From a virus (lineage: Duplodnaviria; Heunggongvirae; Uroviricota; Caudoviricetes), in the IMG/VR virus record IMGVR_UViG_2703718859_000026: DNA of 35,593 nucleotides. The stretch is one strand, 5' to 3'. Positions 1-35,593 of the stretch are shown one piece after another. The notes beneath the pieces were generated by a model, which had not been told where the DNA came from, searched no databases, and was given only the letters and a program-made list of their open reading frames with translations. How positions within the stretch are numbered: the stretch's first letter is position 1; every line of letters begins with the position of its first letter. The translations under genes and the position numbers were made by a program.

Positions 1-44
1 GTACTTGTACCTATGTATTAACTATTTGATTTTAAAAATATATT

Positions 45-1334
45 CTATGCTTTGTTTAGTCGTTGGGGCACCTGTGGGACATAAGTACATAGCTTTCTGT
101 TTAGTACTTCTACCTGGGACTGGTTATTGTCTTTCATCCATGCACCGTAAACATTGTAAACCATCTGGGCATTCGCATGTCCCATCTGGTTGGCTATGAA
201 GTTTGGATTTGCTCCGGCAGTTAAAGCCCAGCAAGCATAAGTATGCCGAGACTGATACGCTTTTCTATGGCGAATTTTTGCTCGTTTTAATGCAGATTCC
301 CATGTTCTGTTGATGGATGTTACGGCATAATGAACTCCTGAGTTACCTGTGCGATCTAATATCTGAGGATTGAAAACAAAGCTGCATGAGTGAGTGCTTG
401 TCCGGCCATACTCTCGCAGCTTTACTTCTATCTGATATTGTTTACCAAGCCTGGTTAATGTCGCCTGATTTTTTAATACGTCAATTGCTGGCTGTATGAG
501 TTGTATTACCCTGTTTGTTCCTGCATCTGTTTTGGGTAGTGTAAATTCCTTTGTCTGAGTGTAATTCCTTTTGACGGTCAAGGTACCCGCTTCCAGATCG
601 ATATCCTCCCATGCCAGCCCACACAGTTCGCCATGCCGCATCCCGGTATATACAGCCAGCGACCAGAAATTTTTAGTTTGCTGGTGGTGGCACGCATCAA
701 TCAGTCTGGCAAACTCATCTTTTGTTAGTGGATCGGGAGGTGTTTTCGCTCTTTTCAGTGATGGAAGCTCACTGAAAGGGTTTTTGCCTATATACCCATT
801 GTTTGCCGCAAAACGGAACATCCCGGAGATAATTGTCATATAGCTATTTACAGTAGGTACACTACGACCTTTAATAGGCTTCCTCTGATTTTTTCCTGGC
901 AACTGATATCCCGTTAATAATTCTTTACGAAAAATGAGAACATCTTCCTGTGTAATTGATGATGCCAGTTTGTTCCCTCCAAGGCAGTCAAGGCAATTTC
1001 GGATAGCTGATTTGTATCTGACCATGGCATTTGCTGTTATTTCCATTTTCTTAAGCTCAAGCCATTTTTCCGAAAGTGCCTTAATGGTTATCTCTTTTTT
1101 TCCCAGACCAAAATGTTTCAGGTTAGGGGAATTAGGGAATTGCGCGGCGTAGTCGAAGCTCCCCATTCTTATTGCAAAACAAACGGAAGTGCGAAGTTCA
1201 CCTGCGATCTTCCGGTTTTTGGCGGTGTCAGGAACACCGAGGTTTTCTCTGACACGTTTGCCGTTATAGTGAAACCATATGCGGAGTGATCCACCATGGT
1301 TTTCAACGCCTGTCGGGTATGATGCGTTACTCAT
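45..1334 (-). CDS. int: Tyrosine recombinase / phage integrase
   Basis: 429 aa ORF at prophage edge; C-terminal catalytic-type segment with R..H..R..Y spacing (AVYTGMRHGELCGL ... HTYACW ... VYNVYGAW) typical of phage integrases. Confidence 0.9.
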   Translation of the reverse strand: MSNASYPTGVENHGGSLRIWFHYNGKRVRENLGVPDTAKNRKIAGELRTSVCFAIRMGSFDYAAQFPNSPNLKHFGLGKKEITIKALSEKWLELKKMEITANAMVRYKSAIRNCLDCLGGNKLASSITQEDVLIFRKELLTGYQLPGKNQRKPIKGRSVPTVNSYMTIISGMFRFAANNGYIGKNPFSELPSLKRAKTPPDPLTKDEFARLIDACHHQQTKNFWSLAVYTGMRHGELCGLAWEDIDLEAGTLTVKRNYTQTKEFTLPKTDAGTNRVIQLIQPAIDVLKNQATLTRLGKQYQIEVKLREYGRTSTHSCSFVFNPQILDRTGNSGVHYAVTSINRTWESALKRAKIRHRKAYQSRHTYACWALTAGANPNFIANQMGHANAQMVYNVYGAWMKDNNQSQVEVLNRKLCTYVPQVPQRLNKA

Positions 1335-1367
1335 TAAACCTCCCAGACGTCCAGGAGCATTAACAGG

Positions 1368-1622
1368 TTAACCGGAACTTGCATTTTTGGCACCTGGTTG
1401 TTTCTGGTTTTCGATCCAGCGCATAATTTCCTCAATGTTGTATACACATTCACTGAAAGGCCCGGGCTCTCCTTCTGCTGCGTAATGACGGTATTCTTTC
1501 CCCAGTAACCAGGATTTTTTTCTTGCTCTGGCAATGGTTCCTGATTTCAGTCCAGTTGCAGCAATAAGGGTTCTTTCTGTGCACCATTTGCTGGGCGTTA
1601 TCTGATAGATGATTGTTTCCAT
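1368..1622 (-). CDS. xis: Excisionase-like small DNA-binding protein
   Basis: 84 aa ORF immediately upstream of int on same strand; basic helix-turn-helix-like segment (TGLKSGTIARARKKSW); position typical of xis. Confidence 0.55.
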   Translation of the reverse strand: METIIYQITPSKWCTERTLIAATGLKSGTIARARKKSWLLGKEYRHYAAEGEPGPFSECVYNIEEIMRWIENQKQPGAKNASSG

Positions 1623-1796
1623 TCCTGACTCACACTATCTTCAGGCCACGGCAGTGGCACCACACGTCAAACATTCGCTTTACAACTTCACGGCAGTAGA
1701 AGCCGTGAGCATCTCTGGTTAAATCGTATCGGTACCCGTATCTGAGTCGTATCCATATTTCAAACTCGCGATTCACGACTTATTCTCCTGCTGTCT

Positions 1797-2039
1797 TTAT
1801 GCCAGTTCATCCGGTTGCGCTGGGGCCCAGGCCTTCCGTGGCCTGTATTTGCGGCGTTTTCTGGCTTCAATGCGTATCTTTGTCACCCTGACTGGCTTTG
1901 GTTCGTGCCGGAACACTTTGTTTCTGATATTACGCCGTGTATTCATCATCCAGATAAAACGCTGGGTATGGTCGCATCCGTCATCAACGGTAATTACTGT
2001 GCGGACCAGTTCATCGTTAATATCAACCATTTCACCCAT
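1797..2039 (-). CDS. Hypothetical small basic protein
   Basis: 80 aa ORF in leftward operon, overlaps stop of upstream gene by 8 nt (operon-like coupling). Confidence 0.3.
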   Translation of the reverse strand: MGEMVDINDELVRTVITVDDGCDHTQRFIWMMNTRRNIRNKVFRHEPKPVRVTKIRIEARKRRKYRPRKAWAPAQPDELA

Positions 2040-2934
2040 TCACTGAGCCCTCATACGCGAATTTCGTGGCTTCCATCAGTTGCGTCCATACCCATTCAAG
2101 AAATTGTGCGTTTTCTCCTGAGCGGTCATATTCATCGACGCTGCGGGGCTTGATGGTCGCCAGTAGTGGCACAATCCGGTACTTCATCTGTTCGGTTAAC
2201 TTGTCCGGTACAAGTCGCCAGCCGTTATATTTCGATGGAACATGGTGGTATTCAGCCAGGAAGCGTCGTATATCGTTTTTCATTTCCTCGCATGAGTTCT
2301 GATCATGAAGTGCAGCGGAAAGCCAGCGTCCGATATATTCAGGGATTCGCACATCAAGTACTTTTTCTGCCGTCGTCAGCATTGCCTGTCGGCAGGCGTT
2401 CCAGCCGTTGACATAGTGACGTGTTGCATCCCATGAAACCTGCACATCAGGGTAAGCATCCTGTTCTGTTCTCACTGGCGGTATCTGAGGAACAGTGAAT
2501 AGTGGACTGACGATATATTTATCCAGAGAGCCTCCCCGCTCTTCTGCAAGACTTTCCCACGATGTCATTGTGGGGACCCTGTAACCTGCTTTTTTGTGCG
2601 TATACATCCATGCCACTCTGCCGTTATCATCTGCGGCGGCAATGCGCTGCCAGGCAGGATAAAGCGGGGTGTATGTTTCTCTGTCATTACGGGCGTCAGG
2701 CATGGCATCAATACTGCAAACTTCCCCCGTAAGGTTATTCAGCCAGGCCTTCGGGCTAATCTCTGACGTTACGATTTCATCCAGTTTTTTCTCCAGATTT
2801 TCTATGTGACTGATTAGCGCAAGGATAACTGGCGGAGTGGCAAGGGAGTGAAATGCTTCCAGATCACATCCCTTGTCTCCATATACGGTATTTTGTGCGG
2901 CGTCACGCAGTGCTTTCAGATCAGCTTCTTTCAT
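2032..2934 (-). CDS. Ead/Ea22-like early protein (hypothetical)
   Basis: 300 aa; N-terminal segment (ALRDAAQ ... PPVILALISHIENLEKKLDEI) resembles the Ead/Ea22-like family of lambdoid early-left regions as recalled from memory; no search run. Confidence 0.5.
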   Translation of the reverse strand: MKEADLKALRDAAQNTVYGDKGCDLEAFHSLATPPVILALISHIENLEKKLDEIVTSEISPKAWLNNLTGEVCSIDAMPDARNDRETYTPLYPAWQRIAAADDNGRVAWMYTHKKAGYRVPTMTSWESLAEERGGSLDKYIVSPLFTVPQIPPVRTEQDAYPDVQVSWDATRHYVNGWNACRQAMLTTAEKVLDVRIPEYIGRWLSAALHDQNSCEEMKNDIRRFLAEYHHVPSKYNGWRLVPDKLTEQMKYRIVPLLATIKPRSVDEYDRSGENAQFLEWVWTQLMEATKFAYEGSVNG

Positions 2935-3155
2935 CGTTCAGACTCCCTTGTTGCTGTTTTGTAGGCGCGCAGGATGTCGCGTGTTTTTCCTGATAATGAC
3001 GACTTAACTAGGAAAAAGCCGCTCCGGCTTTCTGTGATGTCCGGCGTGCACAGAAGTACCGCATCAACGACACGATTATGTTTTCGCAATGTCAGGCGGG
3101 AACTGGTGATAATCAGTTTTGCCTGTTCGCCGTAATCGGTGAATGAAATAATCAT
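2931..3155 (-). CDS. Hypothetical protein (ORF track extends to 3365; upstream part overlaps next gene, so internal Met start preferred)
   Basis: Track ORF 2931..3365 overlaps ORF 3172..3579 in another frame; C-terminal 75 aa from internal ATG is the non-overlapping portion. Confidence 0.3.
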   Translation of the reverse strand: MIISFTDYGEQAKLIITSSRLTLRKHNRVVDAVLLCTPDITESRSGFFLVKSSLSGKTRDILRAYKTATRESER

Positions 3156-3171
3156 CTGATGGCGATCTCCG

Positions 3172-3534
3172 TTATGAAAGTGTTCCTGCTGGTTCAATGC
3201 TGATAATTTCTGCTGCAATAAGCATACCTGCCAGCCATGCTTCGCCGAGCATGTCCTCATCCGTACATGCAAGATCACCGATCTGTATTGTGGCCATAAT
3301 GTTAGTTTCACCGGTATATTCATCCTGTGCTTCTTCATACGGCAGGTTTTCATAAAGGTTTTCAATTGCGCAGGTTATTACATCCAGTCCCGTCAGATTG
3401 CCGACAACGTCCACTTCAAATGTTTCGCGGTACTCCCATTGCCCGAGTGTCAGACGAACCGTCTGTCTTGCCATGCGCCCGCATAATGTCATGTTCGGGT
3501 CGTAGTTCATGATTGCCGCAGTAGTGCTATTCAT
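3172..3534 (-). CDS. Hypothetical acidic protein
   Basis: Track ORF 3172..3579; ATG giving MNSTTAAIM overlaps stop of upstream gene by about 8 nt; acidic, protein-like composition. Confidence 0.4.
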   Translation of the reverse strand: MNSTTAAIMNYDPNMTLCGRMARQTVRLTLGQWEYRETFEVDVVGNLTGLDVITCAIENLYENLPYEEAQDEYTGETNIMATIQIGDLACTDEDMLGEAWLAGMLIAAEIISIEPAGTLS

Positions 3535-4396
3535 GTTCTGCCTCCGGTGTGTAAATAGCTTTGTCGTGTTTAAATTCACCGTTCCAGTTTTTCTTCATAG
3601 GGAGTTCACCGTTCATGTAAAACTGGTATAAACGGTGGCATCCTTTTTCCAGCAATACGGGGGTGAATTTCGTGAATGTTGCTTTCCCGTGTGGAGTGAT
3701 CTGTACTGCTTCTTCGGTCAGGTATCTGTCACGGGCATAAGAGGCCGTGCGCCAGCGGGGTGTTTTCTCCGGATCGCGTTGTTCGTTGAATACCCATTTT
3801 CGGCCAGACAGCCACCACATTATCTGGCTGGTATTTACGCCGTTCAGCGCACGGCAGAACTGGGGAACAGTCATGCCTTTAGAGAAATGTTTTTCCAGAC
3901 TGTCTACGGTTGCAGAGAGCGTTTTATTTTCCAGGGCCATAGCTTCAGCCCGTTCTTCGGCCTCAATAACCATCAACGCGAGTTCCTTGCGAGTGAGTAC
4001 GCGCTGAACATCGATGTTTTCCCGCTGAGTGAAGTAGAACTCCACAAGGTCTTCGTGATAGTTCCACGCCTGATCCGTTTCCAGCAATTTTGCGTGGTTG
4101 GCTGCGCCGCGTTCGGTCCAGAGGATGAGGGATCGAACATTGCTGGCAATTTTCACAGAGTAGCTTTGAGATACTCTGTGCTTAAGTTCACGTAGTTCAT
4201 CGCCTTCCAGCAAAAAATAATGCTTTCCAACAACGAATCGTTCTTCGTTTCGGGAATGATTCTGGCGAATACGGATTGGTGTTGCTCCATAACCTGCCGC
4301 CAGTTGTTCAGTGGTCACAACGCGTTGACCGCGATATTCGATAATTTGCAAATCACGGGCTGCCACCGGCACAAGTTCAGTTGATTTTTTCATCAT
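3527..4396 (-). CDS. ORF6N-domain protein (phage antirepressor-like)
   Basis: 289 aa; N-terminal segment LQIIEYRGQRVVTTEQLAAGYGATPIRIRQNHSRNEERFVVGKHYFLLEGDELRELK matches the ORF6N/KilA-N-type DNA-binding signature as recalled. Confidence 0.6.
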   Translation of the reverse strand: MMKKSTELVPVAARDLQIIEYRGQRVVTTEQLAAGYGATPIRIRQNHSRNEERFVVGKHYFLLEGDELRELKHRVSQSYSVKIASNVRSLILWTERGAANHAKLLETDQAWNYHEDLVEFYFTQRENIDVQRVLTRKELALMVIEAEERAEAMALENKTLSATVDSLEKHFSKGMTVPQFCRALNGVNTSQIMWWLSGRKWVFNEQRDPEKTPRWRTASYARDRYLTEEAVQITPHGKATFTKFTPVLLEKGCHRLYQFYMNGELPMKKNWNGEFKHDKAIYTPEAEHE

Positions 4397-4416
4397 TACA
4401 CCTCACGAAAAGCTGA

Positions 4417-5001
4417 TTAGTGGAACACTCTGGTTTCCGGTTCTGAGTTGTCAGTGGCTTCACTGATAAGCCCATCCAGAATCATGTGCATCGCTCTGTA
4501 ACCTTCCATTGTGATGCCGGTTTTTTCGCCGTCGCCCAGAGCGCCGGTGAATGCTTTGTACATAAGAATGCTTTTGAGCAGCCCTGATTCCGCTCCGTAA
4601 GTTTCTATGAGTGCCCATTCCATATAGTTCTGCATAGCGAGACGTAATGGTTTCAGGTAGATTGTCATGCCACCGTTGTGGCCTCTGTACATGGTGCCCT
4701 TGTCTGTACCGCCATTCTCGTTAAGCACTTCGGTCCAGCCGTTTCTGGTGAGCTGTTCAGAGAAGAACATGGCGGTATAAAGCCAGCGCCAGTACATGAT
4801 TGTCTTTTCCGGCGCGAGCTCACCTGTCATGCCTTTTTCTTCTGCTTCACTGATGCAACACACTATTTCCAGACCATGCCAGATCGGCTCGTCAAAACAG
4901 CCTTCATCGAGCATTTCCAGTGCTTTGTTGATATCAAGCAGTCCGTAAGGTGTGTGGATACCTTCAGCGGTAAGAAAAAATAACTGTTCAGTTGCAGTCA
5001 T
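4417..5001 (-). CDS. Hypothetical protein (track ORF runs to 5190; internal Met start chosen to give 14-nt overlap with upstream gene)
   Basis: Six-frame track ORF 4417..5190; N-terminal 63 codons overlap the 4988..5548 ORF. Confidence 0.45.
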   Translation of the reverse strand: MTATEQLFFLTAEGIHTPYGLLDINKALEMLDEGCFDEPIWHGLEIVCCISEAEEKGMTGELAPEKTIMYWRWLYTAMFFSEQLTRNGWTEVLNENGGTDKGTMYRGHNGGMTIYLKPLRLAMQNYMEWALIETYGAESGLLKSILMYKAFTGALGDGEKTGITMEGYRAMHMILDGLISEATDNSEPETRVFH

Positions 5002-5548
5002 GGTTTGCTCTCTTCTTAAATGGTCTTTGCGCGACAAGCCGGCAATACTGATCAATCCAGGCGTTGTATTTTTCCATCCAGGCATCAAACTGTTTTCTGC
5101 GTGCAAGGATGCGCAACAGGCGATAAAAACAACGCCCGTGAGCTCTGTAGTATTCGGGCGTAATTTCTCCCGGATGAAAGACTTCTCCATATTCCGGATG
5201 CATCAGGCGCTGGTCAGGCAGACGTTTTTCAAAACCTGAACTTTCGAATACCTTCGTTGTCATAAAATGAGCGAGATGTATGATGGCCGTTTTTCGCGTG
5301 AAGCATTTCTTAACTTGTCCGTGGCGGCAGACTCTGTAAACAGGGCCGCAATCGAGTTCGTATTTATGAAAAGCACGGTCGATTCCGGCATTATTTATTG
5401 CACTGTATTCCGCATCACTGAAGAAAGGTGGAAATACGATGTATCCTTCCATTGTCAGCGCCAGAACGCGCGGATCGGTTTCTGTCAGCCATTCGTTTTC
5501 TGTGAATTCTTCAGAATTAATTTCAATGATTTCAGGTTCTTCTTTCAT
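4988..5548 (-). CDS. Hypothetical protein
   Basis: 186 aa ORF, acidic N-terminus, no recognised motif. Confidence 0.5.
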   Translation of the reverse strand: MKEEPEIIEINSEEFTENEWLTETDPRVLALTMEGYIVFPPFFSDAEYSAINNAGIDRAFHKYELDCGPVYRVCRHGQVKKCFTRKTAIIHLAHFMTTKVFESSGFEKRLPDQRLMHPEYGEVFHPGEITPEYYRAHGRCFYRLLRILARRKQFDAWMEKYNAWIDQYCRLVAQRPFKKRANHDCN

Positions 5549-5720
5549 GGTTACTCCGTGTTCATCCGGTGTTAATTACTTTTATTCACTCTGAGCGCAG
5601 CCAGAAGATGTGGCTCAGCAATTCGTTTGTTGCGATATATCTGTGATACAGCCTGGCCTTTTCAGGTTGTAAAAATCCCCGACAATAAAGCTGTAAATTA
5701 ATTACTGTTCTTAAATAATG

Positions 5721-5915
5721 TTATTCGTTTTCAGTCCGGCACAGATGCTTTTCTGCTTTGTCTGCTGTACAGGATAATGAGCGGAAAAGACAATTCATCA
5801 TGTTTAGCGCATCTGGTGAACCAATATCACCGCTGTCAATAATCACCTGTAACAAAGACAGGCTTTCTGTTATCTCGCAGTGGACATTATCGAGTACTTC
5901 AACGCAATTATTCAT
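5721..5915 (-). CDS. Small acidic protein, paralogue of 6493..6693
   Basis: 64 aa; shared pattern E-I-x-E-x-x-S-x-L ... SGD-x-G ... CL-x-RS with the ORF at 6493..6693. Confidence 0.4.
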   Translation of the reverse strand: MNNCVEVLDNVHCEITESLSLLQVIIDSGDIGSPDALNMMNCLFRSLSCTADKAEKHLCRTENE

Positions 5916-5955
5916 TTTTCATTATCTCCGTTATTCCGGGAGAGGAGCTATGCTG

Positions 5956-6318
5956 TTAATGATTAACGCATCTGGTAATATGCCCCTCTTTAATGTAATC
6001 GATGCATTCATTCAAAAGTTCATCAATGATTAACTTTCCTGATTCAGTCAGATACTCACCATGTTGGTTGATACCGACAGCATCCTGGTATGCAGTGCGT
6101 ATTGCTGTTTCACCATCTTTCCGCCCAAACTCACCACGGGTAACGCCTTCAAATCGTAATAGCAACTGGCTTATGAACTGTTCTGTTATTTCAATAGTTG
6201 TTAACTCTCCATCATGACGCTTTACAGTGAGGAGGTTACTTCCTGTTTTTCGTTTCATCCGCCGCAGTGCTGCAACCGTTATGCGGCGACGATATGCAGA
6301 AATGTATTCATCTTTCAT
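5956..6318 (-). CDS. Hypothetical protein
   Basis: 120 aa ORF in leftward operon. Confidence 0.4.
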   Translation of the reverse strand: MKDEYISAYRRRITVAALRRMKRKTGSNLLTVKRHDGELTTIEITEQFISQLLLRFEGVTRGEFGRKDGETAIRTAYQDAVGINQHGEYLTESGKLIIDELLNECIDYIKEGHITRCVNH

Positions 6319-6492
6319 TTGTTATTTCCCGTATGCCTTTTTGAGAAACAATACTGCAACTGACCAGTATCCGGCATCAGCCATTAATAAAGCGGTTTTA
6401 TAGGCATGTTTGTCTTTCATGTGTCATCCCCATTTTAAAATAGTGAGAACTCCCGACCGCAGACCGTCATGTTTTTATGTATGATTGTCTGT

Positions 6493-6693
6493 TTAATTTC
6501 CTTTATTCGTTCTCAGAGCATCAACATACTCGTAAGCCTTTTCACAGGTTTTATTCATGGAACGAATCAGACAAAGTAAGAAATCATCTGTCTCTCCGTT
6601 ATCACCAGAGTTTTTAAATATAAACTCAAGCATTGACGTGTTTTCTTTTATTTCTGCTGCCACTTCCTCAAGCATAATCAGGGGAGTTTTCAT
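6493..6693 (-). CDS. Small acidic protein, paralogue of 5721..5915
   Basis: 66 aa; see paralogue; 4-nt overlap with upstream ORF. Confidence 0.4.
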   Translation of the reverse strand: MKTPLIMLEEVAAEIKENTSMLEFIFKNSGDNGETDDFLLCLIRSMNKTCEKAYEYVDALRTNKGN

Positions 6694-6881
6694 GTTCTTT
6701 GTTCCTTAAATGCATCGCATGCGCTTCTGGCGTATTGTTGTGCCAGTAAAAATATGTCATCCGAAAGTTCATCACATTCTTCATCACTGGAAGCCGAAAT
6801 GATTAACCCCGCTTCAAGCAGTACTGCAATGTGATGAAAAGCTGTTTCCGGTTCGTTGGTGAGGCCTTTGAACATTTTCAT
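6690..6881 (-). CDS. Hypothetical small acidic protein (internal Met start MKMFKG preferred over track start 6944)
   Basis: Track ORF 6690..6944 overlaps HTH gene; internal ATG leaves about 1-nt gap. Confidence 0.35.
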   Translation of the reverse strand: MKMFKGLTNEPETAFHHIAVLLEAGLIISASSDEECDELSDDIFLLAQQYARSACDAFKEQRT

Positions 6882-6882
6882 C

Positions 6883-7260
6883 TTACGATTCCTTTGTCGT
6901 GTCAGAATGGAAACTTGTAAGTAACCACATCGGATCGCAGTCAAGTATATTTGCCAGAGGAATCACCTGGCTTGCCAGAGGTTCAGCCTTGCCGTTCTCC
7001 CACTGGATGATGGTTTCTTCATCAACTCCAAGCAGCGTGGCGAGTTCAGCGGTGGATAGACCGCAGCTTTCGCGTTGGGTGCGGATGCCATCACGGCAAT
7101 CTTTTTTGTTTCTCGGAGGTAACAGAATATGTTTTAGTTGTTGGATTTTTTCGATTCCAACCTCAAGGAGTACGTGACGGTTTCTTTCCGATACAGACTC
7201 GAGACTTTCATGAAGCAGCGATTCTACTTGTTCGATAAGCATCAATTGTGAAGTAGACAT
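6883..7260 (-). CDS. XRE-family helix-turn-helix protein with N-terminal extension
   Basis: 125 aa; C-terminal half CGLSTAELATLLGVDEETIIQWENGKAEPLASQVIPLANILDCDPMWLL is a textbook XRE HTH; first gene of the leftward operon next to cI. Confidence 0.55.
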   Translation of the reverse strand: MSTSQLMLIEQVESLLHESLESVSERNRHVLLEVGIEKIQQLKHILLPPRNKKDCRDGIRTQRESCGLSTAELATLLGVDEETIIQWENGKAEPLASQVIPLANILDCDPMWLLTSFHSDTTKES

Positions 7261-7267
7261 AAAAAAA

Positions 7268-7302
7268 CCTCGTAACCAATATTTCGAAATCTAGGTTACG
7301 AG
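7268..7302 (-). promoter_or_regulatory. Palindromic element downstream of cI: hairpin plus T7 tail on minus strand (terminator and/or OL-like operator)
   Basis: CTCGTAACC ... GGTTACGAG arms around inner palindrome ATTTCGAAAT; plus-strand A7 at 7261-7267 gives a T-tail on the minus-strand transcript. Confidence 0.4.
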
Positions 7303-7345
7303 TGAGTAATGTAGGTGTCAAGAGCAATTAATGTTTTTTGTTGAA

Positions 7346-8053
7346 TTAAATTTGCATACGCATCTCAACGACAACACCAATAATTTCGCAATCCCCATTG
7401 ATGGGGATCAGTGGATAGCGTGGGTTTAGTGGCTTTAGGAAACATTGCCCAGCGTCTTCTATGTACTGTTTAAGGGTTGCCTCTCCGGAGTTTTTGAGCC
7501 TGGCGACGACATATTTTCCTGAAAAAACTTCTTTGTCAGGGTTAACAAGAATGTTCATGCCTTCAAAAATAGAGAACTCTCCATTCTGTGATGTCATTGA
7601 GTCCCCTTTCACTTCCAGCCAGAAGCCGTGATCGCCCGCATATATATCACTACCAATCCATTCTTCTGGATAAGCTATGTAATCTTCGCAGTTCCAGGGG
7701 CCAGCACTCACCCATGTTAGTTTCGGATATCTATAACGGTTTGGAGAAACTGGCTTAGGATTTCGGACGTTTTGAATGCTATCTGTAGGTGATGGGGCGC
7801 TGCCGTCAAGAAGCCATTTAGGAGAGCATTTCAATGCATCCGCGATTCTAAATAGGTTTGAAGATCTTGTGTCTTGTGAGTCTCCTAACTCTATTTTGCT
7901 GATTGTTACACGCGAGACACCAGTCAATTTTGCCAGGTCATCTTGTGACATTCCTAGCTGTACTCTGCGCATTAACAGTCTGCCACCAAAGCTATCGTGA
8001 TCCATCTTCTCCCCCTTCTTGTCGAAATAATCGTTTCGAAACAAATATAGCAA
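7346..8053 (-). CDS. cI: CI-like prophage repressor (HTH plus S24 LexA-type peptidase domain)
   Basis: N-terminal HTH (LGMSQDDLAKLTGVSRVTISKIELG) and C-terminal autocleavage-type domain (GDSM ... ARLKNSGEATLKQY); track start is TTG, probable true start is ATG about 8005 (MDHDSF). Confidence 0.85.
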   Translation of the reverse strand: MLYLFRNDYFDKKGEKMDHDSFGGRLLMRRVQLGMSQDDLAKLTGVSRVTISKIELGDSQDTRSSNLFRIADALKCSPKWLLDGSAPSPTDSIQNVRNPKPVSPNRYRYPKLTWVSAGPWNCEDYIAYPEEWIGSDIYAGDHGFWLEVKGDSMTSQNGEFSIFEGMNILVNPDKEVFSGKYVVARLKNSGEATLKQYIEDAGQCFLKPLNPRYPLIPINGDCEIIGVVVEMRMQI

Positions 8054-8110
8054 AAAATCTTGAAATCTAGGTTTCGGAAAATTAAGATTAATCGAAACAA
8101 ACGTGTCGAG
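8021..8110. promoter_or_regulatory. cI-cro divergent control region with repeated TTTCGAAA-type palindromes (OR-like operators)
   Basis: GTTTCGAAAC perfect palindrome about 8033-8042; TCGAAAT, TTTCGGAAA, TCGAAAC half-sites; 12-mer GAAATCTAGGTT about 8062-8073 shared with the element near 7286. Confidence 0.45.
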
Positions 8111-8116
8111 GTGGAT

Positions 8117-8326
8117 ATGGATTTGTATGAAATTCTAAAAAACATGTTTGGATCGAATGTTGAAATAGGTCGTTATTTTCCCCGAAGGGGAAGGGCTAGA
8201 ACCGGACAGGCTGTAGGTAAGTGGAAAACCCGAGGTGTGCCGGAAGATGTGGCGATCCTTTGTCATCTGGATCCCAAAATTCCTTATCAGCATCCGTCGC
8301 TCATGAATGCCAGTCATGAATCGTGA
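8117..8326 (+). CDS. cro: Cro-like small regulator
   Basis: Divergent from cI across a palindrome-rich intergenic region; GAGGTGG Shine-Dalgarno about 4 nt upstream of ATG 8117; AVGKWKTRGVPEDVAI resembles Cro/YdaS-type recognition helix region. Confidence 0.5.
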   Translation: MDLYEILKNMFGSNVEIGRYFPRRGRARTGQAVGKWKTRGVPEDVAILCHLDPKIPYQHPSLMNASHES

Positions 8327-8344
8327 TGTTCTGCCGGAGGCTGT

Positions 8345-8638
8345 ATGTCCCCTGATTACGTTCAGATGGAGATGCCTGCCAGGTACAGCCAGGCAGATTC
8401 AGAGTGGATTAAGCGGCAGTTACAGAGCCTGCCTTCCTCACTGAGACAGAAGGTCGCCCTGAAATACGAGGAGGTTTACGAAGTTACTTTTGATTCCGAG
8501 CCTGTTTCATTCCGTAAGGAGAACAGAGCGAGGCATGAAGCCAATGTACGGCTGCGCAGGTTCGTTGAAACACACGGGCGTGCATTACAGGGGTATACGA
8601 CTCAGCCGCCCCTGGCAGGAACGCAACAGCGTACCTGA
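8345..8638 (+). CDS. Hypothetical early protein (cII position)
   Basis: 97 aa ORF directly after cro; no motif recognised. Confidence 0.45.
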   Translation: MSPDYVQMEMPARYSQADSEWIKRQLQSLPSSLRQKVALKYEEVYEVTFDSEPVSFRKENRARHEANVRLRRFVETHGRALQGYTTQPPLAGTQQRT

Positions 8639-8727
8639 ATGGTGTTGGTCTTAAAGGTGACCGACGGGCTGAGACCCCACTTCTCAGGATGCACCTGTGT
8701 ACTACCAAGCTAGTGCATAAGTTGAGA

Positions 8728-8746
8728 GGGGGGGGGTAAGGGGGGG
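8728..8746. repeat. Homopolymeric G tracts G9-TAA-G7 in intergenic region
   Basis: GAGGGGGGGGGTAAGGGGGGGAG read directly from sequence. Confidence 0.8.
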
Positions 8747-8882
8747 AGTGCCCGTGTGTTAGTGCGAAGCACTGGAACGGGATCTTCCAACAGACGGGTA
8801 CAGAGGTTAGGTAGATCTCGATCTAAAGGGGCATCCCTGAAAAAACGGACGTATCAGCAAACTAGTACATCATGGTTAAAAT

Positions 8883-9251
8883 ATGAGCGCTGAACTGAAA
8901 CTGGTACTAATCAACCTTCTGGAAGAGGAATTCGGACATGGAATGGACAAGGTCACATTCGACTACGTTCTGCAAAAGAAAATCAAATCTCTGGGCTGTG
9001 AGTTGCAACGCTGTTTCACTGTCAGGCTGAAAGGTGATCGCAGGGGATTTATCGATCTTCTGGTTATTTCTCCCGATGGTCAGCGTTGCGCAGTTGAGGT
9101 GGATAACCGATCGCCCCGTCAGCGTTCACTGATGAAAATTCGAGCGCTTCCTGAAGGCATTTCGGGATTTGTTTTTCTCCGTGATGGCAAACATCCACAG
9201 CGTTATATCGCCGATGGTGTGGATGTCATCCGGGCGACCCGGTTTAAGTAA
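8883..9251 (+). CDS. Hypothetical protein, possible small nuclease-like fold
   Basis: 122 aa; segment GFIDLLVISPDGQRCAVEVDNRSP loosely resembles D...E-x-D/K nuclease cores (low confidence). Confidence 0.45.
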   Translation: MSAELKLVLINLLEEEFGHGMDKVTFDYVLQKKIKSLGCELQRCFTVRLKGDRRGFIDLLVISPDGQRCAVEVDNRSPRQRSLMKIRALPEGISGFVFLRDGKHPQRYIADGVDVIRATRFK

Positions 9252-9284
9252 TCACTGTATCAGCCCTGTCATCGGGAGAATACC

Positions 9285-10943
9285 ATGCTGAATATCAAGC
9301 CGAATTTTGCTCAGGAACGTGCGCTGAATATGTTGCGTCATGACTGGAAAACATATCAGTCCTTCATGATGTACATGCCTACAGGGAGTGGTAAAACCGG
9401 CCTGGCGGCGTTCATCACTGCTGGTCTGGTAAGCCGTGGCATGCGCGTTCTGTTTGTCGTTCCTTATACCATTTTGATCAACCAGACAGCACAGCGCTTT
9501 GTTCAGTACGGGCTTTCAGGGGATGAAATCAGCTTTATCTGGCGTGATCATCCCAATAACGACCCGTCACGACTGATTCAGATTTCCAGTGCGGATACGC
9601 TGATTCGCCGTGATTTTCCTCAGAATATCGACCTGCTGATTATTGATGAAGCGCATCTCCGTAAGCGCCGCATCCTCACGGAAATCGAACGACTGGTTGC
9701 AGAGGGAAATGTGAAGGTGATTGGGTTGTCCGGTACACCCTTTTCATCGTTCCTGGGGCGTTATTACCAGCGTCTTCTCAAGCCGACCACTATAGGGGAA
9801 CTGATCCAGCGTGGCGAACTGAGCAATTACGAATTTTATGCGCCCACGAAACCGGATCTGGAAGGTGTAAAAACGAAAGTCTCAATGGAGTACGGCAGGG
9901 ATTACGACGAATCACAACTGGCAGAGATTATGTGCGGCGCGGATCTGGTTGGCGATATTGTCGATAACTGGCTGTGTAACGGAAGGGATTTACCGACAGT
10001 GGCGTTCTGCGTCAATAAAACGCATGCCAGCTTCGTGACCATGCAGTTCAACAAAGCCGGAATTAACGCAGAGGTGATGGTTGCTGAAACGCCACATGAT
10101 GAGCGTCAGTTAATGATCAGTCGTTTTGAAACGGGAGCGACGAAAATCATTGTCAGCGTTGGCGTTCTGGTGGCGGGATTTGACAGTGATGTCCGGTGCA
10201 TCATTTACGCACGCCCGACAAAATCAGAGATTCGCTGGCTTCAGGCGATTGGGAGAGGATTGCGTACAGCGCCAGGCAAGGAGTCATGCCTGATTTTCGA
10301 CCATTCCGGTACGGTTCATCGCCTGGGATTTCCTGAAAATATTGAGTATGACGAACTGCCCGGCAAAAACGACGGGATGCAGGTGTCATCATCACGTGGT
10401 AACGAAATTCGGGAAGAAAAACTGCCGAAAGAATGTCCGGGGTGTCATTTCATGAAACCGGCAGGTGTTTATGTCTGTCCGAAATGCGGATTTAAACCGC
10501 TGGCTGGTGAGGATGTGAACACAGATACCCGCCGCAATATCAGGAAACTCAGCAAGGACGAAAAAATTTACACCAAAAGCGACAAACAGGCCTGGTGGAG
10601 TCAGATCAAATTCTATCAGCGTCAGCGTGCCTCTCTGGGGCGACCGGTCAGCGATGGATGGTGCGCTCACACTTTCCGGGAGAAGTTCGGCGAATGGCCT
10701 GACGGGCTGAGCAGTTTTCCGATGGAAATCACCCCGGAGGTCAGTAATTACATCAGACACAAATTCATCCGGTTTGCCAGAGGGCGTAGCCGGGCAGAGA
10801 AGATGACGGAAAAATCCCCCGAAGCGCTTTCTCTGTCCCTGCTTCATGGTGTCCGGTCTGGGGTGCCGGAAGGCAGTGAGTCGTGGCAGATCATGCAGGC
10901 AAAGCAACAACTTCAGAAAAACAGAAACAGTCTGAGTCAGTAA
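9285..10943 (+). CDS. Superfamily 2 DEAD/DEAH-box helicase with C-terminal zinc ribbon (replication helicase)
   Basis: Walker A MPTGSGKT, motif II IIDEAHL, motif VI QAIGRGLR; C-terminal CPGCHF ... CPKCGF. Confidence 0.85.
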   Translation: MLNIKPNFAQERALNMLRHDWKTYQSFMMYMPTGSGKTGLAAFITAGLVSRGMRVLFVVPYTILINQTAQRFVQYGLSGDEISFIWRDHPNNDPSRLIQISSADTLIRRDFPQNIDLLIIDEAHLRKRRILTEIERLVAEGNVKVIGLSGTPFSSFLGRYYQRLLKPTTIGELIQRGELSNYEFYAPTKPDLEGVKTKVSMEYGRDYDESQLAEIMCGADLVGDIVDNWLCNGRDLPTVAFCVNKTHASFVTMQFNKAGINAEVMVAETPHDERQLMISRFETGATKIIVSVGVLVAGFDSDVRCIIYARPTKSEIRWLQAIGRGLRTAPGKESCLIFDHSGTVHRLGFPENIEYDELPGKNDGMQVSSSRGNEIREEKLPKECPGCHFMKPAGVYVCPKCGFKPLAGEDVNTDTRRNIRKLSKDEKIYTKSDKQAWWSQIKFYQRQRASLGRPVSDGWCAHTFREKFGEWPDGLSSFPMEITPEVSNYIRHKFIRFARGRSRAEKMTEKSPEALSLSLLHGVRSGVPEGSESWQIMQAKQQLQKNRNSLSQ

Positions 10944-10944
10944 G

Positions 10945-11913
10945 ATGAAAACAGCAGAAGCAGCGAAAGGCCACTGGCCTGAAATTTTAAAACATTACGG
11001 ACTGCCGCCAGTCACGGGTAAAAAGCACTTCAAAGGGGAATGTCCGGTTTGTGGTGCCAGAGGTAAGTTCCGTATTGATGACCGTGATGGCACCGGAACG
11101 TGGATCTGTGTTTGTGGTAGCGGTGACGGCATGAAACTGATCGCTCTGACACAAAAAAGAGCGTTTCATGAAATTTGCGCTGAAATAGACCGCATCACGG
11201 GGAATGAATACCGGAGAGATAAACCGCCTGTGATCTGTACGTCGGAAAGCCTGAGATCGCGCATTCAGCGTCGATTTTCAGCGCTCACGTCGCTACAGGG
11301 AACATCTGGTGCTGAATATCTTCGTTCCCGTGGCATATTCAGTCTTCCGGTTGAGGGAGTTCGCTTCAACAGCCAGCAAAATTATAACGGGCGCATGTTC
11401 CAGTCTCTTTATGCCCTGGCGACCGATGACAAGGGAGAACTGTGTTACCTGCATCAGACATTGCTTGATGGAGCTAAAAAAGCAGACATTGGTATCAGCG
11501 CCAGAAGGCTCAAATCTTTACAGGACGATAACTATCTGGACCATGCCCGGTCAGTTGCTATCAGGATGTTTCCGGTAGCCAGTACACTGGGTATAGCTGA
11601 AGGTATCGAAACCGCGTTGTCCGCACATCAGATTTACAAAGTAAATACCTGGGCAACCATTAACAGTGGTTTTATGAAAAAGTTCCGCGTACCGGCGGGA
11701 GTCACCCATCTGATTATTTTTGCCGATCGCGATGAATACAGTGCTACCGGAATGGCTGCGGCCTGTGAATGCGCACATGCAAATCTCCAGGCCCGAAATG
11801 ACATTCAGCGGGTAAGTGTCCGGTGGCCTGATCATGATGATTTCAACAATATGCTCATGAACGGCGATCAGGTTCGGGAACTGGTTTTTTACAGAAAAAA
11901 GGCGGTTGCGTGA
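10945..11913 (+). CDS. DNA primase (zinc-binding N-terminus plus Toprim-like domain)
   Basis: N-terminal GECPVCGARGKFRIDDRDGTGTWICVCG zinc motif; acidic IIFADRDEY segment; translationally coupled to the helicase (2-nt gap). Confidence 0.7.
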   Translation: MKTAEAAKGHWPEILKHYGLPPVTGKKHFKGECPVCGARGKFRIDDRDGTGTWICVCGSGDGMKLIALTQKRAFHEICAEIDRITGNEYRRDKPPVICTSESLRSRIQRRFSALTSLQGTSGAEYLRSRGIFSLPVEGVRFNSQQNYNGRMFQSLYALATDDKGELCYLHQTLLDGAKKADIGISARRLKSLQDDNYLDHARSVAIRMFPVASTLGIAEGIETALSAHQIYKVNTWATINSGFMKKFRVPAGVTHLIIFADRDEYSATGMAAACECAHANLQARNDIQRVSVRWPDHDDFNNMLMNGDQVRELVFYRKKAVA

Positions 11914-12776
11914 TGCGTACGGACAATCAGGTACATAAAGCTTTATTCACTATCCCGACGGCAGCGTACAGCGCCGTTCCGGCAAATATCAAACCTCTGC
12001 CAGAACAAAGGAGGATCACCGGACATAAACAGACTGATGCTTATCTCTGGATTCTGGAGGTTATTCACCTGAACGAGGCCGTACATCTGGACGCAGCCGA
12101 AGCAGCACTGGAGAAACTCAAAATAACGCCGGAAGAAGCGAGTGAACGGTATGGACGTTATTTGCAGGAGATTAATGTTGATCCTTTCCAGATTGCTTTC
12201 GCAACCATAGGCATGGATAACCCGGCGCAGGCGATCAGGAATGCCCGTGAGAATATCAAAAAATCCTCATCAGTCAGGGCCACATTTGGCAGCTATGAGG
12301 CAGCACTCGACGATGTGGAGGCTGAGCGGATAATTCGCACCTCCCCGAAATTTATCGACGATTACTACTGGGGCTGGACTGCGGCAGAGAAAAAAGCCGG
12401 AAGTATTGACGGTGTTCGCTCAAATGAAATTGATGATCAGCGTCGTGCATATGTTGATGGCTATCGTGATGTACTGCCAGAGCCTCATACATTGTCAGAC
12501 GTTGTTCGTGAGTTTATTTACTGGGACTGGCTTTATGAGATGCGCCAGACAGCGGGGAGAGAAACAGGGGACAAATACGGTTTCACAGGTGAACATCATG
12601 AGTCAGTATATGATCGGCAGTTCTGGCTCGAAAATTTGCTGGGAAAAATAAAGCCTGTGACGCGTGATGAAGCGGTTGAAGTGTGTCGCTGGTTTCTGGC
12701 AAGCGGAAAAGATGAGTACATGGAAGACAATGGTTCAGCGGTCATTCTCAATCTGGTTGGGGAGTGTGAGCAATGA
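11910..12776 (+). CDS. Hypothetical protein (nin-region equivalent)
   Basis: 288 aa ORF overlapping the primase stop by 4 nt. Confidence 0.5.
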   Translation: MMRTDNQVHKALFTIPTAAYSAVPANIKPLPEQRRITGHKQTDAYLWILEVIHLNEAVHLDAAEAALEKLKITPEEASERYGRYLQEINVDPFQIAFATIGMDNPAQAIRNARENIKKSSSVRATFGSYEAALDDVEAERIIRTSPKFIDDYYWGWTAAEKKAGSIDGVRSNEIDDQRRAYVDGYRDVLPEPHTLSDVVREFIYWDWLYEMRQTAGRETGDKYGFTGEHHESVYDRQFWLENLLGKIKPVTRDEAVEVCRWFLASGKDEYMEDNGSAVILNLVGECEQ

Positions 12777-12830
12777 AGCCGGAGATATCCAGTAGACATT
12801 TTCCCCCTGAGCATTCAAATCAGAAAAAGT

Positions 12831-13280
12831 ATGGTTACAGCGGAGTACAGAATAATGCGTGATATCCAACAGGTTCTGTCCCGATGGGGTGCATGGGTGG
12901 TAAATAATCATGAGAGTGTGGCATGGTCCGGCGTCGCTGCCGGATTTAAGGGAGTGATCCCATCAAAGGTTAAATCACGGCCTCAGTGTACCGATGATGA
13001 TGCGCTGATTATCAGCAATTGCATGGCGCAACTGAACGTCAACAACAGCGATTTGCATGATTTTCTGTATGATTATTATGTGTTCGGGATGACGCTTATG
13101 GGACTGGGCCGTAAGCATGAGCGCTCTGATTGCTGGGCCGGGCGGGTACTGCAAAAAGCTGAAGGTGTTATTGAGGGGATGTTGATTATGCAGGGAATAA
13201 AACTGGAAATGGACAGATACGTTGAGCGTGAACGATCAAGGGCACAGGTCAGTCAGTTTTCCGGACATACGGGAAATTGA
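12831..13280 (+). CDS. Q: Late-gene antiterminator Q (933W/Stx-phage type)
   Basis: [20 protein letters not shown] ... [14 protein letters not shown] ... [11 protein letters not shown] closely matches remembered Q of Stx phages; probable start ATG about 12855. Confidence 0.8.
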
Positions 13281-13304
13281 AAGCGCGGGGTTTTACTGTA
13301 GAAT
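13277..13304 (+). promoter_or_regulatory. PR'-like late promoter candidate (TTGAAA - 16 nt - TAGAAT)
   Basis: Near-consensus sigma70 -35/-10 pair overlapping the Q stop codon, the expected position of PR'. Confidence 0.4.
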
Positions 13305-13639
13305 GACTGCGGGTGCTTGAGGGGGTCTGCCTCGGGCATGCTGCCGTAAGGCAGACGGAGAAAAGCCCCAGTTAACATTACGTGTCCTGCAAGACGCTTA
13401 ACATTAATCTGAGGCCCAATCTATGTCACACAACCGTAGGTTAGCCTCTTACGTGCCGGAAGGCAAGGAGAAGCAGTCTATGAAGCAGCAAAAGGCGATG
13501 TTAATTCGCCCTGATCGTCATCTGTTTAACCGTCATAGTGACGGCACTGGTAACGAGGAAAGACCTCTGCGAGGTACGAAATGTGTCAGGCATCCTCAAC
13601 GCACCCGTACTTTATTTGTCATATGCTCCGCAAAATGCA

Positions 13640-13671
13640 GGTTGTCGTTGCAACCCGTGCGGTAATTTTTT
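13640..13671 (+). terminator. Weak tR'-like terminator candidate
   Basis: Short stem GGTTG/CAACC followed about 10 nt later by T6; imperfect. Confidence 0.25.
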
Positions 13672-13718
13672 GTGTGCGAGTGCTCAAAAAACGTTGATTT
13701 TCATAAAAGGATGATTTT

Positions 13719-15800
13719 ATGCTGCCAGACCAGCGACCAGCGACCAGCGACCGTAAATCAAGAAAGTCTGTAAAATCTGTTGAACCAGACATTGCCGACC
13801 GGGCTAACAGCTGGCTCAAATCTTATGGACTTGATTACAAACTGGAGCAGGCACCACTTAACAACGAGATCGATAACGCACTGGATGCTTATTTTTCGAA
13901 AAATGGCGGCGCAGGCGGTAATCGTCCCGACGTAAAACTCCTTGTTCAGGACAAATACGGCAAGCAGTATCCCGTTCTCATCGAGTATAAAGGCTACAAG
14001 GACAGGCTTATCAGACTTGGCAGCAACGGTATTATTGAGAACAAAGATGCCAGAAAAGAATGGAATTTTAAAAATATTAATGGATACGCGGTGAATGGCG
14101 CAGTCCATTATGCCAACGCACTTCTTCAGTTCACCAATTACCCTGATATTATTGCTATTGGTATGACCGGCTGGCGCGATGATGATACAGGCGAACTGCA
14201 TCATGAAATCGGCGTGTGGTACGTATCAAAGAATAATTTAGGAGCCGGGCAGAAGGTTGGTGAATTCACCGACTTATCATTCCTTGCTGACAAAAATGTT
14301 GATGGATTTCTCAACAAGATAAAGCTGCTTAATCTTCCTCCCGAAGAACTGGAAAAAATCAAGGCCAGCAAAGAGGAAGAGATAGACACGCGACTTTCCC
14401 GTCTGAATAACGATATTTACCAGAATGAAAAGGGGCTTGGTGAAAGCGATCGTGTTTACCTTGTTGTGGCTACCGTTATTGCAACGTTGGGGATTCCGGG
14501 AAAGTTAGCACCGCTGGATAAAAAAGAACTGACCTCTTCAACGGAGGAGGACTTGCGTGATGGTGATATTATTTTCAGGAAAATAAGGAATTTTTTAAGG
14601 CTGAAAGCTGTTCCTGAAACAAAAAGAGAAATGATTTTGCGCTCGTTGCAAAATACGCTGTGGACTGAAAACATTAACAAACCAGTCAACGGTGAAAGCC
14701 AGTTAAAGCGCGTGTTTGTTAAAGTTGTTGATGATCTTGGGGAGTATTACAAAATCGGACTGACCACCGATTTTACGGGCAAACTGTTTAATGAGATGTA
14801 TCGCTGGCTTGGATTTACGCAGGACAAACTCAATGACGTCGTTCTGACACCACCTTATGTTGCCACATTGCTGGCACGACTCGCCAGAGTAAACAAAGAT
14901 TCCTATGTGTGGGATTTTGCTACAGGTTCTGCGGGATTGCTTGTGGCTGCAATGAATGAAATGCTCATTGACGCCAGAGAAAATATTCACTCACCGAATG
15001 AACTACAACTTAAGGAAGCGCAAATCAAGGCTGAACAGCTTCTTGGCCTTGAGGTGTTATCCAGTATTTATATGCTGGCCATCCTGAATATGATTTTGAT
15101 GGGGGATGGTAGCTCGAATATCCTCAATAAAGACTCGCTGGCCGATTTTGACGGCAAGTATGGATTTGGGAAAACAGGAGAAAAATTCCCTGCGGACGCA
15201 TTTATTCTCAATCCTCCGTATTCAGCTAAAGGTAACGGCATGATTTTCGTGCAGAAGGCGCTGTCGATGATGGATAAAGGCTATGCTGCAGTGATTATCC
15301 AGAGTTCAGCCGGCACAGGAAAGGCTACGGAGTACAACAAAAAAATACTCAAGGAAAATACCTTGCTGGCAAGCATCAAAATGCCTGCGGATCTGTTTAT
15401 TGGTAAATCAAGCGTTCAGACGTACATTTACGTTTTTCAGGTAAAAATTCCGCATAACGCGAAACAGGCTGTTAAGTTTATCGACTTTTCCAATGACGGC
15501 TATGCTCGCTCTAATCGCAAAAAGGCAAGAAACAATCTTGTTGATGCCGATCGTGCAAAAGAGCGTTATCAGGAGGTTGTGGATCTGGTTCACTTCGGGA
15601 AAGGTTGCCTTAATATCTTTACGGAGGATGAATATTTTGAGGGAACAATCGATCCTGATAGTGGTGAGGACTGGAATCAGACCAGGCCAGTAGATACCAG
15701 ACCGACACTGGAGGATTTTAAAAAGACGGTTGGCGACTATCTTGCGTGGGAGGTGTCAAAACTTCTTCAGGGGCGTGATGCGTCAGAAAAAAAGCAGTAA
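13719..15800 (+). CDS. Restriction-modification enzyme subunit: N-terminal PD-(D/E)xK-like nuclease motif fused to gamma-class N6-adenine DNA methyltransferase (BcgI-A / MmeI-like)
   Basis: 693 aa; NRPD71-x17-E89-Y-K91; motif I VWDFATGSAGLLVAA then motif IV FILNPPYSAKG in gamma order; AT-rich relative to flanking phage genes. Confidence 0.7.
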   Translation: MLPDQRPATSDRKSRKSVKSVEPDIADRANSWLKSYGLDYKLEQAPLNNEIDNALDAYFSKNGGAGGNRPDVKLLVQDKYGKQYPVLIEYKGYKDRLIRLGSNGIIENKDARKEWNFKNINGYAVNGAVHYANALLQFTNYPDIIAIGMTGWRDDDTGELHHEIGVWYVSKNNLGAGQKVGEFTDLSFLADKNVDGFLNKIKLLNLPPEELEKIKASKEEEIDTRLSRLNNDIYQNEKGLGESDRVYLVVATVIATLGIPGKLAPLDKKELTSSTEEDLRDGDIIFRKIRNFLRLKAVPETKREMILRSLQNTLWTENINKPVNGESQLKRVFVKVVDDLGEYYKIGLTTDFTGKLFNEMYRWLGFTQDKLNDVVLTPPYVATLLARLARVNKDSYVWDFATGSAGLLVAAMNEMLIDARENIHSPNELQLKEAQIKAEQLLGLEVLSSIYMLAILNMILMGDGSSNILNKDSLADFDGKYGFGKTGEKFPADAFILNPPYSAKGNGMIFVQKALSMMDKGYAAVIIQSSAGTGKATEYNKKILKENTLLASIKMPADLFIGKSSVQTYIYVFQVKIPHNAKQAVKFIDFSNDGYARSNRKKARNNLVDADRAKERYQEVVDLVHFGKGCLNIFTEDEYFEGTIDPDSGEDWNQTRPVDTRPTLEDFKKTVGDYLAWEVSKLLQGRDASEKKQ

Positions 15801-15834
15801 ACTCCCGTCTTGCAGAGCTTGAGCGGGAGTTTAT
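15788..15834 (+). promoter_or_regulatory. Candidate -1 programmed frameshift signal: A AAA AAG heptamer plus 10-bp stem-loop (alternatively an intrinsic terminator)
   Basis: Heptamer at the last two Lys codons of the methyltransferase ORF; stem TAAACTCCCG / CGGGAGTTTA with 16-nt loop begins about 3 nt downstream; the -1 frame is open into the next ORF. Confidence 0.4.
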
Positions 15835-15874
15835 TAAATCTGGTGGTAAATGGGAAGAATACACAATCGAAAGA

Positions 15875-16402
15875 TTGTTCAGTATTCAGACACCTAAAAA
15901 GAAATTTAATGCCAATAAATTAACATTTAATGGCAACTATCCTTATGTTGCCAGAGGAAGTAACAATAACGGCATAAAAGGATATATAGATGAAGATGAA
16001 TTATATCTCAACCCGGGGAATACAATTAGCTTTGGTCAGGATACTGCGACCATGTTCTATCAGGAAAACGCATATTTCACAGGTGATAAAATAAAGATTT
16101 TTTCTCTCAGACATGGAGAGTTAAATTCGCGAATTGCTGTTTTTCTTATATCAGCAATGAAAAAATCTTTTTCAACGTTTAGTTGGGGGAGTAGCTCTTT
16201 TAATGAGAATGTTCTCAATAAGGTAAAGATAAATATACCTACGTTTAATAATGTTCCTGCATATAATTATATGGTAAAGTATATAGAAGAGCTGGAAGCG
16301 GCCCATATAGAAGAGCTGGAAGCGGCCCATATAGAAGAGCTGGAAGCTTACTTGCTGGTTAGCGGACTCGCGGACTCGCGGACTCGCGGACTCGCGGACT
16401 GA
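15875..16402 (+). CDS. Specificity (S/B) subunit, first target-recognition domain plus repeat linker; no ATG start (track start is TTG)
   Basis: 175 aa; TRD-like segment LTFNGNYPYVARGSNNNGIKGYID; C-terminal IEELEAAH repeats; frame open upstream back to within the methyltransferase 3' end. Confidence 0.6.
   Translation: MFSIQTPKKKFNANKLTFNGNYPYVARGSNNNGIKGYIDEDELYLNPGNTISFGQDTATMFYQENAYFTGDKIKIFSLRHGELNSRIAVFLISAMKKSFSTFSWGSSSFNENVLNKVKINIPTFNNVPAYNYMVKYIEELEAAHIEELEAAHIEELEAYLLVSGLADSRTRGLAD
16281..16348 (+). repeat. 24-bp in-frame tandem repeat, about 2.8 copies (ATATAGAAGAGCTGGAAGCGGCCC), encoding (IEELEAAH)n
   Basis: Visible directly in DNA and in the translated ORF (YIEELEAAHIEELEAAHIEELEA). 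Confidence 0.9.
16362..16400 (+). repeat. 8-bp tandem repeat GCGGACTC, about 4.9 copies, at the junction of the two TRD ORFs
   Basis: AGCGGACTCGCGGACTCGCGGACTCGCGGACTCGCGGACTGA; unit length not a multiple of 3. Confidence 0.9.
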
Positions 16403-16464
16403 TAAGCTATGAGCTTACACCACAGGAATATAACGCGATTGAGCTATTAAATAGCAATAATCTT

Positions 16465-16986
16465 ATGTGGGGCACTTATAACCTCAAAAAGTTATTTGGC
16501 CCCGCAATAAGAGGTAAGCGTCTGAAAAACGCAGATCGTATACCCGGCTCCTTGCCTTTTGTTACTGCGGGTGAAGGCAATGAAGGTATTTCTGCATTTA
16601 TCAGTAATGATGTTGTTGTATTCCCTGAAAATACCATTACGATAGATATGTTTGGCTCCGCAAAATACAGAAATTATGAGTATGGTGCAGATGACCATGT
16701 GGCAGTTGTTCATACAGAATTCTTTGACAGAAATGCCGTTATTTTCATAACAGCATCAATTCATAAGTCTTCTTGTACCGGAAAGTTCAACTACGGGAGA
16801 AATTTCTATGCAAAAGATGCCGACGAGTTAATGGTATCTTTGCCGTCAAAAGATAATAACCCTGATTATTCTTTCATGGAGACGCTAATTCTAGCAGTAC
16901 ATAAACTGGTCATCAAAGATGTTGTCCAGTACACTGATAAAAAGCTGGTAGCGTACAGGCAGATTACATCTGAGAAGGTTGTTTAG
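16465..16986 (+). CDS. Specificity (S/B) subunit, second target-recognition domain, in a different frame from the first
   Basis: 173 aa; TRD-like segment RIPGSLPFVTAGEGNEGISAFIS paralogous to the first TRD; frame open upstream through the 8-bp repeats; no Shine-Dalgarno seen. Confidence 0.6.
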   Translation: MWGTYNLKKLFGPAIRGKRLKNADRIPGSLPFVTAGEGNEGISAFISNDVVVFPENTITIDMFGSAKYRNYEYGADDHVAVVHTEFFDRNAVIFITASIHKSSCTGKFNYGRNFYAKDADELMVSLPSKDNNPDYSFMETLILAVHKLVIKDVVQYTDKKLVAYRQITSEKVV

Positions 16987-17108
16987 TGCAAATCCCCACC
17001 TGACAGGGTGGGGAATGGTCAGGTTATCGTGCCCTGATGCAGAAAAACAGTTTACAATCGTAAAAATCATCATATCATGACAAAAGTGGTTACATTGCCA
17101 CGCTGCTT

Positions 17109-17133
17109 AACCCGCCGATGCGCGGGTTTTTTG
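17109..17133 (+). terminator. Rho-independent terminator
   Basis: Stem AACCCGC/GCGGGTT, 6-nt loop, T6 tail. Confidence 0.6.
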
Positions 17134-17312
17134 TATCCAGAATCCTGTAAGTTATACGGAAAGTACACAGAAAGGAAGGTGCGACCGCAATTAATAACAA
17201 AATCTTAAAAATCGCATATGGCACTATTAGTTTTCTAAATATTGTATATTTTAAGTATTGCAGGATGACCCTGTAACGAAGTTTGCGTAACAGCATTTTG
17301 CTCTACGAGTTT

Positions 17313-17342
17313 GCCAGCCTCCCCCAGTGGCTGGCTTTTTTT
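17313..17342 (+). terminator. Rho-independent terminator
   Basis: Stem GCCAGCC/GGCTGGC, 9-nt loop, T7 tail. Confidence 0.65.
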
Positions 17343-17583
17343 GTATCCGTTCAACAGGAATGTTACATACCTCACAATTAAGTCTGTTGAATGTTGTCTG
17401 CCCGGATGAGAATTTGTTAGAAAAAAACTGCATGGTGAATCCCCCTGTGCGGAGGGGCGACTGGTGAATGGTATGATCTCTTTGATGATCGTAAGCGAGA
17501 ATACGCGGGTTTGGTGGCACCAGGCCGAACTCACCGGGAGGCACCCGGCACCATGCAGTATACAGAGATTAGGCATATATCAG

Positions 17584-17608
17584 GGCCCCTCATAGCAGGG
17601 GCCTTTTT
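17584..17608 (+). terminator. Rho-independent terminator
   Basis: Stem GGCCCCT/AGGGGCC, 6-nt loop, T5 tail. Confidence 0.6.
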
Positions 17609-17825
17609 ACATGCAAAAAAAAGCCGCCCCGGGAAGAGCGGTTGGCAAGAAGAAAAGCAATATGAACAATTAATTAACGCTGCGAATAATACCTTACAGT
17701 AATCACCCTGCGCAACTGTGAGGAGTGTATTTCTTTTTTGCGGGTGGTTGTCTTTTTCCCTTGTGTTTCGGGACTTCCGCTCACTCCTTATCTTATTCAG
17801 TACATTATCCCGGCCGGGAGGATTC

Positions 17826-19865
17826 ATGGCATTTAAACACTATGACGTGGTCAGGGCGGCGTCGCCGTCAGACCTTGCGGAACGAATAACTCAAAAACTG
17901 AAGGAAGGGTGGCAGCCTTATGGTAGTGCGCTGATTTCGACAGCTGGTTATGGTGCGGAGTTCATCCAGCCAGTTGTGAGTGAGGGGAGCATCTCATCAC
18001 CAGAGGAGCCAGGCAACCGTCCGACGACCTCAGCGCCTTCTGTTGCGCCAGAATATTACTATGTGATCGCGCTTGCTGGTCAGTCCAATGGTATGTCATA
18101 CGGTGAGGGACTGCCATTACCGGATACATTCGACAGCCCTGATCCACGTATTAAACAGTTAGCGCGTCGCAGTACGGTGACACCGGGCGGCGCTGCATGT
18201 ACCTATAACGATATTATTCCGGCAGATCACTGTCTCCATGATGTACAGGATATGAGCAGCCTTCATCATCCGAACGCCGATCTGTCAAAAGGTCAGTATG
18301 GCTGCGTCGGACAGGGTTTACATATCGCCAAAAAATTACTGGCGTTTATCCCGAAAAATGCCGGAATCCTTCTGGTACCTTGCTGTCGTGGAGGGTCAGC
18401 ATTTACTTCCGGCGCTGAGGGGGCATTCAGTGAATCGTCAGGAGCGACGGCCGAATCATCCCTGTGGGGTGTCGGCAAGCCGCTGTACAACGATCTGCTT
18501 ACCCGTACAAAAGCCGCGCTGGATAAAAACCCCAAAAACGTCCTGTTATCCGTGGTCTGGATGCTGGGAGAGTTTGATCTGAAGTCAGCAACATACGCAC
18601 AGCACCCGCAATTATTCCTGAACATGGTGAATCAGTTCCGCGCCGATCTCAGCGCATATTCTTCACAGTGCACCGGAGGCAATGCATCATTTGTTCCCTG
18701 GATTTGCGGCGATACCACCTATCTCTGGAAACAAAAATATACCTCTCAGTACCCGGTGGTTTACGGTGCATATCAGAACAAAGAAGCGCAAAAAATTTAT
18801 TTTGTGCCCCTGATGACCGATGAGAAAGGTACTAACACGCCAACAAACCTGCCTGCCGAAGATCCTGATCTGGCAGAAGCCGGTTATTACGGTGCTGCAT
18901 CCCGCAGTAATGGAAACTGGACCTCTTCAGATCGCGCCACGCATTTCAGTTCATGGGCCCGTCGCGGCATTGTTTCTGACCGTCTGGCAACGGCGATCCT
19001 GATGCATGCAGGGAAGACAGCCGCCTTCCTGAAAGGCACACCCGCACCGTTCAGCGTGGTCGTAGCGCCTCCCGCCACGGCAGGTTCAGACAGCGCCACC
19101 ACGGAAAGCCCGCAGCCCTCCACATCTGCACCTCAGCCGGGCGCAGGCACACAGCCATCACCGGAAGTTCCACCGGCAACTGAAACACCGGCAAGAACAA
19201 CTGCCGTCGCTTATCGTGCAGATACACAGGAAGGGAAACTGAAAGAACAGGGCTGGACGGGGGCAGACGGAAAAGCCTCTGTCGTAGATGATTCTGCTGC
19301 TGAGAGCGGTAAAGCCATGCGAGTGGAAAAAGTCCAGGGGCAACAAACAGCCTGGAAAATTGCCCACGATGTGCCTGCAAGTAAAGCAGCTGAATTACTT
19401 CAGAGAGGCGGTGAAATTGCCTTCCGTTTCAAAATTCCCGAAGGTGTTCAGCTGGCAACAAACCGCTTCGCCATGGCCCTGTACTGGCCTGTTTCTCAGC
19501 TACCTGAAAACGTTGTTCTGGAAGGCAGCGCAGGAAACGATATGCTGGCCGCCTTCTTCATCCAGAGCGACAGCGCAAACCTGAATCTGATGCAGCACAA
19601 ACAACAGAATGCAAAACTGGGAACCTTCGGGGCATTTAATCATAACTGGCACAACGTGGTGTTCAGGTTTGCCGGCAATAACAGCATCAGCGTGACACCG
19701 GTCATCAACGGTCAGACCCAGGCGGCCTTTAATCTGGCGAAATGCCCGGCGGCAGGACTGGATAACGACAAGCTGTTACTCACTGACATTACCAGTAACC
19801 AGGATACCTACCCGGTTCTGATTGAGCACGTAACAGTGGCAATCAATAACAGCAACGCCGCATAA
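17826..19865 (+). CDS. nanS-p: Prophage-encoded 9-O-acetyl sialic acid esterase NanS-p (DUF1737 N-terminus plus SGNH/SASA hydrolase domain)
   Basis: MAFKHYDVVRAASPSDLAERITQKLKEGWQPYG N-terminus and GQSN motif (YYYVIALAGQSNGMSYGEG); GGGAGG Shine-Dalgarno before ATG 17826; track start 17718 is an upstream non-ATG extension. Confidence 0.8.
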   Translation: MAFKHYDVVRAASPSDLAERITQKLKEGWQPYGSALISTAGYGAEFIQPVVSEGSISSPEEPGNRPTTSAPSVAPEYYYVIALAGQSNGMSYGEGLPLPDTFDSPDPRIKQLARRSTVTPGGAACTYNDIIPADHCLHDVQDMSSLHHPNADLSKGQYGCVGQGLHIAKKLLAFIPKNAGILLVPCCRGGSAFTSGAEGAFSESSGATAESSLWGVGKPLYNDLLTRTKAALDKNPKNVLLSVVWMLGEFDLKSATYAQHPQLFLNMVNQFRADLSAYSSQCTGGNASFVPWICGDTTYLWKQKYTSQYPVVYGAYQNKEAQKIYFVPLMTDEKGTNTPTNLPAEDPDLAEAGYYGAASRSNGNWTSSDRATHFSSWARRGIVSDRLATAILMHAGKTAAFLKGTPAPFSVVVAPPATAGSDSATTESPQPSTSAPQPGAGTQPSPEVPPATETPARTTAVAYRADTQEGKLKEQGWTGADGKASVVDDSAAESGKAMRVEKVQGQQTAWKIAHDVPASKAAELLQRGGEIAFRFKIPEGVQLATNRFAMALYWPVSQLPENVVLEGSAGNDMLAAFFIQSDSANLNLMQHKQQNAKLGTFGAFNHNWHNVVFRFAGNNSISVTPVINGQTQAAFNLAKCPAAGLDNDKLLLTDITSNQDTYPVLIEHVTVAINNSNAA

Positions 19866-20010
19866 GAAAAAAGAGGCTCCCGGCAGGCAAGACTGAGAGG
19901 AATAGATACCAGCCGGGAGCGTAAGAGGAATTATGGAGAGTGTTTATTATTGTTATTCATTTTTTTAAAACGCCAGACATCGTTATGTCAATCATTTGTG
20001 TGAGGTGATT

Positions 20011-20193
20011 ATGTCATTCATTCATCAAATCATGCTGTATTTCTGTACGGCGGTCTGTGTGCTGTATCTTCTTTCGGGTGGGTACAGGGCTGTGCGCGAT
20101 TTCTGGTGCAGGCAGATTGATAAAAGGGCCGCTGAGAAAATCAGCGCCAGTCAGTCAGCCGGAAGCAAACCCGAAGAGCCCGTTACTCCTTAA
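20011..20193 (+). CDS. Hypothetical small membrane protein
   Basis: About 60 aa from ATG MSFIHQ; one hydrophobic segment; low confidence. Confidence 0.3.
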   Translation: MSFIHQIMLYFCTAVCVLYLLSGGYRAVRDFWCRQIDKRAAEKISASQSAGSKPEEPVTP

Positions 20194-20218
20194 CAACCCC
20201 TTTCAGCGAGAAAATCCC

Positions 20219-20491
20219 ATGTCAGAAATCACATCCCTGGTCACTGCAGAGGCAGTGAAGGAAGTCCTGCGCTCTGAAGAAGTCCGGAGCGCACTGAAAC
20301 AGAAACTCCGCCAGAATCTTGAGGCGCGTCTTGATGCAGAAGTTGATGCCATTCTGGATGAGCTGCTTGGTGTACAGGCAGAGCCACCGACTGAAGCGGG
20401 AGATACCACCGCAGAGAGCGGTGAAGTTCAGCCTGAATCACCGGTCGCCGATGCGACTGAACCTCAACCCGAATCGGTCATGATGTTGTAA
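20219..20491 (+). CDS. Hypothetical acidic protein
   Basis: 90 aa from ATG MSEITSL; amphipathic N-terminus, acidic Pro/Glu-rich tail. Confidence 0.45.
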
Positions 20492-20567
20492 CGGGGAGTC
20501 AGGGCCATCAGTAAACAGCTGCTGGCCTTTTTCATGTTGTGAGCTTCCGGATTGCGGGAGACGGGGT

Positions 20568-20783
20568 ATGTACCAGATGGAAAAAATCACAACAGGTGTG
20601 TCATACACCACGTCAGCGGTGGGAACGGGCTACTGGTTCCTGCAGTTGCTGGACAGGGTTTCCCCGTCTCAGTGGGCGGCAATAGGCGTGCTGGGGAGTC
20701 TGCTGTTTGGTCTGCTGACGTACCTGACGAACCTGTATTTCAAAATCAGAGAGGACAGGCGTAAGGCGGCACGGGGAGAGTAA
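20568..20783 (+). CDS. S: Holin S (Stx-phage type) with dual-start motif
   Basis: 71 aa, M1-Y-Q-M4-E-K dual start, two transmembrane segments, charged C-terminus; matches remembered 933W-family S. Confidence 0.85.
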
Positions 20784-20787
20784 GCTG

Positions 20788-21321
20788 ATGAGCAGGAAAC
20801 TCCGCTATGGTTTATCGGCTGCCGTTCTGGCGCTGATTGCCGCAGGTGCTTCTGCGCCTGAAATCCTCGACCAGTTTCTGGATGAAAAGGAAGGTAACCA
20901 CACCACGGCATACCGTGATGGTGCGGGTATCTGGACCATCTGCCGTGGAGCCACCCGGGTGGATGGTAAGCCTGTGATTCCTGGCATGAAGCTGTCGAAG
21001 GAAAAATGCGACCATGTTAACGCCATTGAACGTGATAAGGCGCTGGCATGGGTGGAGAAAAACATCAGAGTGCCGCTGACCGACCCCCAGAAAGCGGGGA
21101 TAGCGTCATTCTGTCCGTATAACATTGGCCCCGGTAAGTGTTTCCCGTCGACGTTTTATAAACGAATTAATGCAGGTGATCGAAAAGGTGCCTGCGAAGC
21201 GATTCGCTGGTGGATTAAGGACGGTGGCAGAGACTGCCGTATCCGCTCAAATAATTGCTACGGTCAGGTATCCCGGCGAGATCAGGAAAGTGCGCTGGCG
21301 TGCTGGGGAATTGACAGATAA
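20788..21321 (+). CDS. R: Endolysin R (lysozyme, signal-anchor-release type)
   Basis: 177 aa; N-terminal hydrophobic SAR-like segment (LSAAVLALIAAGASAPEIL); GH24-like core (GNHTTAYRDGAGIWTICRG). Confidence 0.88.
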   Translation: MSRKLRYGLSAAVLALIAAGASAPEILDQFLDEKEGNHTTAYRDGAGIWTICRGATRVDGKPVIPGMKLSKEKCDHVNAIERDKALAWVEKNIRVPLTDPQKAGIASFCPYNIGPGKCFPSTFYKRINAGDRKGACEAIRWWIKDGGRDCRIRSNNCYGQVSRRDQESALACWGIDR

Positions 21322-21410
21322 GCAGAATATTTTGCTGAAAAATGACATTGGCCAACGCGGGCGGATAACACGAAATCCTGCGAACTGGCAAAACCTAAGT
21401 GAATAAAAGT

Positions 21411-21450
21411 AAAAACCCCGGTTGTTGGCAGCAAGCGGGGTTTGGTGTTT
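21411..21450 (+). terminator. Terminator-like hairpin between R and Rz
   Basis: Stem ACCCCG/CGGGGT with about 15-nt loop followed by U-rich TTGGTGTTTTCT. Confidence 0.4.
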
Positions 21451-21649
21451 TCTGACCTTGAATAAGGCAAGGGAGAAATTATGGGTAGGGAGGTACTTTC
21501 CCTGTGAGGAAGTATAAAAGATTCTTTCTGAGGTTGTCCATTATGAAAGGCATTGAAGTGGAGAGCCAGTCTGGATTTAACAAGAGCGGCAGCTTTTGCC
21601 ATTCGTATTGTGGCCATTGCTGTTCTGGTCTGGGCAATCCGTTGGTGGT

Positions 21650-22120
21650 GATATGAACCGTGTTCTGTGCGTGGTCATCATTGTCCTGCTGGTGGCCTGT
21701 GGTGCGCTTAGTCTGGGGCTGAATCATTACCGTGTTCACGCCATCATCTACAAAGAGCAGCGCGATAAAAAAGCCAGTGAGCTGGAGCTGGCGAACGCGA
21801 CAATTACTGATATGCAGATACGCCAGCGTGATGTCGCTGCACTTGATGCCAGATACTCGAGGGAATTAGCCGATGCGAGAGCTGAAAATGAAACTCTGCG
21901 TGCTGATGTTGCCGCTGGTCGTAAGCGCCTGCGGATCAACGCCACCTGCTCCGGTACCGTGCGTGAAGCCACCGGCACCTCCGGCGTGGATAATGCAACC
22001 AGGCCCCGACTGGCAGACACCGCTGAACGGGATTATTTCATCCTCAGAGAACGGTTGATGACAATGCAGAAGCAGCTGGAAGGGGCACAGGAATATATCC
22101 GCACTCAGTGCCTGAATTAA
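21650..22120 (+). CDS. Rz: Spanin inner-membrane subunit Rz
   Basis: N-terminal TM segment, then coiled-coil region closely matching lambda Rz (DMQIRQRDVAALDARYSRELADARAENE ... RDYFILRERLMTMQKQLEG). Confidence 0.85.
   Translation, partial: DMNRVLCVVIIVLLVACGALSLGLNHYRVHAIIYKEQRDKKASELELANATITDMQIRQRDVAALDARYSRELADARAENETLRADVAAGRKRLRINATCSGTVREATGTSGVDNATRPRLADTAERDYFILRERLMTMQKQLEGAQEYIRTQCLN
21888..22058 (+). CDS. Rz1: Spanin outer-membrane lipoprotein Rz1, embedded in Rz in a different frame
   Basis: MKLCVLMLPLVVSAC lipobox followed by a Pro-rich peptide, entirely inside Rz. Confidence 0.7.
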   Translation: MKLCVLMLPLVVSACGSTPPAPVPCVKPPAPPAWIMQPGPDWQTPLNGIISSSENG

Positions 22121-22123
22121 CAG

Positions 22124-22148
22124 AGCCAGCTTAATCGCTGGCTTTTTC
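22124..22148 (+). terminator. Rho-independent terminator after the lysis cassette
   Basis: Stem AGCCAGC/GCTGGCT, 6-nt loop, T5 tail directly after Rz stop. Confidence 0.55.
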
Positions 22149-22296
22149 ATATCTGAATTTCATCGCGCATCTCACGCGCATATCACATCCCCGAGCCTTT
22201 CAGAAAGTTGAGCCTGAGAACTGTCGTATATGGTGGCGACCATCTCGGGGCGGCTTTTCTGTGAGACAGGCTCAATTTTCTGAAAGGTAAGACGCT

Positions 22297-22887
22297 ATGA
22301 ACTATCCGACGATTGTTAACGGTATTGATTTCCGCGATCTTGTTTTTGTGACAGGCAACGAGCCGGTGACGGATACCCGAAAGGTTGCCGTAGCATTTGG
22401 CAAAGAACACAAAGATGTATTGCGGAAAACAAGAGCCGTTGTTCAACAATGCTCAAAAGAATTTGCAGAGCGCAATTTTGCGCTTTGCTATGAAAACAAT
22501 GAGTTACAGAACGGTAAACCCCAGCCCATATATCGAATGACAAAAGACGGTTGGACGATGTTGGTATTTGGTTTTACGGGGAAAGCTGCTATGACCTTTA
22601 AGGAAGCGTACATTCAGGCTTTCAACTGGATGGCTGAGCTTATTCAGCAAGGTCTGGCGAATCTGGAGGCGGAGCGCAACGCTGTAATGCTGGAGTACAT
22701 GAAAGAGAAAGATGTCGCCAGTATGTCAGGTCGTTTGCTCAATCGCTGGGGCAGGGTGAAGAAGCCTCAGTTGCTGGCAAGGCTGGACAGGCTGGAGCAG
22801 CAGGGGCAGATTGGTTACCCGGATTTGATAAAGGCATTTCAGCCTGACATAGCCATGCGCCGTATCGTCGCCGTATTCCCGCATTAA
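22297..22887 (+). CDS. rha: Rha-family phage regulatory protein
   Basis: N-terminal LVFVTGNEPVTDTRKVAVAFGKEHKDVLRK is the Rha signature as recalled. Confidence 0.8.
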   Translation: MNYPTIVNGIDFRDLVFVTGNEPVTDTRKVAVAFGKEHKDVLRKTRAVVQQCSKEFAERNFALCYENNELQNGKPQPIYRMTKDGWTMLVFGFTGKAAMTFKEAYIQAFNWMAELIQQGLANLEAERNAVMLEYMKEKDVASMSGRLLNRWGRVKKPQLLARLDRLEQQGQIGYPDLIKAFQPDIAMRRIVAVFPH

Positions 22888-23139
22888 CAGAGACCGCAGC
22901 CACCTTATCTGCGTGAGTGTGCGGGGATAATCAAAAACGATGCACACCGGGTTTTCTCATTTTTCACGAGATGGGAGCGATTTCCCGCGAAGCCGCCTGT
23001 CCGGTGCGGTGGTGGAAGAAACCGGATAAAACAACCGCATTGTGCAAATATCGATCAAATATGGTGCTGCTGTGTGAAATCTGAAAAATCACAGCGGTCA
23101 TTATGCATCAGTTTTTAACACAGGACGTCAGAACGTGAC

Positions 23140-23991
23140 ATGGCAAAGCTGGACTGGAAAAAGCTGGAGCAGGCATTCCGACGCGAACATGCCAGAACTG
23201 GCATAAAACTTCAGGACTGGTGTCGTAAGAACAATATCAGTTATGGCACGGCTCGCCGGTACATAAAATTGCGCAAAAACCCCCCCATAAATACAGAGGA
23301 AAGTGCGCAGAAAAATGCGCAAAAAAGTGCGCAAATTGATGATCAAAAAAGCGCACAAAAAAATGTGCAGGGATCCGATGACGAATCCAGTAATGACAAG
23401 GCTTACAGCGATGATGGCAGTGGTGAAAAATGCGCAAAAAACTGCGCAAATTCGGCAGAAACGAAACGCAACAGCAGATCGGGCAATCCTCACCCCGTTG
23501 CCCGGTTTAGCGACCGTAACACCCACGCCGTAAGACACCGTGGATATGCGAAGTATCTTGAGGCAGATAACCTCATGGATGATGCGTCCGACATGGTGCT
23601 GTTCGATGAACTGGTGTTCACCCGAGCCCGCGCACTTTCAGTAACTAAGGCACTTAAAGGGATGTTCGCCGACCTGGAAGAGGCAACTGACGTGGAAACC
23701 CGCGTTGCTCTTTACGACAAAATACTCAAAGCTGAACAGGCCCTTGACCGGAATATTGCCCGTATCGAGTCAATTGAACGCTCATTGCTGACGCTGGATG
23801 TCCTGGCTGAGACAGCACCAAAACTTCGTGCTGACCGGGAAAGAATCAACGCCGCCAGAGATAAACTCAGAGCGGAAACCGATATTCTGACCAGCCAGCG
23901 CCGGGGTGTTATTACGCCAGTCAGTGACATCGTGTCATCGCTGCATGAAATGAGTAATTCGGGGAGACTGGATGACATTCCGGAAGAATAA
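23140..23991 (+). CDS. Terminase small subunit (putative)
   Basis: N-terminal HTH-like segment (KLQDWCRKNNISYGTARRYIKL), low-complexity AQK repeats, coiled-coil C-terminus; immediately upstream of and overlapping terL. Confidence 0.55.
   Translation: MAKLDWKKLEQAFRREHARTGIKLQDWCRKNNISYGTARRYIKLRKNPPINTEESAQKNAQKSAQIDDQKSAQKNVQGSDDESSNDKAYSDDGSGEKCAKNCANSAETKRNSRSGNPHPVARFSDRNTHAVRHRGYAKYLEADNLMDDASDMVLFDELVFTRARALSVTKALKGMFADLEEATDVETRVALYDKILKAEQALDRNIARIESIERSLLTLDVLAETAPKLRADRERINAARDKLRAETDILTSQRRGVITPVSDIVSSLHEMSNSGRLDDIPEE
23304..23448 (+). repeat. Phased 12-bp repeats containing TGCGCA inside the putative terS gene
   Basis: TGCGCA at about 23304, 23316, 23328, 23431, 23443 with variants GCGCAC/TGTGCA at about 23351-23370; encodes (S/N)AQK peptide repeats. 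Confidence 0.6.
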
Positions 23992-25678
23992 AACGCGATG
24001 TGATGAACCTGCAGAAATGACTGAGACCGAACAACGTCTGTTCATTATGACAAAACTGAGCAATCCCTGGTGGCGCCTCAATCATCTCTACAAAATACAG
24101 AACGAAAAAGGTGAACTGGTCACCTTCAGAATGCGACCGGCGCAACGTCAGTTGTTTCGTAACATGCATAATAAAAACATTATCCTGAAAGCGCGCCAGC
24201 TGGGATTTTCCACAGCCATTGATATTTATCTTCTCGACCAGGCATTATTCATTCCGCATCTCAAATGCGGGATCGTCGCTCAGGATAAACAGGCTGCCAG
24301 TGAAATTTTCCGCACAAAAATTGCTGTACCGTTTGATCATCTCCCTGACTGGCTGAGAGCCTCATTCACCATCGTTGAACGTCGTAGCGGTGCCAGCGGT
24401 GGCTATATCCTGTTTGGTCACGGCTCGAGTATTCAGGTGGCAACCTCATTTCGCTCAGGTACGGTGCAGCGCCTGCATATCTCAGAGCACGGCAAAATTT
24501 GCGCGAAATATCCGGCTAAGGCGAAAGAGCTGCGAACCGGTACGCTTAATGCCGTCTCTGATGAATGCATTATTTTTGATGAATCCACGGCTGAAGGCGT
24601 GGGTGGTGATTTTTACGAGATGAGTAACCGTGCACAGGAGAGCACTGCATCAGGCTTATTGCTGACGGCACAGGATTATAAATTCCATTTTTACGCATGG
24701 TGGCAGGATCCTAAATACAGCGCCAGAGTGCCTGAAAGCGGGCTGAAGCTGTCACGGGAAAAAATGACGTATTTTTCTGCGGTTGAGAAGGCAATGAACA
24801 TCACGCTTACCGATGAGCAGAAGCAGTGGTACATCAGTAAGGAAACTGAACAGCGTGAGGAAATGAAGCAGGAGTTTCCCTCAACGCCACAGGAGGCGTT
24901 TCTGACGTCCGGACGACGTGTGTTCAGTGCCGAAAGTACATTGCAGGCAGAATCATTCTGTTCGCCACCGATGATTGTTTATGACATTGAACCTGTTACA
25001 GGAGCGAAGACTAAAGCTCAGTCTCTGCGTGAAGGAAATAAAAACGAGTTGCAGCGGACGCTGATGAATTATCTGCTGGTATGGGAACTGCCGGATCCGG
25101 ATGAAGAGTATGTTTGTGGGGCAGATACTGCCGAAGGGCTGGAGCACGGAGACCGCTCATCGCTGGATGTTGTCAAACGCAGTAATGGCGAGCAGGTGGC
25201 TCACTGGTTCGGGCATCTCGATGCTGAACTTTTTGCTCATCTCATTTCGCAGGTCTGTCGTATGTATAACAACGCGTTTGTGGGGCCGGAGCGTAATAAT
25301 CACGGACATGCAGTTATCCTGAAACTCCGGGAACTCTATCCGACACGTTATATCTACAACGAACAGCATCTTGACCAGGCATATGACGACGATACGCCCC
25401 GCCTTGGCTGGCTGACAACCCGTCAGAGCAAACCTGTTCTGACCGAAGGAATGAAAACGCTCCTGAATAATGGAATATCAGGGATCCGCTGGTCAGGCAC
25501 ATTATCGGAAATGAACACCTACGTTTATGACGCGAAAGGCTCCATGAATGCACAGGAAGGCTGCTTTGATGATCAGCTCATGAGCTACATGATTGCCCAG
25601 GAGATGCGCGCCAGAATGCCGGTGAGGGTAAAACAGAAAACGGATAAACGCAGAACCACACACTGGATGGCACACTGA
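23972..25678 (+). CDS. Terminase large subunit
   Basis: 568 aa; position before portal; Walker-like ATPase region and acidic nuclease-type C-terminus; overlaps terS by 20 nt. Confidence 0.8.
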   Translation: MTFRKNKTRCDEPAEMTETEQRLFIMTKLSNPWWRLNHLYKIQNEKGELVTFRMRPAQRQLFRNMHNKNIILKARQLGFSTAIDIYLLDQALFIPHLKCGIVAQDKQAASEIFRTKIAVPFDHLPDWLRASFTIVERRSGASGGYILFGHGSSIQVATSFRSGTVQRLHISEHGKICAKYPAKAKELRTGTLNAVSDECIIFDESTAEGVGGDFYEMSNRAQESTASGLLLTAQDYKFHFYAWWQDPKYSARVPESGLKLSREKMTYFSAVEKAMNITLTDEQKQWYISKETEQREEMKQEFPSTPQEAFLTSGRRVFSAESTLQAESFCSPPMIVYDIEPVTGAKTKAQSLREGNKNELQRTLMNYLLVWELPDPDEEYVCGADTAEGLEHGDRSSLDVVKRSNGEQVAHWFGHLDAELFAHLISQVCRMYNNAFVGPERNNHGHAVILKLRELYPTRYIYNEQHLDQAYDDDTPRLGWLTTRQSKPVLTEGMKTLLNNGISGIRWSGTLSEMNTYVYDAKGSMNAQEGCFDDQLMSYMIAQEMRARMPVRVKQKTDKRRTTHWMAH

Positions 25679-27822
25679 TGAAAAATGAAATTAACACCAC
25701 AGCGATGAAAAACGATCATGGATCCACGCCGCGTTTTTCTCAGCGTCAGTTACTGTCTCTCTGTTCTGATATTGACAGTCAGCCTCTCTGGCGTGATGCC
25801 GCAAACAAGGCCTGTGCGTATTATGATGGCGACCAGCTGGCACCGGAAGTTATCCAGGTACTGAAAGATCGCGGTCAGCCCATGACCATCCATAACCTCA
25901 TTGCCCCCACGGTAGATGGTGTACTGGGAATGGAGGCAAAAACAAGAACGGACCTGATAGTGATGTCAGACGATCCGAACGATGAAACAGAGAAACTGGC
26001 AGAGGCCATTAATGCGGAGTTTGCTGATGCATGCCGTCTTGGCAACATGAATAAGGCCCGCTCCGATGCCTATGCGGAACAAATCAAGGCGGGGCTCAGT
26101 TGGGTGGAGGTCAGGCGCAACAGCGATCCGTTCGGACCTGAATTCAGGGTATCCACAGTCAGCAGAAATGAGGTTTTCTGGGACTGGCTCAGCCGGGAAT
26201 CCGACCTGAGTGACTGCCGGTGGCTGATGCGTCGCCGCTGGATGGATACCGATGAGGCAAAAGCCACGTTCCCGGGAATGGCTCAGGTTATCGATTATGC
26301 TATTGATGACTGGCGTGGTTTTGTCGATACCACGATTACTGAAGGCCAGCCCAGTCCGTTGATGAGTGCATGGGAAGAGTATCAGTCATGGGATCGCAGG
26401 GAGAATGAATGGCTTCAGCGTGAACGCCGTCGTGTGCTGCTTCAGGTGGTTTATTACCGTACATTCGAGCGTCTTCCGGTGATTGAACTCAGTAATGGAC
26501 GGGTGGTGGCTTTTGATAAAAATAATCTGATGCAGGCGGTGGCTGTGGCATCCGGGCGGGTTCAGGTGAAAGTCGGGCGGGTAAGTCGTATTCGTGAAGC
26601 CTGGTTTGTGGGCCCACACTTTATTGTGGATCGCCCCTGTAGTGCACCGCAGGGGATGTTTCCGCTGGTTCCTTTCTGGGGATACCGAAAGGATAAAACC
26701 GGGGAGCCATACGGGTTAATTTCCCGCGCCATTCCGGCACAGGATGAGGTGAATTTTCGTCGTATCAAGCTGACCTGGCTGCTTCAGGCCAAACGCGTGA
26801 TTATGGACGAGGATGCCACCCAGTTGTCAGACAGCGACCTGATGGAGCAGATCGAACGTCCGGATGGCATTATTAAACTGAATCCGGCCCGAAAAAATCA
26901 GAAAAGTGTCGCAGATGTTTTTCGGGTTGAGCAGGATTTTCAGGTTGCCAGCCAGCAGTTTCAGGTCATGCAGGAATCGGAAAAACTTATCCAGGATACC
27001 ATGGGAGTGTATTCCGCATTTCTCGGGCAGGATTCAGGTGCGACGTCAGGCGTGGCTATCAGTAACCTGGTGGAGCAGGGGGCCACAACCCTTGCGGAAA
27101 TCAACGATAACTACCAGTTTGCCTGCCAGCAGGTGGGAAGACTGTTGCTGGCTTATCTTCTCGATGACCTGAAAAAACGCCGTAATCATGCAGTGGTGAT
27201 TAATCGCGATGATCGCCAGCGTCGCCAGACCATTGTCCTCAATGCTGAAGGTGATAATGGTGAACTGACCAATGATATTTCAAGGTTAAATACACATATT
27301 GCGCTGGCGCCTGTTCAGCAGACACCGGCGTTTAAGGCACAGCTTGCACAGAGAATGTCAGAGGTTATTCAGGGGCTGCCGCCTCAGGTGCAGGCTGTTG
27401 TGCTCGACCTGTGGGTTAATCTTCTGGATGTGCCGCAGAAACAGGAGTTTGTTGAGCGTATTCGTGCTGCGCTGGGGACGCCAAAATCACCGGATGAAAT
27501 GACGCCGGAAGAACAGGAAGTAGCGGCACAACAACAGGCACTTCAGCAACAACAGGCAGAACTCCAGATGCGCGAGATGGCTGGCAGAGTGGCAAAACTG
27601 GAAGCTGACGCCGCCAGGGCACATGCAGCTGCACAACGGGATAATGCCAGTGCACAGCGGGAAGTCGCCCTGACACAGGGGCAGCGTTATGTGGATGCGC
27701 TTAACCAGGCACATACGGCAGAAATCATTACCGGCGTACAGAATATGGAACAGGAGCAGGACGTTCTTCAGCAACAGATGCTGTATACGTTACAACAGCG
27801 GATGAATGAAATGTCGCTCTGA
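25678..27822 (+). CDS. Portal protein
   Basis: 714 aa directly after terL (start overlaps its stop), Gln/Ala-rich coiled-coil C-terminus. Confidence 0.75.
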   Translation: MKNEINTTAMKNDHGSTPRFSQRQLLSLCSDIDSQPLWRDAANKACAYYDGDQLAPEVIQVLKDRGQPMTIHNLIAPTVDGVLGMEAKTRTDLIVMSDDPNDETEKLAEAINAEFADACRLGNMNKARSDAYAEQIKAGLSWVEVRRNSDPFGPEFRVSTVSRNEVFWDWLSRESDLSDCRWLMRRRWMDTDEAKATFPGMAQVIDYAIDDWRGFVDTTITEGQPSPLMSAWEEYQSWDRRENEWLQRERRRVLLQVVYYRTFERLPVIELSNGRVVAFDKNNLMQAVAVASGRVQVKVGRVSRIREAWFVGPHFIVDRPCSAPQGMFPLVPFWGYRKDKTGEPYGLISRAIPAQDEVNFRRIKLTWLLQAKRVIMDEDATQLSDSDLMEQIERPDGIIKLNPARKNQKSVADVFRVEQDFQVASQQFQVMQESEKLIQDTMGVYSAFLGQDSGATSGVAISNLVEQGATTLAEINDNYQFACQQVGRLLLAYLLDDLKKRRNHAVVINRDDRQRRQTIVLNAEGDNGELTNDISRLNTHIALAPVQQTPAFKAQLAQRMSEVIQGLPPQVQAVVLDLWVNLLDVPQKQEFVERIRAALGTPKSPDEMTPEEQEVAAQQQALQQQQAELQMREMAGRVAKLEADAARAHAAAQRDNASAQREVALTQGQRYVDALNQAHTAEIITGVQNMEQEQDVLQQQMLYTLQQRMNEMSL

Positions 27823-27840
27823 AAACTCTGGCTTCAACTG

Positions 27841-27867
27841 AACCCCGTCATCGTACGGGGTTTTTTG
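27841..27867 (+). terminator. Rho-independent terminator after portal gene
   Basis: Stem AACCCCGT/ACGGGGTT, 6-nt loop, T6 tail. Confidence 0.6.
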
Positions 27868-27979
27868 TTTCCGGAGGTAAGCGTTCCGGGAGCGGTGCGC
27901 TTATTCGCGGGGGCAGCGATAAGCCTTATTTACTCAACCATTCGGATCTGTCCGATAAACAGACCATGCGGAGTTATTT

Positions 27980-28987
27980 ATGGATTTTGAATTTACGGGT
28001 GAAGAAACCCCGGAACAACTGGAAAAAATGCTGGAAGGACTTGGGGATGTGGATATTGACAGTCACGCACAGGACGTCGTGACGGAAGATACCACGGAAA
28101 AACATGCGGATGAGGAAGCACAGACTCAGACGGGCGATAACAATGTGGCACCGACGCCGGATGCCAGTGTGGAGCAGACGCAGGACGTGAAGGAGCCGGA
28201 AGCGAAGGGGGTGCTCACCCGCGACGGTAAACACGTCATTCCCTATGAAGTCCTTGAGGCTGAACGTTCCGGTAAGCAACGGGCCGAACAGGAAGCCGCA
28301 CTTCTTCGTGGGCAGATAGCTGAAGAAAAACGCAGGGTGGAACTACTGACGTCTCAGATCCACCAGGCCGGTATGAAGCCCACACCGTTACCGGAAAACG
28401 AAAAAATTTCTGATGAGCAGATTGCCCGTATCAGGGAGATGTATCCGGAAATTGGTGACGCGGTGGCTTCGCTCATCCGTAAAAATAACTATCTCCAGTC
28501 CCGTGTTCAGCAATCAACACAGCAGGCAGAAGGTAATGGTGGTGAGGATTTATCACCGGTTCTTGATGCGATGAATGCCGTGCCGGTGCTGAAAACGTGG
28601 CAGGAGTCCGATCCGGATCGCTTCTCGGTTGCTGTATCCATCGACGGGAAGCTCCAGAATGACCCCGCATGGAAAGACAAAACGCTCACTGAACGTTTCG
28701 CTGAAGTGGCCCGTCGTACGCAGGTTGCTTTCGGTGAAGTCAGTGAGTCGTCTGCTGACAACCAGGCAGACAAAACGGATATCCGGAAAACGGCGGAAGA
28801 GAAAGTGAAGACCGCTGAACAGGAGCAGGCAGTACCTGCTTCCCCGTCAGATTTAGGCACCACGGCCTCCGTCGGAATCGGTGATAATTTTGAACGGTTA
28901 CTTGGTGCTTCTCATTCAGAGGCTGAGGCGATTATGCGTGGTATGACGAATGCTGAAATAGACGCACTTCTGGAGAAGCTCGGGTAA
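27980..28987 (+). CDS. Scaffolding protein (putative)
   Basis: 335 aa, highly acidic, predicted helical/coiled-coil, located between portal and capsid genes. Confidence 0.45.
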   Translation: MDFEFTGEETPEQLEKMLEGLGDVDIDSHAQDVVTEDTTEKHADEEAQTQTGDNNVAPTPDASVEQTQDVKEPEAKGVLTRDGKHVIPYEVLEAERSGKQRAEQEAALLRGQIAEEKRRVELLTSQIHQAGMKPTPLPENEKISDEQIARIREMYPEIGDAVASLIRKNNYLQSRVQQSTQQAEGNGGEDLSPVLDAMNAVPVLKTWQESDPDRFSVAVSIDGKLQNDPAWKDKTLTERFAEVARRTQVAFGEVSESSADNQADKTDIRKTAEEKVKTAEQEQAVPASPSDLGTTASVGIGDNFERLLGASHSEAEAIMRGMTNAEIDALLEKLG

Positions 28988-29010
28988 CTTACTGAAGGAG
29001 TACTGAAGTA

Positions 29011-30225
29011 ATGACGACTGTAACATCAGCCCAGGCGAATAAGCTGTATCAGGTGGCGCTTTTTACTGCTGCCAACCGCAACCGCTCGATGGTTAATATC
29101 CTTACTGAACAGCAGGAAGCGCCAAAAGCGGTTTCGCCGGACAAGAAAAGCACGAAGCAGACCAGCGCAGGTGCGCCGGTTGTCCGTATCACAGACCTTA
29201 ACAAACAGGCCGGTGATGAAGTGACCTTCAGCATCATGCACAAACTCTCAAAACGTCCGACGATGGGAGATGAGCGTGTTGAAGGTCGTGGTGAGGATCT
29301 CAGCCATGCTGACTTCTCCCTGAAAATCAATCAGGGACGTCACCTGGTGGATGCAGGCGGACGTATGAGTCAGCAGCGCACGAAGTTTAACCTGGCATCC
29401 TCTGCCAGAACGCTTCTGGGGACGTACTTTAATGACCTGCAGGACCAGTGTGCGATAGTGCATCTTGCTGGAGCTCGTGGTGATTTTGTTGCTGACGACA
29501 CTATTCTGCCGACAGCGGAGCACCCTGAATTCAAAAAAATCATGATCAACGATGTACTGCCTCCGACACATGACCGTCACTTTTTTGGCGGTGATGCGAC
29601 AAGCTTTGAGCAGATTGAAGCGGCAGATATTTTTTCTATTGGCCTGGTGGACAATCTCTCCCTGTTCATTGACGAAATGGCGCATCCATTACAGCCGGTT
29701 CGTCTGTCCGGTGATGAACTTCACGGAGAAGATCCATATTACGTCCTGTACGTCACGCCGCGTCAGTGGAATGACTGGTACACCTCGACGTCCGGTAAGG
29801 ACTGGAACCAGATGATGGTTCGTGCCGTGAACCGTGCAAAAGGTTTTAATCATCCGCTGTTCAAAGGTGAATGTGCAATGTGGCGCAATATCCTGGTTCG
29901 TAAGTATGCGGGTATGCCGATCCGTTTCTATCAGGGGTCAAAGGTTCTGGTATCAGAGAATAACCTGACGGCAACCACGAAAGAGGTCGCTGCTGCAACC
30001 AATATTGACCGCGCCATGTTACTGGGGGCTCAGGCGCTGGCAAATGCTTACGGTCAGAAGGCGGGCGGTCACTTCAACATGGTTGAGAAGAAAACGGATA
30101 TGGATAACCGTACTGAGATAGCAATCAGCTGGATCAACGGTCTGAAAAAAATCCGTTTCCCCGAGAAGAGCGGCAAGATGCAGGATCACGGCGTGATTGC
30201 CGTTGATACAGCAGTGAAGCTCTGA
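29011..30225 (+). CDS. Major capsid protein (putative)
   Basis: 404 aa after scaffold gene, followed by a strong terminator; position-based call. Confidence 0.6.
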   Translation: MTTVTSAQANKLYQVALFTAANRNRSMVNILTEQQEAPKAVSPDKKSTKQTSAGAPVVRITDLNKQAGDEVTFSIMHKLSKRPTMGDERVEGRGEDLSHADFSLKINQGRHLVDAGGRMSQQRTKFNLASSARTLLGTYFNDLQDQCAIVHLAGARGDFVADDTILPTAEHPEFKKIMINDVLPPTHDRHFFGGDATSFEQIEAADIFSIGLVDNLSLFIDEMAHPLQPVRLSGDELHGEDPYYVLYVTPRQWNDWYTSTSGKDWNQMMVRAVNRAKGFNHPLFKGECAMWRNILVRKYAGMPIRFYQGSKVLVSENNLTATTKEVAAATNIDRAMLLGAQALANAYGQKAGGHFNMVEKKTDMDNRTEIAISWINGLKKIRFPEKSGKMQDHGVIAVDTAVKL

Positions 30226-30242
30226 TTTTTTCCTTTCCCCAT

Positions 30243-30265
30243 GCCGGGTTTTCGCCCGGCTTTTT
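30243..30265 (+). terminator. Rho-independent terminator after capsid gene
   Basis: Stem GCCGGG/CCCGGC, 6-nt loop, T5 tail. Confidence 0.6.
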
Positions 30266-30280
30266 CAGGAGTCATTAATT

Positions 30281-30670
30281 ATGGCAAAGACTATCCTTGC
30301 CCCGTCACTGAGTGAACGGGTCTATACGGGTACGCACGGTAATGAGTCGGTGGCAGAAGGCGTATTTACGGTGAATGCTGCGGAAGCGGACAGTGTTATT
30401 CATCTTCTCTCACTGCCAGTGGGCATCCGTATCAACTCACTCCAGCTGGTTTCAACGGGTGGTCTGGGTACTGCAACCGTCAGCATTAAGTCCGGTGAGC
30501 ATGTTCTCATCGATAACAGCGAAGCTGTTTCTGCAAAATTTGCCAGATATGTGCCAGTGGAGCCGTACACCACACAGCGTGACGGGGAGCTGGTTACTGT
30601 CACCATTAAGACTGCCGCTGCAACCGGCACCCTGAATGTTCTGCTGCGTTATACCGTGGTGGGATACTGA
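30281..30670 (+). CDS. Hypothetical head-associated protein (decoration/auxiliary?)
   Basis: 129 aa ORF flanked by terminators on both sides. Confidence 0.4.
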   Translation: MAKTILAPSLSERVYTGTHGNESVAEGVFTVNAAEADSVIHLLSLPVGIRINSLQLVSTGGLGTATVSIKSGEHVLIDNSEAVSAKFARYVPVEPYTTQRDGELVTVTIKTAAATGTLNVLLRYTVVGY

Positions 30671-30683
30671 TTAAAACCTTCCG

Positions 30684-30705
30684 GCCCGCGTCATGCGGGC
30701 TTTTT
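30684..30705 (+). terminator. Rho-independent terminator
   Basis: Stem GCCCGC/GCGGGC, 5-nt loop, T5 tail. Confidence 0.6.
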
Positions 30706-30719
30706 ATCCGGGGAATTAT

Positions 30720-31181
30720 ATGAGTGAGAAAATTGCCGTTGTCTATATCGGCCCAAAAACCGTGAAAAAGGACACCATTACCGGAAGCCGCACATTGTTC
30801 CCACGTCTTGAGCCGGTGCATGTTGACAGTGCGATGGCCTGGCAACTGCTGGGGTTTCCGGATGTCTGGGTTCGTCATGAAGAGCTTGATGATGTTCTGA
30901 AAAAGCAACAACAGAATGAGCAGTTGCGGCAGGCACAGCAGGCGCAGGAAAGAGTGCTTGCTGCGCGGGCAGAAGCGGAGAACAGTTTTGTTGTTTCTGT
31001 TAACGGGCAGGAGGTGGATTTAAGTAAGCTCACCTCAGCACGGCTGGCGACGCTGTGTGAGGCAGAAGAGCTGGATATTCACAAAGACCCGAAAGAAACG
31101 GCTGAGGCATTCCGTATCCGGGTGCGTGAGGCATTTCGCCGTCGTGTTGCGGAGACTGAACAGCATGGCGGAACTGAGTGA
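30720..31181 (+). CDS. Hypothetical virion-module protein
   Basis: 153 aa from ATG MSEKIAVVY (track ORF starts 30693 inside the terminator); Gln-rich coiled-coil centre. Confidence 0.45.
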   Translation: MSEKIAVVYIGPKTVKKDTITGSRTLFPRLEPVHVDSAMAWQLLGFPDVWVRHEELDDVLKKQQQNEQLRQAQQAQERVLAARAEAENSFVVSVNGQEVDLSKLTSARLATLCEAEELDIHKDPKETAEAFRIRVREAFRRRVAETEQHGGTE

Positions 31182-31728
31182 TTTTTTACCGTATGTCCGT
31201 CGTCATATCAGCGGTCCACTGAACATTATGATGACGGATGCTCTGTCAATGGCTGCCGTGGCATTCAGCCGCCAGTCGTTGGTGTGCCGTCGGGAGGTTA
31301 CTGTTGTACCAGTAGCAGGAAAAGAAATCGTGCTTCCGTATGACAAAGATGATGAGGAGTGCGTTCATATCATCCGTATCTCTGACGATAATCATGAGCT
31401 TTTTGTCGGTCGGGATGTGGATATCAGCTCCGGACGCTCCCTGCGATTTGCCTGTTCTCCCGGTGAGGTGAGCGTGCTTTATGCCGTCGCTCCGAAAGCC
31501 GGACGCAGCCAGATACCGGATGAACTCCTCACATGGCCTGAAGAAGTGGCTGCGGGGGCACTTGAGCGGTTGTTCATGCAGACTGGTGTTTCATGGTCAG
31601 ATCCGTTACGCGCACAGTATTTTTCTGTGCAGTTTTCTGAGGGGATCCGTCGGGCATATCGTCATACACTGGCGACAAGCCCGTACTCTTCATACCGCAA
31701 CCCTGTACGCAGGCAGAGGTTTTACTGA
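31165..31728 (+). CDS. Hypothetical virion-module protein
   Basis: 187 aa from ATG MAELSDFL, overlapping upstream stop by 17 nt. Confidence 0.45.
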   Translation: MAELSDFLPYVRRHISGPLNIMMTDALSMAAVAFSRQSLVCRREVTVVPVAGKEIVLPYDKDDEECVHIIRISDDNHELFVGRDVDISSGRSLRFACSPGEVSVLYAVAPKAGRSQIPDELLTWPEEVAAGALERLFMQTGVSWSDPLRAQYFSVQFSEGIRRAYRHTLATSPYSSYRNPVRRQRFY

Positions 31729-32378
31729 TGACGACGATTACAGAAATCATCGGACGTGTGAATACACAACTGGTTGACCCGATGATGGTTCGCTGGCCCC
31801 TGCAGGAATTGTGCGATTATTACAATGATGCTGTGAGGGCAGTGATTCTGGCGAGACCGGATGCTGGCGCAAGCCTGGAAACAATCAGTTGTGTTCCTGG
31901 CGCCCGTCAGGTTTTGCCCGATGGTGTAATACAACTTCTTGACGTGATATGCCTCAGTGACGGTAGTGCAGTCAGACCATTATCCCGGGAGGTGCTGGAT
32001 GCGCAGTATCCTGAGTGGCCCACAATGAAGGGCATTCCTGAATGTTTTATCAGCAACGACCTGTCCCCGCGCGTATTCTGGCTGTTTCCTGTCCCTGACA
32101 AAGAGATAAGTATTGATGCAGTGGTAAGCCGGATACCGGAGGCAGTGTATGTTCTGACGCAGGACGATGATACGCCAGTTCCACTGGAAGAGGCTTATGT
32201 TAACCCACTGGTGGACTGGATGTTGTTTCGTGCTTTCAGTAAGGATGCTGCCGGTGGTGCAGAATCGGGGCTGGCTGCGCAGCATTATCAGAGTTTTGTT
32301 GAGCAACTTGGGATCAAACAGGGGGCAGACAGTGCATTGTCTGCCCGTAAAAAAGTGTTTAACGGAGGTGGAGTGTGA
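31728..32378 (+). CDS. Hypothetical virion-module protein
   Basis: 216 aa, start overlaps upstream stop. Confidence 0.45.
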
Positions 32379-34171
32379 GTGTTGTTGTTTCGGGGACGCT
32401 GAAATCTCCTGATGGTGAGGCGATATCAGGAGCAAATATTACCCTGACGGCGCTGACAGTTTCACCGGATGCGCTCAGCGGCACCAGTGCGTCGGCAGTG
32501 ACCCGTGAAGGTGGATATTACGGAATGACGATGGATCCGGGGGAGTATGCGGTTTCGGTGACGGTGAAAGGGAAGACAGCTGTCTACGGACGTGTGCGTA
32601 TTGAGGGGACCGAAAGTACGGTGACGCTCAATATGCTGTTACGCCGCAGTCTTGTTGAGGTGAGCATACCCGGAGAGCTGCTGACAGATTTCCGGCAGAT
32701 ACAGAATAATGTGGCTGATGACCTTGCCACTATTCGTCGCCTGAATGAAGACACGGCGACAAAAAACACTCAGGCCACACAGTCAAAAGAAAGTGCAGCA
32801 GCCAGTGCGAAGAGTGCATCTGACAGTGCAAAGACGGCAACCAGCAGGGCGGCTGAAGCCGGACAAAAAGCCAGTGAAGCTGCAGAAGCAGCGACCCGGG
32901 CAGGCGAGTCTGAAAAGGCAGCGGCAGCAGACGCGAAAAATGCAAAACAACATGCTGAAACAGCCCGGGTGGCTCAGCAGGCAGCCGGAGACATTCTTGA
33001 GCGTGCGGAGGCTGCAACGGTCAGTGCAGAGGAAGCCCGGCGCATGGCTGAGAATGCGCGGGGACCTCAGGGCGACCAGGGGCCCAAAGGTGATACCGGC
33101 CCCCGGGGTGAAAAAGGTGAGCCGGGTCAGAGAGGTCCTCAGGGTCCGAAAGGAGAGCGCGGTGAGAGAGGTCCTCAGGGTAGTGTCGGCCCGGCAGGTC
33201 CGCGGGGTGAGAAAGGCGAGCAGGGGGAGCGTGGACCACAGGGATTACAGGGGCTGAAAGGTGAAACCGGAGAACGTGGAGCACAGGGCGCACAGGGACC
33301 GGCAGGCCCGACGGGGGCAACGGGGCCTGCTGGTCCTCGTGGTGAGACGGGGCCACAGGGTGCACAGGGGCCAGCCGGAGCAACAGGACCTGTTGGGCCA
33401 CAAGGAGAGCGCGGTATTCAGGGGCCTGCCGGTCCTGCGGGCCCGCGAGGTGAAACCGGAGCCAGAGGTGAAAAAGGAGACCCCGGGGACCCCGGCGGCC
33501 CACCGGGACCAAAGGGTGATACCGGACCTGCTGGCCCTGCCGGTGAAAAAGGTGAACCCGGTGAGCGAGGGCCACAGGGATTACAGGGACCACCGGGTCC
33601 TGCCGGAGAGAGAGGTCCGGCAGGCGAACCGGGAGCGAAAGGTGAAACCGGAAAACCCGGACCTGCTGGTCCTCAGGGGCAGCCCGGTCCACAGGGACTT
33701 AAAGGTGACAGGGGCGAGCCAGGACCTACAGGCCCACAGGGACCGGCGGGAGAGCGGGGACCTCAGGGGCCTCGGGGGGTAGCTGGTCCTGTCGGCCCGG
33801 CAGGTGCAGCGGGCGCTAAAGGTGATGCAGGACCTGCAGGGCCTGCCGGTCCCCGAGGACCCGCCGGTGAACGGGGCCCTGCCGGGCCGAAAGGTGAGCG
33901 TGGTGAACCGGGACCGATGGGGCCTCCGGGGCCAGCAGGCGACGCAGGAAACAGCACAGTAAAAGGCATTCGTCTGGGAAATGAGATGGTGTACCGTCCA
34001 TATAGTGGCTATAGCAACTTGAGCCTACGCTCAATGGATGGCTGTGTGCTTACGGGAATTGCGGGAACAAACATGCCAGACAAGAGCCGTATAGATGAAA
34101 TCTACTACAGACCCTTGCAAATGACTTTTGGTGATGGAAGCTGGCGCTCAGTCGGTATAGGGGAAGTGTGA
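32375..34171 (+). CDS. Tail fibre protein with collagen-like Gly-X-Y repeat domain
   Basis: 598 aa; Ala-rich coiled segment, then about 98 consecutive G-X-Y triplets (aa about 230-525), then a globular C-terminus; followed by tail fibre assembly gene. Confidence 0.7.
33062..33950 (+). repeat. Collagen-like triplet-repeat coding region (GGN CCN / GGN GAN ... periodicity)
   Basis: Protein shows uninterrupted [22 protein letters not shown]... pattern; DNA correspondingly GC-rich and repetitive. Confidence 0.85.
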
Positions 34172-34229
34172 GCTGTTGTTCTTTTCAGCGCAGGTAACTG
34201 GCAGCTCTGCATACTTGTTATATTGCGCA

Positions 34230-34261
34230 TAAAAAACCGGGGAGCAGGGCGTTACTCCCCG
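34230..34261 (-). terminator. Hairpin with flanking A6 on plus strand (T-tail on minus strand); possible bidirectional terminator after the fibre gene
   Basis: Stem CCGGGGAG/CTCCCCGG, 10-nt loop; T-run only in minus orientation. Confidence 0.35.
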
Positions 34262-34442
34262 GTAAACATACAGACCAGACAATGATACCACACTGTCAGT
34301 TATTATTATCATGACATAAGTCAGCGCAGGGAATATTAGTGCATGCACATGTCTGGTTTCTTTGATCTCACAACGCTTTTTTTGTGAAAAGAAAAAAGAT
34401 GAGGCACTGAAATCACAGTTTTATTTAAATGAGTGGACGTTG

Positions 34443-35108
34443 ATGATTATTAAGAGTTTTAAGCTATACACCCCTGAAAAATCTGACGTGCCGGGTGCGA
34501 TGTACCTGAAATCAGTAGACGGTAGGGACTGGTACGAAAGCCAGTCATTATTCGCGGCAGACACGCTGAAGCTGGTTTATGACAGTAACGGTATAATCAC
34601 CAGCATAAGTAAGGATGTCTCTATGCTGTGGCCGGTAAACCAGAGTGTGGCAGAGGTTGCTGATACGGAAGAAAACCGCAAAGCTGACATCTCGGGGCGC
34701 TGGGGTTTTGACGGGGAGAAAATCACGGACCTGCTGACCGCGGAGAAAGCGCGCGGGATGAAGGGCGATGAAATTAACGCCTGGCGTAATGAGATGGAAG
34801 CGGCGAACTACACGTTTGAGCACAATGGGCGTAAATGGGACTACGGGAAGTCAACGCAGACGCGTCTTGAGCCGTCGGTGGCGGCAGCGAAAGCGGGGAA
34901 ACTGCCGGAGGCGTTTTTCTGGACGGATGCGGAAAACAATGATGTGCCGGTGACAGCAGAAGAGCTTATAGCACTGAGTGAAGCGGCAGAGCAGGCGATG
35001 TTCACCAAAGGGATGGAAATCCACGTCCGGCAGCGCACCATGAAGAAGGAGCTGGAAAAGCTGACCAGTGCGGATGAGATACTGGCATACAGGGTGGACT
35101 GGAAATAA
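34443..35108 (+). CDS. tfa: Tail fibre assembly protein (Tfa-like chaperone)
   Basis: MIIKSFKLYTPEK ... DWYESQSLFAADTLKLVYDSNGIITSISKDVSMLWPVNQSVAEV matches the remembered Tfa N-terminal pattern; track ORF starts upstream at 34362. Confidence 0.75.
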   Translation: MIIKSFKLYTPEKSDVPGAMYLKSVDGRDWYESQSLFAADTLKLVYDSNGIITSISKDVSMLWPVNQSVAEVADTEENRKADISGRWGFDGEKITDLLTAEKARGMKGDEINAWRNEMEAANYTFEHNGRKWDYGKSTQTRLEPSVAAAKAGKLPEAFFWTDAENNDVPVTAEELIALSEAAEQAMFTKGMEIHVRQRTMKKELEKLTSADEILAYRVDWK

Positions 35109-35593
35109 AAAGAAGGGGAGCGGATGCACCCCTGATATCTGAGTAGCATGCTGTTTATAGTTATCATTCATTAAAAGAATATTACCGTATGGCACGGCAG
35201 CAGAACATGAAATTTGTCTCAGAACTGCAAATCAGCATTACGGGTAGTCAGGCAGATAACACAACGGGATAAAAAAACAGCAAAATGCATTAATAAAAAA
35301 TTTTTACAGGTTGGTTGCCGGGCGTTATGTGACGCATATCAAAAACAGAACTGTAACGGGAGATAACAAAATGATGGATTCTGGCGGGGAGTAACAGCGC
35401 AATGCGTTCCGGGATGCTGTTTCTGAGAATGTGGCTGAAAACGCCCATGCTATAGTAAGAAAAATCCTAATAGTTTTATATTAATTTTTACGGAACTATT
35501 CGGAATACCCTTATGAAAGGCAACGAAGTGTCAGTATTTTTAATGTATTCTGACACGCGTTGCTCTGTTTGTATACACTGTCTCTTATACAAT

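Follow-up and report, generated by a model that had tools for sequence, protein, structure and literature searches.

A candidate repeat-switched Type IIB restriction-modification cassette inserted at the Q gene of an Stx-type prophage

The Q-to-lysis segment of the window (the whole 35,593-nt viral stretch analyzed here, IMG/VR record IMGVR_UViG_2703718859_000026; all genes and signals given below are on the plus strand) is, judging from sequence comparison, that of a short-tailed Stx-type prophage in which the tRNA/stx cargo slot is empty. Homology places a hok gene and a two-gene restriction-modification (R-M) cassette in the 3' end of the Q antiterminator gene, where they part Q from the ancestral pR'-qut-tR' block. 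From its predicted domains, the cargo is classified as BcgI-like, which makes it a Type IIB rather than a Type I system: nuclease and methyltransferase are fused in one polypeptide, an S subunit accompanies them, and HsdR is lacking. This cassette appears to be subject to on/off switching through two hypervariable repeats, and RM and S appear to be made as one fused protein through ribosomal frameshifting. The combined reading, with an Stx-type late segment, an empty slot, a hok/Type IIB cassette in the Q 3' end, two repeat switches and a -1 frameshift, is in our judgment probably correct.

The RM/S junction

The R-M genes, previously described as cargo following Q, were located at 13719-16986. 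The first encodes a 693-aa RM subunit (13719..15800) consisting of an N-terminal PD-(D/E)XK nuclease and a gamma-class N6-adenine methyltransferase. The first half of S (15794..16402; TRD1 and central helices) uses the -1 frame with respect to RM and matches Pfam Methylase_S (3e-20) and the 341-position PADLOC model Specificity_II; the second half (16465..16986; TRD2 and C-terminal helix) matches the same model, with residues 2-150 aligned to positions 181-332.

The two genes meet in a putative -1 frameshift cassette (15788..15835) that includes the slippery heptamer A_AAA_AAG (15788-15794), the RM stop codon (15798-15800), and a stem-loop (15796-15835; -20.3 kcal/mol, z=-4.9) in which a GC core, located beyond the stop codon, pairs 15801-07 with 15824-30. 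The combination of heptamer and stem recurs at 19 distinct junctions, the most divergent of them at 28% identity, and in these, a canonical heptamer no more than 3 nt from the RM stop codon is followed by a long stem-loop; relatives without the heptamer have no stem and carry ATG or GTG at the stop or within 90 nt of it. In the alignment of the stems, 92.6% of the cells are paired vs at most 51% in slid controls, and three pairs (ten cells) show compensatory changes, a result reached by none of 500 shuffles. The loop codons preserve the peptide [ED][KR]L.. through different Leu codons. In the window, the first canonical start of S (TTG 15875) comes only after its conserved N-terminal motif, KWEEYTIERLF, and no canonical start precedes the conserved W motif in 12 of the 19 junctions; S usually has no start codon of its own.

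BcgI-class enzymes are described as two proteins, and RM and S could likewise be made separately, with S translated by coupling or from a non-canonical or downstream start, in which case GGGAAAR and the stem-loop would serve coupling, mRNA stability or protein coding. Many members have ATA after the heptamer; in one relative (L136), ATG and stop codon overlap as ATGA, and in another (L134), an ATG in the S frame follows a few codons later. In such relatives with a usable junction ATG, separate S synthesis may take place. In the E. coli alleles, however, the heptamer is followed by GTA or GCA, with no ATG, GTG or TTG ahead of the conserved motif. Furthermore, the heptamer changes identity among junctions (A_AAA_AAG, G_GGA_AAR, A_AAA_AAA) yet is slippery throughout, spacer and stem geometry agree with known -1 frameshift sites, and four natural in-frame RM-S fusions at the same junction are collinear with the predicted trans-frame product. 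We consider separate synthesis somewhat unlikely as the general explanation.

Under -1 frameshifting, S would be reached mainly by slippage at the heptamer near the RM stop codon, yielding free RM along with an RM-S fusion. The classical -1 frameshift sites of dnaX (A_AAA_AAG with a stem-loop) and of phage lambda G/GT (G_GGA_AAG) have heptamers identical to those at RM/S junctions and a stem-loop a few nucleotides downstream. The RM/S junction differs from both in that the heptamer abuts the stop of the upstream ORF and the product would join restriction-enzyme subunits. Compared by architecture alone, the predicted product RM-TRD1-TRD2 resembles AloI and CjeI, and RM-TRD1, expected when the octamer tract described below is out of frame, resembles HaeIV; unlike in the single-chain Type IIB enzymes AloI, CjeI, PpiI, and TstI and in HaeIV, the fusion would arise beside free RM, from one mRNA.

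Insertion of the cassette between Q and pR'

Q (12855..13280; longest ORF from 12831) matches Pfam PF06530 Phage_antitermQ (E=2.5e-45). The protein is 63% identical to 933W Q, 67% to the Q of a Stx1c phage, and 64-67% to Q proteins across sequenced Stx phages, which points to a distinct allele within the Q933/H-19B clade; the label “933W type” given to it in the preliminary description is true for the clade but not for the allele because protein identity is only 63-67%. DNA homology to Q933 stops at 13232, the final 16 codons being a new tail, and the missing Q933 tail turns up again at 17043, a right junction common to all 12 relatives compared. There, a remnant of the last ~8 codons (..QKNSLQS*) is followed by the 933W-annotated pR' (-35 at 17051-56, -10 at 17073-78), qut (17092-99, ACATTGCC), and first tR' (together 17043..17135, 94% identity); over 17043-17341, identity to the 933W Q 3' end, pR', qut, and two tR' terminators is also 94%. 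The R-M cassette is located upstream of this block. The Q allele was found in 29 of the 5,426 complete E. coli genomes, and the R-M cassette likewise in 29 of 5,426.

A near-consensus promoter-like site overlapping the Q stop codon, TTGAAA-N16-TAGAAT (P1, 13277..13304; 10 of 12 consensus positions), was confirmed; an equally good second site, 17051-17078, which is the 933W pR', had been missed. The region contains 16 promoter-like matches vs 12.6 +/- 3.6 expected, that is, no enrichment, and the significance of P1 rests on position rather than score.

According to the preliminary description, P1 is PR' and the R-M genes, in the stx moron position, open the late operon that Q antiterminates. 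P1 is indeed a good sigma-70 match that overlaps the Q stop codon, like the 933W pR', and both its hexamers are kept in a 90%-identical Q allele; Q, hok, and R-M were always linked in the genomes compared; and between P1 and the R-M genes there is no strong terminator, the R-M start being preceded by nothing more than a weak hairpin. However, homology of the window to a hokD locus elsewhere (L013) begins at 13298, so the -10 hexamer of P1 belongs to the hok cassette. From this hexamer through the entire initially transcribed stretch, identity to that hokD cassette, which adjoins no Q gene, is 95%, making a qut or pause element after P1 unlikely. In addition, every relative has a complete 933W-type pR'-qut-tR' block with the Q 3' remnant downstream, and stx, when carried, follows this block and never replaces R-M. 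The assignment of P1 as PR' is thus unlikely, and the placement of the R-M cargo at the stx position was not upheld: the stx slot is a separate site, downstream of the pR' block. P1 is probably not PR' but the promoter of the hok cassette, also feeding the R-M genes.

The hok/Gef toxin cassette itself (13298..13612; hok ATG at 13480) is a pseudogene in the window, with a 1-nt insertion and a ~92-nt deletion after 13580, and lacks its native terminator; the other allele group (L006-L012) has an intact hok gene.

In the proposed scheme, transcription of the cassette would start from P1 as a hybrid hok promoter, with read-through from the early operon added upon induction, whereas Q would act 3.8 kb downstream, at the 933W-type pR', on nanS-p, lysis, and structural genes. 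As to the expression suggested earlier, co-induction of R-M with the late genes from PR' is doubtful; it is plausible that the cassette is expressed in the lysogen from a signal of its own and also that upon induction it is reached by read-through from the early operon.

The empty cargo slot

The three terminators reported previously were recovered as stem-loops with U-runs (-12 to -16 kcal/mol; z-scores -2.4 to -3.9): the first tR' (17109-17135), a second one in the 933W tR' block that forms the left edge of the stx cargo slot (17313..17343), and a third (17582-17609). The slot (17342..17371) amounts to ~17-30 bp between the second terminator and a conserved right boundary. This boundary (ATGTTA.AT.CCTCACAATT.AG..; 17359..17609 together with the third terminator, which follows it) comes after stxB, tRNA genes or tR' in all relatives compared. 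In 933W, the slot holds 1,790 bp (pT, ileZ-argN-argO, and stxA2B2), and homology resumes 46 bp past stxB2; slot content is ~1.8 kb in the Stx2b prophage and 1.76 kb in the Stx1c phage. The left part of the window, up to 17341, shares 99.9% identity with the Stx2b prophage of E. coli 04-00955, and the part from 17359, which matches sequence 3' of stx1c, shares 97% with phiSTEC1589-Stx1c.

The reported lack of tRNA and stx genes held across the window: neither ARAGORN nor blastn with the 933W tRNA block gave a match, and tblastn with StxA and StxB of Stx2b, Stx1c, and Stx2a gave nothing better than E=0.47. Among relatives, the R-M cassette occurs together with stx2b (strain 04-00955), stx1c (2013C-3033), and stx2 (OkiPb strains); other cassette-bearing relatives have tRNA genes alone or neither tRNA nor stx.

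Two frame-shifting repeats

A heptanucleotide repeat, (GACCAGC)n, is located at the start of RM (13728..13752; 3.6 copies, in frame with ATG 13719), just 3' of two ATG codons in different frames (13711..13721; at 13711 and 13719), and therefore two of the three tract phases give a full-length ORF. Database RM proteins begin MLPDQRPATS... or MILCCQTSDQRPATS..., so both ATG frames occur. Copy number ranges from 3.6 in the window to ~100 (9 to ~100 in relatives), and all three tract phases were seen among relatives. In two strain trios with ~3.5 kb of 100% identical flank, the tracts measure 650/582/694 nt and 582/393/407 nt, differing by 14-189 nt within trios. Slippage in this tract would be a first switch, with RM readable in full in two phases but not in the remaining one; at 3.6 copies, the tract of the window may not be long enough to switch.

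An octanucleotide repeat, (GCGGACTC)n, is found in the TRD1-TRD2 linker of S (16362..16400; 4.9 copies). Copy numbers of 3.9, 4.9, 5.9, 6.9, 7.9, 9.9, 16.9, and 26.9 were seen; with 3.9 or 6.9 copies, the annotation shows a single S gene, and the 4.9-copy phase is out of frame, hence the split S in the window. The halves are contiguous in strain 2018-166. Slippage here would be a second switch, giving S either full length or cut short after TRD1. Both repeats differ between genomes with otherwise identical flanks, shifting the reading frame. A third, 24-bp repeat (IEELEAAH; 16281..16347, 2.8 copies) in the S central helix is in frame, and its core has 0-4 matches in relatives.

Should the repeat differences be assembly noise or neutral slippage, the split S, dead hok, and startless S would be signs of pseudogenization of a decaying remnant. 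The hok pseudogene and split S of the window fit this explanation, as does a sibling prophage with IS1 between RM and S. Moreover, assembled repeat lengths can be wrong: there are sequencing artifacts in some tracts (poly-C in one, imperfect units in two), such tracts collapse in short-read assemblies, and tract length has been found to be under-reported by assemblies (Atack et al., PMC5909438). Nevertheless, complete genomes contain tracts of 56-99 units that are near-perfect, the 2-kb RM ORF has no frameshift or stop other than the repeat-linked ones in any locus examined, and all interruptions in RM and S fall at the two repeats. The heptamer, stem-loop, and linker peptide of the junction are conserved across genera, and the module is present in the PhiR12_3 phage genome record. 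General decay is therefore very unlikely. In the window itself, the tract of RM is short and probably stable and leaves the gene in frame, the S frame is broken, and hok is dead; because of the latter two features and the IS1 in the sibling prophage, this particular copy could be decaying.

In-ORF repeats also switch expression of the C. jejuni Type IIG gene cj0031 and of Type I hsdM and hsdS genes with repeats; in hsdS, the repeats switch specificity by truncation, as proposed for S. N. gonorrhoeae NgoAV is another repeat-switched R-M system. These systems have mostly mono- to pentanucleotide tracts and belong to host-adapted pathogens, whereas the cassette combines hepta- and octanucleotide tracts of up to ~100 units with a predicted Type IIB enzyme in E. 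coli prophages.

The repeat unit itself has a parallel in M.Eco131I, a Type III mod that is phase-variable in STEC DG131/3 and for which tract-length heterogeneity was demonstrated experimentally (Atack et al. 2018, PMC5909438). Its heptanucleotide unit is the same as that of RM (CAGCGAC is a rotation of GACCAGC) and in a subset of STEC it likewise occupies the 5' end of a gene for a DNA methyltransferase, but M.Eco131I is a Type III mod with the target GCCATC and another ribosome-binding site, without a second repeat and without a nuclease fusion (PMC5909438).

Enzyme class

RM matches the PADLOC model REase_MTase_IIG over its full length (residues 17-684), a second REase_MTase_IIG-type PADLOC model of 637 positions, Pfam N6_Mtase (5e-21) and, weakly, VRR_NUC. 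The nuclease motif is P70-D71 ... E89-Y90-K91, and the methyltransferase motifs are DFATGSAG and NPPY; the catalytic residues (PD..EXK, NPPY) are invariant in 23 homologs. No match was found in PDB sequence searches; Foldseek matches of the structure model include BsaXI, a Type IIB enzyme. The PhiR12_3 record names its homolog “BcgI alpha chain-like”, homologs from Neisseria species are 72-73% identical, and no hsdR is annotated in any locus fetched. The PGAP names in all records, together with the Pfam N6_Mtase and Methylase_S matches, would make the cassette a Type I-like HsdM and HsdS without HsdR, a methyltransferase with no restriction activity, but this is hardly credible given the hsdM equivalog score of 36 bits against a cut-off of 242.75, the 350-aa extension N-terminal to the methyltransferase with its invariant PD..EXK motif (in a poor structure model, mean pLDDT 59.9, a strand of the N-terminal domain follows D71, and the strand after it contains E89/K91), and the full-length match to a fused REase-MTase model at E=5e-234.

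Like BcgI, BsaXI, and NgoAVIII (all Type IIB), the cassette encodes an RM polypeptide and a two-TRD S, with no translocase; it differs from them in the two frame-shifting repeats, the apparent -1 frameshift to S, and its prophage location. Both subunits are required by the definition of the BcgI class (PMC3874165), and the predicted enzyme would likewise require RM, with its nuclease and m6A methyltransferase, and S, with its two TRDs.

The Stx-phage backbone

The gene order Q ... pR'-qut-tR' ... nanS-p, DUF1378, DUF826, followed by S-R-Rz/Rz1, terminase, and portal, is shared with 933W, phiSTEC1589-Stx1c, and the 04-00955 Stx2b prophage; unlike these, the window lacks tRNA and stx genes and has hok-RM-S between Q and pR'. 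The early/replication arm (helicase-primase) has no close relative, with a best identity to any sequenced phage of 77%. The structural arm (22900-35593) shares 95-98% identity with short-tailed phages of the Stx1c, Stx1a, and Stx2 types and, along with the 933W-like pR' block, bears out by alignment the kinship with Stx phages proposed earlier. Of the earlier reading of the late region, the backbone type thus stands and the R-M cargo at the stx position does not; each of the features listed there (Q, the promoter-like site, R-M cargo, three terminators, nanS-p, and S-R-Rz-Rz1) was found again. nanS-p (17826..19865) encodes a SASA-family sialate O-acetylesterase with DUF1737, SASA, and DUF6645 domains. 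Genes for DUF1378 (20011-20193) and DUF826 (20219-20491) lie 5' of the lysis cassette (20568..22120), which comprises holin S (20568-20783), lysozyme R (20788-21321), and Rz (21653-22120) with the lipobox-bearing Rz1 embedded in it (21888-22058).

Identity of the restriction-modification enzyme

The restriction-modification (R-M) cargo consists of two genes, RM (13719-15800), which encodes a fused nuclease-methyltransferase, and S, the specificity subunit gene, which is present as two ORFs (15794-16402 and 16465-16986). The RM protein (693 aa) matched the PADLOC model for fused restriction endonuclease-methyltransferases over its full length (REase_MTase_IIG, E = 5e-234) and also matched the Pfam domains N6_Mtase (5e-21) and, weakly, VRR_NUC (6e-4). 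The two S ORFs correspond to two halves of the 341-position Specificity_II model (Type II specificity, PADLOC). Across 23 RM homologues, the motifs P70-D71, E89-x-K91, DFATGSAG, and NPPY are invariant. In the predicted structure of RM, D71 immediately precedes one strand of the N-terminal domain; E89 and K91 are in the next strand. Because this AlphaFold model is poor (mean pLDDT 59.9), its Foldseek matches, all with low TM-scores, lend weak support only. Sequence searches of the PDB with the RM protein and with the 23-sequence profile yielded no match even at E<=1. Homologues of RM with 72-73% identity are encoded in Neisseria species, and the PhiR12_3 record names its homologue “BcgI alpha chain-like.” The evidence from the genes favors a Type IIB system of the BcgI-like class as defined previously (PMC3874165). 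Enzymes of this class cut on both sides of a bipartite site, contain RM and S in a 2:1 ratio, and require both subunits for cutting as well as for methylation (PMC3874165).

PGAP annotates the pair as HsdM and HsdS, that is, as a Type I R-M system. This assignment was rejected given that RM scored 36 bits against the hsdM equivalog model TIGR00497 (cut-off 242.75) and that no hsdR is annotated in any of the R-M loci compared. An orphan Type I methyltransferase was likewise rejected on account of the same sub-threshold score and the nuclease domain. PGAP thus misnames a Type IIB-like enzyme as Type I HsdM/HsdS and, in addition, places the starts of both RM and S at internal codons.

Variable heptamer tract at the 5′ end of RM

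A (GACCAGC)n tract starts 9 nt past the ATG at 13719 and occupies 13728-13752. The 7-nt unit is not a multiple of 3, and the frame of RM is set by the tract length modulo 3, with all three phases observed. When the remainder is 1, a full-length RM ORF begins at ATG 13719; when it is 2, a full-length ORF begins at a second ATG (13711), located in a different frame; when it is 0, there is no full-length RM ORF. The tract comprises 3.6 copies in the window, 16.6 in strain 04-00955, 80.6 in 2018-166, 56-99 in other complete genomes, and 3.6 to about 100 in IMG/VR contigs. In two trios of strains in which about 3.5 kb of flanking sequence is 100% identical, the tracts differ by 14-189 nt (650, 582, and 694 nt in G1/2, G6/7, and G8, respectively; 582, 393, and 407 nt in three O111:H8 strains). 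The RM gene of the window is in frame, and its short tract is probably stable. The RM proteins in the databases start with MLPDQRPATS or MILCCQTSDQRPATS and contain from 1 to 11 or more heptapeptide repeats; the homologues from Neisseria and Providencia contain none.

Experiments have demonstrated that the same heptamer unit varies in a Type III mod gene from STEC, which the authors described as the first methyltransferase of pathogenic E. coli found to be phase-variable (PMC5909438). The RM gene would add a Type IIB enzyme to this Type III mod, the sole repeat-switched methyltransferase reported in these bacteria. In the literature searched, we detected no report of the present Type IIB system.

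A scan of species-representative genomes with four heptamer units mostly retrieved unrelated Planctomycetota, Gemmatimonadota, and Actinobacteria, with no RM homologue among the loci examined. A locus of Pectobacterium carotovorum DSM 30168 (L023) contains a (GACCAGC)17 tract (6525-6643) right after an ATG, in what may be a DNA methyltransferase gene (..DEFYTQIVDIEREMQHYRDHFKGKVVYCNCDD..) unrelated to RM. Together with the CAGCGAC repeats of the STEC Type III mod gene, this locus suggests that, within Enterobacterales, methyltransferase genes repeatedly carry the GACCAGC unit at the 5′ end.

In three of the E. coli loci compared (L001, 4110-4724; L003, 2919-3551; L006, 6463-7080), PGAP predicts an ORF antisense to the tract, named either “YXWGXW repeat-containing protein” or hypothetical protein, and in the PhiR12_3 record, this ORF is labeled “EmrB/QacA transporter.” Its equivalent in the window is 13717-13792, on the minus strand. 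A real YXWGXW gene is ruled out, the ORF being the antisense reading of (GACCAGC)n; its length tracks the number of heptamer repeats, so we consider it an annotation artefact. The tract as assembled in L003 includes an extended stretch of poly-C that probably reflects a sequencing artefact.

A putative frameshift cassette at the RM/S junction

The zero frame of RM ends with GA A_AAA_AAG CAG TAA, where the heptanucleotide A_AAA_AAG corresponds to 15788-15794 and is followed by a stem-loop (-20.3 kcal/mol, z = -4.9). S lies in the -1 frame, in which a conserved KWEEYTIERLF sequence is located upstream of the first canonical start, TTG at 15875. In the second E. coli allele, the C-terminus of RM differs, G_GGA_AAG immediately precedes the stop, and S again lacks a start codon. 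We compared 19 distinct junctions, with identity down to 28%, including those from Neisseria, Providencia, Methylophilaceae, and viral contigs. In these junctions, a canonical heptanucleotide is found at most 3 nt from the RM stop, and a long stem-loop begins a few nucleotides later. Seven relatives without the heptanucleotide have no such stem and contain an ATG or GTG at the stop or no more than 90 nt downstream. In the window and 11 other junctions, no ATG, GTG, or TTG is found ahead of the conserved W motif; some canonical S start does exist in 7 of the 19.

The alignment of the stems shows 92.6% of the cells paired, compared with at most 51% in slid controls, and includes compensatory changes at three pairs (10 cells), a level reached by 0 of 500 shuffles. 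The codons within the loop retain a peptide of the form [ED][KR]L.. through different Leu codons, which argues for translation of the -1 frame. Furthermore, RM and S are naturally fused in frame in four cluster representatives, and the predicted trans-frame product aligns to these fusions with no gap at the junction. Considering the heptanucleotide, the covarying stem, the loop peptide, the missing starts, and the collinear natural fusions, S appears fairly likely to be produced as an RM-S fusion via -1 frameshifting. The predicted fusion would be about 1,095 aa long with the octamer tract of S (see below) in frame and 894 aa long in the window because the tract there is out of frame.

In the part of the literature that was searched, recoding in R-M systems was not found to have been reported earlier. 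If confirmed, the cassette would possibly be the first case of frameshifting in R-M systems; if true, it would also provide a testable answer to the puzzle of subunit ratio in single-chain Type IIB enzymes that has been raised previously (PMC3874165). In strain 2015C-3121 (L003, 5703-6400), an IS1 element is located between RM and S.

Repeats and domain exchange in S

The linker between the two target-recognition halves of S, TRD1 and TRD2, contains a second variable tract, the octamer (GCGGACTC)n (16362-16400), for which 3.9, 4.9, 5.9, 6.9, 7.9, 9.9, 16.9, and 26.9 copies were observed. The 8-nt unit, like the heptamer, is not a multiple of 3. With 3.9 and 6.9 copies, S is annotated as a single 375-aa gene; with 4.9 and 5.9 copies, it is split. 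S of the window is out of frame, split by the repeat. TRD1 and TRD2 have been swapped independently between genomes.

In addition, the central helix of S includes a 24-bp in-frame repeat (IEELEAAH, 16281-16347) with 0-4 core matches among the relatives. EcoR124I and EcoR124II provide a precedent for a central repeat of S that alters the length of the spacer in the recognition site, and by analogy, the number of IEELEAAH repeats could alter the spacer of the recognition sequence of this enzyme.

Possible switching of restriction and methylation

The cassette is a variant of two known kinds of elements, namely R-M systems switched by repeats and -1 frameshift sites. A joint reading of these features would be that a widespread BcgI-like Type IIB family employs frameshifting at the RM stop and, in an E. 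coli prophage lineage, is combined with two contingency repeats into a switching restriction barrier and methylome for the STEC host; we consider this scenario possible, if somewhat short of probable. Under this scenario, one mRNA would give rise to both free RM and the RM-S fusion, with frameshifting fixing the subunit ratio and linking the two-subunit (BcgI) with the single-chain (AloI/CjeI) enzymes. The heptamer tract would serve as an on/off switch for the whole enzyme. The octamer tract would toggle the fusion between RM-TRD1-TRD2, with an asymmetric target, and RM-TRD1, a HaeIV-like homodimer with a palindromic target. The prophage would then endow its STEC host with a randomly switching restriction barrier and methylome, encoded just upstream of the stx slot. 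Given that the genes are carried by mobile phages of the Stx type and, in some strains, lie beside stx2b, stx1c, or stx2, they could modulate the methylome of STEC populations as well as the uptake of phages and plasmids.

Late region and the empty stx slot

All features listed in the preliminary description were recovered in our analysis. The Q antiterminator (12855-13280, the longest ORF from 12831) matches Phage_antitermQ (PF06530, E = 2.5e-45), and its protein sequence is only 63-67% identical to Q of 933W and other Stx phages. The promoter-like site TTGAAA-N16-TAGAAT (13277-13304) overlaps the Q stop codon and agrees with the consensus at 10 of 12 positions; in the region as a whole, such sites are not enriched (16 compared with 12.6 expected). 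Downstream of the R-M cargo are three terminators, that is, stem-loops with U runs (17109-17135, 17313-17343, and 17582-17609), followed by nanS-p (17826-19865) and the genes for holin (20568-20783), lysozyme (20788-21321), Rz (21653-22120), and Rz1 (21888-22058, with a lipobox). A gene encoding a regulator with Rha/ORF11CD3 domains (22297-22887) lies between Rz and the terminase genes and is annotated as frameshifted in the near-identical 2018-166 prophage.

The view that this is a late region of the Stx-phage type stands: nanS-p and the S-R-Rz/Rz1 genes are present, and the structural genes are related to those of Stx phages, with the structural arm (22900-35593) being 95-98% identical to short-tailed Stx1c, Stx1a, and Stx2 phages. 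The reported lack of stx and tRNA genes was borne out as well, with a best E of 0.47 in tblastn searches of six Stx subunits against the window, no tRNA gene predicted by ARAGORN across it, and no blastn match to the 933W tRNA block (ileZ-argN-argO). A Stx-type late region without stx is an ordinary architecture. The left arm (1-12800) has no nin region, and its best match to any sequenced phage is 77%. This arm encodes an integrase (45-1334, minus strand), a CI-like repressor (7346-8053, minus strand), a DEAD-box helicase (9285-10943), and a toprim primase (10945-11913), and its early helicase-primase portion has no close relative among sequenced phages.

Alignment of the window to 933W, an Stx1c phage, and the Stx2b prophage of E. 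coli 04-00955 revealed a feature overlooked in the preliminary description. Located 3.8 kb downstream of Q, the segment 17043-17341 shares 94% identity with the part of 933W whose annotation comprises the Q 3′ end, pR′, qut, and two terminators. Its pR′ (TTTACA-N16-TATCAT, 17051-17078) scores the same as the TTGAAA-N16-TAGAAT site. In 933W, the equivalent of 17341 is followed by 1,790 bp containing pT, ileZ-argN-argO, and stxA2B2, and homology picks up again at window position 17372, 46 bp past stxB2. In every relative compared, a conserved right-boundary sequence follows stxB, tRNA genes, or tR′. Because 933W homology resumes past stxB2 and the right boundary is conserved, the stx slot of the window is empty, with a length of about 17-30 bp. 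Origin of the window from the Stx2b prophage by a simple deletion can be dismissed: up to 17341, the window is 99.9% identical to the 04-00955 prophage, but from 17359 on, it shows only 73-76% identity to that prophage compared with 97% identity to the Stx1c phage.

The right edge of the slot (17359-17410) is formed by an element of the form ATGTTAAAT.CCTCACAATTCAG..AGTTGA..GTTGTCTG that was found in all relatives compared. In one of these loci (L004), it is doubled (5797-5896 and 6070-6170), flanking a small ORF downstream of stx1c. Recombination leading to cargo exchange may be concentrated at this element.

Position of the cassette and its probable insertion into Q

The R-M genes (13719-16986) are located between Q and the 933W-type pR′. 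The preliminary description placed them where Stx phages carry stxAB, and this part of the interpretation does not hold: the cassette is upstream of pR′ and is found together with stx in relatives, which rules out a replacement of stx. The cassette is accompanied by stx2b and tRNA genes in the slot in 04-00955, by stx1c in 2013C-3033, by stx2 in the OkiPb strains, by tRNA genes only in the O111:H8 strains, and by nothing in the G strains, PhiR12_3, and the window. The slot thus exists in at least four fill states, given that tRNA genes without stx occur in the O111:H8 strains and neither occurs in the G strains and PhiR12_3. The O111:H8 prophages (L006-L008, 10732-10981 and equivalents) combine the cassette with a methylase remnant and three tRNA genes, without stx.

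At the left side, DNA homology between Q of the window and Q933 ends at 13232. The last approximately eight codons of the Q933-type gene (..QKNSLQS*) recur at 17043, just 5′ of pR′, and this right junction is identical in all 12 relatives compared. The Q allele is present in 29 of 5,426 complete E. coli genomes, and R-M is present in an equal number. On the simplest reading of these results, insertion of a hok-RM-S cassette into the Q 3′ end parted Q from its own late promoter.

The hok toxin cassette (13298-13612) directly follows Q. It is a pseudogene in the window, with a frameshift and a deletion of about 92 nt relative to L001, L002, and L138, and is intact in the group of loci with the other allele (L006-L012). 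From 13298 on, the window is homologous to a hokD cassette at another site, the nin region of an O111:H- prophage; the TAGAAT hexamer and the transcribed leader thus belong to hok. The idea of an intrinsic terminator in the hok-RM interval was rejected, with only a weak hairpin (z = -0.9) ahead of the R-M start. The native hok terminator has been replaced, and the R-M genes are therefore probably transcribed together with hok. From this arrangement, we infer that 13277-13304 is probably the hok promoter, which would feed R-M in the lysogen too, and that Q probably acts at 17051-17099. The R-M genes would then probably lie outside the Q-dependent late operon.

A helicase-primase prophage of Providencia alcalifaciens (L135, 1394-6933) encodes an RM-S homologue (72% identity) flanked by a lambda-type Q (PF03589) and by holin genes. 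Its junction contains the heptanucleotide G_GGA_AAA, and its S has no canonical start. This is the same cassette position in an unrelated phage.

Follow-up and report, generated by a model that had tools for sequence, protein, structure and literature searches.

A Type IIB-like restriction-modification module of enterobacterial prophages with a proposed −1 frameshift into its specificity region and tandem repeats of variable copy number

The window, a 35,593-nucleotide stretch of DNA from a virus of the Caudoviricetes (IMG/VR record IMGVR_UViG_2703718859_000026), carries a restriction-modification (R-M) module at positions 13719-16986, consisting of a gene A and a specificity (S) region. The parts of the module, the promoter and the terminator-like hairpin lie on the plus strand. 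The module follows the Q gene (12831-13280; Pfam Phage_antitermQ, 2.5e-45) and a PR′-like sigma-70 promoter that overlaps the end of Q (13277-13304; TTGAAA-16-TAGAAT, 10/12 matches). It is succeeded by an intrinsic terminator-like hairpin with a T-run (17109-17136) and by a SASA/DUF1737/DUF6645 esterase gene of the nanS-p type (17718-19865). The GC content is 0.39-0.47 across 13501-17500 versus 0.48-0.53 in the flanks. An earlier note on this DNA had described AT-rich cargo downstream of Q and PR′ and upstream of nanS-p, and both the composition and the placement are borne out.

Gene A (13719-15800) encodes, in the frame of the second of two start codons (ATG2), a nuclease-methyltransferase polypeptide of 693 amino acids. 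The ORF matches the PADLOC profile REase_MTase_IIG (E 5e-234) and Pfam N6_Mtase (E 5e-21), and residues 36-98 give a weak match to Pfam VRR_NUC. The PD-(D/E)xK nuclease motif (13926-13991) reads P70-D71 ... E89-Y90-K91 in the translation, with P70, D71, E89 and K91 invariant in an alignment of 41 homologous sequences. Methyltransferase motif I (DFATGSAGLL; residues 399-408, nucleotides 14913-14942) comes before motif IV (NPPY; residues 498-501, nucleotides 15210-15221), which is the gamma order, and the methyltransferase motif columns are likewise invariant. These motifs, their order and the relationship to N6-adenine methyltransferases had been proposed in the earlier note and were confirmed. 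Homologues of about 70% identity occur at 522 species loci. The body of A, 674 or 675 amino acids long, is unbroken in 35 of 35 enterobacterial loci whatever the frame of the repeat tract at its start, and dN/dS is 0.04-0.12. The predicted fold resembles Type I HsdM and the BsaXI RM chain (8w0p); the AlphaFold model (mean pLDDT 64) is weak beyond the N-terminal domain, which was modelled at pLDDT 80-94.

Two short ORFs are listed downstream of A, namely ORF2 (15875-16402; 175 amino acids from a TTG) and ORF3 (16465-16986; 173 amino acids). ORF2 matches Pfam Methylase_S (3e-20) and aligns to positions 23-154 of the 341-position PADLOC Type II specificity subunit profile (Specificity_II), while ORF3 aligns to positions 181-332 of the same profile (E 6e-15). 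The expected likeness to S-subunit TRDs was therefore found. The first part of the S region (15794-16402) comprises a linker, TRD1, a central helical region and a stop, and lies in the −1 frame of A. The second part (16363-16986) holds TRD2 and a conserved C-terminal helix in another frame, which has its first ATG at 16465 and is open back into an 8-bp repeat. The stop of the first part is created by the present repeat number, giving a predicted frameshift product of 894 amino acids. In relatives with 6.9, 9.9 or 18.9 copies of this repeat, both halves form a single ORF. The sequences show a single S gene split in two at the 8-bp tandem repeat, and not two ORFs with paralogous TRDs as previously described.

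On these sequence matches, the segment is a Type IIB-like R-M enzyme of BcgI/BsaXI architecture without HsdR, in agreement with the earlier proposal. A carries a PD-ExK nuclease at its N-terminus together with a gamma-class N6-adenine methyltransferase, and specificity is supplied by Type I-style TRDs. BcgI and BsaXI likewise possess an R-M fusion chain with these two domains, no HsdR, and a Type I-like S with two TRDs. The BcgI-like identity is not new, as a homologue in one phage record is already annotated as “restriction enzyme BcgI alpha chain-like protein”. Searches of PDB sequences gave no match, BsaXI included.

The proposed manner in which the ribosome reaches S sets the module apart from BcgI and BsaXI. 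The S frame is open from 15779 and contains no ATG, GTG or TTG ahead of TTG 15875. At the end of A, in its zero frame and one codon ahead of the stop, there is a slippery heptamer, A_AAA_AAG (15788-15794), followed directly by a hairpin (15796-15835) that is the proposed frameshift stimulator. Its GC core is formed by ACUCCCG (15801-15807) pairing with CGGGAGU (15824-15830), with a predicted stability of −23 kcal/mol (z −4.0; none of 200 shuffles was equally stable). The heptamers of this family fall within the class with the highest efficiency in E. coli (PMC4066793). A first tally covered 114 loci, made up of the window, the enterobacterial prophage copies and some 90 further loci that span about 80 species in many phyla; across the roughly 115 related loci as a whole, the heptamer is retained throughout. 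In 113 of the 114, S was in the −1 frame, and the heptamer ending A was G_GGA_AAA (52), G_GGA_AAG (49), A_AAA_AAG (8) or A_AAA_AAA (4), at 0 or 3 nt from the stop. Among distinct junctions, 86 of 86 carry, in phase, an X_XXY_YYZ heptamer of the V_VVA_AAR class. The S frame often runs for 25-158 codons before its earliest canonical start codon, which then lies within TRD1.

The hairpin is also a feature of the family. A 12-bp stem located 5 nt 3′ of the heptamer recurs in 78 other junctions, where 95.8% of cells pair, and this drops to at most 48% when the stem partners are slid. Compensatory or double changes occur at five stem pairs, pair 27-49 for example being UA in 30, CG in 28 and UG in 15. 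When single sequences were folded, five of eight junctions gave z values of −4.0 to −6.4 and two gave −2.3 and −2.9; one enterobacterial allele (L014) was no better than its shuffles (z −0.46). Also less in keeping with a frameshift, the hairpin of the window is unlike the family consensus in sequence, and its lower stem begins only 1-2 nt past the heptamer.

These features suggest that programmed −1 frameshifting yields both A and an A-S fusion, and that S is no free-standing gene with a start codon of its own but is entered from A at the slippery site. The notion of an independent S is contradicted by the lack of ATG, GTG or TTG before the conserved TRD N-terminus and by the conserved slippery site. 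Ribosomes translating A would meet A_AAA_AAG and pause at the hairpin, with a fraction shifting to the −1 frame, so that A (693 amino acids) and A-S would be made from one message. This would match the (RM)2S heterotrimer of BcgI and BsaXI (PMC3592470, PMC11997821). An engineered EcoKI M-S fusion was active, yet extra free M was required in vitro (PMC3510504). The heptamer of dnaX is A_AAA_AAG and that of lambda G/GT is G_GGA_AAG, and both occur in the module family. As in the proposed module, dnaX tau/gamma, lambda G/GT and IS3/IS911 OrfAB obtain two products in a fixed ratio from one message, with a stem-loop 5-6 nt downstream (PMC4066793, PMC5009743). Unlike at those sites, the host gene here is an R-M enzyme, and the site is at the end of the upstream ORF, 0-1 codon from the stop.

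A natural in-frame case exists within the family: in L029, a relative of 60% identity, an 850-amino acid ORF joins A to a one-TRD S in frame at the same junction. In this it is like AloI, CjeI, TstI and PpiI, which are single-chain Type IIB enzymes with R-M-S in one polypeptide. Their domain order (nuclease, methyltransferase, TRDs) is that of the proposed frameshift product; unlike in these enzymes, the fusion would be a fraction of the output beside free R-M from the same mRNA. The S of BcgI is presumably encoded by a separately expressed gene, unlike that of the module. The same applies to BsaXI, which has been reconstituted from separate RM and S (PMC9159934), whereas the S of the module would depend on a −1 frameshift. 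No paper on frameshifting in a restriction system was found, and a 2016 frameshifting review and the GeneTack paper contain no R-M example.

S could instead be a separate protein, made by termination-reinitiation at a non-canonical codon (ATA, GTA, ATG) overlapping the A stop in the contexts xTAA, xTAG or ATGA, with GGGAAA merely encoding a conserved Gly-Lys C-terminus. EcoKI hsdM-hsdS offers support, being translationally coupled through a 1-nt overlap (PMC3510504). The S-frame codon at the stop overlap is ATA or GTA in most loci (GTA in the window), and in about ten non-enterobacterial loci it is an ATG within GGGAAAATGA. The latter permits ordinary translational coupling, so programmed frameshifting may not be the sole route everywhere. 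In bacteria, however, translation starts very poorly at ATA and GTA, and two loci (L052 and L099) have CTA at the overlap with the heptamer still 3 nt upstream. The junction Gly codon is always GGA and always preceded by G, whereas four other invariant Gly-Lys sites in A use all four Gly codons and are slippery in 1/83, 4/81, 0/82 and 2/84 cases (0-5%). Reinitiation has no use for a covarying hairpin at the canonical 5-nt spacing, and the natural in-frame fusion at the same junction is a further argument against this route. Reinitiation is thus considered an unlikely source of S.

An ordinary three-gene BcgI-like system, complete and constitutive, with separate half-S proteins of 175 and 173 amino acids that jointly stand in for the 341-amino acid BcgI B subunit, is less probable again. 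Each listed ORF does have a start codon (TTG 15875, ATG 16465), the half-ORFs align to separate halves of a single S profile, and Type I HsdS halves expressed separately can reportedly reassemble, as in work on EcoDXXI and EcoR124. Against this, TTG 15875 is inside the conserved TRD motif KWEEYTIERLF with 32 conserved open codons 5′ of it, and ATG 16465 has no Shine–Dalgarno sequence. Relatives with an 8-mer number shifted by −1 or +2 modulo 3 carry both halves in one ORF, and the combination of slippery heptamer and hairpin is conserved in every related locus but one.

Alongside the proposed frameshift site, the locus holds three tandem-repeat tracts; neither these nor the frameshift site had featured in the earlier note. 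The first tract is at the start of A. The translation start region (13707-13721) has the Shine–Dalgarno sequence AAGGA (13707-13711), a poorly placed ATG1 (13711-13713) and a well-spaced ATG2 (13719-13721), and the two ATGs, being 8 nt apart, are in different frames. Directly after the start codon, a (GACCAGC)3.6 heptanucleotide repeat (13728-13752; TRF, 100% matches) is translated as DQRPATS, and it determines which frame A occupies with respect to the two ATGs. Database proteins beginning MLPDQRPATS (ATG2) and MILCCQTSDQRPATS (ATG1) both exist. Copies number 3 to 120 across homologous loci, and 30 loci divide into 10 ON, 8 ATG1 and 12 OFF; for perfect repeats of 0.5-0.8 kb in public assemblies, exact copy numbers may be wrong, and individual ON/OFF calls are correspondingly uncertain. 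Isolate sets with no differences in 3.6 kb of flanks have 83/93/99, 56/58/83, 76/83 and 23/30 copies, gaps of 2-27, and in window-like copies that show 0-1 differences within the body of A the number ranges from 3 to 94.

The 7-mer number would place A in the ATG2 frame (ON), in the ATG1 frame (probably with low expression) or in neither (OFF). The copy-number variability suggests an ON/OFF switch of A, although the even spread over three frames is expected from neutral drift too. SSR-controlled mod/hsdM genes (phasevarions) similarly have a unit that is not a multiple of three just past the start codon, with copy numbers differing between near-identical strains. Two start codons in different frames are also found in multi-ATG contingency genes (H. 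influenzae lic1 is one), where they give graded expression, as they may in the module. The module differs from phasevarions in its heptanucleotide unit, in tracts of up to 120 copies (840 bp), far above the usual length, and in its MMR-proficient enterobacterial host, where SSR contingency loci are deemed rare. In addition, its nuclease and methylase form one chain, so these activities would switch together.

The other two tracts are inside S. A 24-bp in-frame repeat (16281-16347; TRF, 2.8 copies) encodes IEELEAAH three times in the central helical region between the TRDs; it is present in 2, 3 or 4 copies in relatives, and in 2 versus 4 in two prophages of one strain. An (GCGGACTC)4.9 octanucleotide repeat (16362-16400; TRF) is situated in the inter-TRD linker, and at this copy number S is truncated after TRD1. 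Relatives have 4.9-26.9 copies, S being continuous only at the three numbers given above. In silico, removing one 8-mer unit or adding two rejoins TRD2, and two prophage copies in one strain have 8.9 and 18.9 units. These SSRs were absent from the 80 non-enterobacterial loci. The sequences indicate that the enterobacterial prophage lineage added the two frame-changing tandem repeats.

The 8-mer tract would toggle S between a two-TRD and a TRD1-only form, and its variability points to a specificity switch. Truncated Type I HsdS offers an analogy, on which S with TRD1 alone would be expected to form dimers and recognise a symmetric site. The 24-bp copy number alters inter-TRD helix length and hence, probably, the recognition-site spacer. 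NgoAV is a precedent for switching by a truncated S (PMC6789123, PMC7383803). In this Neisseria gonorrhoeae Type I system, LEAT repeats and a homopolymer frameshift in hsdS change the site, with variants GACN6TGC, GACN7TGC and GCAN8TGC (PMC6789123). NgoAV and the module share a frame-changing repeat in S giving full-length and truncated forms, which in NgoAV have different specificities, and an in-frame amino-acid repeat between the TRDs, which in NgoAV changes spacer length. The module instead has an octanucleotide, not a homopolymer, and an in-frame unit of 8 amino acids, not 4; it is Type IIB-like, resides in an E. coli prophage, and has a second tract controlling the catalytic subunit. BcgI methylates hemimethylated DNA preferentially (PMC3592466), which leaves cell survival on an OFF-to-ON or specificity switch unexplained. 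TRD alleles are also shuffled between module copies and are seen in all four a/b by x/y combinations.

A Type IIB-like R-M system with S decoded by −1 frameshifting and switched by repeats is, with good probability, the explanation of the whole locus. In E. coli, the highly unstable 7-base and 8-base repeats appear to switch it on, off and between specificities. As read from the window, A is ON (3.6 copies, ATG2 frame) and S is TRD1-only (4.9 copies) with TRD2 out of frame, and “complete” was thus an overstatement for this copy. Decaying cargo, in which neutral repeat expansions have left broken S and out-of-frame A copies as pseudogenes, is the least probable account: neither ATG is in frame in 12 of 30 copies, S is truncated in 9 of 35, one S contains IS1, the neighbouring hok is frameshifted in the window and the module is present in just 30 of 5426 complete E. 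coli genomes, but the A body is intact in every copy at low dN/dS, disruptions are confined to repeat tracts that are 100% perfect, copy numbers shift while 3.6 kb flanks show zero substitutions, and the TRD combinations point to ongoing recombination under selection.

The position downstream of Q and PR′ means that strong transcription is expected on induction. The sequence directly upstream of A yielded no promoter, and any expression in a lysogen would need read-through or an unrecognised promoter. The module had been placed in the stx slot, and the hot spot is indeed the same, but it is not occupied instead of stx: in related prophages stx2b, stx2c or stx1c lies just downstream of the same module. 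From these arrangements, the module is an additional insert in the hot spot rather than an alternative to stx.

It is judged somewhat probable that a multi-phylum family of RM systems makes its specificity region (S) only as a −1 extension of the nuclease-methyltransferase gene (A), fixing the RM:RM-S ratio. This would be the first programmed frameshift described in RM or defence systems. The lambdoid and Stx prophages of E. coli would layer three independent repeat switches on this arrangement, forming a phage-borne contingency locus through which sibling lysogens, and the phages they release, would come to differ in methylation and restriction. In the proposed mechanism, ribosomes slip −1 at A_AAA_AAG, so that A and an A-S fusion would come from the same mRNA. 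A 7-mer tract would set A to ON, low or OFF expression, an 8-mer tract would choose between two-TRD and one-TRD specificity, and a 24-bp repeat would vary the length of the spacer.

The three ORFs named in the earlier note are all present: A (13719–15800, + strand, 693 aa), ORF2 (15875–16402) and ORF3 (16465–16986). The motifs it reported in A are also found, namely P70-D71...E89-Y90-K91, DFATGSAGLL at 399–408 and NPPY at 498–501, with motif I before NPPY. The P70-D71...E89-x-K91 residues are invariant among homologues, and a sub-threshold Pfam match to VRR_NUC spans residues 36–98. The proposed methyltransferase and TRD similarity holds as well. A matches Pfam N6_Mtase (5e-21) and the PADLOC Type IIG nuclease-methyltransferase profile REase_MTase_IIG (E 5e-234). 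ORF2 matches Pfam Methylase_S, and ORF2 and ORF3 align to positions 23–154 and 181–332, respectively, of a single “Type II specificity subunit” profile (PADLOC) that has 341 positions. A therefore has the Type IIB order in a single chain, with the PD-(D/E)xK nuclease first and the gamma-class N6-adenine methyltransferase after it. A separate two-TRD S (B) subunit is absent, since S lacks its own start codon, sits −1 relative to A past a slippery site and is broken after TRD1 in the window. Judged from sequence, the system would operate much as a Type IIB enzyme, minus the separate S subunit.

The AlphaFold model of A (mean pLDDT 64; N-terminal domain 80–94) matches Type I HsdM structures. Foldseek aligns it to the BsaXI RM chain 8w0p_A over 632 columns (E 1.4e-7), but with a TM of only 0.28 from a model of mean pLDDT 64. 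Sequence searches of the PDB, run with A by itself and with a profile of 14 sequences, gave no match even at E = 1; this is uninformative, as Pfam and Foldseek do detect the methyltransferase. The “BcgI/MmeI-like” label of the earlier note can be kept in its first half, as the nuclease-methyltransferase chain and Type I-style TRDs are of the BcgI/BsaXI type. An MmeI-like Type IIG/IIL enzyme is a single R-M chain with its own C-terminal TRD and no Type I-style S. A has no such TRD and stops just past the methyltransferase and a helical C-terminus; the TRDs, with their Methylase_S and Specificity_II profile matches, are Type I-style and in another frame. A Type I system requires a separate SF2-ATPase HsdR beside hsdM and hsdS. 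As had been claimed, none is present between 12.8 and 19.9 kb of the window, where Q, hok/sok and nanS-p flank the module, and A scores 36 bits against a TIGR00497 hsdM cutoff of 243. The RM identity is already known, with one phage record labelling a homologue “BcgI alpha chain-like”. The PA8 two-subunit 16S rRNA methyltransferase of an Stx phage (PMC10810198) is unrelated, being an MT-A70 enzyme located elsewhere in the phage.

The S frame of the window is open from 15779 onward and overlaps the end of A; it contains no ATG, GTG or TTG before the TTG at 15875. This codon falls within the conserved TRD N-terminal motif KWEEYTIERLF. The 3′ end of A reads ...GAA AAA AAG CAG TAA, giving a slippery heptamer, A_AAA_AAG, at 15788–15794 (+) in the zero frame of A. 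A −1 slip at this heptamer would read ...SEKK-AVNSRLAELEREFIKSGGKWEEYTIERLF...

Relatives were collected from a viral-contig scan (26 loci) and from genomes sampled at one per species (522 loci, 80 of them fetched). The A proteins of the 522 species loci are approximately 70% identical and derive from Clostridia, Bacteroidota, alpha- to epsilon-proteobacteria, Spirochaetes and Gracilibacteria. S lies in the −1 frame in 113 of the 114 loci with a recognisable A, window included, and the first canonical start in its frame is frequently 25–158 codons in. Four distinct heptamers close A, all of the V_VVA_AAR class (G_GGA_AAA in 52 loci, G_GGA_AAG in 49, A_AAA_AAG in 8 and A_AAA_AAA in 4), at a distance of 0 or 3 nt from its stop. 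Heptamers of this type are reported to be more efficient than any other class in E. coli (PMC4066793). All 86 distinct sequences are slippery at the C-terminal junction, whereas four other invariant Gly-Lys dipeptides of A, taken as a control for codon usage, are slippery in 1/83, 4/81, 0/82 and 2/84 (0–5%). The zero-frame X_XXY_YYZ motif is thus conserved beyond what the protein requires, as expected of a programmed −1 ribosomal frameshift (PRF).

The relative L029 (60% identity), on an AT-rich viral contig of 181 kb, has A and an S with a single TRD joined in one in-frame ORF of 850 aa (5998–8550). The fusion point is the same junction as the proposed frameshift, and there is no frameshift there. 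This natural fusion, together with the missing alternative start, is indirect support for the predicted trans-frame A-S product. BcgI and BsaXI have the composition (RM)2S (PMC3592470, PMC11997821), with which the production of RM and RM-S from one message by PRF would be consistent. It has also been reported that an engineered EcoKI M-S fusion works but requires additional free M in vitro (PMC3510504). A further methyltransferase-like ORF lies downstream in L029 (9164–10213).

Folding of the 66 nt downstream of the heptamer, compared with shuffles at eight junctions, gave stable stems in seven, with z-scores of −4.0 to −6.4 in five and of −2.3 and −2.9 in two; the region in L014, an enterobacterial allele, was indistinguishable from shuffles. 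The hairpin of the window is at 15796–15835 (+), with −23 kcal/mol and a z-score of −4.0. A gap-free alignment of 78 distinct junctions yields a consensus of a 12-bp stem and a 15-nt loop, beginning 5 nt past the heptamer. Paired cells amount to 95.8%, against at most 48% when the 3′ arm is slid, and none of 500 shuffles attains the observed pairing values. Five stem pairs have changed on both sides, among them pair 27–49 (UA 30, CG 28, UG 15, GC 1) and pair 19–57 (GC 40, UA 7, AU 6). At pair 27–49, changes at a synonymous position of a Leu codon go together with a Lys/Glu replacement 22 nt away; this points to RNA pairing, and another explanation is hard to find. A putative stimulatory structure is therefore located within the 5–9 nt spacing of PRF sites and is accompanied by covariation.

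One rival is reinitiation, in which S would be translated from a codon overlapping the stop of A. Such a codon is ATA or GTA in the family, and ATG in about ten loci, but two loci (L052 and L099) carry CTA at this position. Reinitiation also accounts for neither the fixation of the heptamer at the nucleotide level nor the hairpin. Transcriptional slippage is unlikely as the main route for GGGAAAR, as most members have runs of only A3–A4 (GGGAAAA/GGGAAAG), and an A7 run occurs only in the enterobacterial a/c alleles. Decay of the module into a pseudogene is contradicted by the intact body of A in 35 copies, a dN/dS of 0.04–0.12 and the confinement of disruptions to the repeat tracts. PRF is the probable reading of the junction.

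The first repeat, (GACCAGC)3.6, lies directly past the start codon of A at 13728–13752 (+), with 100% matches. It has 3–120 copies in homologous loci, and database proteins carry N-terminal DQRPATS arrays of differing length. Upstream of it are two ATGs, 8 nt apart and so in different frames. ATG2 (13719) has AAGGA 7 nt upstream, while ATG1 (13711) abuts AAGGA. In 30 enterobacterial loci whose tract is complete, the tract frame is that of ATG2 in 10, of ATG1 in 8 and of neither in 12; a RefSeq call in strain 04-00955 that starts upstream of the tract is explained by ATG1. Copy numbers differ despite 0 substitutions in 3.6 kb of flanks in four isolate sets (83/93/99; 56/58/83; 76/83; 23/30). 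The body of A is intact in 35 of 35 enterobacterial copies (674/675 aa), which, with the low dN/dS among alleles, places it under purifying selection.

In the hok-A interval RefSeq annotates minus-strand genes, named “YXWGXW repeat-containing protein” or “hypothetical protein” (L001, 3510–4124; L030–L037, about 1735–2502). These are reverse-strand translations of the 7-mer tract and look like annotation artefacts caused by the repeat. In the annotation of such loci A is truncated and the methyltransferase is begun at arbitrary internal codons.

The earlier note had described two downstream ORFs with paralogous TRDs. The TRDs stand; the two genes are one S gene split at an 8-bp repeat, GCGGACTC ×4.9, at 16362–16400 (+) with 100% matches. 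It lies between ORF2 and ORF3, as does the 24-bp repeat ×2.8 (16281–16347, +), which encodes IEELEAAH. The ORF3 frame is open backward into the 8-mer tract. In silico, S becomes continuous and carries both TRDs when one unit is deleted or two are inserted, and at every other number it terminates after TRD1. The tract has 4.9–26.9 copies in related E. coli prophages, where S is continuous exactly at 6.9, 9.9 and 18.9 copies. Strain OkiPb01714 has one prophage copy with 8.9 8-mers and 2 IEELEAAH units and another with 18.9 and 4. Three TRD1 alleles (a, b, c) are combined with three TRD2 alleles (x, y, z) as a+x, a+y, b+y, b+x, b+z and c+x, which is classical TRD shuffling. Truncation of hsdS by a repeat, with changed specificity, is already known in NgoAV (PMC6789123). 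An apparent difference in S between UCPROB-001 and UCPROB-002 is noise of the annotation pipeline, as their S frames are identical. In strain 2015C-3121 (L119, 4654–5351), an IS1 sits at the start of S, just past the frameshift site, with A in the ON frame. A Bacteroidaceae locus (L066) has a G10 homopolymer (6652–6661) inside an S region that is truncated at 216 codons, perhaps a phase-variable S that arose independently in another phylum.

Both the 7-bp and 8-bp tracts are perfect repeats with units that are not multiples of 3, located inside an ORF or shortly past its start, as is typical of SSR contingency (phase-variable) loci. Copy number varies among close isolates with a change of frame, and all three frames are seen. 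Neither tract is present in the 80 non-enterobacterial relatives. In the window, A is ON with 3.6 copies in the ATG2 frame and TRD2 is out of frame. The system had been called complete, which overstates its state in the window: both TRDs are encoded, and the predicted products there are A (693 aa) and a fusion of A with TRD1 (894 aa). The enzyme class has been reported to favour hemimethylated substrates for methylation (PMC3592466), which makes it hard to see how a cell would tolerate OFF-to-ON or specificity switching.

In the limited literature covered, no paper was found that combines ribosomal frameshifting with RM specificity subunits, which is absence of evidence; neither a 2016 review of recoding nor the GeneTack study describes one in an RM system. 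Nothing relevant was found on GACCAGC, heptanucleotide repeats, or BcgI with Shiga toxin. E. coli and heptanucleotide tracts are both absent from a survey of SSRs in Type I systems (PMC7383803). Should the frameshift be real, S genes throughout the family (522 species loci in one scan) carry wrong annotations, with internal starts chosen arbitrarily. The frameshift would also provide a simple rule for the (RM)2S subunit ratio from one mRNA, offer enzymologists a natural RM and RM-S pair, and add a class outside mobile elements to bacterial recoding. E. coli is generally regarded as lacking SSR phase variation, of which the tracts would be a rare case in this species. Units of 7 and 8 nt exceed the size that MutS corrects, which would account for tract instability in a repair-proficient host. 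The tracts are also potential high-resolution typing markers.

The module is found in 30 of 5426 complete E. coli genomes, in 34 places, always chromosomal. Its flanks are as claimed, with Q upstream (12831–13280) and a nanS-p-type esterase downstream (17718–19865), and the segment is AT-rich (GC 0.39–0.47 inside, 0.48–0.53 outside). A PR′-like promoter (13277–13304, +) follows Q upstream of the module, and an intrinsic terminator-like hairpin (17109, +) lies downstream. The proposal that the module occupies the stx slot was imprecise. Related prophages carry ileZ-argN-argO tRNAs and stx2b, stx2c or stx1c downstream of it, others only tRNAs or nanS-p; the module therefore shares a hot spot with stx and is not a substitute for it. 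In some Shiga-toxin phages the module adjoins stx, and stochastic shifts in methylation and restriction could influence the movement of Stx phages between strains.

Directly past the PR′-like promoter is a hok/sok type I toxin-antitoxin (13311–13660; Rfam sok, 97.6 bits). Its hok is defective in the window owing to a 1-nt T insertion (TTAATTCGCC versus TTAATCGCC) and the replacement of the 3′ part by unrelated sequence. Several related prophages have hok intact, and RefSeq tags close relatives as “frameshifted”. Between the module and nanS-p, 17401–17614 gives a full-length Rfam match to the STnc100 sRNA (197.9 bits). Across the loci from genome contigs (L038–L117), A is approximately 70% identical between Clostridia, Bacteroidota, several proteobacterial classes, Spirochaetes and Gracilibacteria, pointing to extensive recent horizontal transfer of the family. 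Further along the window, 32375–34171 has a GC of 0.67–0.69 and codes for a 598-aa protein whose long Gly-X-Y repeat is collagen-like; the protein is presumably part of a tail fibre or side tail fibre.

Follow-up and report, generated by a model that had tools for sequence, protein, structure and literature searches.

A probable -1 programmed ribosomal frameshift signal joining nuclease-methyltransferase and specificity genes in BcgI-like Type IIB restriction-modification systems

How is the specificity (S) polypeptide of a restriction-modification system made when its reading frame has no start codon of its own? The question is raised by a locus in a 35,593-nucleotide stretch of Caudoviricetes DNA (IMG/VR record IMGVR_UViG_2703718859_000026; this whole stretch is called the window here). 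In it, a gene for a combined nuclease and methyltransferase (RM) is followed, in the -1 frame, by coding sequence for target recognition domains (TRDs). A first-pass annotation of the letters had proposed a programmed -1 frameshift that would fuse the nuclease-methyltransferase to the TRD polypeptide. This proposal was strongly supported by comparison with relatives, with respect to the slippery heptamer, the frame of S and the downstream hairpin. Comparison of about 100 relatives showed the signal, its phase, its conservation and its covariation. From these features we infer that ribosomes do slip at this site and that they do so with some frequency. In our view, the RM/S junction very probably constitutes a cassette for -1 programmed ribosomal frameshifting. 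The features of the locus are listed in Table 1.

Table 1. Features of the RM/S locus, in positions of the window
Feature	Position	Strand	Description	Basis
RM gene	13719..15800	+	693-aa Type IIB (BcgI-like) nuclease-methyltransferase, zero-frame product	ORF list, Pfam, motifs
7-nt tandem repeat (GACCAGC)x3.6	13728..13752	+	directly past the RM start codon; phase-variation tract for RM expression	TRF
Slippery heptamer A_AAA_AAG	15788..15794	+	zero-frame X_XXY_YYZ phase	
-1 frame continuation	15794..16402	+	linker AVNSRLAELEREFIKSGG, TRD1 and first conserved S helix; 202 codons plus TGA	Methylase_S
Predicted stimulatory RNA hairpin	15796..15835	+	perfect arms 15798-15807 and 15824-15833; G+C-rich core 7-8 nt past the heptamer	
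Zero-frame TAA stop of RM	15798..15800	+	one codon past the heptamer; doubles as hairpin base	
24-nt repeat x2.8	16281..16347	+	ELEAAHIE units, central conserved S helix	TRF
8-nt tandem repeat (GCGGACTC)x4.9	16362..16400	+	breaks S between TRD1 and TRD2 at present	TRF
TRD2 and second conserved S region	16399..16986	+	third frame; ORF from ATG 16465, 173 aa	
Terminator-like hairpin with T run	17109..17128	+	downstream of S; probable operon end	terminator scan

The RM protein matched the Pfam family N6_Mtase (E = 5e-21) and, weakly and below the cutoff, VRR_NUC. A PD-(D/E)xK nuclease and a gamma-type N6-adenine methyltransferase (NPPY) are present on one polypeptide, and the motifs PD70..E89-x-K91, DFATGSAG399 and NPPY498 were invariant across homologues. 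The expected fusion had been likened in size to MmeI-type enzymes. The likeness is one of size only; the system is BcgI-like Type IIB. The record of phage PhiR12_3 calls RM 'restriction enzyme BcgI alpha chain-like', and this BcgI-like RM family is spread over many phyla. No likeness to the BsaXI chains was detected, because a phmmer search of RM against PDB chain sequences gave no match at E <= 0.001. An NCBIfam search gave only weak similarity to hsdM and MAD2, under the curated cutoffs.

As had been annotated, the -1 frame is open from 15779 and has no ATG, GTG or TTG until the TTG at 15875. Its product matched Pfam Methylase_S (E = 1e-22) from about 15848, that is, upstream of this TTG; the -1 ORF encodes a functional domain and has no initiation signal of its own before 15875. 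TRD1 and TRD2 are both present in the window but in different frames owing to the 8-nt repeat, and the TRD2 segment gave no Pfam match. A -1 slip computes to a predicted product of 692 + 202 = 894 amino acids, which agrees with the approximately 900 amino acids of the first estimate.

S was in the -1 frame relative to RM at every cassette locus compared. ATG, GTG and TTG were all absent ahead of the conserved S N-terminal V(E/K)W motif in 38 of 76 loci, and in 8 further loci the canonical start was found only deep inside RM. The other 30 had some canonical codon near the S N-terminus, which in 9 of them was an ATG overlapping the TGA stop. Some members of the family could therefore initiate S separately, perhaps as the ancestral state. 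PGAP annotates S as 'missing N-terminus', or with an ATT, CTG or truncating TTG start; such annotations would be explained by a frameshift.

Several candidate starts for S were rejected. The ATT at 15833 with its GGGAG is a codon not conserved in the nearest clades. Many relatives have an ATG immediately behind the stop (TAG ATG CC...), but this lies in the zero frame, where it starts an ORF of only 7 codons rather than S. At +17 and +20, where TTG or ATG occurs, the positions are taken by a conserved codon for Leu and a variable one beside it rather than by conserved starts. Since S lacks a site for its own initiation, we propose frameshifting as the route of its expression.

The methyltransferase ORF ends in GAA AAA AAG CAG TAA, and the in-frame A_AAA_AAG reported there earlier was confirmed. 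The heptamer by itself is not significant, with 20 copies of AAAAAAG observed in the window versus 9 expected. Its significance comes from its phase, from its place at the stop codon and from its conservation in relatives. It has the zero-frame phase X_XXY_YYZ, in which both tRNAs are able to re-pair in the -1 frame. An in-phase heptamer was found at the end of RM in 78 of 80 species-level loci from many phyla (G_GGA_AAA in 48, G_GGA_AAG in 27 and A_AAA_AAA in 3) and in 27 of 27 full-length phage contigs. The set used over species-level and phage loci consists of G_GGA_AAA, G_GGA_AAG, A_AAA_AAA and A_AAA_AAG. In 76 of the 78 cassette-bearing species-level loci, the heptamer is followed at once by the zero-frame stop. 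There were a few exceptions. L106/L107 retained only an A_AAG tetramer, and L142, though it shows the hairpin and the -1 arrangement, lacks a canonical heptamer.

Codon choice at the heptamer was strongly constrained. The codon preceding its GGA or AAA always ended in X, a synonymous position that is thereby fixed: CTG, TTG, TCG, GAG or GCG was seen before GGA, and CTA before AAA AAA. Only 31% of the Leu codons in the same genes end in G. The Gly codon of the heptamer was GGA in 72 of 72 cases, versus 28% GGA usage. In other words, the signal was conserved at synonymous sites across diverged homologues, with a codon choice 100% fixed versus a background of 28-31%. In measurements made in E. 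coli, the same four heptamers were all within the top six for -1 efficiency, giving 17-43% frameshifting with a strong stimulator (PMC4066793, Table S3). Without a strong stimulator, they gave only 0.1-0.5% slippage in E. coli (PMC4066793). G_GGA_AAG has been described as highly shift-prone (PMC5009743).

Downstream of the heptamer, the perfect 10-bp stem of the first-pass annotation was recovered as TAAACTCCCG / CGGGAGTTTA, with arms that are 100% complementary and separated by 16 nt. Folded as RNA, this hairpin had a free energy of -20.3 kcal/mol (z = -4.8), and 0 of 200 shuffles folded as well. A stable RNA structure is thus present a few nucleotides 3' of the heptamer, but the stem in the window starts only 1-3 nt after it, below the usual 5-9 nt; the G+C-rich core starts at 7-8 nt. 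In the family at large, the hairpin has a 12-bp stem that begins 5 nt 3' of the heptamer. In the alignment of this stem, 96.3% of the cells were paired, versus 34-48% with slid partners, and RNAalifold recovered the same stem. Double changes were seen in five of its pairs. For example, pair 44-66 was UA in 29 sequences, CG in 25, UG in 15 and GC in 1, and was never C-A. Hairpins of differing sequence occupy the equivalent place in the window clade, in Neisseria, in L102 and in L143. As judged from these alignments, the downstream hairpin is maintained by compensatory changes and has been re-invented with different sequences. An Rfam search of 15600-16000 gave no match at E <= 1, the dnaX frameshift-element family included.

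For the recoding field, natural controls are at hand in the form of in-frame fusions and of relatives with a Shine-Dalgarno sequence plus ATG. The two of 80 species-level loci that lack the heptamer are in-frame RM-half-S fusions with a decayed hairpin; the segment homologous to the hairpin folded at -1.7 and -5.2 kcal/mol in these two versus -19.3 +/- 2.3 in the others. Distant relatives with a Shine-Dalgarno sequence and ATG for S (L104 and L144) had neither heptamer nor hairpin. Among the loci compared, these cases showed the signal to be mutually exclusive with in-frame fusion and with Shine-Dalgarno plus ATG. Relatives of ~860-890 and ~1050-1190 amino acids are in-frame RM-half-S and RM-S proteins, respectively; natural in-frame relatives are L055, L093, P0122, P0130, P0147 and P0150. 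By analogy with these proteins and with engineered EcoKI fusions, an RM-S fusion is a viable architecture.

The 8-nt repeat that splits S and the 7-nt repeat at the RM start had gone unmentioned in the first-pass annotation. The repeat tracts of the locus vary between relatives. The 7-nt repeat had 3 to 120 copies in E. coli relatives, and the 24-nt repeat had one or two full units. The 8-nt repeat had 4-16 copies, and at 6 copies the annotated S of E. coli relatives is full length, with 375-381 amino acids. In conceptual translation, loss of one 8-nt unit in the window joins the S frames into an S part of 394 amino acids and a fusion of 1086 amino acids.

We propose the following course of translation. 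The majority of ribosomes would read through to the TAA and release the 693-amino-acid RM. A fraction would pause at the downstream hairpin with tRNA-Lys on AAA and AAG. The paused ribosomes would then slip one base back on A_AAA_AAG and go on in the -1 frame. The product of the slip would be a covalent RM-S fusion, consisting of RM and one TRD (894 amino acids) at the present repeat state, or of RM and the full two-TRD S if the 8-nt repeat had one unit fewer. At the present state, the window fusion, with one TRD only, is a candidate enzyme predicted from its sequence.

The purpose of such a cassette may be to supply RM and S in a fixed ratio, so that free RM and RM-S could assemble into (RM)2S as in BcgI and BsaXI. 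BcgI is A2B and BsaXI is (RM)2S, that is, 2 RM : 1 S (PMC3592466, PMC11997821). The data agree better with a stoichiometric role (2 RM : 1 S) than with a tuning of restriction against modification, the role first suggested. If true, frameshifting would be a simple way to assemble a 2:1 RM:S complex from a single transcript.

S might instead be a separate subunit made by translational coupling, through re-initiation after the RM stop at a nearby non-canonical codon, with the hairpin masking the site until a ribosome opens it. We consider this unlikely. The sites proposed are the ATT at 15833 behind GGGAG in the 3' arm of the hairpin, and the ATA, GTA or ATG at the junction in relatives. PGAP did set the S start at this ATT in one E. 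coli genome, and GGGAG lies 3 nt upstream of it. However, a Shine-Dalgarno spacing of 3 nt is too short, and the ATT varies between clades, being replaced by GAA in L003 and L108 and by GTA in Salmonella L105. In 75 aligned loci, the junction codon was ATG in 8, where it overlaps TGA as a classic ATGA (9 of 76 in a second tally), but it was ATA in 43 and GTA in 24, or 67 of 75 together. No locus with Z = G carries the TGA needed for a GTG start. In favour of coupling, L144 uses a TAATG overlap, and EcoKI hsdM and hsdS are translationally coupled via a 1-nt overlap (PMC3510504). A point against frameshifting itself is that BcgI and BsaXI work with separately made S subunits. Coupling nevertheless leaves unexplained why the synonymous third position before GGA/AAA is always X and why GGG switches to AAA as a block. 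Moreover, the relatives with a true Shine-Dalgarno sequence and ATG are without heptamer and hairpin.

We give still less credence to an action of the A7 tract at the nucleic-acid level, where replication slippage (a heritable change from A7 to A8) or addition of an A by a slipping RNA polymerase would yield the fusion without ribosomal slippage. There are seven consecutive A at 15787-15793, AAAAAAA is under-represented in E. coli genes, possibly from transcriptional slippage (PMC4066793), and repeat-mediated phase variation is clear at two other places of the locus. Yet all 10 E. coli genomes of the window type had A7, as did all 4 close phage contigs, so the length of the tract did not differ between closely related genomes. 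The switch from A7 to A8 that had been put forward is disfavoured because the tract was invariant in these 14 close relatives while the two nearby repeat tracts vary widely. The A6 of L124 and the A8 of Salmonella L105 arise by substitutions that leave the frame relationship unchanged. Most of the family has GGGAAAA or GGGAAAG, with runs of 3-4 nt that are not prone to polymerase slippage, and the structure conserved 3' of the site is as with ribosomal stimulators. Marginally less probable again is that nothing is programmed here, the hairpin being a terminator or attenuator and S a decaying, unexpressed or poorly expressed remnant in a prophage. Signs of decay do occur: the 8-nt repeat interrupts S in the window, S ORFs are truncated in L023, L033, L040 and L092, and one E. 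coli copy has an IS1 insertion. Against this, an S ORF of 330 amino acids or more survives in the -1 frame at 65 of 76 loci, and the signal is conserved across phyla. The intrinsic terminator once offered as an alternative was not called by the terminator scan; the loop has 16 nt and the tail, TTAAATCT, has no U tract. We rejected it because of this negative scan and because the hairpins of relatives, which have no U run, lie inside conserved coding sequence.

A programmed frameshift, the reading that we prefer, has close parallels elsewhere. As in the window, E. coli dnaX (tau/gamma) has the heptamer A_AAA_AAG, a downstream hairpin and a stop close by, and one gene likewise supplies a multi-subunit complex with two products at a defined ratio. 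A further dnaX-like trait, a Shine-Dalgarno-like GAGG or GGAGG 10 nt upstream, was seen in 31 of 75 relatives of the RM family. In dnaX, however, the frameshift product is the shorter protein, whereas that of the window would be longer and would join two different subunits. The dnaX gene family is also unrelated to RM.

In IS3/IS911 OrfAB and lambda G/GT, too, a -1 slip (on A_AAA_AAG, A_AAG or G_GGA_AAG) near the end of ORF1 gives an ORF1-ORF2 fusion. The second part has no start codon, the stimulator is a hairpin or pseudoknot, and the setting is a mobile element or phage. The lambda tail chaperone site is said to have been identified as G_GGA_AAG by Levin, Hendrix and Casjens in 1993. The RM cassette differs from these in that it would yield restriction-modification subunits and that, in most members, the zero-frame stop directly abuts the heptamer. 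No report of a programmed frameshift in any restriction-modification system was found in the searched literature on frameshifting and restriction-modification. If true, this would be the first one reported, within the literature searchable, and among the few bacterial cases outside mobile elements and dnaX that are conserved across phyla. Hundreds of annotations and REBASE-style predictions would then be corrected.

Among restriction-modification systems, the Type IIB enzymes BcgI and BsaXI also have an N-terminal PD-ExK nuclease and an N6-adenine methyltransferase on one chain, together with a Type-I-like two-TRD S. Their S is described as independently translated; in contrast, the window S has no start of its own and would be reached by frameshifting. 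Only for BcgI and BsaXI are cleavage on both sides of a bipartite site and the 2 RM : 1 S composition established. In single-chain RMS Type IIB enzymes, as in the engineered M-S and M-half-S forms of EcoKI, S is attached to the methyltransferase C-terminus via a flexible linker, which is the architecture predicted for the frameshift product. They are 100% fused, whereas here the fusion would be partial and free RM would be made too. Both kinds of EcoKI fusion, M-S and M-half-S, are functional; of the two, M-S requires additional free M (PMC3510504, PMC6158711).

On balance, we lean towards a broader interpretation. The junction may be an ancient cross-phyla cassette and a third Type IIB architecture, between 'RM + S' and single-chain 'RMS', in which one mRNA would give free RM and RM-S in a ratio that builds (RM)2S. 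In E. coli lambdoid/Stx-type prophages, the cassette would be stacked with the 7-nt repeat, gating RM, and with the 8-nt repeat, choosing between a one- and a two-TRD fusion. With two such repeat switches, one locus could therefore give no enzyme, a palindrome-specific enzyme or an asymmetric-site enzyme. For Stx-type prophages, this would bear on phase-variable methylation specificity and on phage-encoded defence.

The variable-copy repeats of the window locus, 7-nt after the RM start and 8-nt in S, are like those of the Type III mod phasevarions and the poly-G of NgoAV hsdS. Those switches act by mutation, whereas the A7 junction shows no variation and has the behaviour of a translational signal. 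The truncated single-TRD S resembles the NgoAV case (cited in PMC6158711).

The window represents a lambdoid (Stx-type) prophage of E. coli. The first-pass annotation had pointed to a candidate −1 frameshift site at the end of RM, and all its statements on the sequence were correct: the heptamer is in slip phase, the inverted repeat behind it is perfect with a 16-nt loop, and the −1 frame is open with no early start codon. The heptamer by itself is unremarkable, with 20 copies of AAAAAAG in the window versus 9 expected. Folded as RNA, the hairpin, which follows after a short spacer, reaches −20.3 kcal/mol (z = −4.8). From 15779 the −1 frame is open, and the Methylase_S domain that it codes for (E = 1e-22) begins 5′ of TTG 15875, the first canonical start codon there. 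The only Shine-Dalgarno-like element 5′ of the heptamer is a weak GGGG (15770-15773), 14 nt away.

Features of the RM/S locus in the window and its surroundings
Feature	Position	Remarks
Q antiterminator	12831-13280	upstream of RM/S locus
hok/gef gene	region 13423-13665	upstream of RM
RM ORF	13719-15800	693 aa; PD..ExK nuclease motif, methyltransferase motif I (DFATGSAG), NPPY
7-nt repeat (GACCAGC)	13728-13752	directly 3′ of RM start codon; 3 full units (3.6 by TRF)
Heptamer A_AAA_AAG	15788-15794	RM terminus GAA AAA AAG CAG TAA
Inverted repeat	15798-15807 / 15824-15833	arms of the hairpin
24-nt repeat	16281-16347	2.8 units by TRF; ELEAAHIE units, central helix of S
8-nt repeat (GCGGACTC)	16362-16400	4.9 units; 4-16 in relatives
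NanS-p-like esterase	17718-19865	downstream of RM/S locus

RM/S junctions were taken from 80 species-representative genomes and 27 full-length phage contigs, with further junctions from about 20 E. coli and Salmonella loci, from Neisseria, Providencia and Methylophilaceae contigs, and from five distant relatives (40-47% identity). The RM family is very mobile; its protein is about 70% identical among Firmicutes, Bacteroidota, Proteobacteria, Spirochaetes, Gracilibacteria and others. An in-phase heptamer ended RM at 78 of the 80 species-level loci (G_GGA_AAA in 48, G_GGA_AAG in 27, A_AAA_AAA in 3), with the stop codon abutting it in 76 of those 78, and in all 27 phage contigs. A_AAA_AAG followed by one codon and the stop is shared by a clade made up of the window, loci L003 and L108, the Salmonella locus L105 and several phage contigs. 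Glycine at the heptamer was encoded by GGA in 72 of 72 cases, versus 28% GGA usage in the same genes. The codon preceding GGA ended in G without exception (CTG, TTG, TCG, GAG, GCG), against a background of 31% G-ending leucine codons across these genes, and the codon preceding AAA AAA was CTA. Where GGG gives way to AAA as a block, slipperiness is kept and the amino acid is not. Of 64 heptamers measured for −1 frameshifting in E. coli, the four of the family all rank within the top six, at 17-43% with the IS3 pseudoknot (PMC4066793 Table S3; PMC5009743). In 31 of 75 loci, a Shine-Dalgarno-like GAGG or GGAGG was present 10 nt 5′ of the heptamer (alignment A2 columns 9-13), the spacing that stimulates dnaX frameshifting.

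S was in the −1 frame at every locus. In 38 of 76 loci, the stretch from the −1 stop upstream to the conserved V(E/K)W motif contained no ATG, GTG or TTG; in 8 more the sole candidate starts were deep within RM, and 30 had a canonical codon near the S N-terminus. Read in the frame of S, the junction codon was ATA (43), GTA (24) or ATG (8). Annotation pipelines called S as "missing N-terminus" or started it at ATT, CTG, ATA or a truncating TTG.

A gap-free alignment of 75 junctions gave a 12-bp stem whose first pair lies 5 nt 3′ of the heptamer. Cells were paired in 96.3% of cases versus 34-48% with the partners slid. Double changes occurred at five stem pairs, with a score matched by 0 of 500 shuffles, and RNAalifold independently returned the same stem. 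At pair 44-66 (UA 29, CG 25, UG 15, GC 1, C-A never), a synonymous leucine codon change covaries with a K/E/Q change 22 nt away. The 3′ arm is also coding sequence for the VEWG motif. A single C-to-T change in the 5′ arm of the E. coli locus L101, relative to the window, results in a U·G pair. Clades with different S N-terminal sequences have hairpins of very different sequence at the same position (window clade, −20.3 kcal/mol; Salmonella L105, −20.6; Neisseria L056, −19.0; loci L102, −24.5, L143, −20.0, and L142, −24.3). No Rfam family matched the RM/S junction.

At the two species-level loci without a heptamer, L055 (~2266-2809) and L093 (~4519-5074), RM was fused in frame to an S with a single TRD (half-S). 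The heptamer was replaced and the VEWGEY/VKWGEY motif retained; the hairpin is decayed, with the homologous 47 nt at −1.7 and −5.2 kcal/mol versus −19.3 ± 2.3 in the 75 frameshift-type loci. Neither heptamer nor hairpin was found in two distant relatives whose S has the usual Shine-Dalgarno sequence and ATG (L104, GGAGG-N8-ATG; L144, GGGAGA with a TAATG overlap). There were exceptions. In phage contigs L106 (3440-3520) and L107, with RM 86% identical, the junction is CCA GTA AAG TAA with only an A_AAG tetramer; the hairpin is retained (−19.5 kcal/mol) and S is again broken, into ORFs of 200 and 173 aa. In the distant relative L142 (2190-2340), which is 44% identical, S is in the −1 frame and lacks a start codon, and the hairpin is strong (−24.3 kcal/mol); no canonical heptamer was found at its junction GAT TTT CTG TAA, only U_UUU.

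The homopolymer switch (A7 to A8) and the intrinsic terminator that the first-pass annotation had offered instead were not supported. A7 was found in 10 of 10 window-type E. coli genomes and in four phage contigs, while the tandem repeats of these genomes varied, the 7-nt one between 3 and 120 copies and the 8-nt one between 4 and 16. Where a lineage has A6 or A8, it differs by substitution, with the frame relation unchanged. Polymerase slippage fails to account for GGGAAAA or GGGAAAG. The hairpin was not called by a terminator scan, lacks a U tract and lies within coding sequence. For re-initiation, two candidate starts were considered: the ATT at 15833, where the nearest clades have GAA or GTA, and the junction codon, which is ATG in only 11% of loci.

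By −1 frameshifting in the window, ribosomes with tRNA-Lys on AAA and AAG would run into the hairpin, and a fraction would re-pair one base back; in most relatives, tRNA-Gly and tRNA-Lys would do the same. The adjacent or near-adjacent stop might give a second chance, through P-site slippage on A_AAR during slow termination, as in the "shifty stop" idea, reportedly from Weiss et al. in 1987. The predicted products are RM (693 aa) and RM-S. As BcgI is A2B and BsaXI is (RM)2S, an output of RM and RM-S near 1:1 would give the right composition; we infer both this stoichiometric role and the frameshift efficiency. The half-S relatives, which need RM and TRD at 1:1 and are fully fused in frame, fit this logic. 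Covalent RM-S is a proven architecture, since the wider superfamily has size classes of ~680 aa (RM), ~860-890 aa (RM-half-S) and ~1050-1190 aa (RM-S). For EcoKI, M-S and M-half-S fusions have been engineered and are active, M-S requiring extra free M (PMC3510504, PMC6158711). The −1 mechanism itself is classical. Targeted full-text searches, a large 2016 recoding review and the GeneTack survey gave no restriction-modification RM/S pair with a frameshift. What appears to be new is the gene family, the role in fusing subunits and how broadly the signal is conserved.

The 8-nt repeat places TRD1 and TRD2 in different frames. At 4.9 units, the −1 frame stops past TRD1 and its helix (...ELEAYLLVSGLADSRTRGLAD*), so the predicted window fusion is 894 aa, an end point coinciding with that of the natural fusions L055 and L093. 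Conceptual translation with one unit fewer gave a 1086-aa RM-TRD1-TRD2. S is full length only at unit numbers divisible by 3, and a full S is annotated in E. coli genomes with 6 units. The repeat probably serves to switch S between one TRD (palindromic site) and two TRDs (asymmetric site). Relatives have one or two full units of the 24-nt repeat, which, if Type I enzymes are a guide, might alter how long the spacer in the recognition site is.

The 7-nt repeat has 16-120 units in other E. coli genomes (L001-L004, L095-L101, L109-L113). From its unit number, only about one state in three is expected to put RM in frame; in the window the repeat is in the ON frame. PGAP took the expanded array for a "YXWGXW repeat-containing protein" on the minus strand and began RM at an internal start (569 aa), a product that would lack the nuclease motif. 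A related phage record labels the RM protein "restriction enzyme BcgI alpha chain-like".

The RM/S module is 100% identical between the window and strain 04-00955 (window 16900-17800 region compared with the E. coli locus L002, 5342-6592), with 3 versus 16 units of the 7-nt repeat. The strain carries tRNA genes and stx2b 3′ of S, which are absent from the window; the same RM module thus occurs in different lambdoid prophages. The hok/gef toxin gene 5′ of RM is labelled frameshifted in several E. coli genomes (L002 1289-1445). In E. coli 2015C-3121 (L099 3202-3899), an IS1A is inserted near the S start, directly past the RM stop.

Follow-up and report, generated by a model that had tools for sequence, protein, structure and literature searches.

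A length-variable 8-bp repeat as a candidate switch of target recognition domain number in a BcgI-like Type IIB restriction-modification locus of Stx-type prophages, with a specificity module probably produced by frameshifting

The sequence analysed here, called the window, is a 35,593-nucleotide stretch of a Caudoviricetes virus (IMG/VR record IMGVR_UViG_2703718859_000026). Downstream of the Q antiterminator, within a Stx-type lambdoid prophage, it carries on its + strand a locus made of a 693-aa fused nuclease-methyltransferase (RM) and a specificity module (S). The RM open reading frame (positions 13719 to 15800, BcgI A-like) is in frame, that is ON, with an ATG preceded at 7 nt by a Shine-Dalgarno (SD)-like AAAGGA read from the sequence (13706 to 13711), and this SD-ATG context is shared across all near relatives. 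RM matched the PADLOC model REase_MTase_IIG PDLC03616 over its full length (residues 17-684, E 5e-234), a second PADLOC model (PDLC03602, E 8e-45) and Pfam N6_Mtase (E 5e-21). An alignment of six sequences, including H. influenzae homologues at 36% identity, placed a PD...ExK nuclease motif at P70 D71 ... E89 Y90 K91 (13926 to 13991), with I88, E89 and K91 invariant, and the NPPY methyltransferase catalytic motif at N498-Y501 (15210 to 15221), with N498, P499 and P500 invariant; a weak Pfam VRR_NUC match covered residues 36-98. A single polypeptide thus holds an N-terminal PD-(D/E)xK nuclease and an N6-adenine methyltransferase. It is under strong purifying selection, with a dN/dS of 0.05 between allele families. 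An intrinsic terminator-like hairpin followed by a T-run (17109 to 17138) closes the RM-S unit.

The S module is split in the window. Its first part (15794 to 16402), which lies in the −1 frame relative to RM and matches Pfam Methylase_S (E 1e-22), comprises a linker (AVNSRLAELEREFIKSGG), a first target recognition domain (TRD1) and a central helix (CR1). The second part (16362 to 16986) is an open reading frame encoding TRD2 and a C-terminal helix (CR2); its first ATG is found at 16465 with no SD-like sequence upstream. When the two parts are joined, residues 202-358 of the fused form match PADLOC Specificity_II PDLC03591 (E 8e-28), and an AF2 model shows the layout TRD1-CR1-TRD2-CR2, in which each TRD is followed by a helical conserved region; Foldseek searches with this model retrieved HsdS structures (1ydx, E 4e-14) and the BsaXI S subunit. 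In the window itself this two-TRD module is broken by an 8-bp tract. By sequence, TRD2 is under purifying selection, since its dN/dS against a Salmonella allele is 0.15 at a dS of 0.81, both alleles carrying a perfect tract.

On these sequence features, the RM-S locus is a BcgI-like Type IIB restriction-modification system and not a Type I system. The latter classification was ruled out on three grounds: nuclease and methyltransferase are joined in one protein, the flanks of 16 loci contain no annotated hsdR, and the NCBIfam hsdM score of RM (36 bits) is far under the cut-off of 242.75. As in BcgI and BsaXI (Type IIB, 2 RM + 1 S), RM combines an N-terminal PD-(D/E)xK nuclease with a gamma-class N6-adenine methyltransferase, and S has the same TRD1-CR1-TRD2-CR2 layout. 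The PADLOC models matching RM and S are 637 and 341 positions long, the lengths of BcgI A and B. A phmmer search of PDB sequences with RM gave no match, the solved BsaXI being too divergent in sequence to be picked up.

The tract separating the two parts of S (16362 to 16400, in the CR1-TRD2 linker) was reported by Tandem Repeats Finder as 4.9 copies of GCGGACTC, with a period of 8, 100% matches and no indels, as the initial annotation had described it; such a perfect 39-nt array excludes a chance match. As also noted there, the first TRD frame ends right after the tract, at the TGA 16400-16402, and the TRD2 frame reads through the tract; it stays open from position 16362 until a stop at 16984-16986. 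We resized the tract in silico. With 1, 4 (as found) or 7 full units, translation ends at ...GLAD*, and with 2, 5 or 8 units at ...SRTDKL*. With 3, 6 or 9 units, TRD1 and TRD2 share one continuous frame, which measured from 15779 spans 399, 407 or 415 codons, so that from four units the loss of one or the gain of two fuses TRD1 and TRD2, in agreement with the earlier proposal. The fused S, previously put at roughly 350 aa, is instead of about 381-395 aa. The tract is therefore made of non-triplet units within coding sequence, and its length determines the frame read downstream. The ADSRTRGL insert that it encodes forms a disordered loop in the AF2 model (residues 177-187, pLDDT below 50).

The tract varies in nature. 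In 12 related E. coli and Salmonella prophage loci we counted 4, 4, 6, 6, 8, 11, 16, 16, 12, 26, 6 and 7 units, and the fused state is found in four of the 12. Unit numbers of 4, 6, 8, 11, 16 or 26 occur among loci that have at most one SNP between their flanks. For example, the window, L002 and L023 show no difference over 2528 bp and about a further 1450 bp of flanking sequence and have 4, 6 and 26 units, and L004 and L005 differ by a single SNP in 5.5 kb and have 8 and 11 units (these counts of differences rest on equal-length or aligned segments only). Split as well as fused S genes are annotated in RefSeq, and database proteins contain one to five copies of the ADSRTRGL insert. The tract is thus polymorphic among near-identical sequences, with in-frame and out-of-frame alleles both present. 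In P0019/L019 no full unit is found (LLVSGLISYELTP), a state that, judging from the sequence, would be the ancestral one. This comparison leaves the phase-variation reading of the 8-bp tract well supported, and the natural split and fused alleles agree with the proposed toggle between one and two TRDs.

Could these differences in copy number come from assembly or sequencing errors at an invariant locus? Tandem repeats can be mis-sized in long-read assemblies. However, the loci differ by complete 8-bp units (2 to 22), such differences recur in IMG/VR contigs, in Salmonella and in finished genomes that several laboratories produced on several platforms, and independent protein records contain 1-5 in-frame inserts. 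We regard such an artefact as extremely improbable.

The 8-bp tract is not the only variable repeat of the locus, and the earlier view of it as the specificity switch stands with this amendment: it is one of three. A 7-bp tract, GACCAGC × 3.6 (Tandem Repeats Finder; 13728 to 13752), occupies RM codons 4-12 and encodes DQRPATS. Its copy number ranges from 3.6 to 120.6 in relatives, it is also found in alleles at a dS of about 1, and RM is in frame with the SD-ATG (ON) in 10 of 25 loci. This tract is a second, larger length-variable candidate switch, whose copy number sets RM ON or OFF. The third repeat, a 24-bp in-frame unit (IEELEAAH) present in 2.8 copies inside CR1 (Tandem Repeats Finder; 16281 to 16347), has 1, 2 or 3 full units among relatives, and homologues have analogous 8-aa repeats. 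Its copy number is expected to alter the spacing of the half-sites, by analogy with the TAEL repeats of EcoR124I/EcoR124II, whose copy number changes the gap between half-sites (PMC3874165). Here too a short in-frame repeat of variable copy number lies in the central helix of S, but the unit is of 8 aa (24 bp) and not of 4 aa.

Looking at the beginning of S, we found by frame analysis no start codon of its own upstream of TTG 15875. A slippery heptamer, A_AAA_AAG (15788 to 15794), is present in the RM frame one codon upstream of the RM stop (TAA 15798-15800), and it is followed by an RNA hairpin (15796 to 15835) whose GC core pairs ACUCCCG (15801-15807) with CGGGAGU (15824-15830). The hairpin has a minimum free energy of −20.3 kcal/mol (z −4.8), and none of 200 shuffled sequences was as stable. 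Across loci, the junction hairpins range from −15 to −24 kcal/mol (z −3 to −7), and in nearly all other junctions the equivalent hairpin begins at +5 to +8. In a covariation test, 90.7% of cells were paired compared with 35-47% in slid controls, and none of 500 shuffles reached the observed score; as both arms are coding, conservation of the hairpin is partly due to protein constraint. An X_XXY_YYZ heptamer located 0-3 nt before the RM stop, with S always in the −1 frame, was found in 35 IMG/VR loci and six others (the loci outside IMG/VR with a heptamer are the window, L012, L014-type, L017 from H. influenzae, L018 from Salmonella, L019 and L021). The combination of heptamer and hairpin is conserved in about 40 loci overall, whose junctions fall into more than 20 different sequences. 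In about 40 distant loci S has its own ATG and the heptamer is absent, save for one chance GGGAAAC; distant relatives make S from its own ATG or as an in-frame RM-S fusion. Natural in-frame links with the same linker peptide exist in L047 (849 aa, RM~TRD1-CR1) and in P0121, P0122 and P0146.

The peptide (K)xVNSRLxxLExEFxxxGG or GK(V/I)(N/D)xxLxxKLxxVxWGE starts at the heptamer, and the first ATG, GTG or TTG comes 14-218 nt later; in L012, L017, L018, L019 and L021 the N-terminal peptide of S is kept. The junction therefore shows an X_XXY_YYZ heptamer in the upstream frame, an RNA structure at a spacing of 5-9 nt and, in the downstream frame, a conserved protein segment lacking an initiation codon. 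SD-like purine runs are found 7-14 nt upstream of the heptamer in many junctions, and the junction matched none of the Rfam frameshift-element families. With no start codon, and lying in the −1 frame behind A_AAA_AAG and a hairpin, S is most likely a C-terminal extension of RM. The half-S had earlier been read as a truncated subunit; instead of being free, it is probably such an extension of RM made by −1 frameshifting.

Other explanations of the junction were considered. The A7 run (15787-15793) was rejected as a homopolymeric phase-variation tract because it is constant in 10 of 10 loci of this allele. This constancy, together with G_GGA_AAR in other alleles, fits ribosomal slippage and does not fit slippage of replication or transcription. 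The possibility that S initiates at ATG 15778 and then undergoes a +1 shift was also rejected, since GGGAAAR junctions cannot reach S from that frame and this ATG is unconserved. PGAP annotates an ATT or TTG start for S, but the starts at ATT 15833 and TTG 15875 are unlikely, because conserved coding sequence with synonymous changes extends upstream of both; since the conserved S peptide already starts at 15794, TTG 15875 as the start of the first open reading frame is an artefact of gene calling. Finally, a role of the hairpin as a transcription terminator was rejected, since most alleles lack a U-run.

Taken together, the sequence comparisons make it probable, in our opinion, that a hypermutable 8-bp repeat switches the number of TRDs in an S module made by frameshifting of RM. 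The tract probably grew from a single GCGGACT in the flexible CR1-TRD2 linker, and its units would then be gained or lost by slipped-strand mispairing. Mismatch repair leaves loops of the size of an 8-bp unit uncorrected. If the full units can be divided by 3, the product would be TRD1-CR1-(ADSRTRGL)n-TRD2-CR2, for which a bipartite, asymmetric target is expected. With other unit numbers translation would stop 0-5 codons past the tract, the window with its four units belonging to this class, and the resulting TRD1-CR1 should dimerise and read a symmetric target, as truncated HsdS proteins and HaeIV suggest. Through −1 frameshifting at A_AAA_AAG, one mRNA would give RM (about 79 kDa) and RM~S, with ...DASEKK|AVNSRL... 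as the predicted trans-frame junction; RM~S would be either RM~TRD1 (894 aa, split) or RM~TRD1~TRD2 (about 1086 aa, fused), and RM together with RM~S could provide a 2 RM : 2 TRD composition. The switch would thus probably toggle between RM~TRD1 (HaeIV-like) and RM plus RM~TRD1~TRD2 (BcgI/AloI-like). A point against this reading is that an active Type IIB nuclease changing its specificity would find chromosomal sites that lack the matching modification.

The same organisation might be general. It seems to us rather probable, on sequence grounds, that a large BcgI-like Type IIB branch spanning E. coli and Salmonella prophages, Haemophilus influenzae and many IMG/VR contigs produces S by conserved programmed −1 frameshifting at the last RM codons, with A_AAA_AAG or G_GGA_AAR plus a hairpin as signals, and that, jointly with this, the 7-, 24- and 8-bp repeats of Stx-type prophages bring combinatorial variation in ON/OFF state, half-site spacing and TRD number.

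Two rival explanations accept the variation of the tract and give it another meaning. It could be a microsatellite that expands neutrally because the linker tolerates it, in a moron gene that the prophage does not require, the split being a loss of TRD2 and not a selected switch. The proportions of fused S (4/12) and of RM-ON loci (10/25) are near the random 1/3 expected from unselected drift, the 7-bp array, which reaches 120 copies, is more like a runaway minisatellite, IS1 is inserted in S at one locus and the adjacent hok gene is frameshifted in several. On the other hand, neutrality does not account well for the strong purifying selection on TRD2 and RM, for the more than 30 loci in which ORF damage was unseen outside the tracts, for the perfect tracts retained at the same sites in alleles with a dS of 0.8 to 1.3, or for the clustering of three different repeats at the three functionally meaningful points of the locus. 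We therefore hold the neutral explanation to be unlikely.

The other rival concerns what the split state produces. TRD2-CR2 could be translated from ATG 16465 and pair non-covalently with TRD1-CR1, restoring the same bipartite specificity, so that the tract would alter connectivity or dosage and not the target. This ATG (MWGTYNLKKLF) aligns with the starts of stand-alone S proteins of relatives (P0034, MEWGVFNLEELF); since it stands exactly where those proteins begin (MEWG...), a free TRD2-CR2 might form and rejoin TRD1, and in EcoDXXI the N- and C-terminal halves of S, when expressed together, restore the wild-type specificity (PMC3874165). But besides the missing SD-like sequence, the Met is unconserved, other alleles having FVWG or LEWG, and two of the three frames reach the TRD2 frame only past a stop, with no coupling signal. 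Such reassembly is in our judgement quite improbable, and we keep the toggle between one and two TRDs as the preferred reading.

The proposed switch can be compared with known systems. In NgoAV (Neisseria gonorrhoeae, Type I), an S reduced to TRD1 forms homodimers with symmetric specificity (PMC3874165), and hsdS genes with simple sequence repeats (SSRs), such as GCAA[n] in Haemophilus parasuis, are covered by a survey (Atack et al. 2019, PMC7383803). In these systems, as here, the length of a non-triplet repeat between TRD1 and TRD2 decides between a full and a TRD1-only S. In contrast, the present locus is a Type IIB system with a fused nuclease-methyltransferase and no HsdR, its unit is an octanucleotide and not a homopolymer or tetranucleotide, it resides in E. 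coli/Salmonella lambdoid (Stx-type) prophages with two further variable repeats, and its S is apparently fused to RM by frameshifting.

For BcgI and BsaXI, S is a separate subunit according to the reports consulted (PMC3592470, PMC9159934, PMC11997821), a make-up that differs from that of the present locus, where S lacks a start codon and follows a −1 slippery site. The compositions of HaeIV (a homodimer of RM~single TRD), BcgI and AloI have been reviewed (PMC3874165). The predicted split product RM~TRD1-CR1 resembles HaeIV and has a natural in-frame relative in L047, and the predicted fused product RM~TRD1~TRD2 resembles the single-chain RM~S1~S2 of AloI/CjeI, with P0121 and P0146 as in-frame relatives. 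Unlike these enzymes, one gene pair would here give either form depending on repeat number, plus free RM. The absence of a second RM copy in AloI/CjeI has been called a mystery (PMC3874165), and an engineered EcoKI M-S fusion is active but requires free M (PMC3510504). If confirmed, frameshifting would be a source of the second catalytic subunit for a fused RM~S, which was left open for AloI/CjeI.

The signals themselves are familiar. Phage lambda G-T uses the slippery heptamer G_GGA_AAG. That of dnaX is A_AAA_AAG (PMC4344849). The heptamers of the RM-S junctions are identical to these, a stable hairpin lies 5-8 nt downstream as in both cases, and one mRNA would likewise give two products in a fixed ratio. 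They differ from dnaX and lambda G/G-T in belonging to an unrelated gene family (restriction-modification) and in the position of the heptamer directly upstream of the stop of the upstream frame, and here the frameshifting is a prediction.

Our literature searches found no description of the RM-S locus of Stx prophages, including its GACCAGC tract and a phase-variable RM, and no report of frameshifting in restriction systems, including BcgI; an O111 methylome preprint deals with a different enzyme. Within the literature searched, the frameshift junction would be the first case of recoding in a restriction-modification system, and restriction enzymes, if it is confirmed, would join the short list of bacterial −1 recoding genes. 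SSR contingency loci are held to be rare in E. coli, and the RM-S locus would be one of them; its 7- and 8-bp units would let phase variation in E. coli bypass mismatch repair. If the proposed switch is true, STEC prophages carry a stochastic, heritable switch of the sequences that the lysogen methylates and restricts, which would matter for superinfection exclusion, for the exchange of genes among STEC lineages and perhaps also for epigenetic (phasevarion-like) gene regulation. The annotation of the S gene, for example with ATT or TTG starts, is probably wrong across hundreds of genomes. Other probable misannotations are a 'YXWGXW repeat protein' on the strand opposite the 7-bp array and a 'phosphoribosylglycinamide formyltransferase'.

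The two DNA-reading domains of the specificity module S, TRD1 and TRD2, are separated at positions 16362 to 16400 by a perfect tandem array (Tandem Repeats Finder; period 8, 4.9 copies, 100% matches, consensus GCGGACTC) that is well past what chance gives. The window reads TTA GCGGACTC x4 GCGGACT GATAAGC at this place; the TRD1 frame stops at the TGA at 16400 to 16402, and the TRD2 frame is open from 16362 to its stop at 16984 to 16986, with its first ATG at 16465. When we resized the tract in silico, 1, 4 or 7 full units gave a frame ending in ...GLAD* and 2, 5 or 8 units one ending in ...SRTDKL*; with 3, 6 or 9 units TRD1 and TRD2 formed a single unbroken frame. The initial annotation had described a TRD ORF stopping directly after the repeats, a second one open back through them, and the joining of the two when one unit is lost or two are gained. 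The repeat call, the reading of the frames and the resizing (3 or 6 units fused) show this description to be correct.

Of 5426 complete E. coli genomes, 30 gave a megablast match to the locus, as did one phage record, and further loci were taken from IMG/VR and one Salmonella contig. Among the twelve DNA loci bearing the 8-bp tract, we counted 4 full units in the window and L001, 6 in L002, L003 and L032, 7 in L045, 8 in L004, 11 in L005, 12 in the Salmonella locus L018, 16 in L006 and L007, and 26 in L023. The unit number is thus anything but invariant across isolates, and the fused form anticipated earlier does occur: TRD1 and TRD2 share one frame in 4/12 loci, only those whose unit number is a multiple of 3. 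In L002 and L003, the two fused loci with RefSeq annotation, S is entered as one gene of 1128 or 1146 nt, and fused S proteins in the protein databases carry the insert ADSRTRGL in 1, 2, 3, 4 or 5 copies. Over the 2528 bp from the 7-bp tract to the 24-bp repeat (see below), the window, L001-L005, L007 and L023 show 0-1 SNP. In addition, ~1450 bp downstream are the same in the window, L002 and L023, which have 4, 6 and 26 units; between L004 and L005, with 8 and 11 units, there is 1 SNP in 5.5 kb. Since the flanks are near-invariant while the unit number differs, the tract mutates far more rapidly than the DNA around it. A relative of 79% identity (P0019/L019) has zero full units and carries TTAGTGGACTGATC, encoding LLVSGLISYELTP; the ADSRTRGL insert is missing from every other family member. 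It follows that the array arose by a lineage-specific expansion, from a single GCGGACT in the linker between the central helix region (CR1) and TRD2, a loop that is disordered in the AlphaFold2 model.

The protein encoded upstream of S, RM (693 aa, 13719 to 15800), has a Pfam N6_Mtase domain and a weak VRR-NUC-like N-terminus. It matches full-length the PADLOC Type IIG/IIB nuclease-methyltransferase model PDLC03616 (E 5e-234) and also PDLC03602, and a protein of this type is labelled 'BcgI alpha chain-like' in a GenBank phage record. Its PD...ExK motif (P70 D71...E89 Y90 K91) and its NPPY motif (N498-Y501) are invariant, H. influenzae homologues of 36% identity included. S matches PADLOC Specificity_II (E 8e-28). 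For P0001, an S that is fused in nature, the AlphaFold2 model (mean pLDDT 69.5) comprises TRD1 (residues 6-138), the CR1 helix (144-176), a disordered stretch (177-187), TRD2 (210-337) and the C-terminal CR2 helix (343-377), and Foldseek aligns it with HsdS crystal structures (1ydx, E 4e-14; EcoKI; EcoR124I) and with the BsaXI S subunit. A Type I system is ruled out: RM scores only 36 bits against NCBIfam hsdM, whose cut-off is 243, and no hsdR is annotated near the locus at any of 16 related loci. The system is a BcgI-like Type IIB one. The toggle between one and two TRDs proposed in the initial annotation thus stands in substance, with a polymorphic tract and both fused and split loci, but its anatomy has to be redrawn as Type IIB, with S probably an extension of RM and the 8-bp tract one of three switches. 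Four Salmonella S homologues (P0024, P0039, P0076 and P0087) are named 'phosphoribosylglycinamide formyltransferase' in NCBI, evidently an annotation error propagated across entries.

We then consider how S is made. The conserved S peptide ...KK AVNSRLAELEREFIKSGGKW... lies in the -1 frame of RM and starts at 15794; this frame holds no ATG, GTG or TTG before 15875, a position already within TRD1; PGAP places the start at ATT 15833 or TTG 15875. The final RM codons, GAA AAA AAG CAG TAA, contain the dnaX-type heptamer A_AAA_AAG (15788 to 15794), followed by a hairpin at 15796 to 15835 (-20.3 kcal/mol, z -4.8). A second E. coli allele family (L014) has G_GGA_AAG TAA and a 13-bp hairpin at the junction; the heptamer is G_GGA_AAG in H. 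influenzae and a Logan contig, A_AAA_AAA in Salmonella and A_AAA_AAG in an ENA phage-like contig. We take these heptamers to be slippery sequences of the dnaX or lambda G-T type. A start-less S in the -1 frame, with heptamer and hairpin, is found in the window, L012, L014, L017-L019, L021, L022-L045, L061-63 and L086-88.

We surveyed the junctions of 80 IMG/VR loci obtained with an RM profile. In 35 of them (class A: RM at least 60% identical to that of the window, plus two clades at ~30%), S lies without exception in the -1 frame, the X_XXY_YYZ heptamer (AAAAAAG, GGGAAAG, GGGAAAA or AAAAAAA) ends 0-3 nt before the RM stop (24 nt in one locus), and the first possible S-frame start codon is 14-218 nt downstream; in nearly all, a hairpin begins 5-8 nt past the heptamer (z -3 to -7). 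In ~40 more distant loci (class B), S starts at an ATG of its own that overlaps the RM stop, and no heptamer is present at these junctions apart from one chance GGGAAAC. Over 14 distinct GGGAAAR junctions, which are related sequences with both arms coding, 90.7% of the cells of the 13-bp helix are paired as compared with 35-47% in slid controls, double-sided changes occur at 4 pairs, and the score was reached by 0/500 shuffles. The conservation of this layout in over 20 distinct junction sequences suggests programmed -1 frameshifting that makes an RM~S fusion (~, covalent link), and, judged from sequence, such frameshifting is the likeliest route, and a fairly probable one, by which S is made in this locus. 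Covalent links in frame also exist: L047 encodes an 849-aa RM~TRD1-CR1, and in P0121, P0122 and P0146 the RM C-terminus runs through ...SVISRNLDNLEREFRSKGG... into full S. An engineered EcoKI M-S fusion is active, yet requires extra free M (PMC3510504). We found no paper in the literature describing frameshifting in a restriction-modification system, the consulted part of a large 2016 recoding review leaves such systems unmentioned, and no Rfam element matches at the RM-S junction. L102 is a metagenomic relative whose RM and S are linked in frame. Its RM gene is broken by a C8 run exactly at the NPPY motif (~1805-1815; CTAACCCCCCCCGTATTCC), identically in a second sample (L103); either an error of sequencing or a homopolymeric tract for phase variation may explain this.

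Two other repeats lie within the coding frames. A 7-bp tract, GACCAGC x3.6 (13728 to 13752), begins at RM codon 4 behind a good SD-ATG and ranges from 3.6 to 120.6 copies among relatives. RM is in frame with the SD-ATG in 10/25 loci, including the window (ON), and alleles with dS ~1 (L012, L019) have the tract in the same position; its reverse translation is misannotated by PGAP as a 'YXWGXW repeat-containing protein'. A 24-bp in-frame repeat encoding IEELEAAH (16281 to 16347) lies inside CR1, and relatives have 1, 2 or 3 full units of it. Comparable 8-aa repeats occur in homologues from Haemophilus and Microcystis, whose S lengths differ in steps of 8 aa. By analogy with the TAEL repeats of EcoR124I/II (PMC3874165), the copy number of the 24-bp repeat would be expected to change the half-site spacing. 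A direct repeat of 17 bp, TCAAAAAACGATGATTT x2.1 (13684 to 13718), overlaps the SD and runs as far as the RM start codon; L010 has it too, and it may be a regulatory site.

Is the 8-bp tract a switch or the mark of a dying gene? The fused fraction of 4/12 equals the 1/3 expected without selection, so that population frequencies cannot decide between the two. Other results speak against decay: between the E. coli and Salmonella alleles, TRD2 has a dN/dS of 0.15 at a dS of 0.81, with a perfect tract kept in both, and RM has a dN/dS of ~0.05 between allele families. Moreover, no ORF damage was seen outside the repeats except one IS1 insertion, an IS1A in the N-terminal part of the S frame of strain 2015C-3121 (L006, 4402-5099), the sole such disruption. 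Decay fits this pattern less well than does a maintained contingency locus, although adaptive switching is not thereby proven.

The locus most likely works as follows. One transcript would give two products, RM ending at TAA 15798 and, through -1 ribosomal slippage, RM with the S module added to its end. With the 8-bp tract in frame, these would be RM and RM~TRD1~TRD2, together 2 RM : 2 TRD as in BcgI; in the out-of-frame state, which is that of the window, the extension would stop after CR1, giving an 894-aa RM~TRD1-CR1 of a composition like that of HaeIV, which works as a homodimer on a symmetric site (PMC3874165). From these likenesses, the tract would switch a presumably dimeric enzyme between an asymmetric bipartite and a symmetric target, self-restriction during the switch presumably being tolerated; the 24-bp repeat would tune the gap and the 7-bp tract would set the whole enzyme ON or OFF. 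The AloI/CjeI composition, without a second RM, was termed a mystery in review (PMC3874165). Repeat-controlled truncation of S is already known in Type I systems, such as NgoAV, and a REBASE survey found candidate tracts in 7.9% of hsdS genes (PMC7383803); phase variation of a fused Campylobacter Type IIG enzyme has been reported, according to a citing preprint. The present case differs in its Type IIB context, its octanucleotide and heptanucleotide units, the presence of three repeats in a single locus, its carrier, an E. coli/Salmonella Stx-type prophage, and the apparent frameshift link of RM to S, which is the newest element.

In lambdoid prophages the locus sits between Q antiterminator plus hok/sok and the stx or nanS-p region, with stx2 or stx1 just downstream in several relatives. 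Directly upstream of the RM gene, the window has a sok antitoxin RNA (13311 to 13482; Rfam RF01794, 97.6 bits) and a hok-like ORF (13423 to 13665); in several of the near-identical loci, hok is marked as frameshifted by RefSeq. In relatives, tRNA-Ile/Arg/Arg and stx2 or stx1 separate the S gene from the nanS-p esterase gene. There are no tRNA genes in the window, which over 17000 to 17720 passes from S straight to the esterase gene (17718 to 19865), its downstream 1.5 kb being identical to stx-less relatives such as strain 2018-166. Elsewhere in the window, a tandem repeat of 12/24-bp units (AAAGTGCGCAAA...) lies at 23300 to 23450, and a 36-bp coding repeat with a collagen-like G-x-y pattern, probably in a tail-fibre gene, at 33113 to 33181.

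Follow-up and report, generated by a model that had tools for sequence, protein, structure and literature searches.

The stretch of DNA analysed here (35,593 nucleotides, hereafter the window) is a lambdoid E. coli prophage in which a restriction-modification locus sits between Q and nanS-p (Table 1). In related Stx prophages tRNAs and stx2 are found between the restriction-modification locus and the esterase gene, and neither is present in the window. The RM protein matches the PADLOC model REase_MTase_IIG (PDLC03616, E 5e-234) over residues 17-684 and Pfam N6_Mtase (E 5e-21), while residues 36-98 give a weak match to VRR_NUC (20.3 bits, under the curated cut-off of 23.8). Its methyltransferase domain is of the gamma-class N6-adenine type and shares one polypeptide with the nuclease, and phage PhiR12_3 has a near-identical homologue under the annotation "restriction enzyme BcgI alpha chain-like". 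For the S protein the PADLOC match is Specificity_II. Sequence searches of the PDB with RM and S gave no match and only the fold search was informative: the AlphaFold model of S matches the HsdS structures 1YDX and 1YF2 and the S subunit of BsaXI (8W0P_C) in Foldseek. No HsdR-type ATP-dependent translocase was found in the locus, which is flanked by the Q antiterminator and a hok/gef pseudogene on one side and by the nanS-p esterase on the other. The gene that hosts the 24-bp repeat encodes the S subunit of a restriction-modification system of BcgI-like Type IIB/IIG and is not a Type I hsdS, because nuclease and methyltransferase are fused, HsdR is missing, and S matches both Specificity_II and the fold of BsaXI-S. 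An earlier note on this DNA had placed the repeat in the linker of an S subunit and compared it with Type I HsdS; it was right about the S gene and about a helix directly after the first target recognition domain (TRD1), but the system is not of Type I, since the partner is a fused R-M protein without HsdR.

Table 1. Features of the restriction-modification locus and its neighbours in the window
Feature	Position	Strand	Remarks
Q antiterminator	12831-13280		
pR'-like promoter	13277-13304		just after Q
hok/gef remnant (pseudogene)	between Q and RM ORF		
RM (A) subunit gene, 693 aa, BcgI-A-like	13719..15800	+	N-terminal nuclease fused to N6-adenine methyltransferase
7-bp repeat (GACCAGC)x3.6, hypervariable tract	13728..13752	+	Tandem Repeats Finder, 100% matches; starts 9 nt past RM start codon
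A_AAA_AAG slippery heptamer, predicted -1 frameshift site into S	15788..15794	+	RM frame, two codons before RM stop TAA 15798-15800
S gene 5' part: N-terminal helix, TRD1, CR1 helix, premature stop	15788..16402	+	-1 frame; Methylase_S E 1e-22, Specificity_II
24-bp repeat x2.8	16281-16347	+	Tandem Repeats Finder: period 24, 100% matches, no indels, score 134
8-bp repeat (GCGGACTC)x4.9	16362-16400	+	Tandem Repeats Finder, 100% matches; loop between CR1 and TRD2
S gene 3' part: short helix, TRD2, CR2 helix	16363..16986	+	different frame from 5' part
nanS-p-type esterase	17718-19865		

The 24-bp repeat and its copy number

The score of the 24-bp repeat is the highest given by Tandem Repeats Finder in the 35.6-kb window, and a perfect repeat of 67 bp cannot be due to chance. 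It starts a few residues past the Pfam Methylase_S match that covers TRD1 (PF01420, E 1e-22) and is read in the S frame (codon starts at 2 mod 3, with the ATA of the repeat at 16283) as ...NVPAYNYMVKY-IEELEAAH-IEELEAAH-IEELEA-YLLVSG. Both the repeat search and the translation bear out the earlier description of about 2.8 tandem copies encoding IEELEAAH-IEELEAAH-IEELEA after the first TRD, with the small correction that the repeat ends at 16347 and not at 16348.

AlphaFold models of S were built on a 49-sequence alignment (mean pLDDT 82), and their global confidence is moderate (pTM 0.54-0.57). The model with three units consists of TRD1, a helix at 144-176 (33 aa), a disordered stretch, a short helix, TRD2 and a helix at 351-385 (35 aa), whereas with two units the first helix spans 144-168 (25 aa) and the last one, the 35-aa CR2, is unchanged. 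As modelled, the 24-bp repeat is therefore the body of CR1/D1, the first dimerisation helix, which in HsdS-type proteins is one of the two helices of the antiparallel coiled coil separating the TRDs (PMC3874165). In these models a continuous helix gains 8 residues per unit, about 12 Å and, if the helix is ideal, about 80° of net rotation, so the claim that a change in copy number would keep the frame and alter helix length agrees with the models. Over 1-4 copies CR1 ranges from ~17 to 41 aa against a constant 35-aa CR2, and since CR2 does not vary, one or four copies leave the two helices very different in length (17 or 41 vs 35 aa). The same problem, of fitting unequal helices into the coiled coil, has been noted for TAEL (PMC3874165).

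The proposal that homologous loci be surveyed for 1, 2, 3 or 4 copies was followed, and all four numbers were found in proteins otherwise at least 92% identical. Complete E. coli genomes have 2 or 3 IEELEA units at this locus, and three combinations of TRDs are represented: TRD1-a/TRD2-a with 3, 3, 3, 2, 2, 3, 2 and 2 (the window first, then L002-L008), TRD1-a/TRD2-b with 3 and 3, and TRD1-b/TRD2-b with 2, 2 and 3. Proteins at least 92% identical to the reconstructed S in a collection of 5.8 billion proteins have 1, 2, 3 and 4 units, several of the variants occurring on 9-27 contigs each. The numbers of IEELEA and of LADSRTRG, the peptide encoded by the 8-bp repeat, combine among them as (3,3), (3,2), (4,3), (2,4), (2,2), (3,1), (2,3), (4,2), (2,5) and (1,5). 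Salmonella prophages have the same repeats in S, with 3 and 4 IEELEA units, and one IMG/VR locus has 4, while a metagenome scan with the exact repeat-junction sequence gave no match. All three repeat tracts differ among three bovine isolates from Okinawa whose Q and RM proteins are identical, so the repeats change fast. Copy-number differences among near-identical S genes are as expected from slipped-strand mispairing or unequal crossing-over. Short-read assemblies are error-prone at tandem repeats, which could suggest that the repeat or its variation is an artefact of assembly or sequencing; we regard this as extremely improbable, because 1, 2, 3 or 4 copies occur in many independent assemblies including complete genomes. 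The counts differ between complete genomes as well as dozens of independent contigs, and S protein clusters of each length are found on 2-27 contigs.

Repeats of this kind extend well beyond enterobacterial prophages. Among the best 120 S homologues one copy was found in 4, two in 72, three in 33 and four in 4, and an octapeptide with the consensus [I/L]xEL[E/Q]Axx is present in 1-4 copies across the BcgI-like S family in many phyla. Haemophilus influenzae S reads ITELQAER-LQELQAER-LQELQGY, with 2 or 3 units (ITELQAER/LQELQAER), Microcystis S has IAELEAER twice or three times, and the alignment contains IAELEARH, VAELEALH, VSELQAAS and similar units in other taxa. The repeat DNA of H. influenzae is 100% identical over 2.4 copies, and in GTDB loci from many distant lineages 17-18 of 18 bases are identical between DNA units. 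Units are thus near-identical in DNA within a lineage while they differ between lineages, which points to concerted evolution through ongoing duplication and loss.

The 8-bp and 7-bp tracts

The 8-bp repeat begins 14 bp downstream of the 24-bp repeat. Its unit is not a multiple of three and so shifts the frame: with the 4 full units present in the window the S frame reaches TGA TAA at 16400-16405, the ORF stops at the TGA (16400-16402), and TRD2 lies in another frame. The 5' part translates as KKAVNSRLAELEREFIKSGGKWEEY...IEELEAYLLVSGLADSRTRGLAD followed by two stops and the 3' part as ...GLISYELTPQEYNAIELLNSNNLMWGTYNLKKLF...KLVIKDVVQYTDKKLVAYRQITSEKVV followed by one, and an internal ATG at 16465 coincides exactly with the start of TRD2 (ORF 16465-16986). 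Because S of the window is truncated to TRD1-CR1, there is no TRD1-TRD2 spacing for the repeat to rule there. The earlier idea of a repeat that spaces two half-sites consequently stands as far as its position in the CR1 helix after TRD1 is concerned, but not for the S of the window itself, which is not intact and ends after CR1.

TRD1 and TRD2 are contiguous in L003, L004 and the proteins P0001-P0018, the latter being intact S alleles with two TRDs and two long helices in the order TRD1-CR1-TRD2-CR2. The E. coli genomes have 4, 4, 6, 6, 8, 11, 16 and 16 full 8-bp units; the TRDs are joined only at counts of 0 mod 3, loci with 6 being annotated as a single CDS, and S is split in loci with 4, 8, 11 or 16. 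Of individual E. coli strains, 2018-166 (CP075632) has 3 copies of the 24-bp unit and OkiPb01692 (AP042554) has 2, both with the 8-bp tract in frame, whereas 04-00955 (CP035498) has 3 copies and a truncated S. In-frame S proteins have LADSRTRG one to five times, corresponding to 3-15 DNA units, so that three units in frame add 8 aa. Across loci the count goes from 3 to 26 or more (at least 26 in the IMG/VR locus L096), and the length of the tract differs between strains. The encoded segment is disordered in the AlphaFold models (pLDDT <50). Close relatives read ...LLVSG-LISYELTP... and have no 8-bp tract, which indicates a recent insertion in the enterobacterial lineage.

By analogy with characterised systems, S of the window is most likely a TRD1-CR1 half-subunit dimerising through the helix encoded by the 24-bp repeat, and it probably recognises a palindrome. 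Such a half-subunit would not simply be an "off" state, going by three experimental precedents: HpyUM032XIII, BsaXI TRD1-CR1 and truncated NgoAV. HpyUM032XIII, a BcgI-like Type IIG system of Helicobacter pylori, likewise has a fused RM, and a slippery tract lying between its TRDs divides S into S1 and S2; RM with S1 methylates the palindrome CYAN7TRG and the fused S1-S2 gives methylation of CYAN7TTC (PMC4450513). It differs in its G12 tract and chromosomal location, and no helix-length repeat or RM-S frameshift link has been described for it. In BsaXI, TRD1-CR1 alone leads to a palindromic site, with cutting at AC N5 GT (PMC9159934). NgoAV, a Type IC system of Neisseria gonorrhoeae, pairs an in-frame helix repeat (LEAT, 0-3 copies) with a frameshifting tract further downstream, so that its two switches are laid out like the 24-bp and 8-bp repeats; the poly-G frameshift truncates S, and the palindrome GCAN8TGC is then recognised (PMC6789123). 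Unlike the prophage locus, it is a Type I system with a homopolymer tract and a tetrapeptide repeat, the prophage tract being an octanucleotide in 3 to 26 or more units.

The 7-bp repeat near the start of RM is hypervariable in number, with 16, 19, 23, 30, 31, 55, 66, 80, 83, 120 and more units in homologous loci and an overall range of 3-120 copies. The length of the tract modulo 3 gives three states of the RM start. The body of RM is in frame with a start of the ATG 13719 type in the window, L004, L007, L008, L010, L012 and the Salmonella locus L014 (in which other changes disrupt the RM ORF), with an alternative upstream ATG/GTG in L002, L006 and L011, and with no start codon in L001, L003, L005 and L009. 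Automatic annotation places spurious "YXWGXW repeat" ORFs on the opposite strand of this tract. Neither of these two repeats, nor the slippery heptamer at the end of RM, had been mentioned in the earlier note.

The junction of the RM and S genes

S lies in the -1 frame relative to RM, and no ATG, GTG or TTG is found in the window upstream of the conserved N-terminus of S and TRD1. The 3' end of RM reads ...GA A_AAA_AAG CAG TAA (15786-15800), with a heptamer of the dnaX type, and a -1 shift at this heptamer reads KKAVNSRLAELEREFIKSGGKWEEY... and continues into TRD1. From the sequence, fusion of RM and S by programmed -1 frameshifting at the end of RM is predicted. Two other start sites for S are unlikely: TTG 15875, taken from an ORF list, would cut the first strand of TRD1 (KWEEYTIERLF) and remove the conserved N-terminal helix, and ATT 15833, called by PGAP, would remove the same helix, which is conserved across the family; neither start codon is conserved in relatives. 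The A7 run at 15787-15793 was also considered as a phase-variable tract or a sequencing error and rejected, as A7 is present in 10/10 E. coli loci and forms a canonical heptamer in the RM frame.

The arrangement is shared by distant relatives. RM ends with G_GGA_AAG TAA in TRD1-b prophages and in H. influenzae, and with A_AAA_AAA CGG TAA in Salmonella. The comparison covered 80 loci of GTDB representative species, among them Bifidobacterium, Clostridia, Bacteroidota, Campylobacterota, Neisseria, Pasteurellaceae and Gracilibacteria; an RM gene was identifiable upstream in 72 loci, and in every one of these S is in the -1 frame, while three further, contig-limited loci inspected by hand have the same junction. 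When the window and L012-L094 were re-analysed with the motif as the anchor, a heptamer was present in 69/84 sequences (G_GGA_AAA in 41, G_GGA_AAG in 22, A_AAA_AAG in 3 and A_AAA_AAA in 2), directly abutting the stop codon in 62 loci, and in 30/69 loci the S frame has no canonical ATG, GTG or TTG ahead of its first Trp. The amino acid of the codon preceding GGA varies (CTG, TTG, CAG, GTG, ATG, GAG, CCG and others), but this codon ends in G in every G_GGA_AAR locus, and the glycine codon of the heptamer is always GGA. This indicates conservation at the nucleotide and not the protein level. In the -1 frame, the peptide right after the heptamer (K[AV][VI]NSRL / GKIDASLN) is kept through synonymous changes, and L038 and L064 are natural in-frame RM-S fusions exactly at the heptamer junction. 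Counting against frameshifting are an ATGA overlap start in about 10 loci, with TTG or ATG candidates in some others, and the lack of the heptamer in L073. As a downstream RNA stimulator, only a 5-bp stem was seen by eye in some loci. Many loci also have a GAGG-like element some 10 nt 5' of the heptamer, but conserved acidic codons overlap with it.

If ribosomes shift by -1 at G_GGA_AAR or A_AAA_AAG, one mRNA would give free RM and RM-S in a set ratio, and could in this way supply the 2RM:1S composition of BcgI and BsaXI. BcgI consists of separate RM and S subunits in this ratio, AloI and CjeI are RM-S fusions of ~1250 aa, and for HaeIV action as a homodimer on a symmetric site is assumed (PMC3874165). 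The predicted frameshift product, ~1090 aa with a full S or ~895 aa with the truncated S of the window, would resemble AloI, CjeI and HaeIV. The masses expected are about 79 kDa for free RM and about 125 or 102 kDa for RM-S with the full or the truncated S, respectively. In BcgI, AloI, CjeI and HaeIV, however, fusion or separation is fixed in the gene, whereas the prophage sequence predicts both RM and RM-S from one mRNA. The fuller proposal, that S is made only as a C-terminal extension of RM through a conserved -1 frameshift, to which three hypermutable repeats were added in enterobacterial prophages, is a tentative one, and judging by these sequence patterns we would give it slightly less than an even chance. 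In the searchable literature, including a 2016 recoding review, we found no earlier description of a frameshift link or of combined repeat tracts for BcgI-like enzymes.

Repeat copy number and the recognition site

It was proposed earlier, with EcoR124I and EcoR124II as the precedent, that the copy number of the repeat governs how wide the recognition site's gap is. The precedent is correct (Loenen et al. 2014, PMC3874165): two TAEL units give N6 and three give N7, and the difference was reproduced in hybrids (PMC3874165). Natural NgoAV alleles behave in the same way, one LEAT leading to GACN6TGC and two to GACN7TGC (PMC6789123). As in EcoR124I/EcoR124II (Type IC), the prophage S has an in-frame tandem repeat in the first dimerisation helix after TRD1 and natural copy-number variants. 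However, the TAEL unit is 4 aa (12 bp) against 8 aa (24 bp) in the prophage, and EcoR124, being of Type I, has HsdM and HsdR as separate subunits, while the prophage partner is a fused nuclease-methyltransferase with no translocase. The tetrapeptide unit of about one helical turn that defines repeats of the TAEL/LEAT type in Type IC HsdS is hence not found in the prophage S, an 8-aa unit in a Type IIB protein. The octad can be read as two tetrads (IEEL-EAAH), so that the EcoR124 rule, in TAEL and LEAT 1 bp for 4 aa, would predict a change of about 2 bp in the gap for each 24-bp unit.

The 24-bp repeat being the length-variable module of CR1/D1, the chances seem to us, on these analogies, about evenly balanced that helix length sets the distance and twist between the two DNA-reading domains. 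Where the 8-bp repeat is out of phase, the half-S would dimerise through CR1 and steer recognition to a palindrome, and in that dimer both helices would change length together. The proposed roles of the tracts are RM on/off for the 7-bp repeat, helix length for the 24-bp repeat and full versus half S for the 8-bp repeat, the three together acting as a combinatorial generator of specificity and of on/off states.

The variation could be attributed instead to slippage that is merely tolerated, with specificity unchanged and helix length affecting at most the stability or activity of the complex. In the two Type I systems tested, the gap shifted by 1 bp for every 4 aa when the copy number changed naturally (PMC3874165, PMC6789123), but BsaXI, the sole Type IIB enzyme tested, argues against a simple ruler: with 8, 15, 21 or 32 aa of CR1 deleted, BsaXI TRD1-CR1 kept its AC N5 GT spacer and still cut, with lower activity (PMC9159934). 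The tolerance of the S family for 1-4 copies, and a CR2 that stays at 35 aa while CR1 takes ~17 to 41 aa, are also in accordance with neutral slippage. BsaXI shares with the prophage system the (RM)2S composition and the order TRD1-CR1-TRD2-CR2, and its cryo-EM structures, including 8W0P, show a fold that the prophage S model matches. It is nevertheless a distant relative, with much larger proteins (476-aa S), knob and paddle domains and no CR1 repeat, and the unchanged gap was seen with engineered deletions in the half-S only. Moreover, near-perfect DNA repeats are kept in many distant lineages, which suggests that mutability has been retained and not eroded. Taking both sides together, we consider tolerated slippage rather unlikely, although a serious alternative.

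It is also conceivable that the main use of the repeat region is to provide homology through which prophages exchange TRDs, in which case unequal crossing-over would alter the copy number as a side effect. In Type I systems, crossing-over within the D1-coding region is known to exchange TRDs (PMC3874165), and TRD1-a/TRD2-a, TRD1-a/TRD2-b, TRD1-b/TRD2-b and TRD1-b/TRD2-a genes have identical IEELEAAH DNA at the junction. Such a role is compatible with a helix that sets the gap and does not exclude it, but it leaves unexplained the repeats of chromosomal single-copy systems such as that of H. influenzae, and as the main function it appears improbable to us. More generally, a helix that sets the gap, specificity-neutral slippage and a recombinational role, in descending order of probability, are not fully exclusive readings. 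Our literature search found no published motif assigned to the prophage BcgI-like system: the Type IIG enzyme in the O111 STEC methylome paper is a different one, the H. influenzae methylome papers list motifs with none assigned to the BcgI-like system, and a survey of Type I repeat tracts does not cover the BcgI-like prophage system.

From these comparisons the 24-bp repeat would represent a known kind of mechanism in a new family, Type IIB, with a new octad unit and in a prophage locus that has several hypermutable tracts and a probable frameshift fusion. If copy number sets the gap, one slippage event would give the lysogen a new specificity of both restriction and methylation, and the principle of EcoR124 and NgoAV would extend to Type IIB enzymes. 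These enzymes are used as tools, for example in 2b-RAD. The sole attempt to engineer a change in the spacer of a Type IIB enzyme, made on BsaXI, failed (PMC9159934). The frameshift, if real, links two-subunit enzymes (BcgI) to single-chain ones (AloI, CjeI) and may explain the origin of single-chain Type IIB enzymes, and its conserved signal would offer a testable answer to how the RM:S stoichiometry is set. Comparisons between strains indicate that the locus carries contingency switches of the simple-sequence-repeat type in E. coli. Switching in E. coli is generally attributed mainly to invertible elements and methylation-dependent switches. As the system occupies the stx position of Stx-type prophages, phage superinfection, horizontal transfer and the STEC methylome could all be influenced by its state. 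The three hypermutable repeats together, if our reading of them is true, would produce many restriction specificities and states within a population of lysogens.

Position of the RM-S locus

The RM-S locus, which consists of the fused nuclease-methyltransferase gene RM and its specificity subunit gene S, sits inside the late-operon interval from Q/pR' (antiterminator gene and late promoter) to the esterase gene nanS-p, as compared with the homologous loci L002 and L004-L006. The same interval houses stx in Stx phages. In strain 04-00955 the S region is 100% identical to that of the window and is followed by tRNAs and stx2b, while both tRNA and stx are absent from this interval of the window. 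A Hok/Gef-family toxin gene 5' of RM (L002 598-754) is intact in some strains and annotated as frameshifted in several.

Features of the window
Feature	Position	Unit or motif	Location
Q/pR' to nanS-p interval	13281-17717		late operon
Hok/Gef-family toxin gene	about 13297-13453		5' of RM
7-bp repeat	13728-13752	(GACCAGC)x3.6	just 3' of RM start codon
Slippery heptamer	15788-15794	A_AAA_AAG	3' end of RM
Perfect 8-bp repeat	16362-16400	(GCGGACTC)x4.9	14 bp 3' of 24-bp repeat
Imperfect 12/24-bp repeats	23300-23369, 23426-23450	AAAGTGCGCAAA...	inside ORF
18/36-bp repeats	33113-33181	many GGT/GGN-CCN codons

Junction of RM and S

Most relatives (L012-L094) carry the heptamer G_GGA_AAR at the end of RM. 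In these loci and in the window the RM stop codon is usually situated directly 3' of the slippery heptamer, and S, often lacking a start codon, is always in the -1 frame relative to RM; two of the relatives have RM and S fused in frame. The sequences predict a conserved programmed -1 frameshift, which would yield an RM-S fusion protein.

Repeat tracts

The 7-bp unit is present 3 times in the window versus 16 times in strain 04-00955, and 16-120 times in homologous prophages, with a start codon available in two of the three phases of the tract. PGAP labels this tract, on the wrong strand, as 'YXWGXW repeat-containing protein'. In the window S ends early, after CR1 (the helix following the DNA-reading domain TRD1), because the 8-bp tract is out of phase. 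Other genomes have from 3 to 26 or more 8-bp units, and an in-frame tract inserts n copies of LADSRTRG in a disordered loop of S.

The ORF with the 12/24-bp repeats is found in the region 5' of the packaging and structural genes. The 18/36-bp repeats have a collagen-like look (Gly-X-Y) and presumably belong to a tail-fibre gene.

S homologues and TRD shuffling

In E. coli 2015C-3121 an IS1A is inserted in the 5' end of S (L007 3214-3911). Salmonella S homologues (P0021, P0025, P0027, P0061, P0093) bear the NCBI name 'phosphoribosylglycinamide formyltransferase', evidently an annotation error.

All four pairings of variants a and b of TRD1 and TRD2 were found among prophages (L001, L009-L012, L095; P0020, P0024, P0081, P0096), and the junction of the shuffled domains is identical IEELEAAH-coding DNA. 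The TRDs are thus shuffled from prophage to prophage, and the shared junction DNA is consistent with recombination inside the IEELEAAH-coding repeat.
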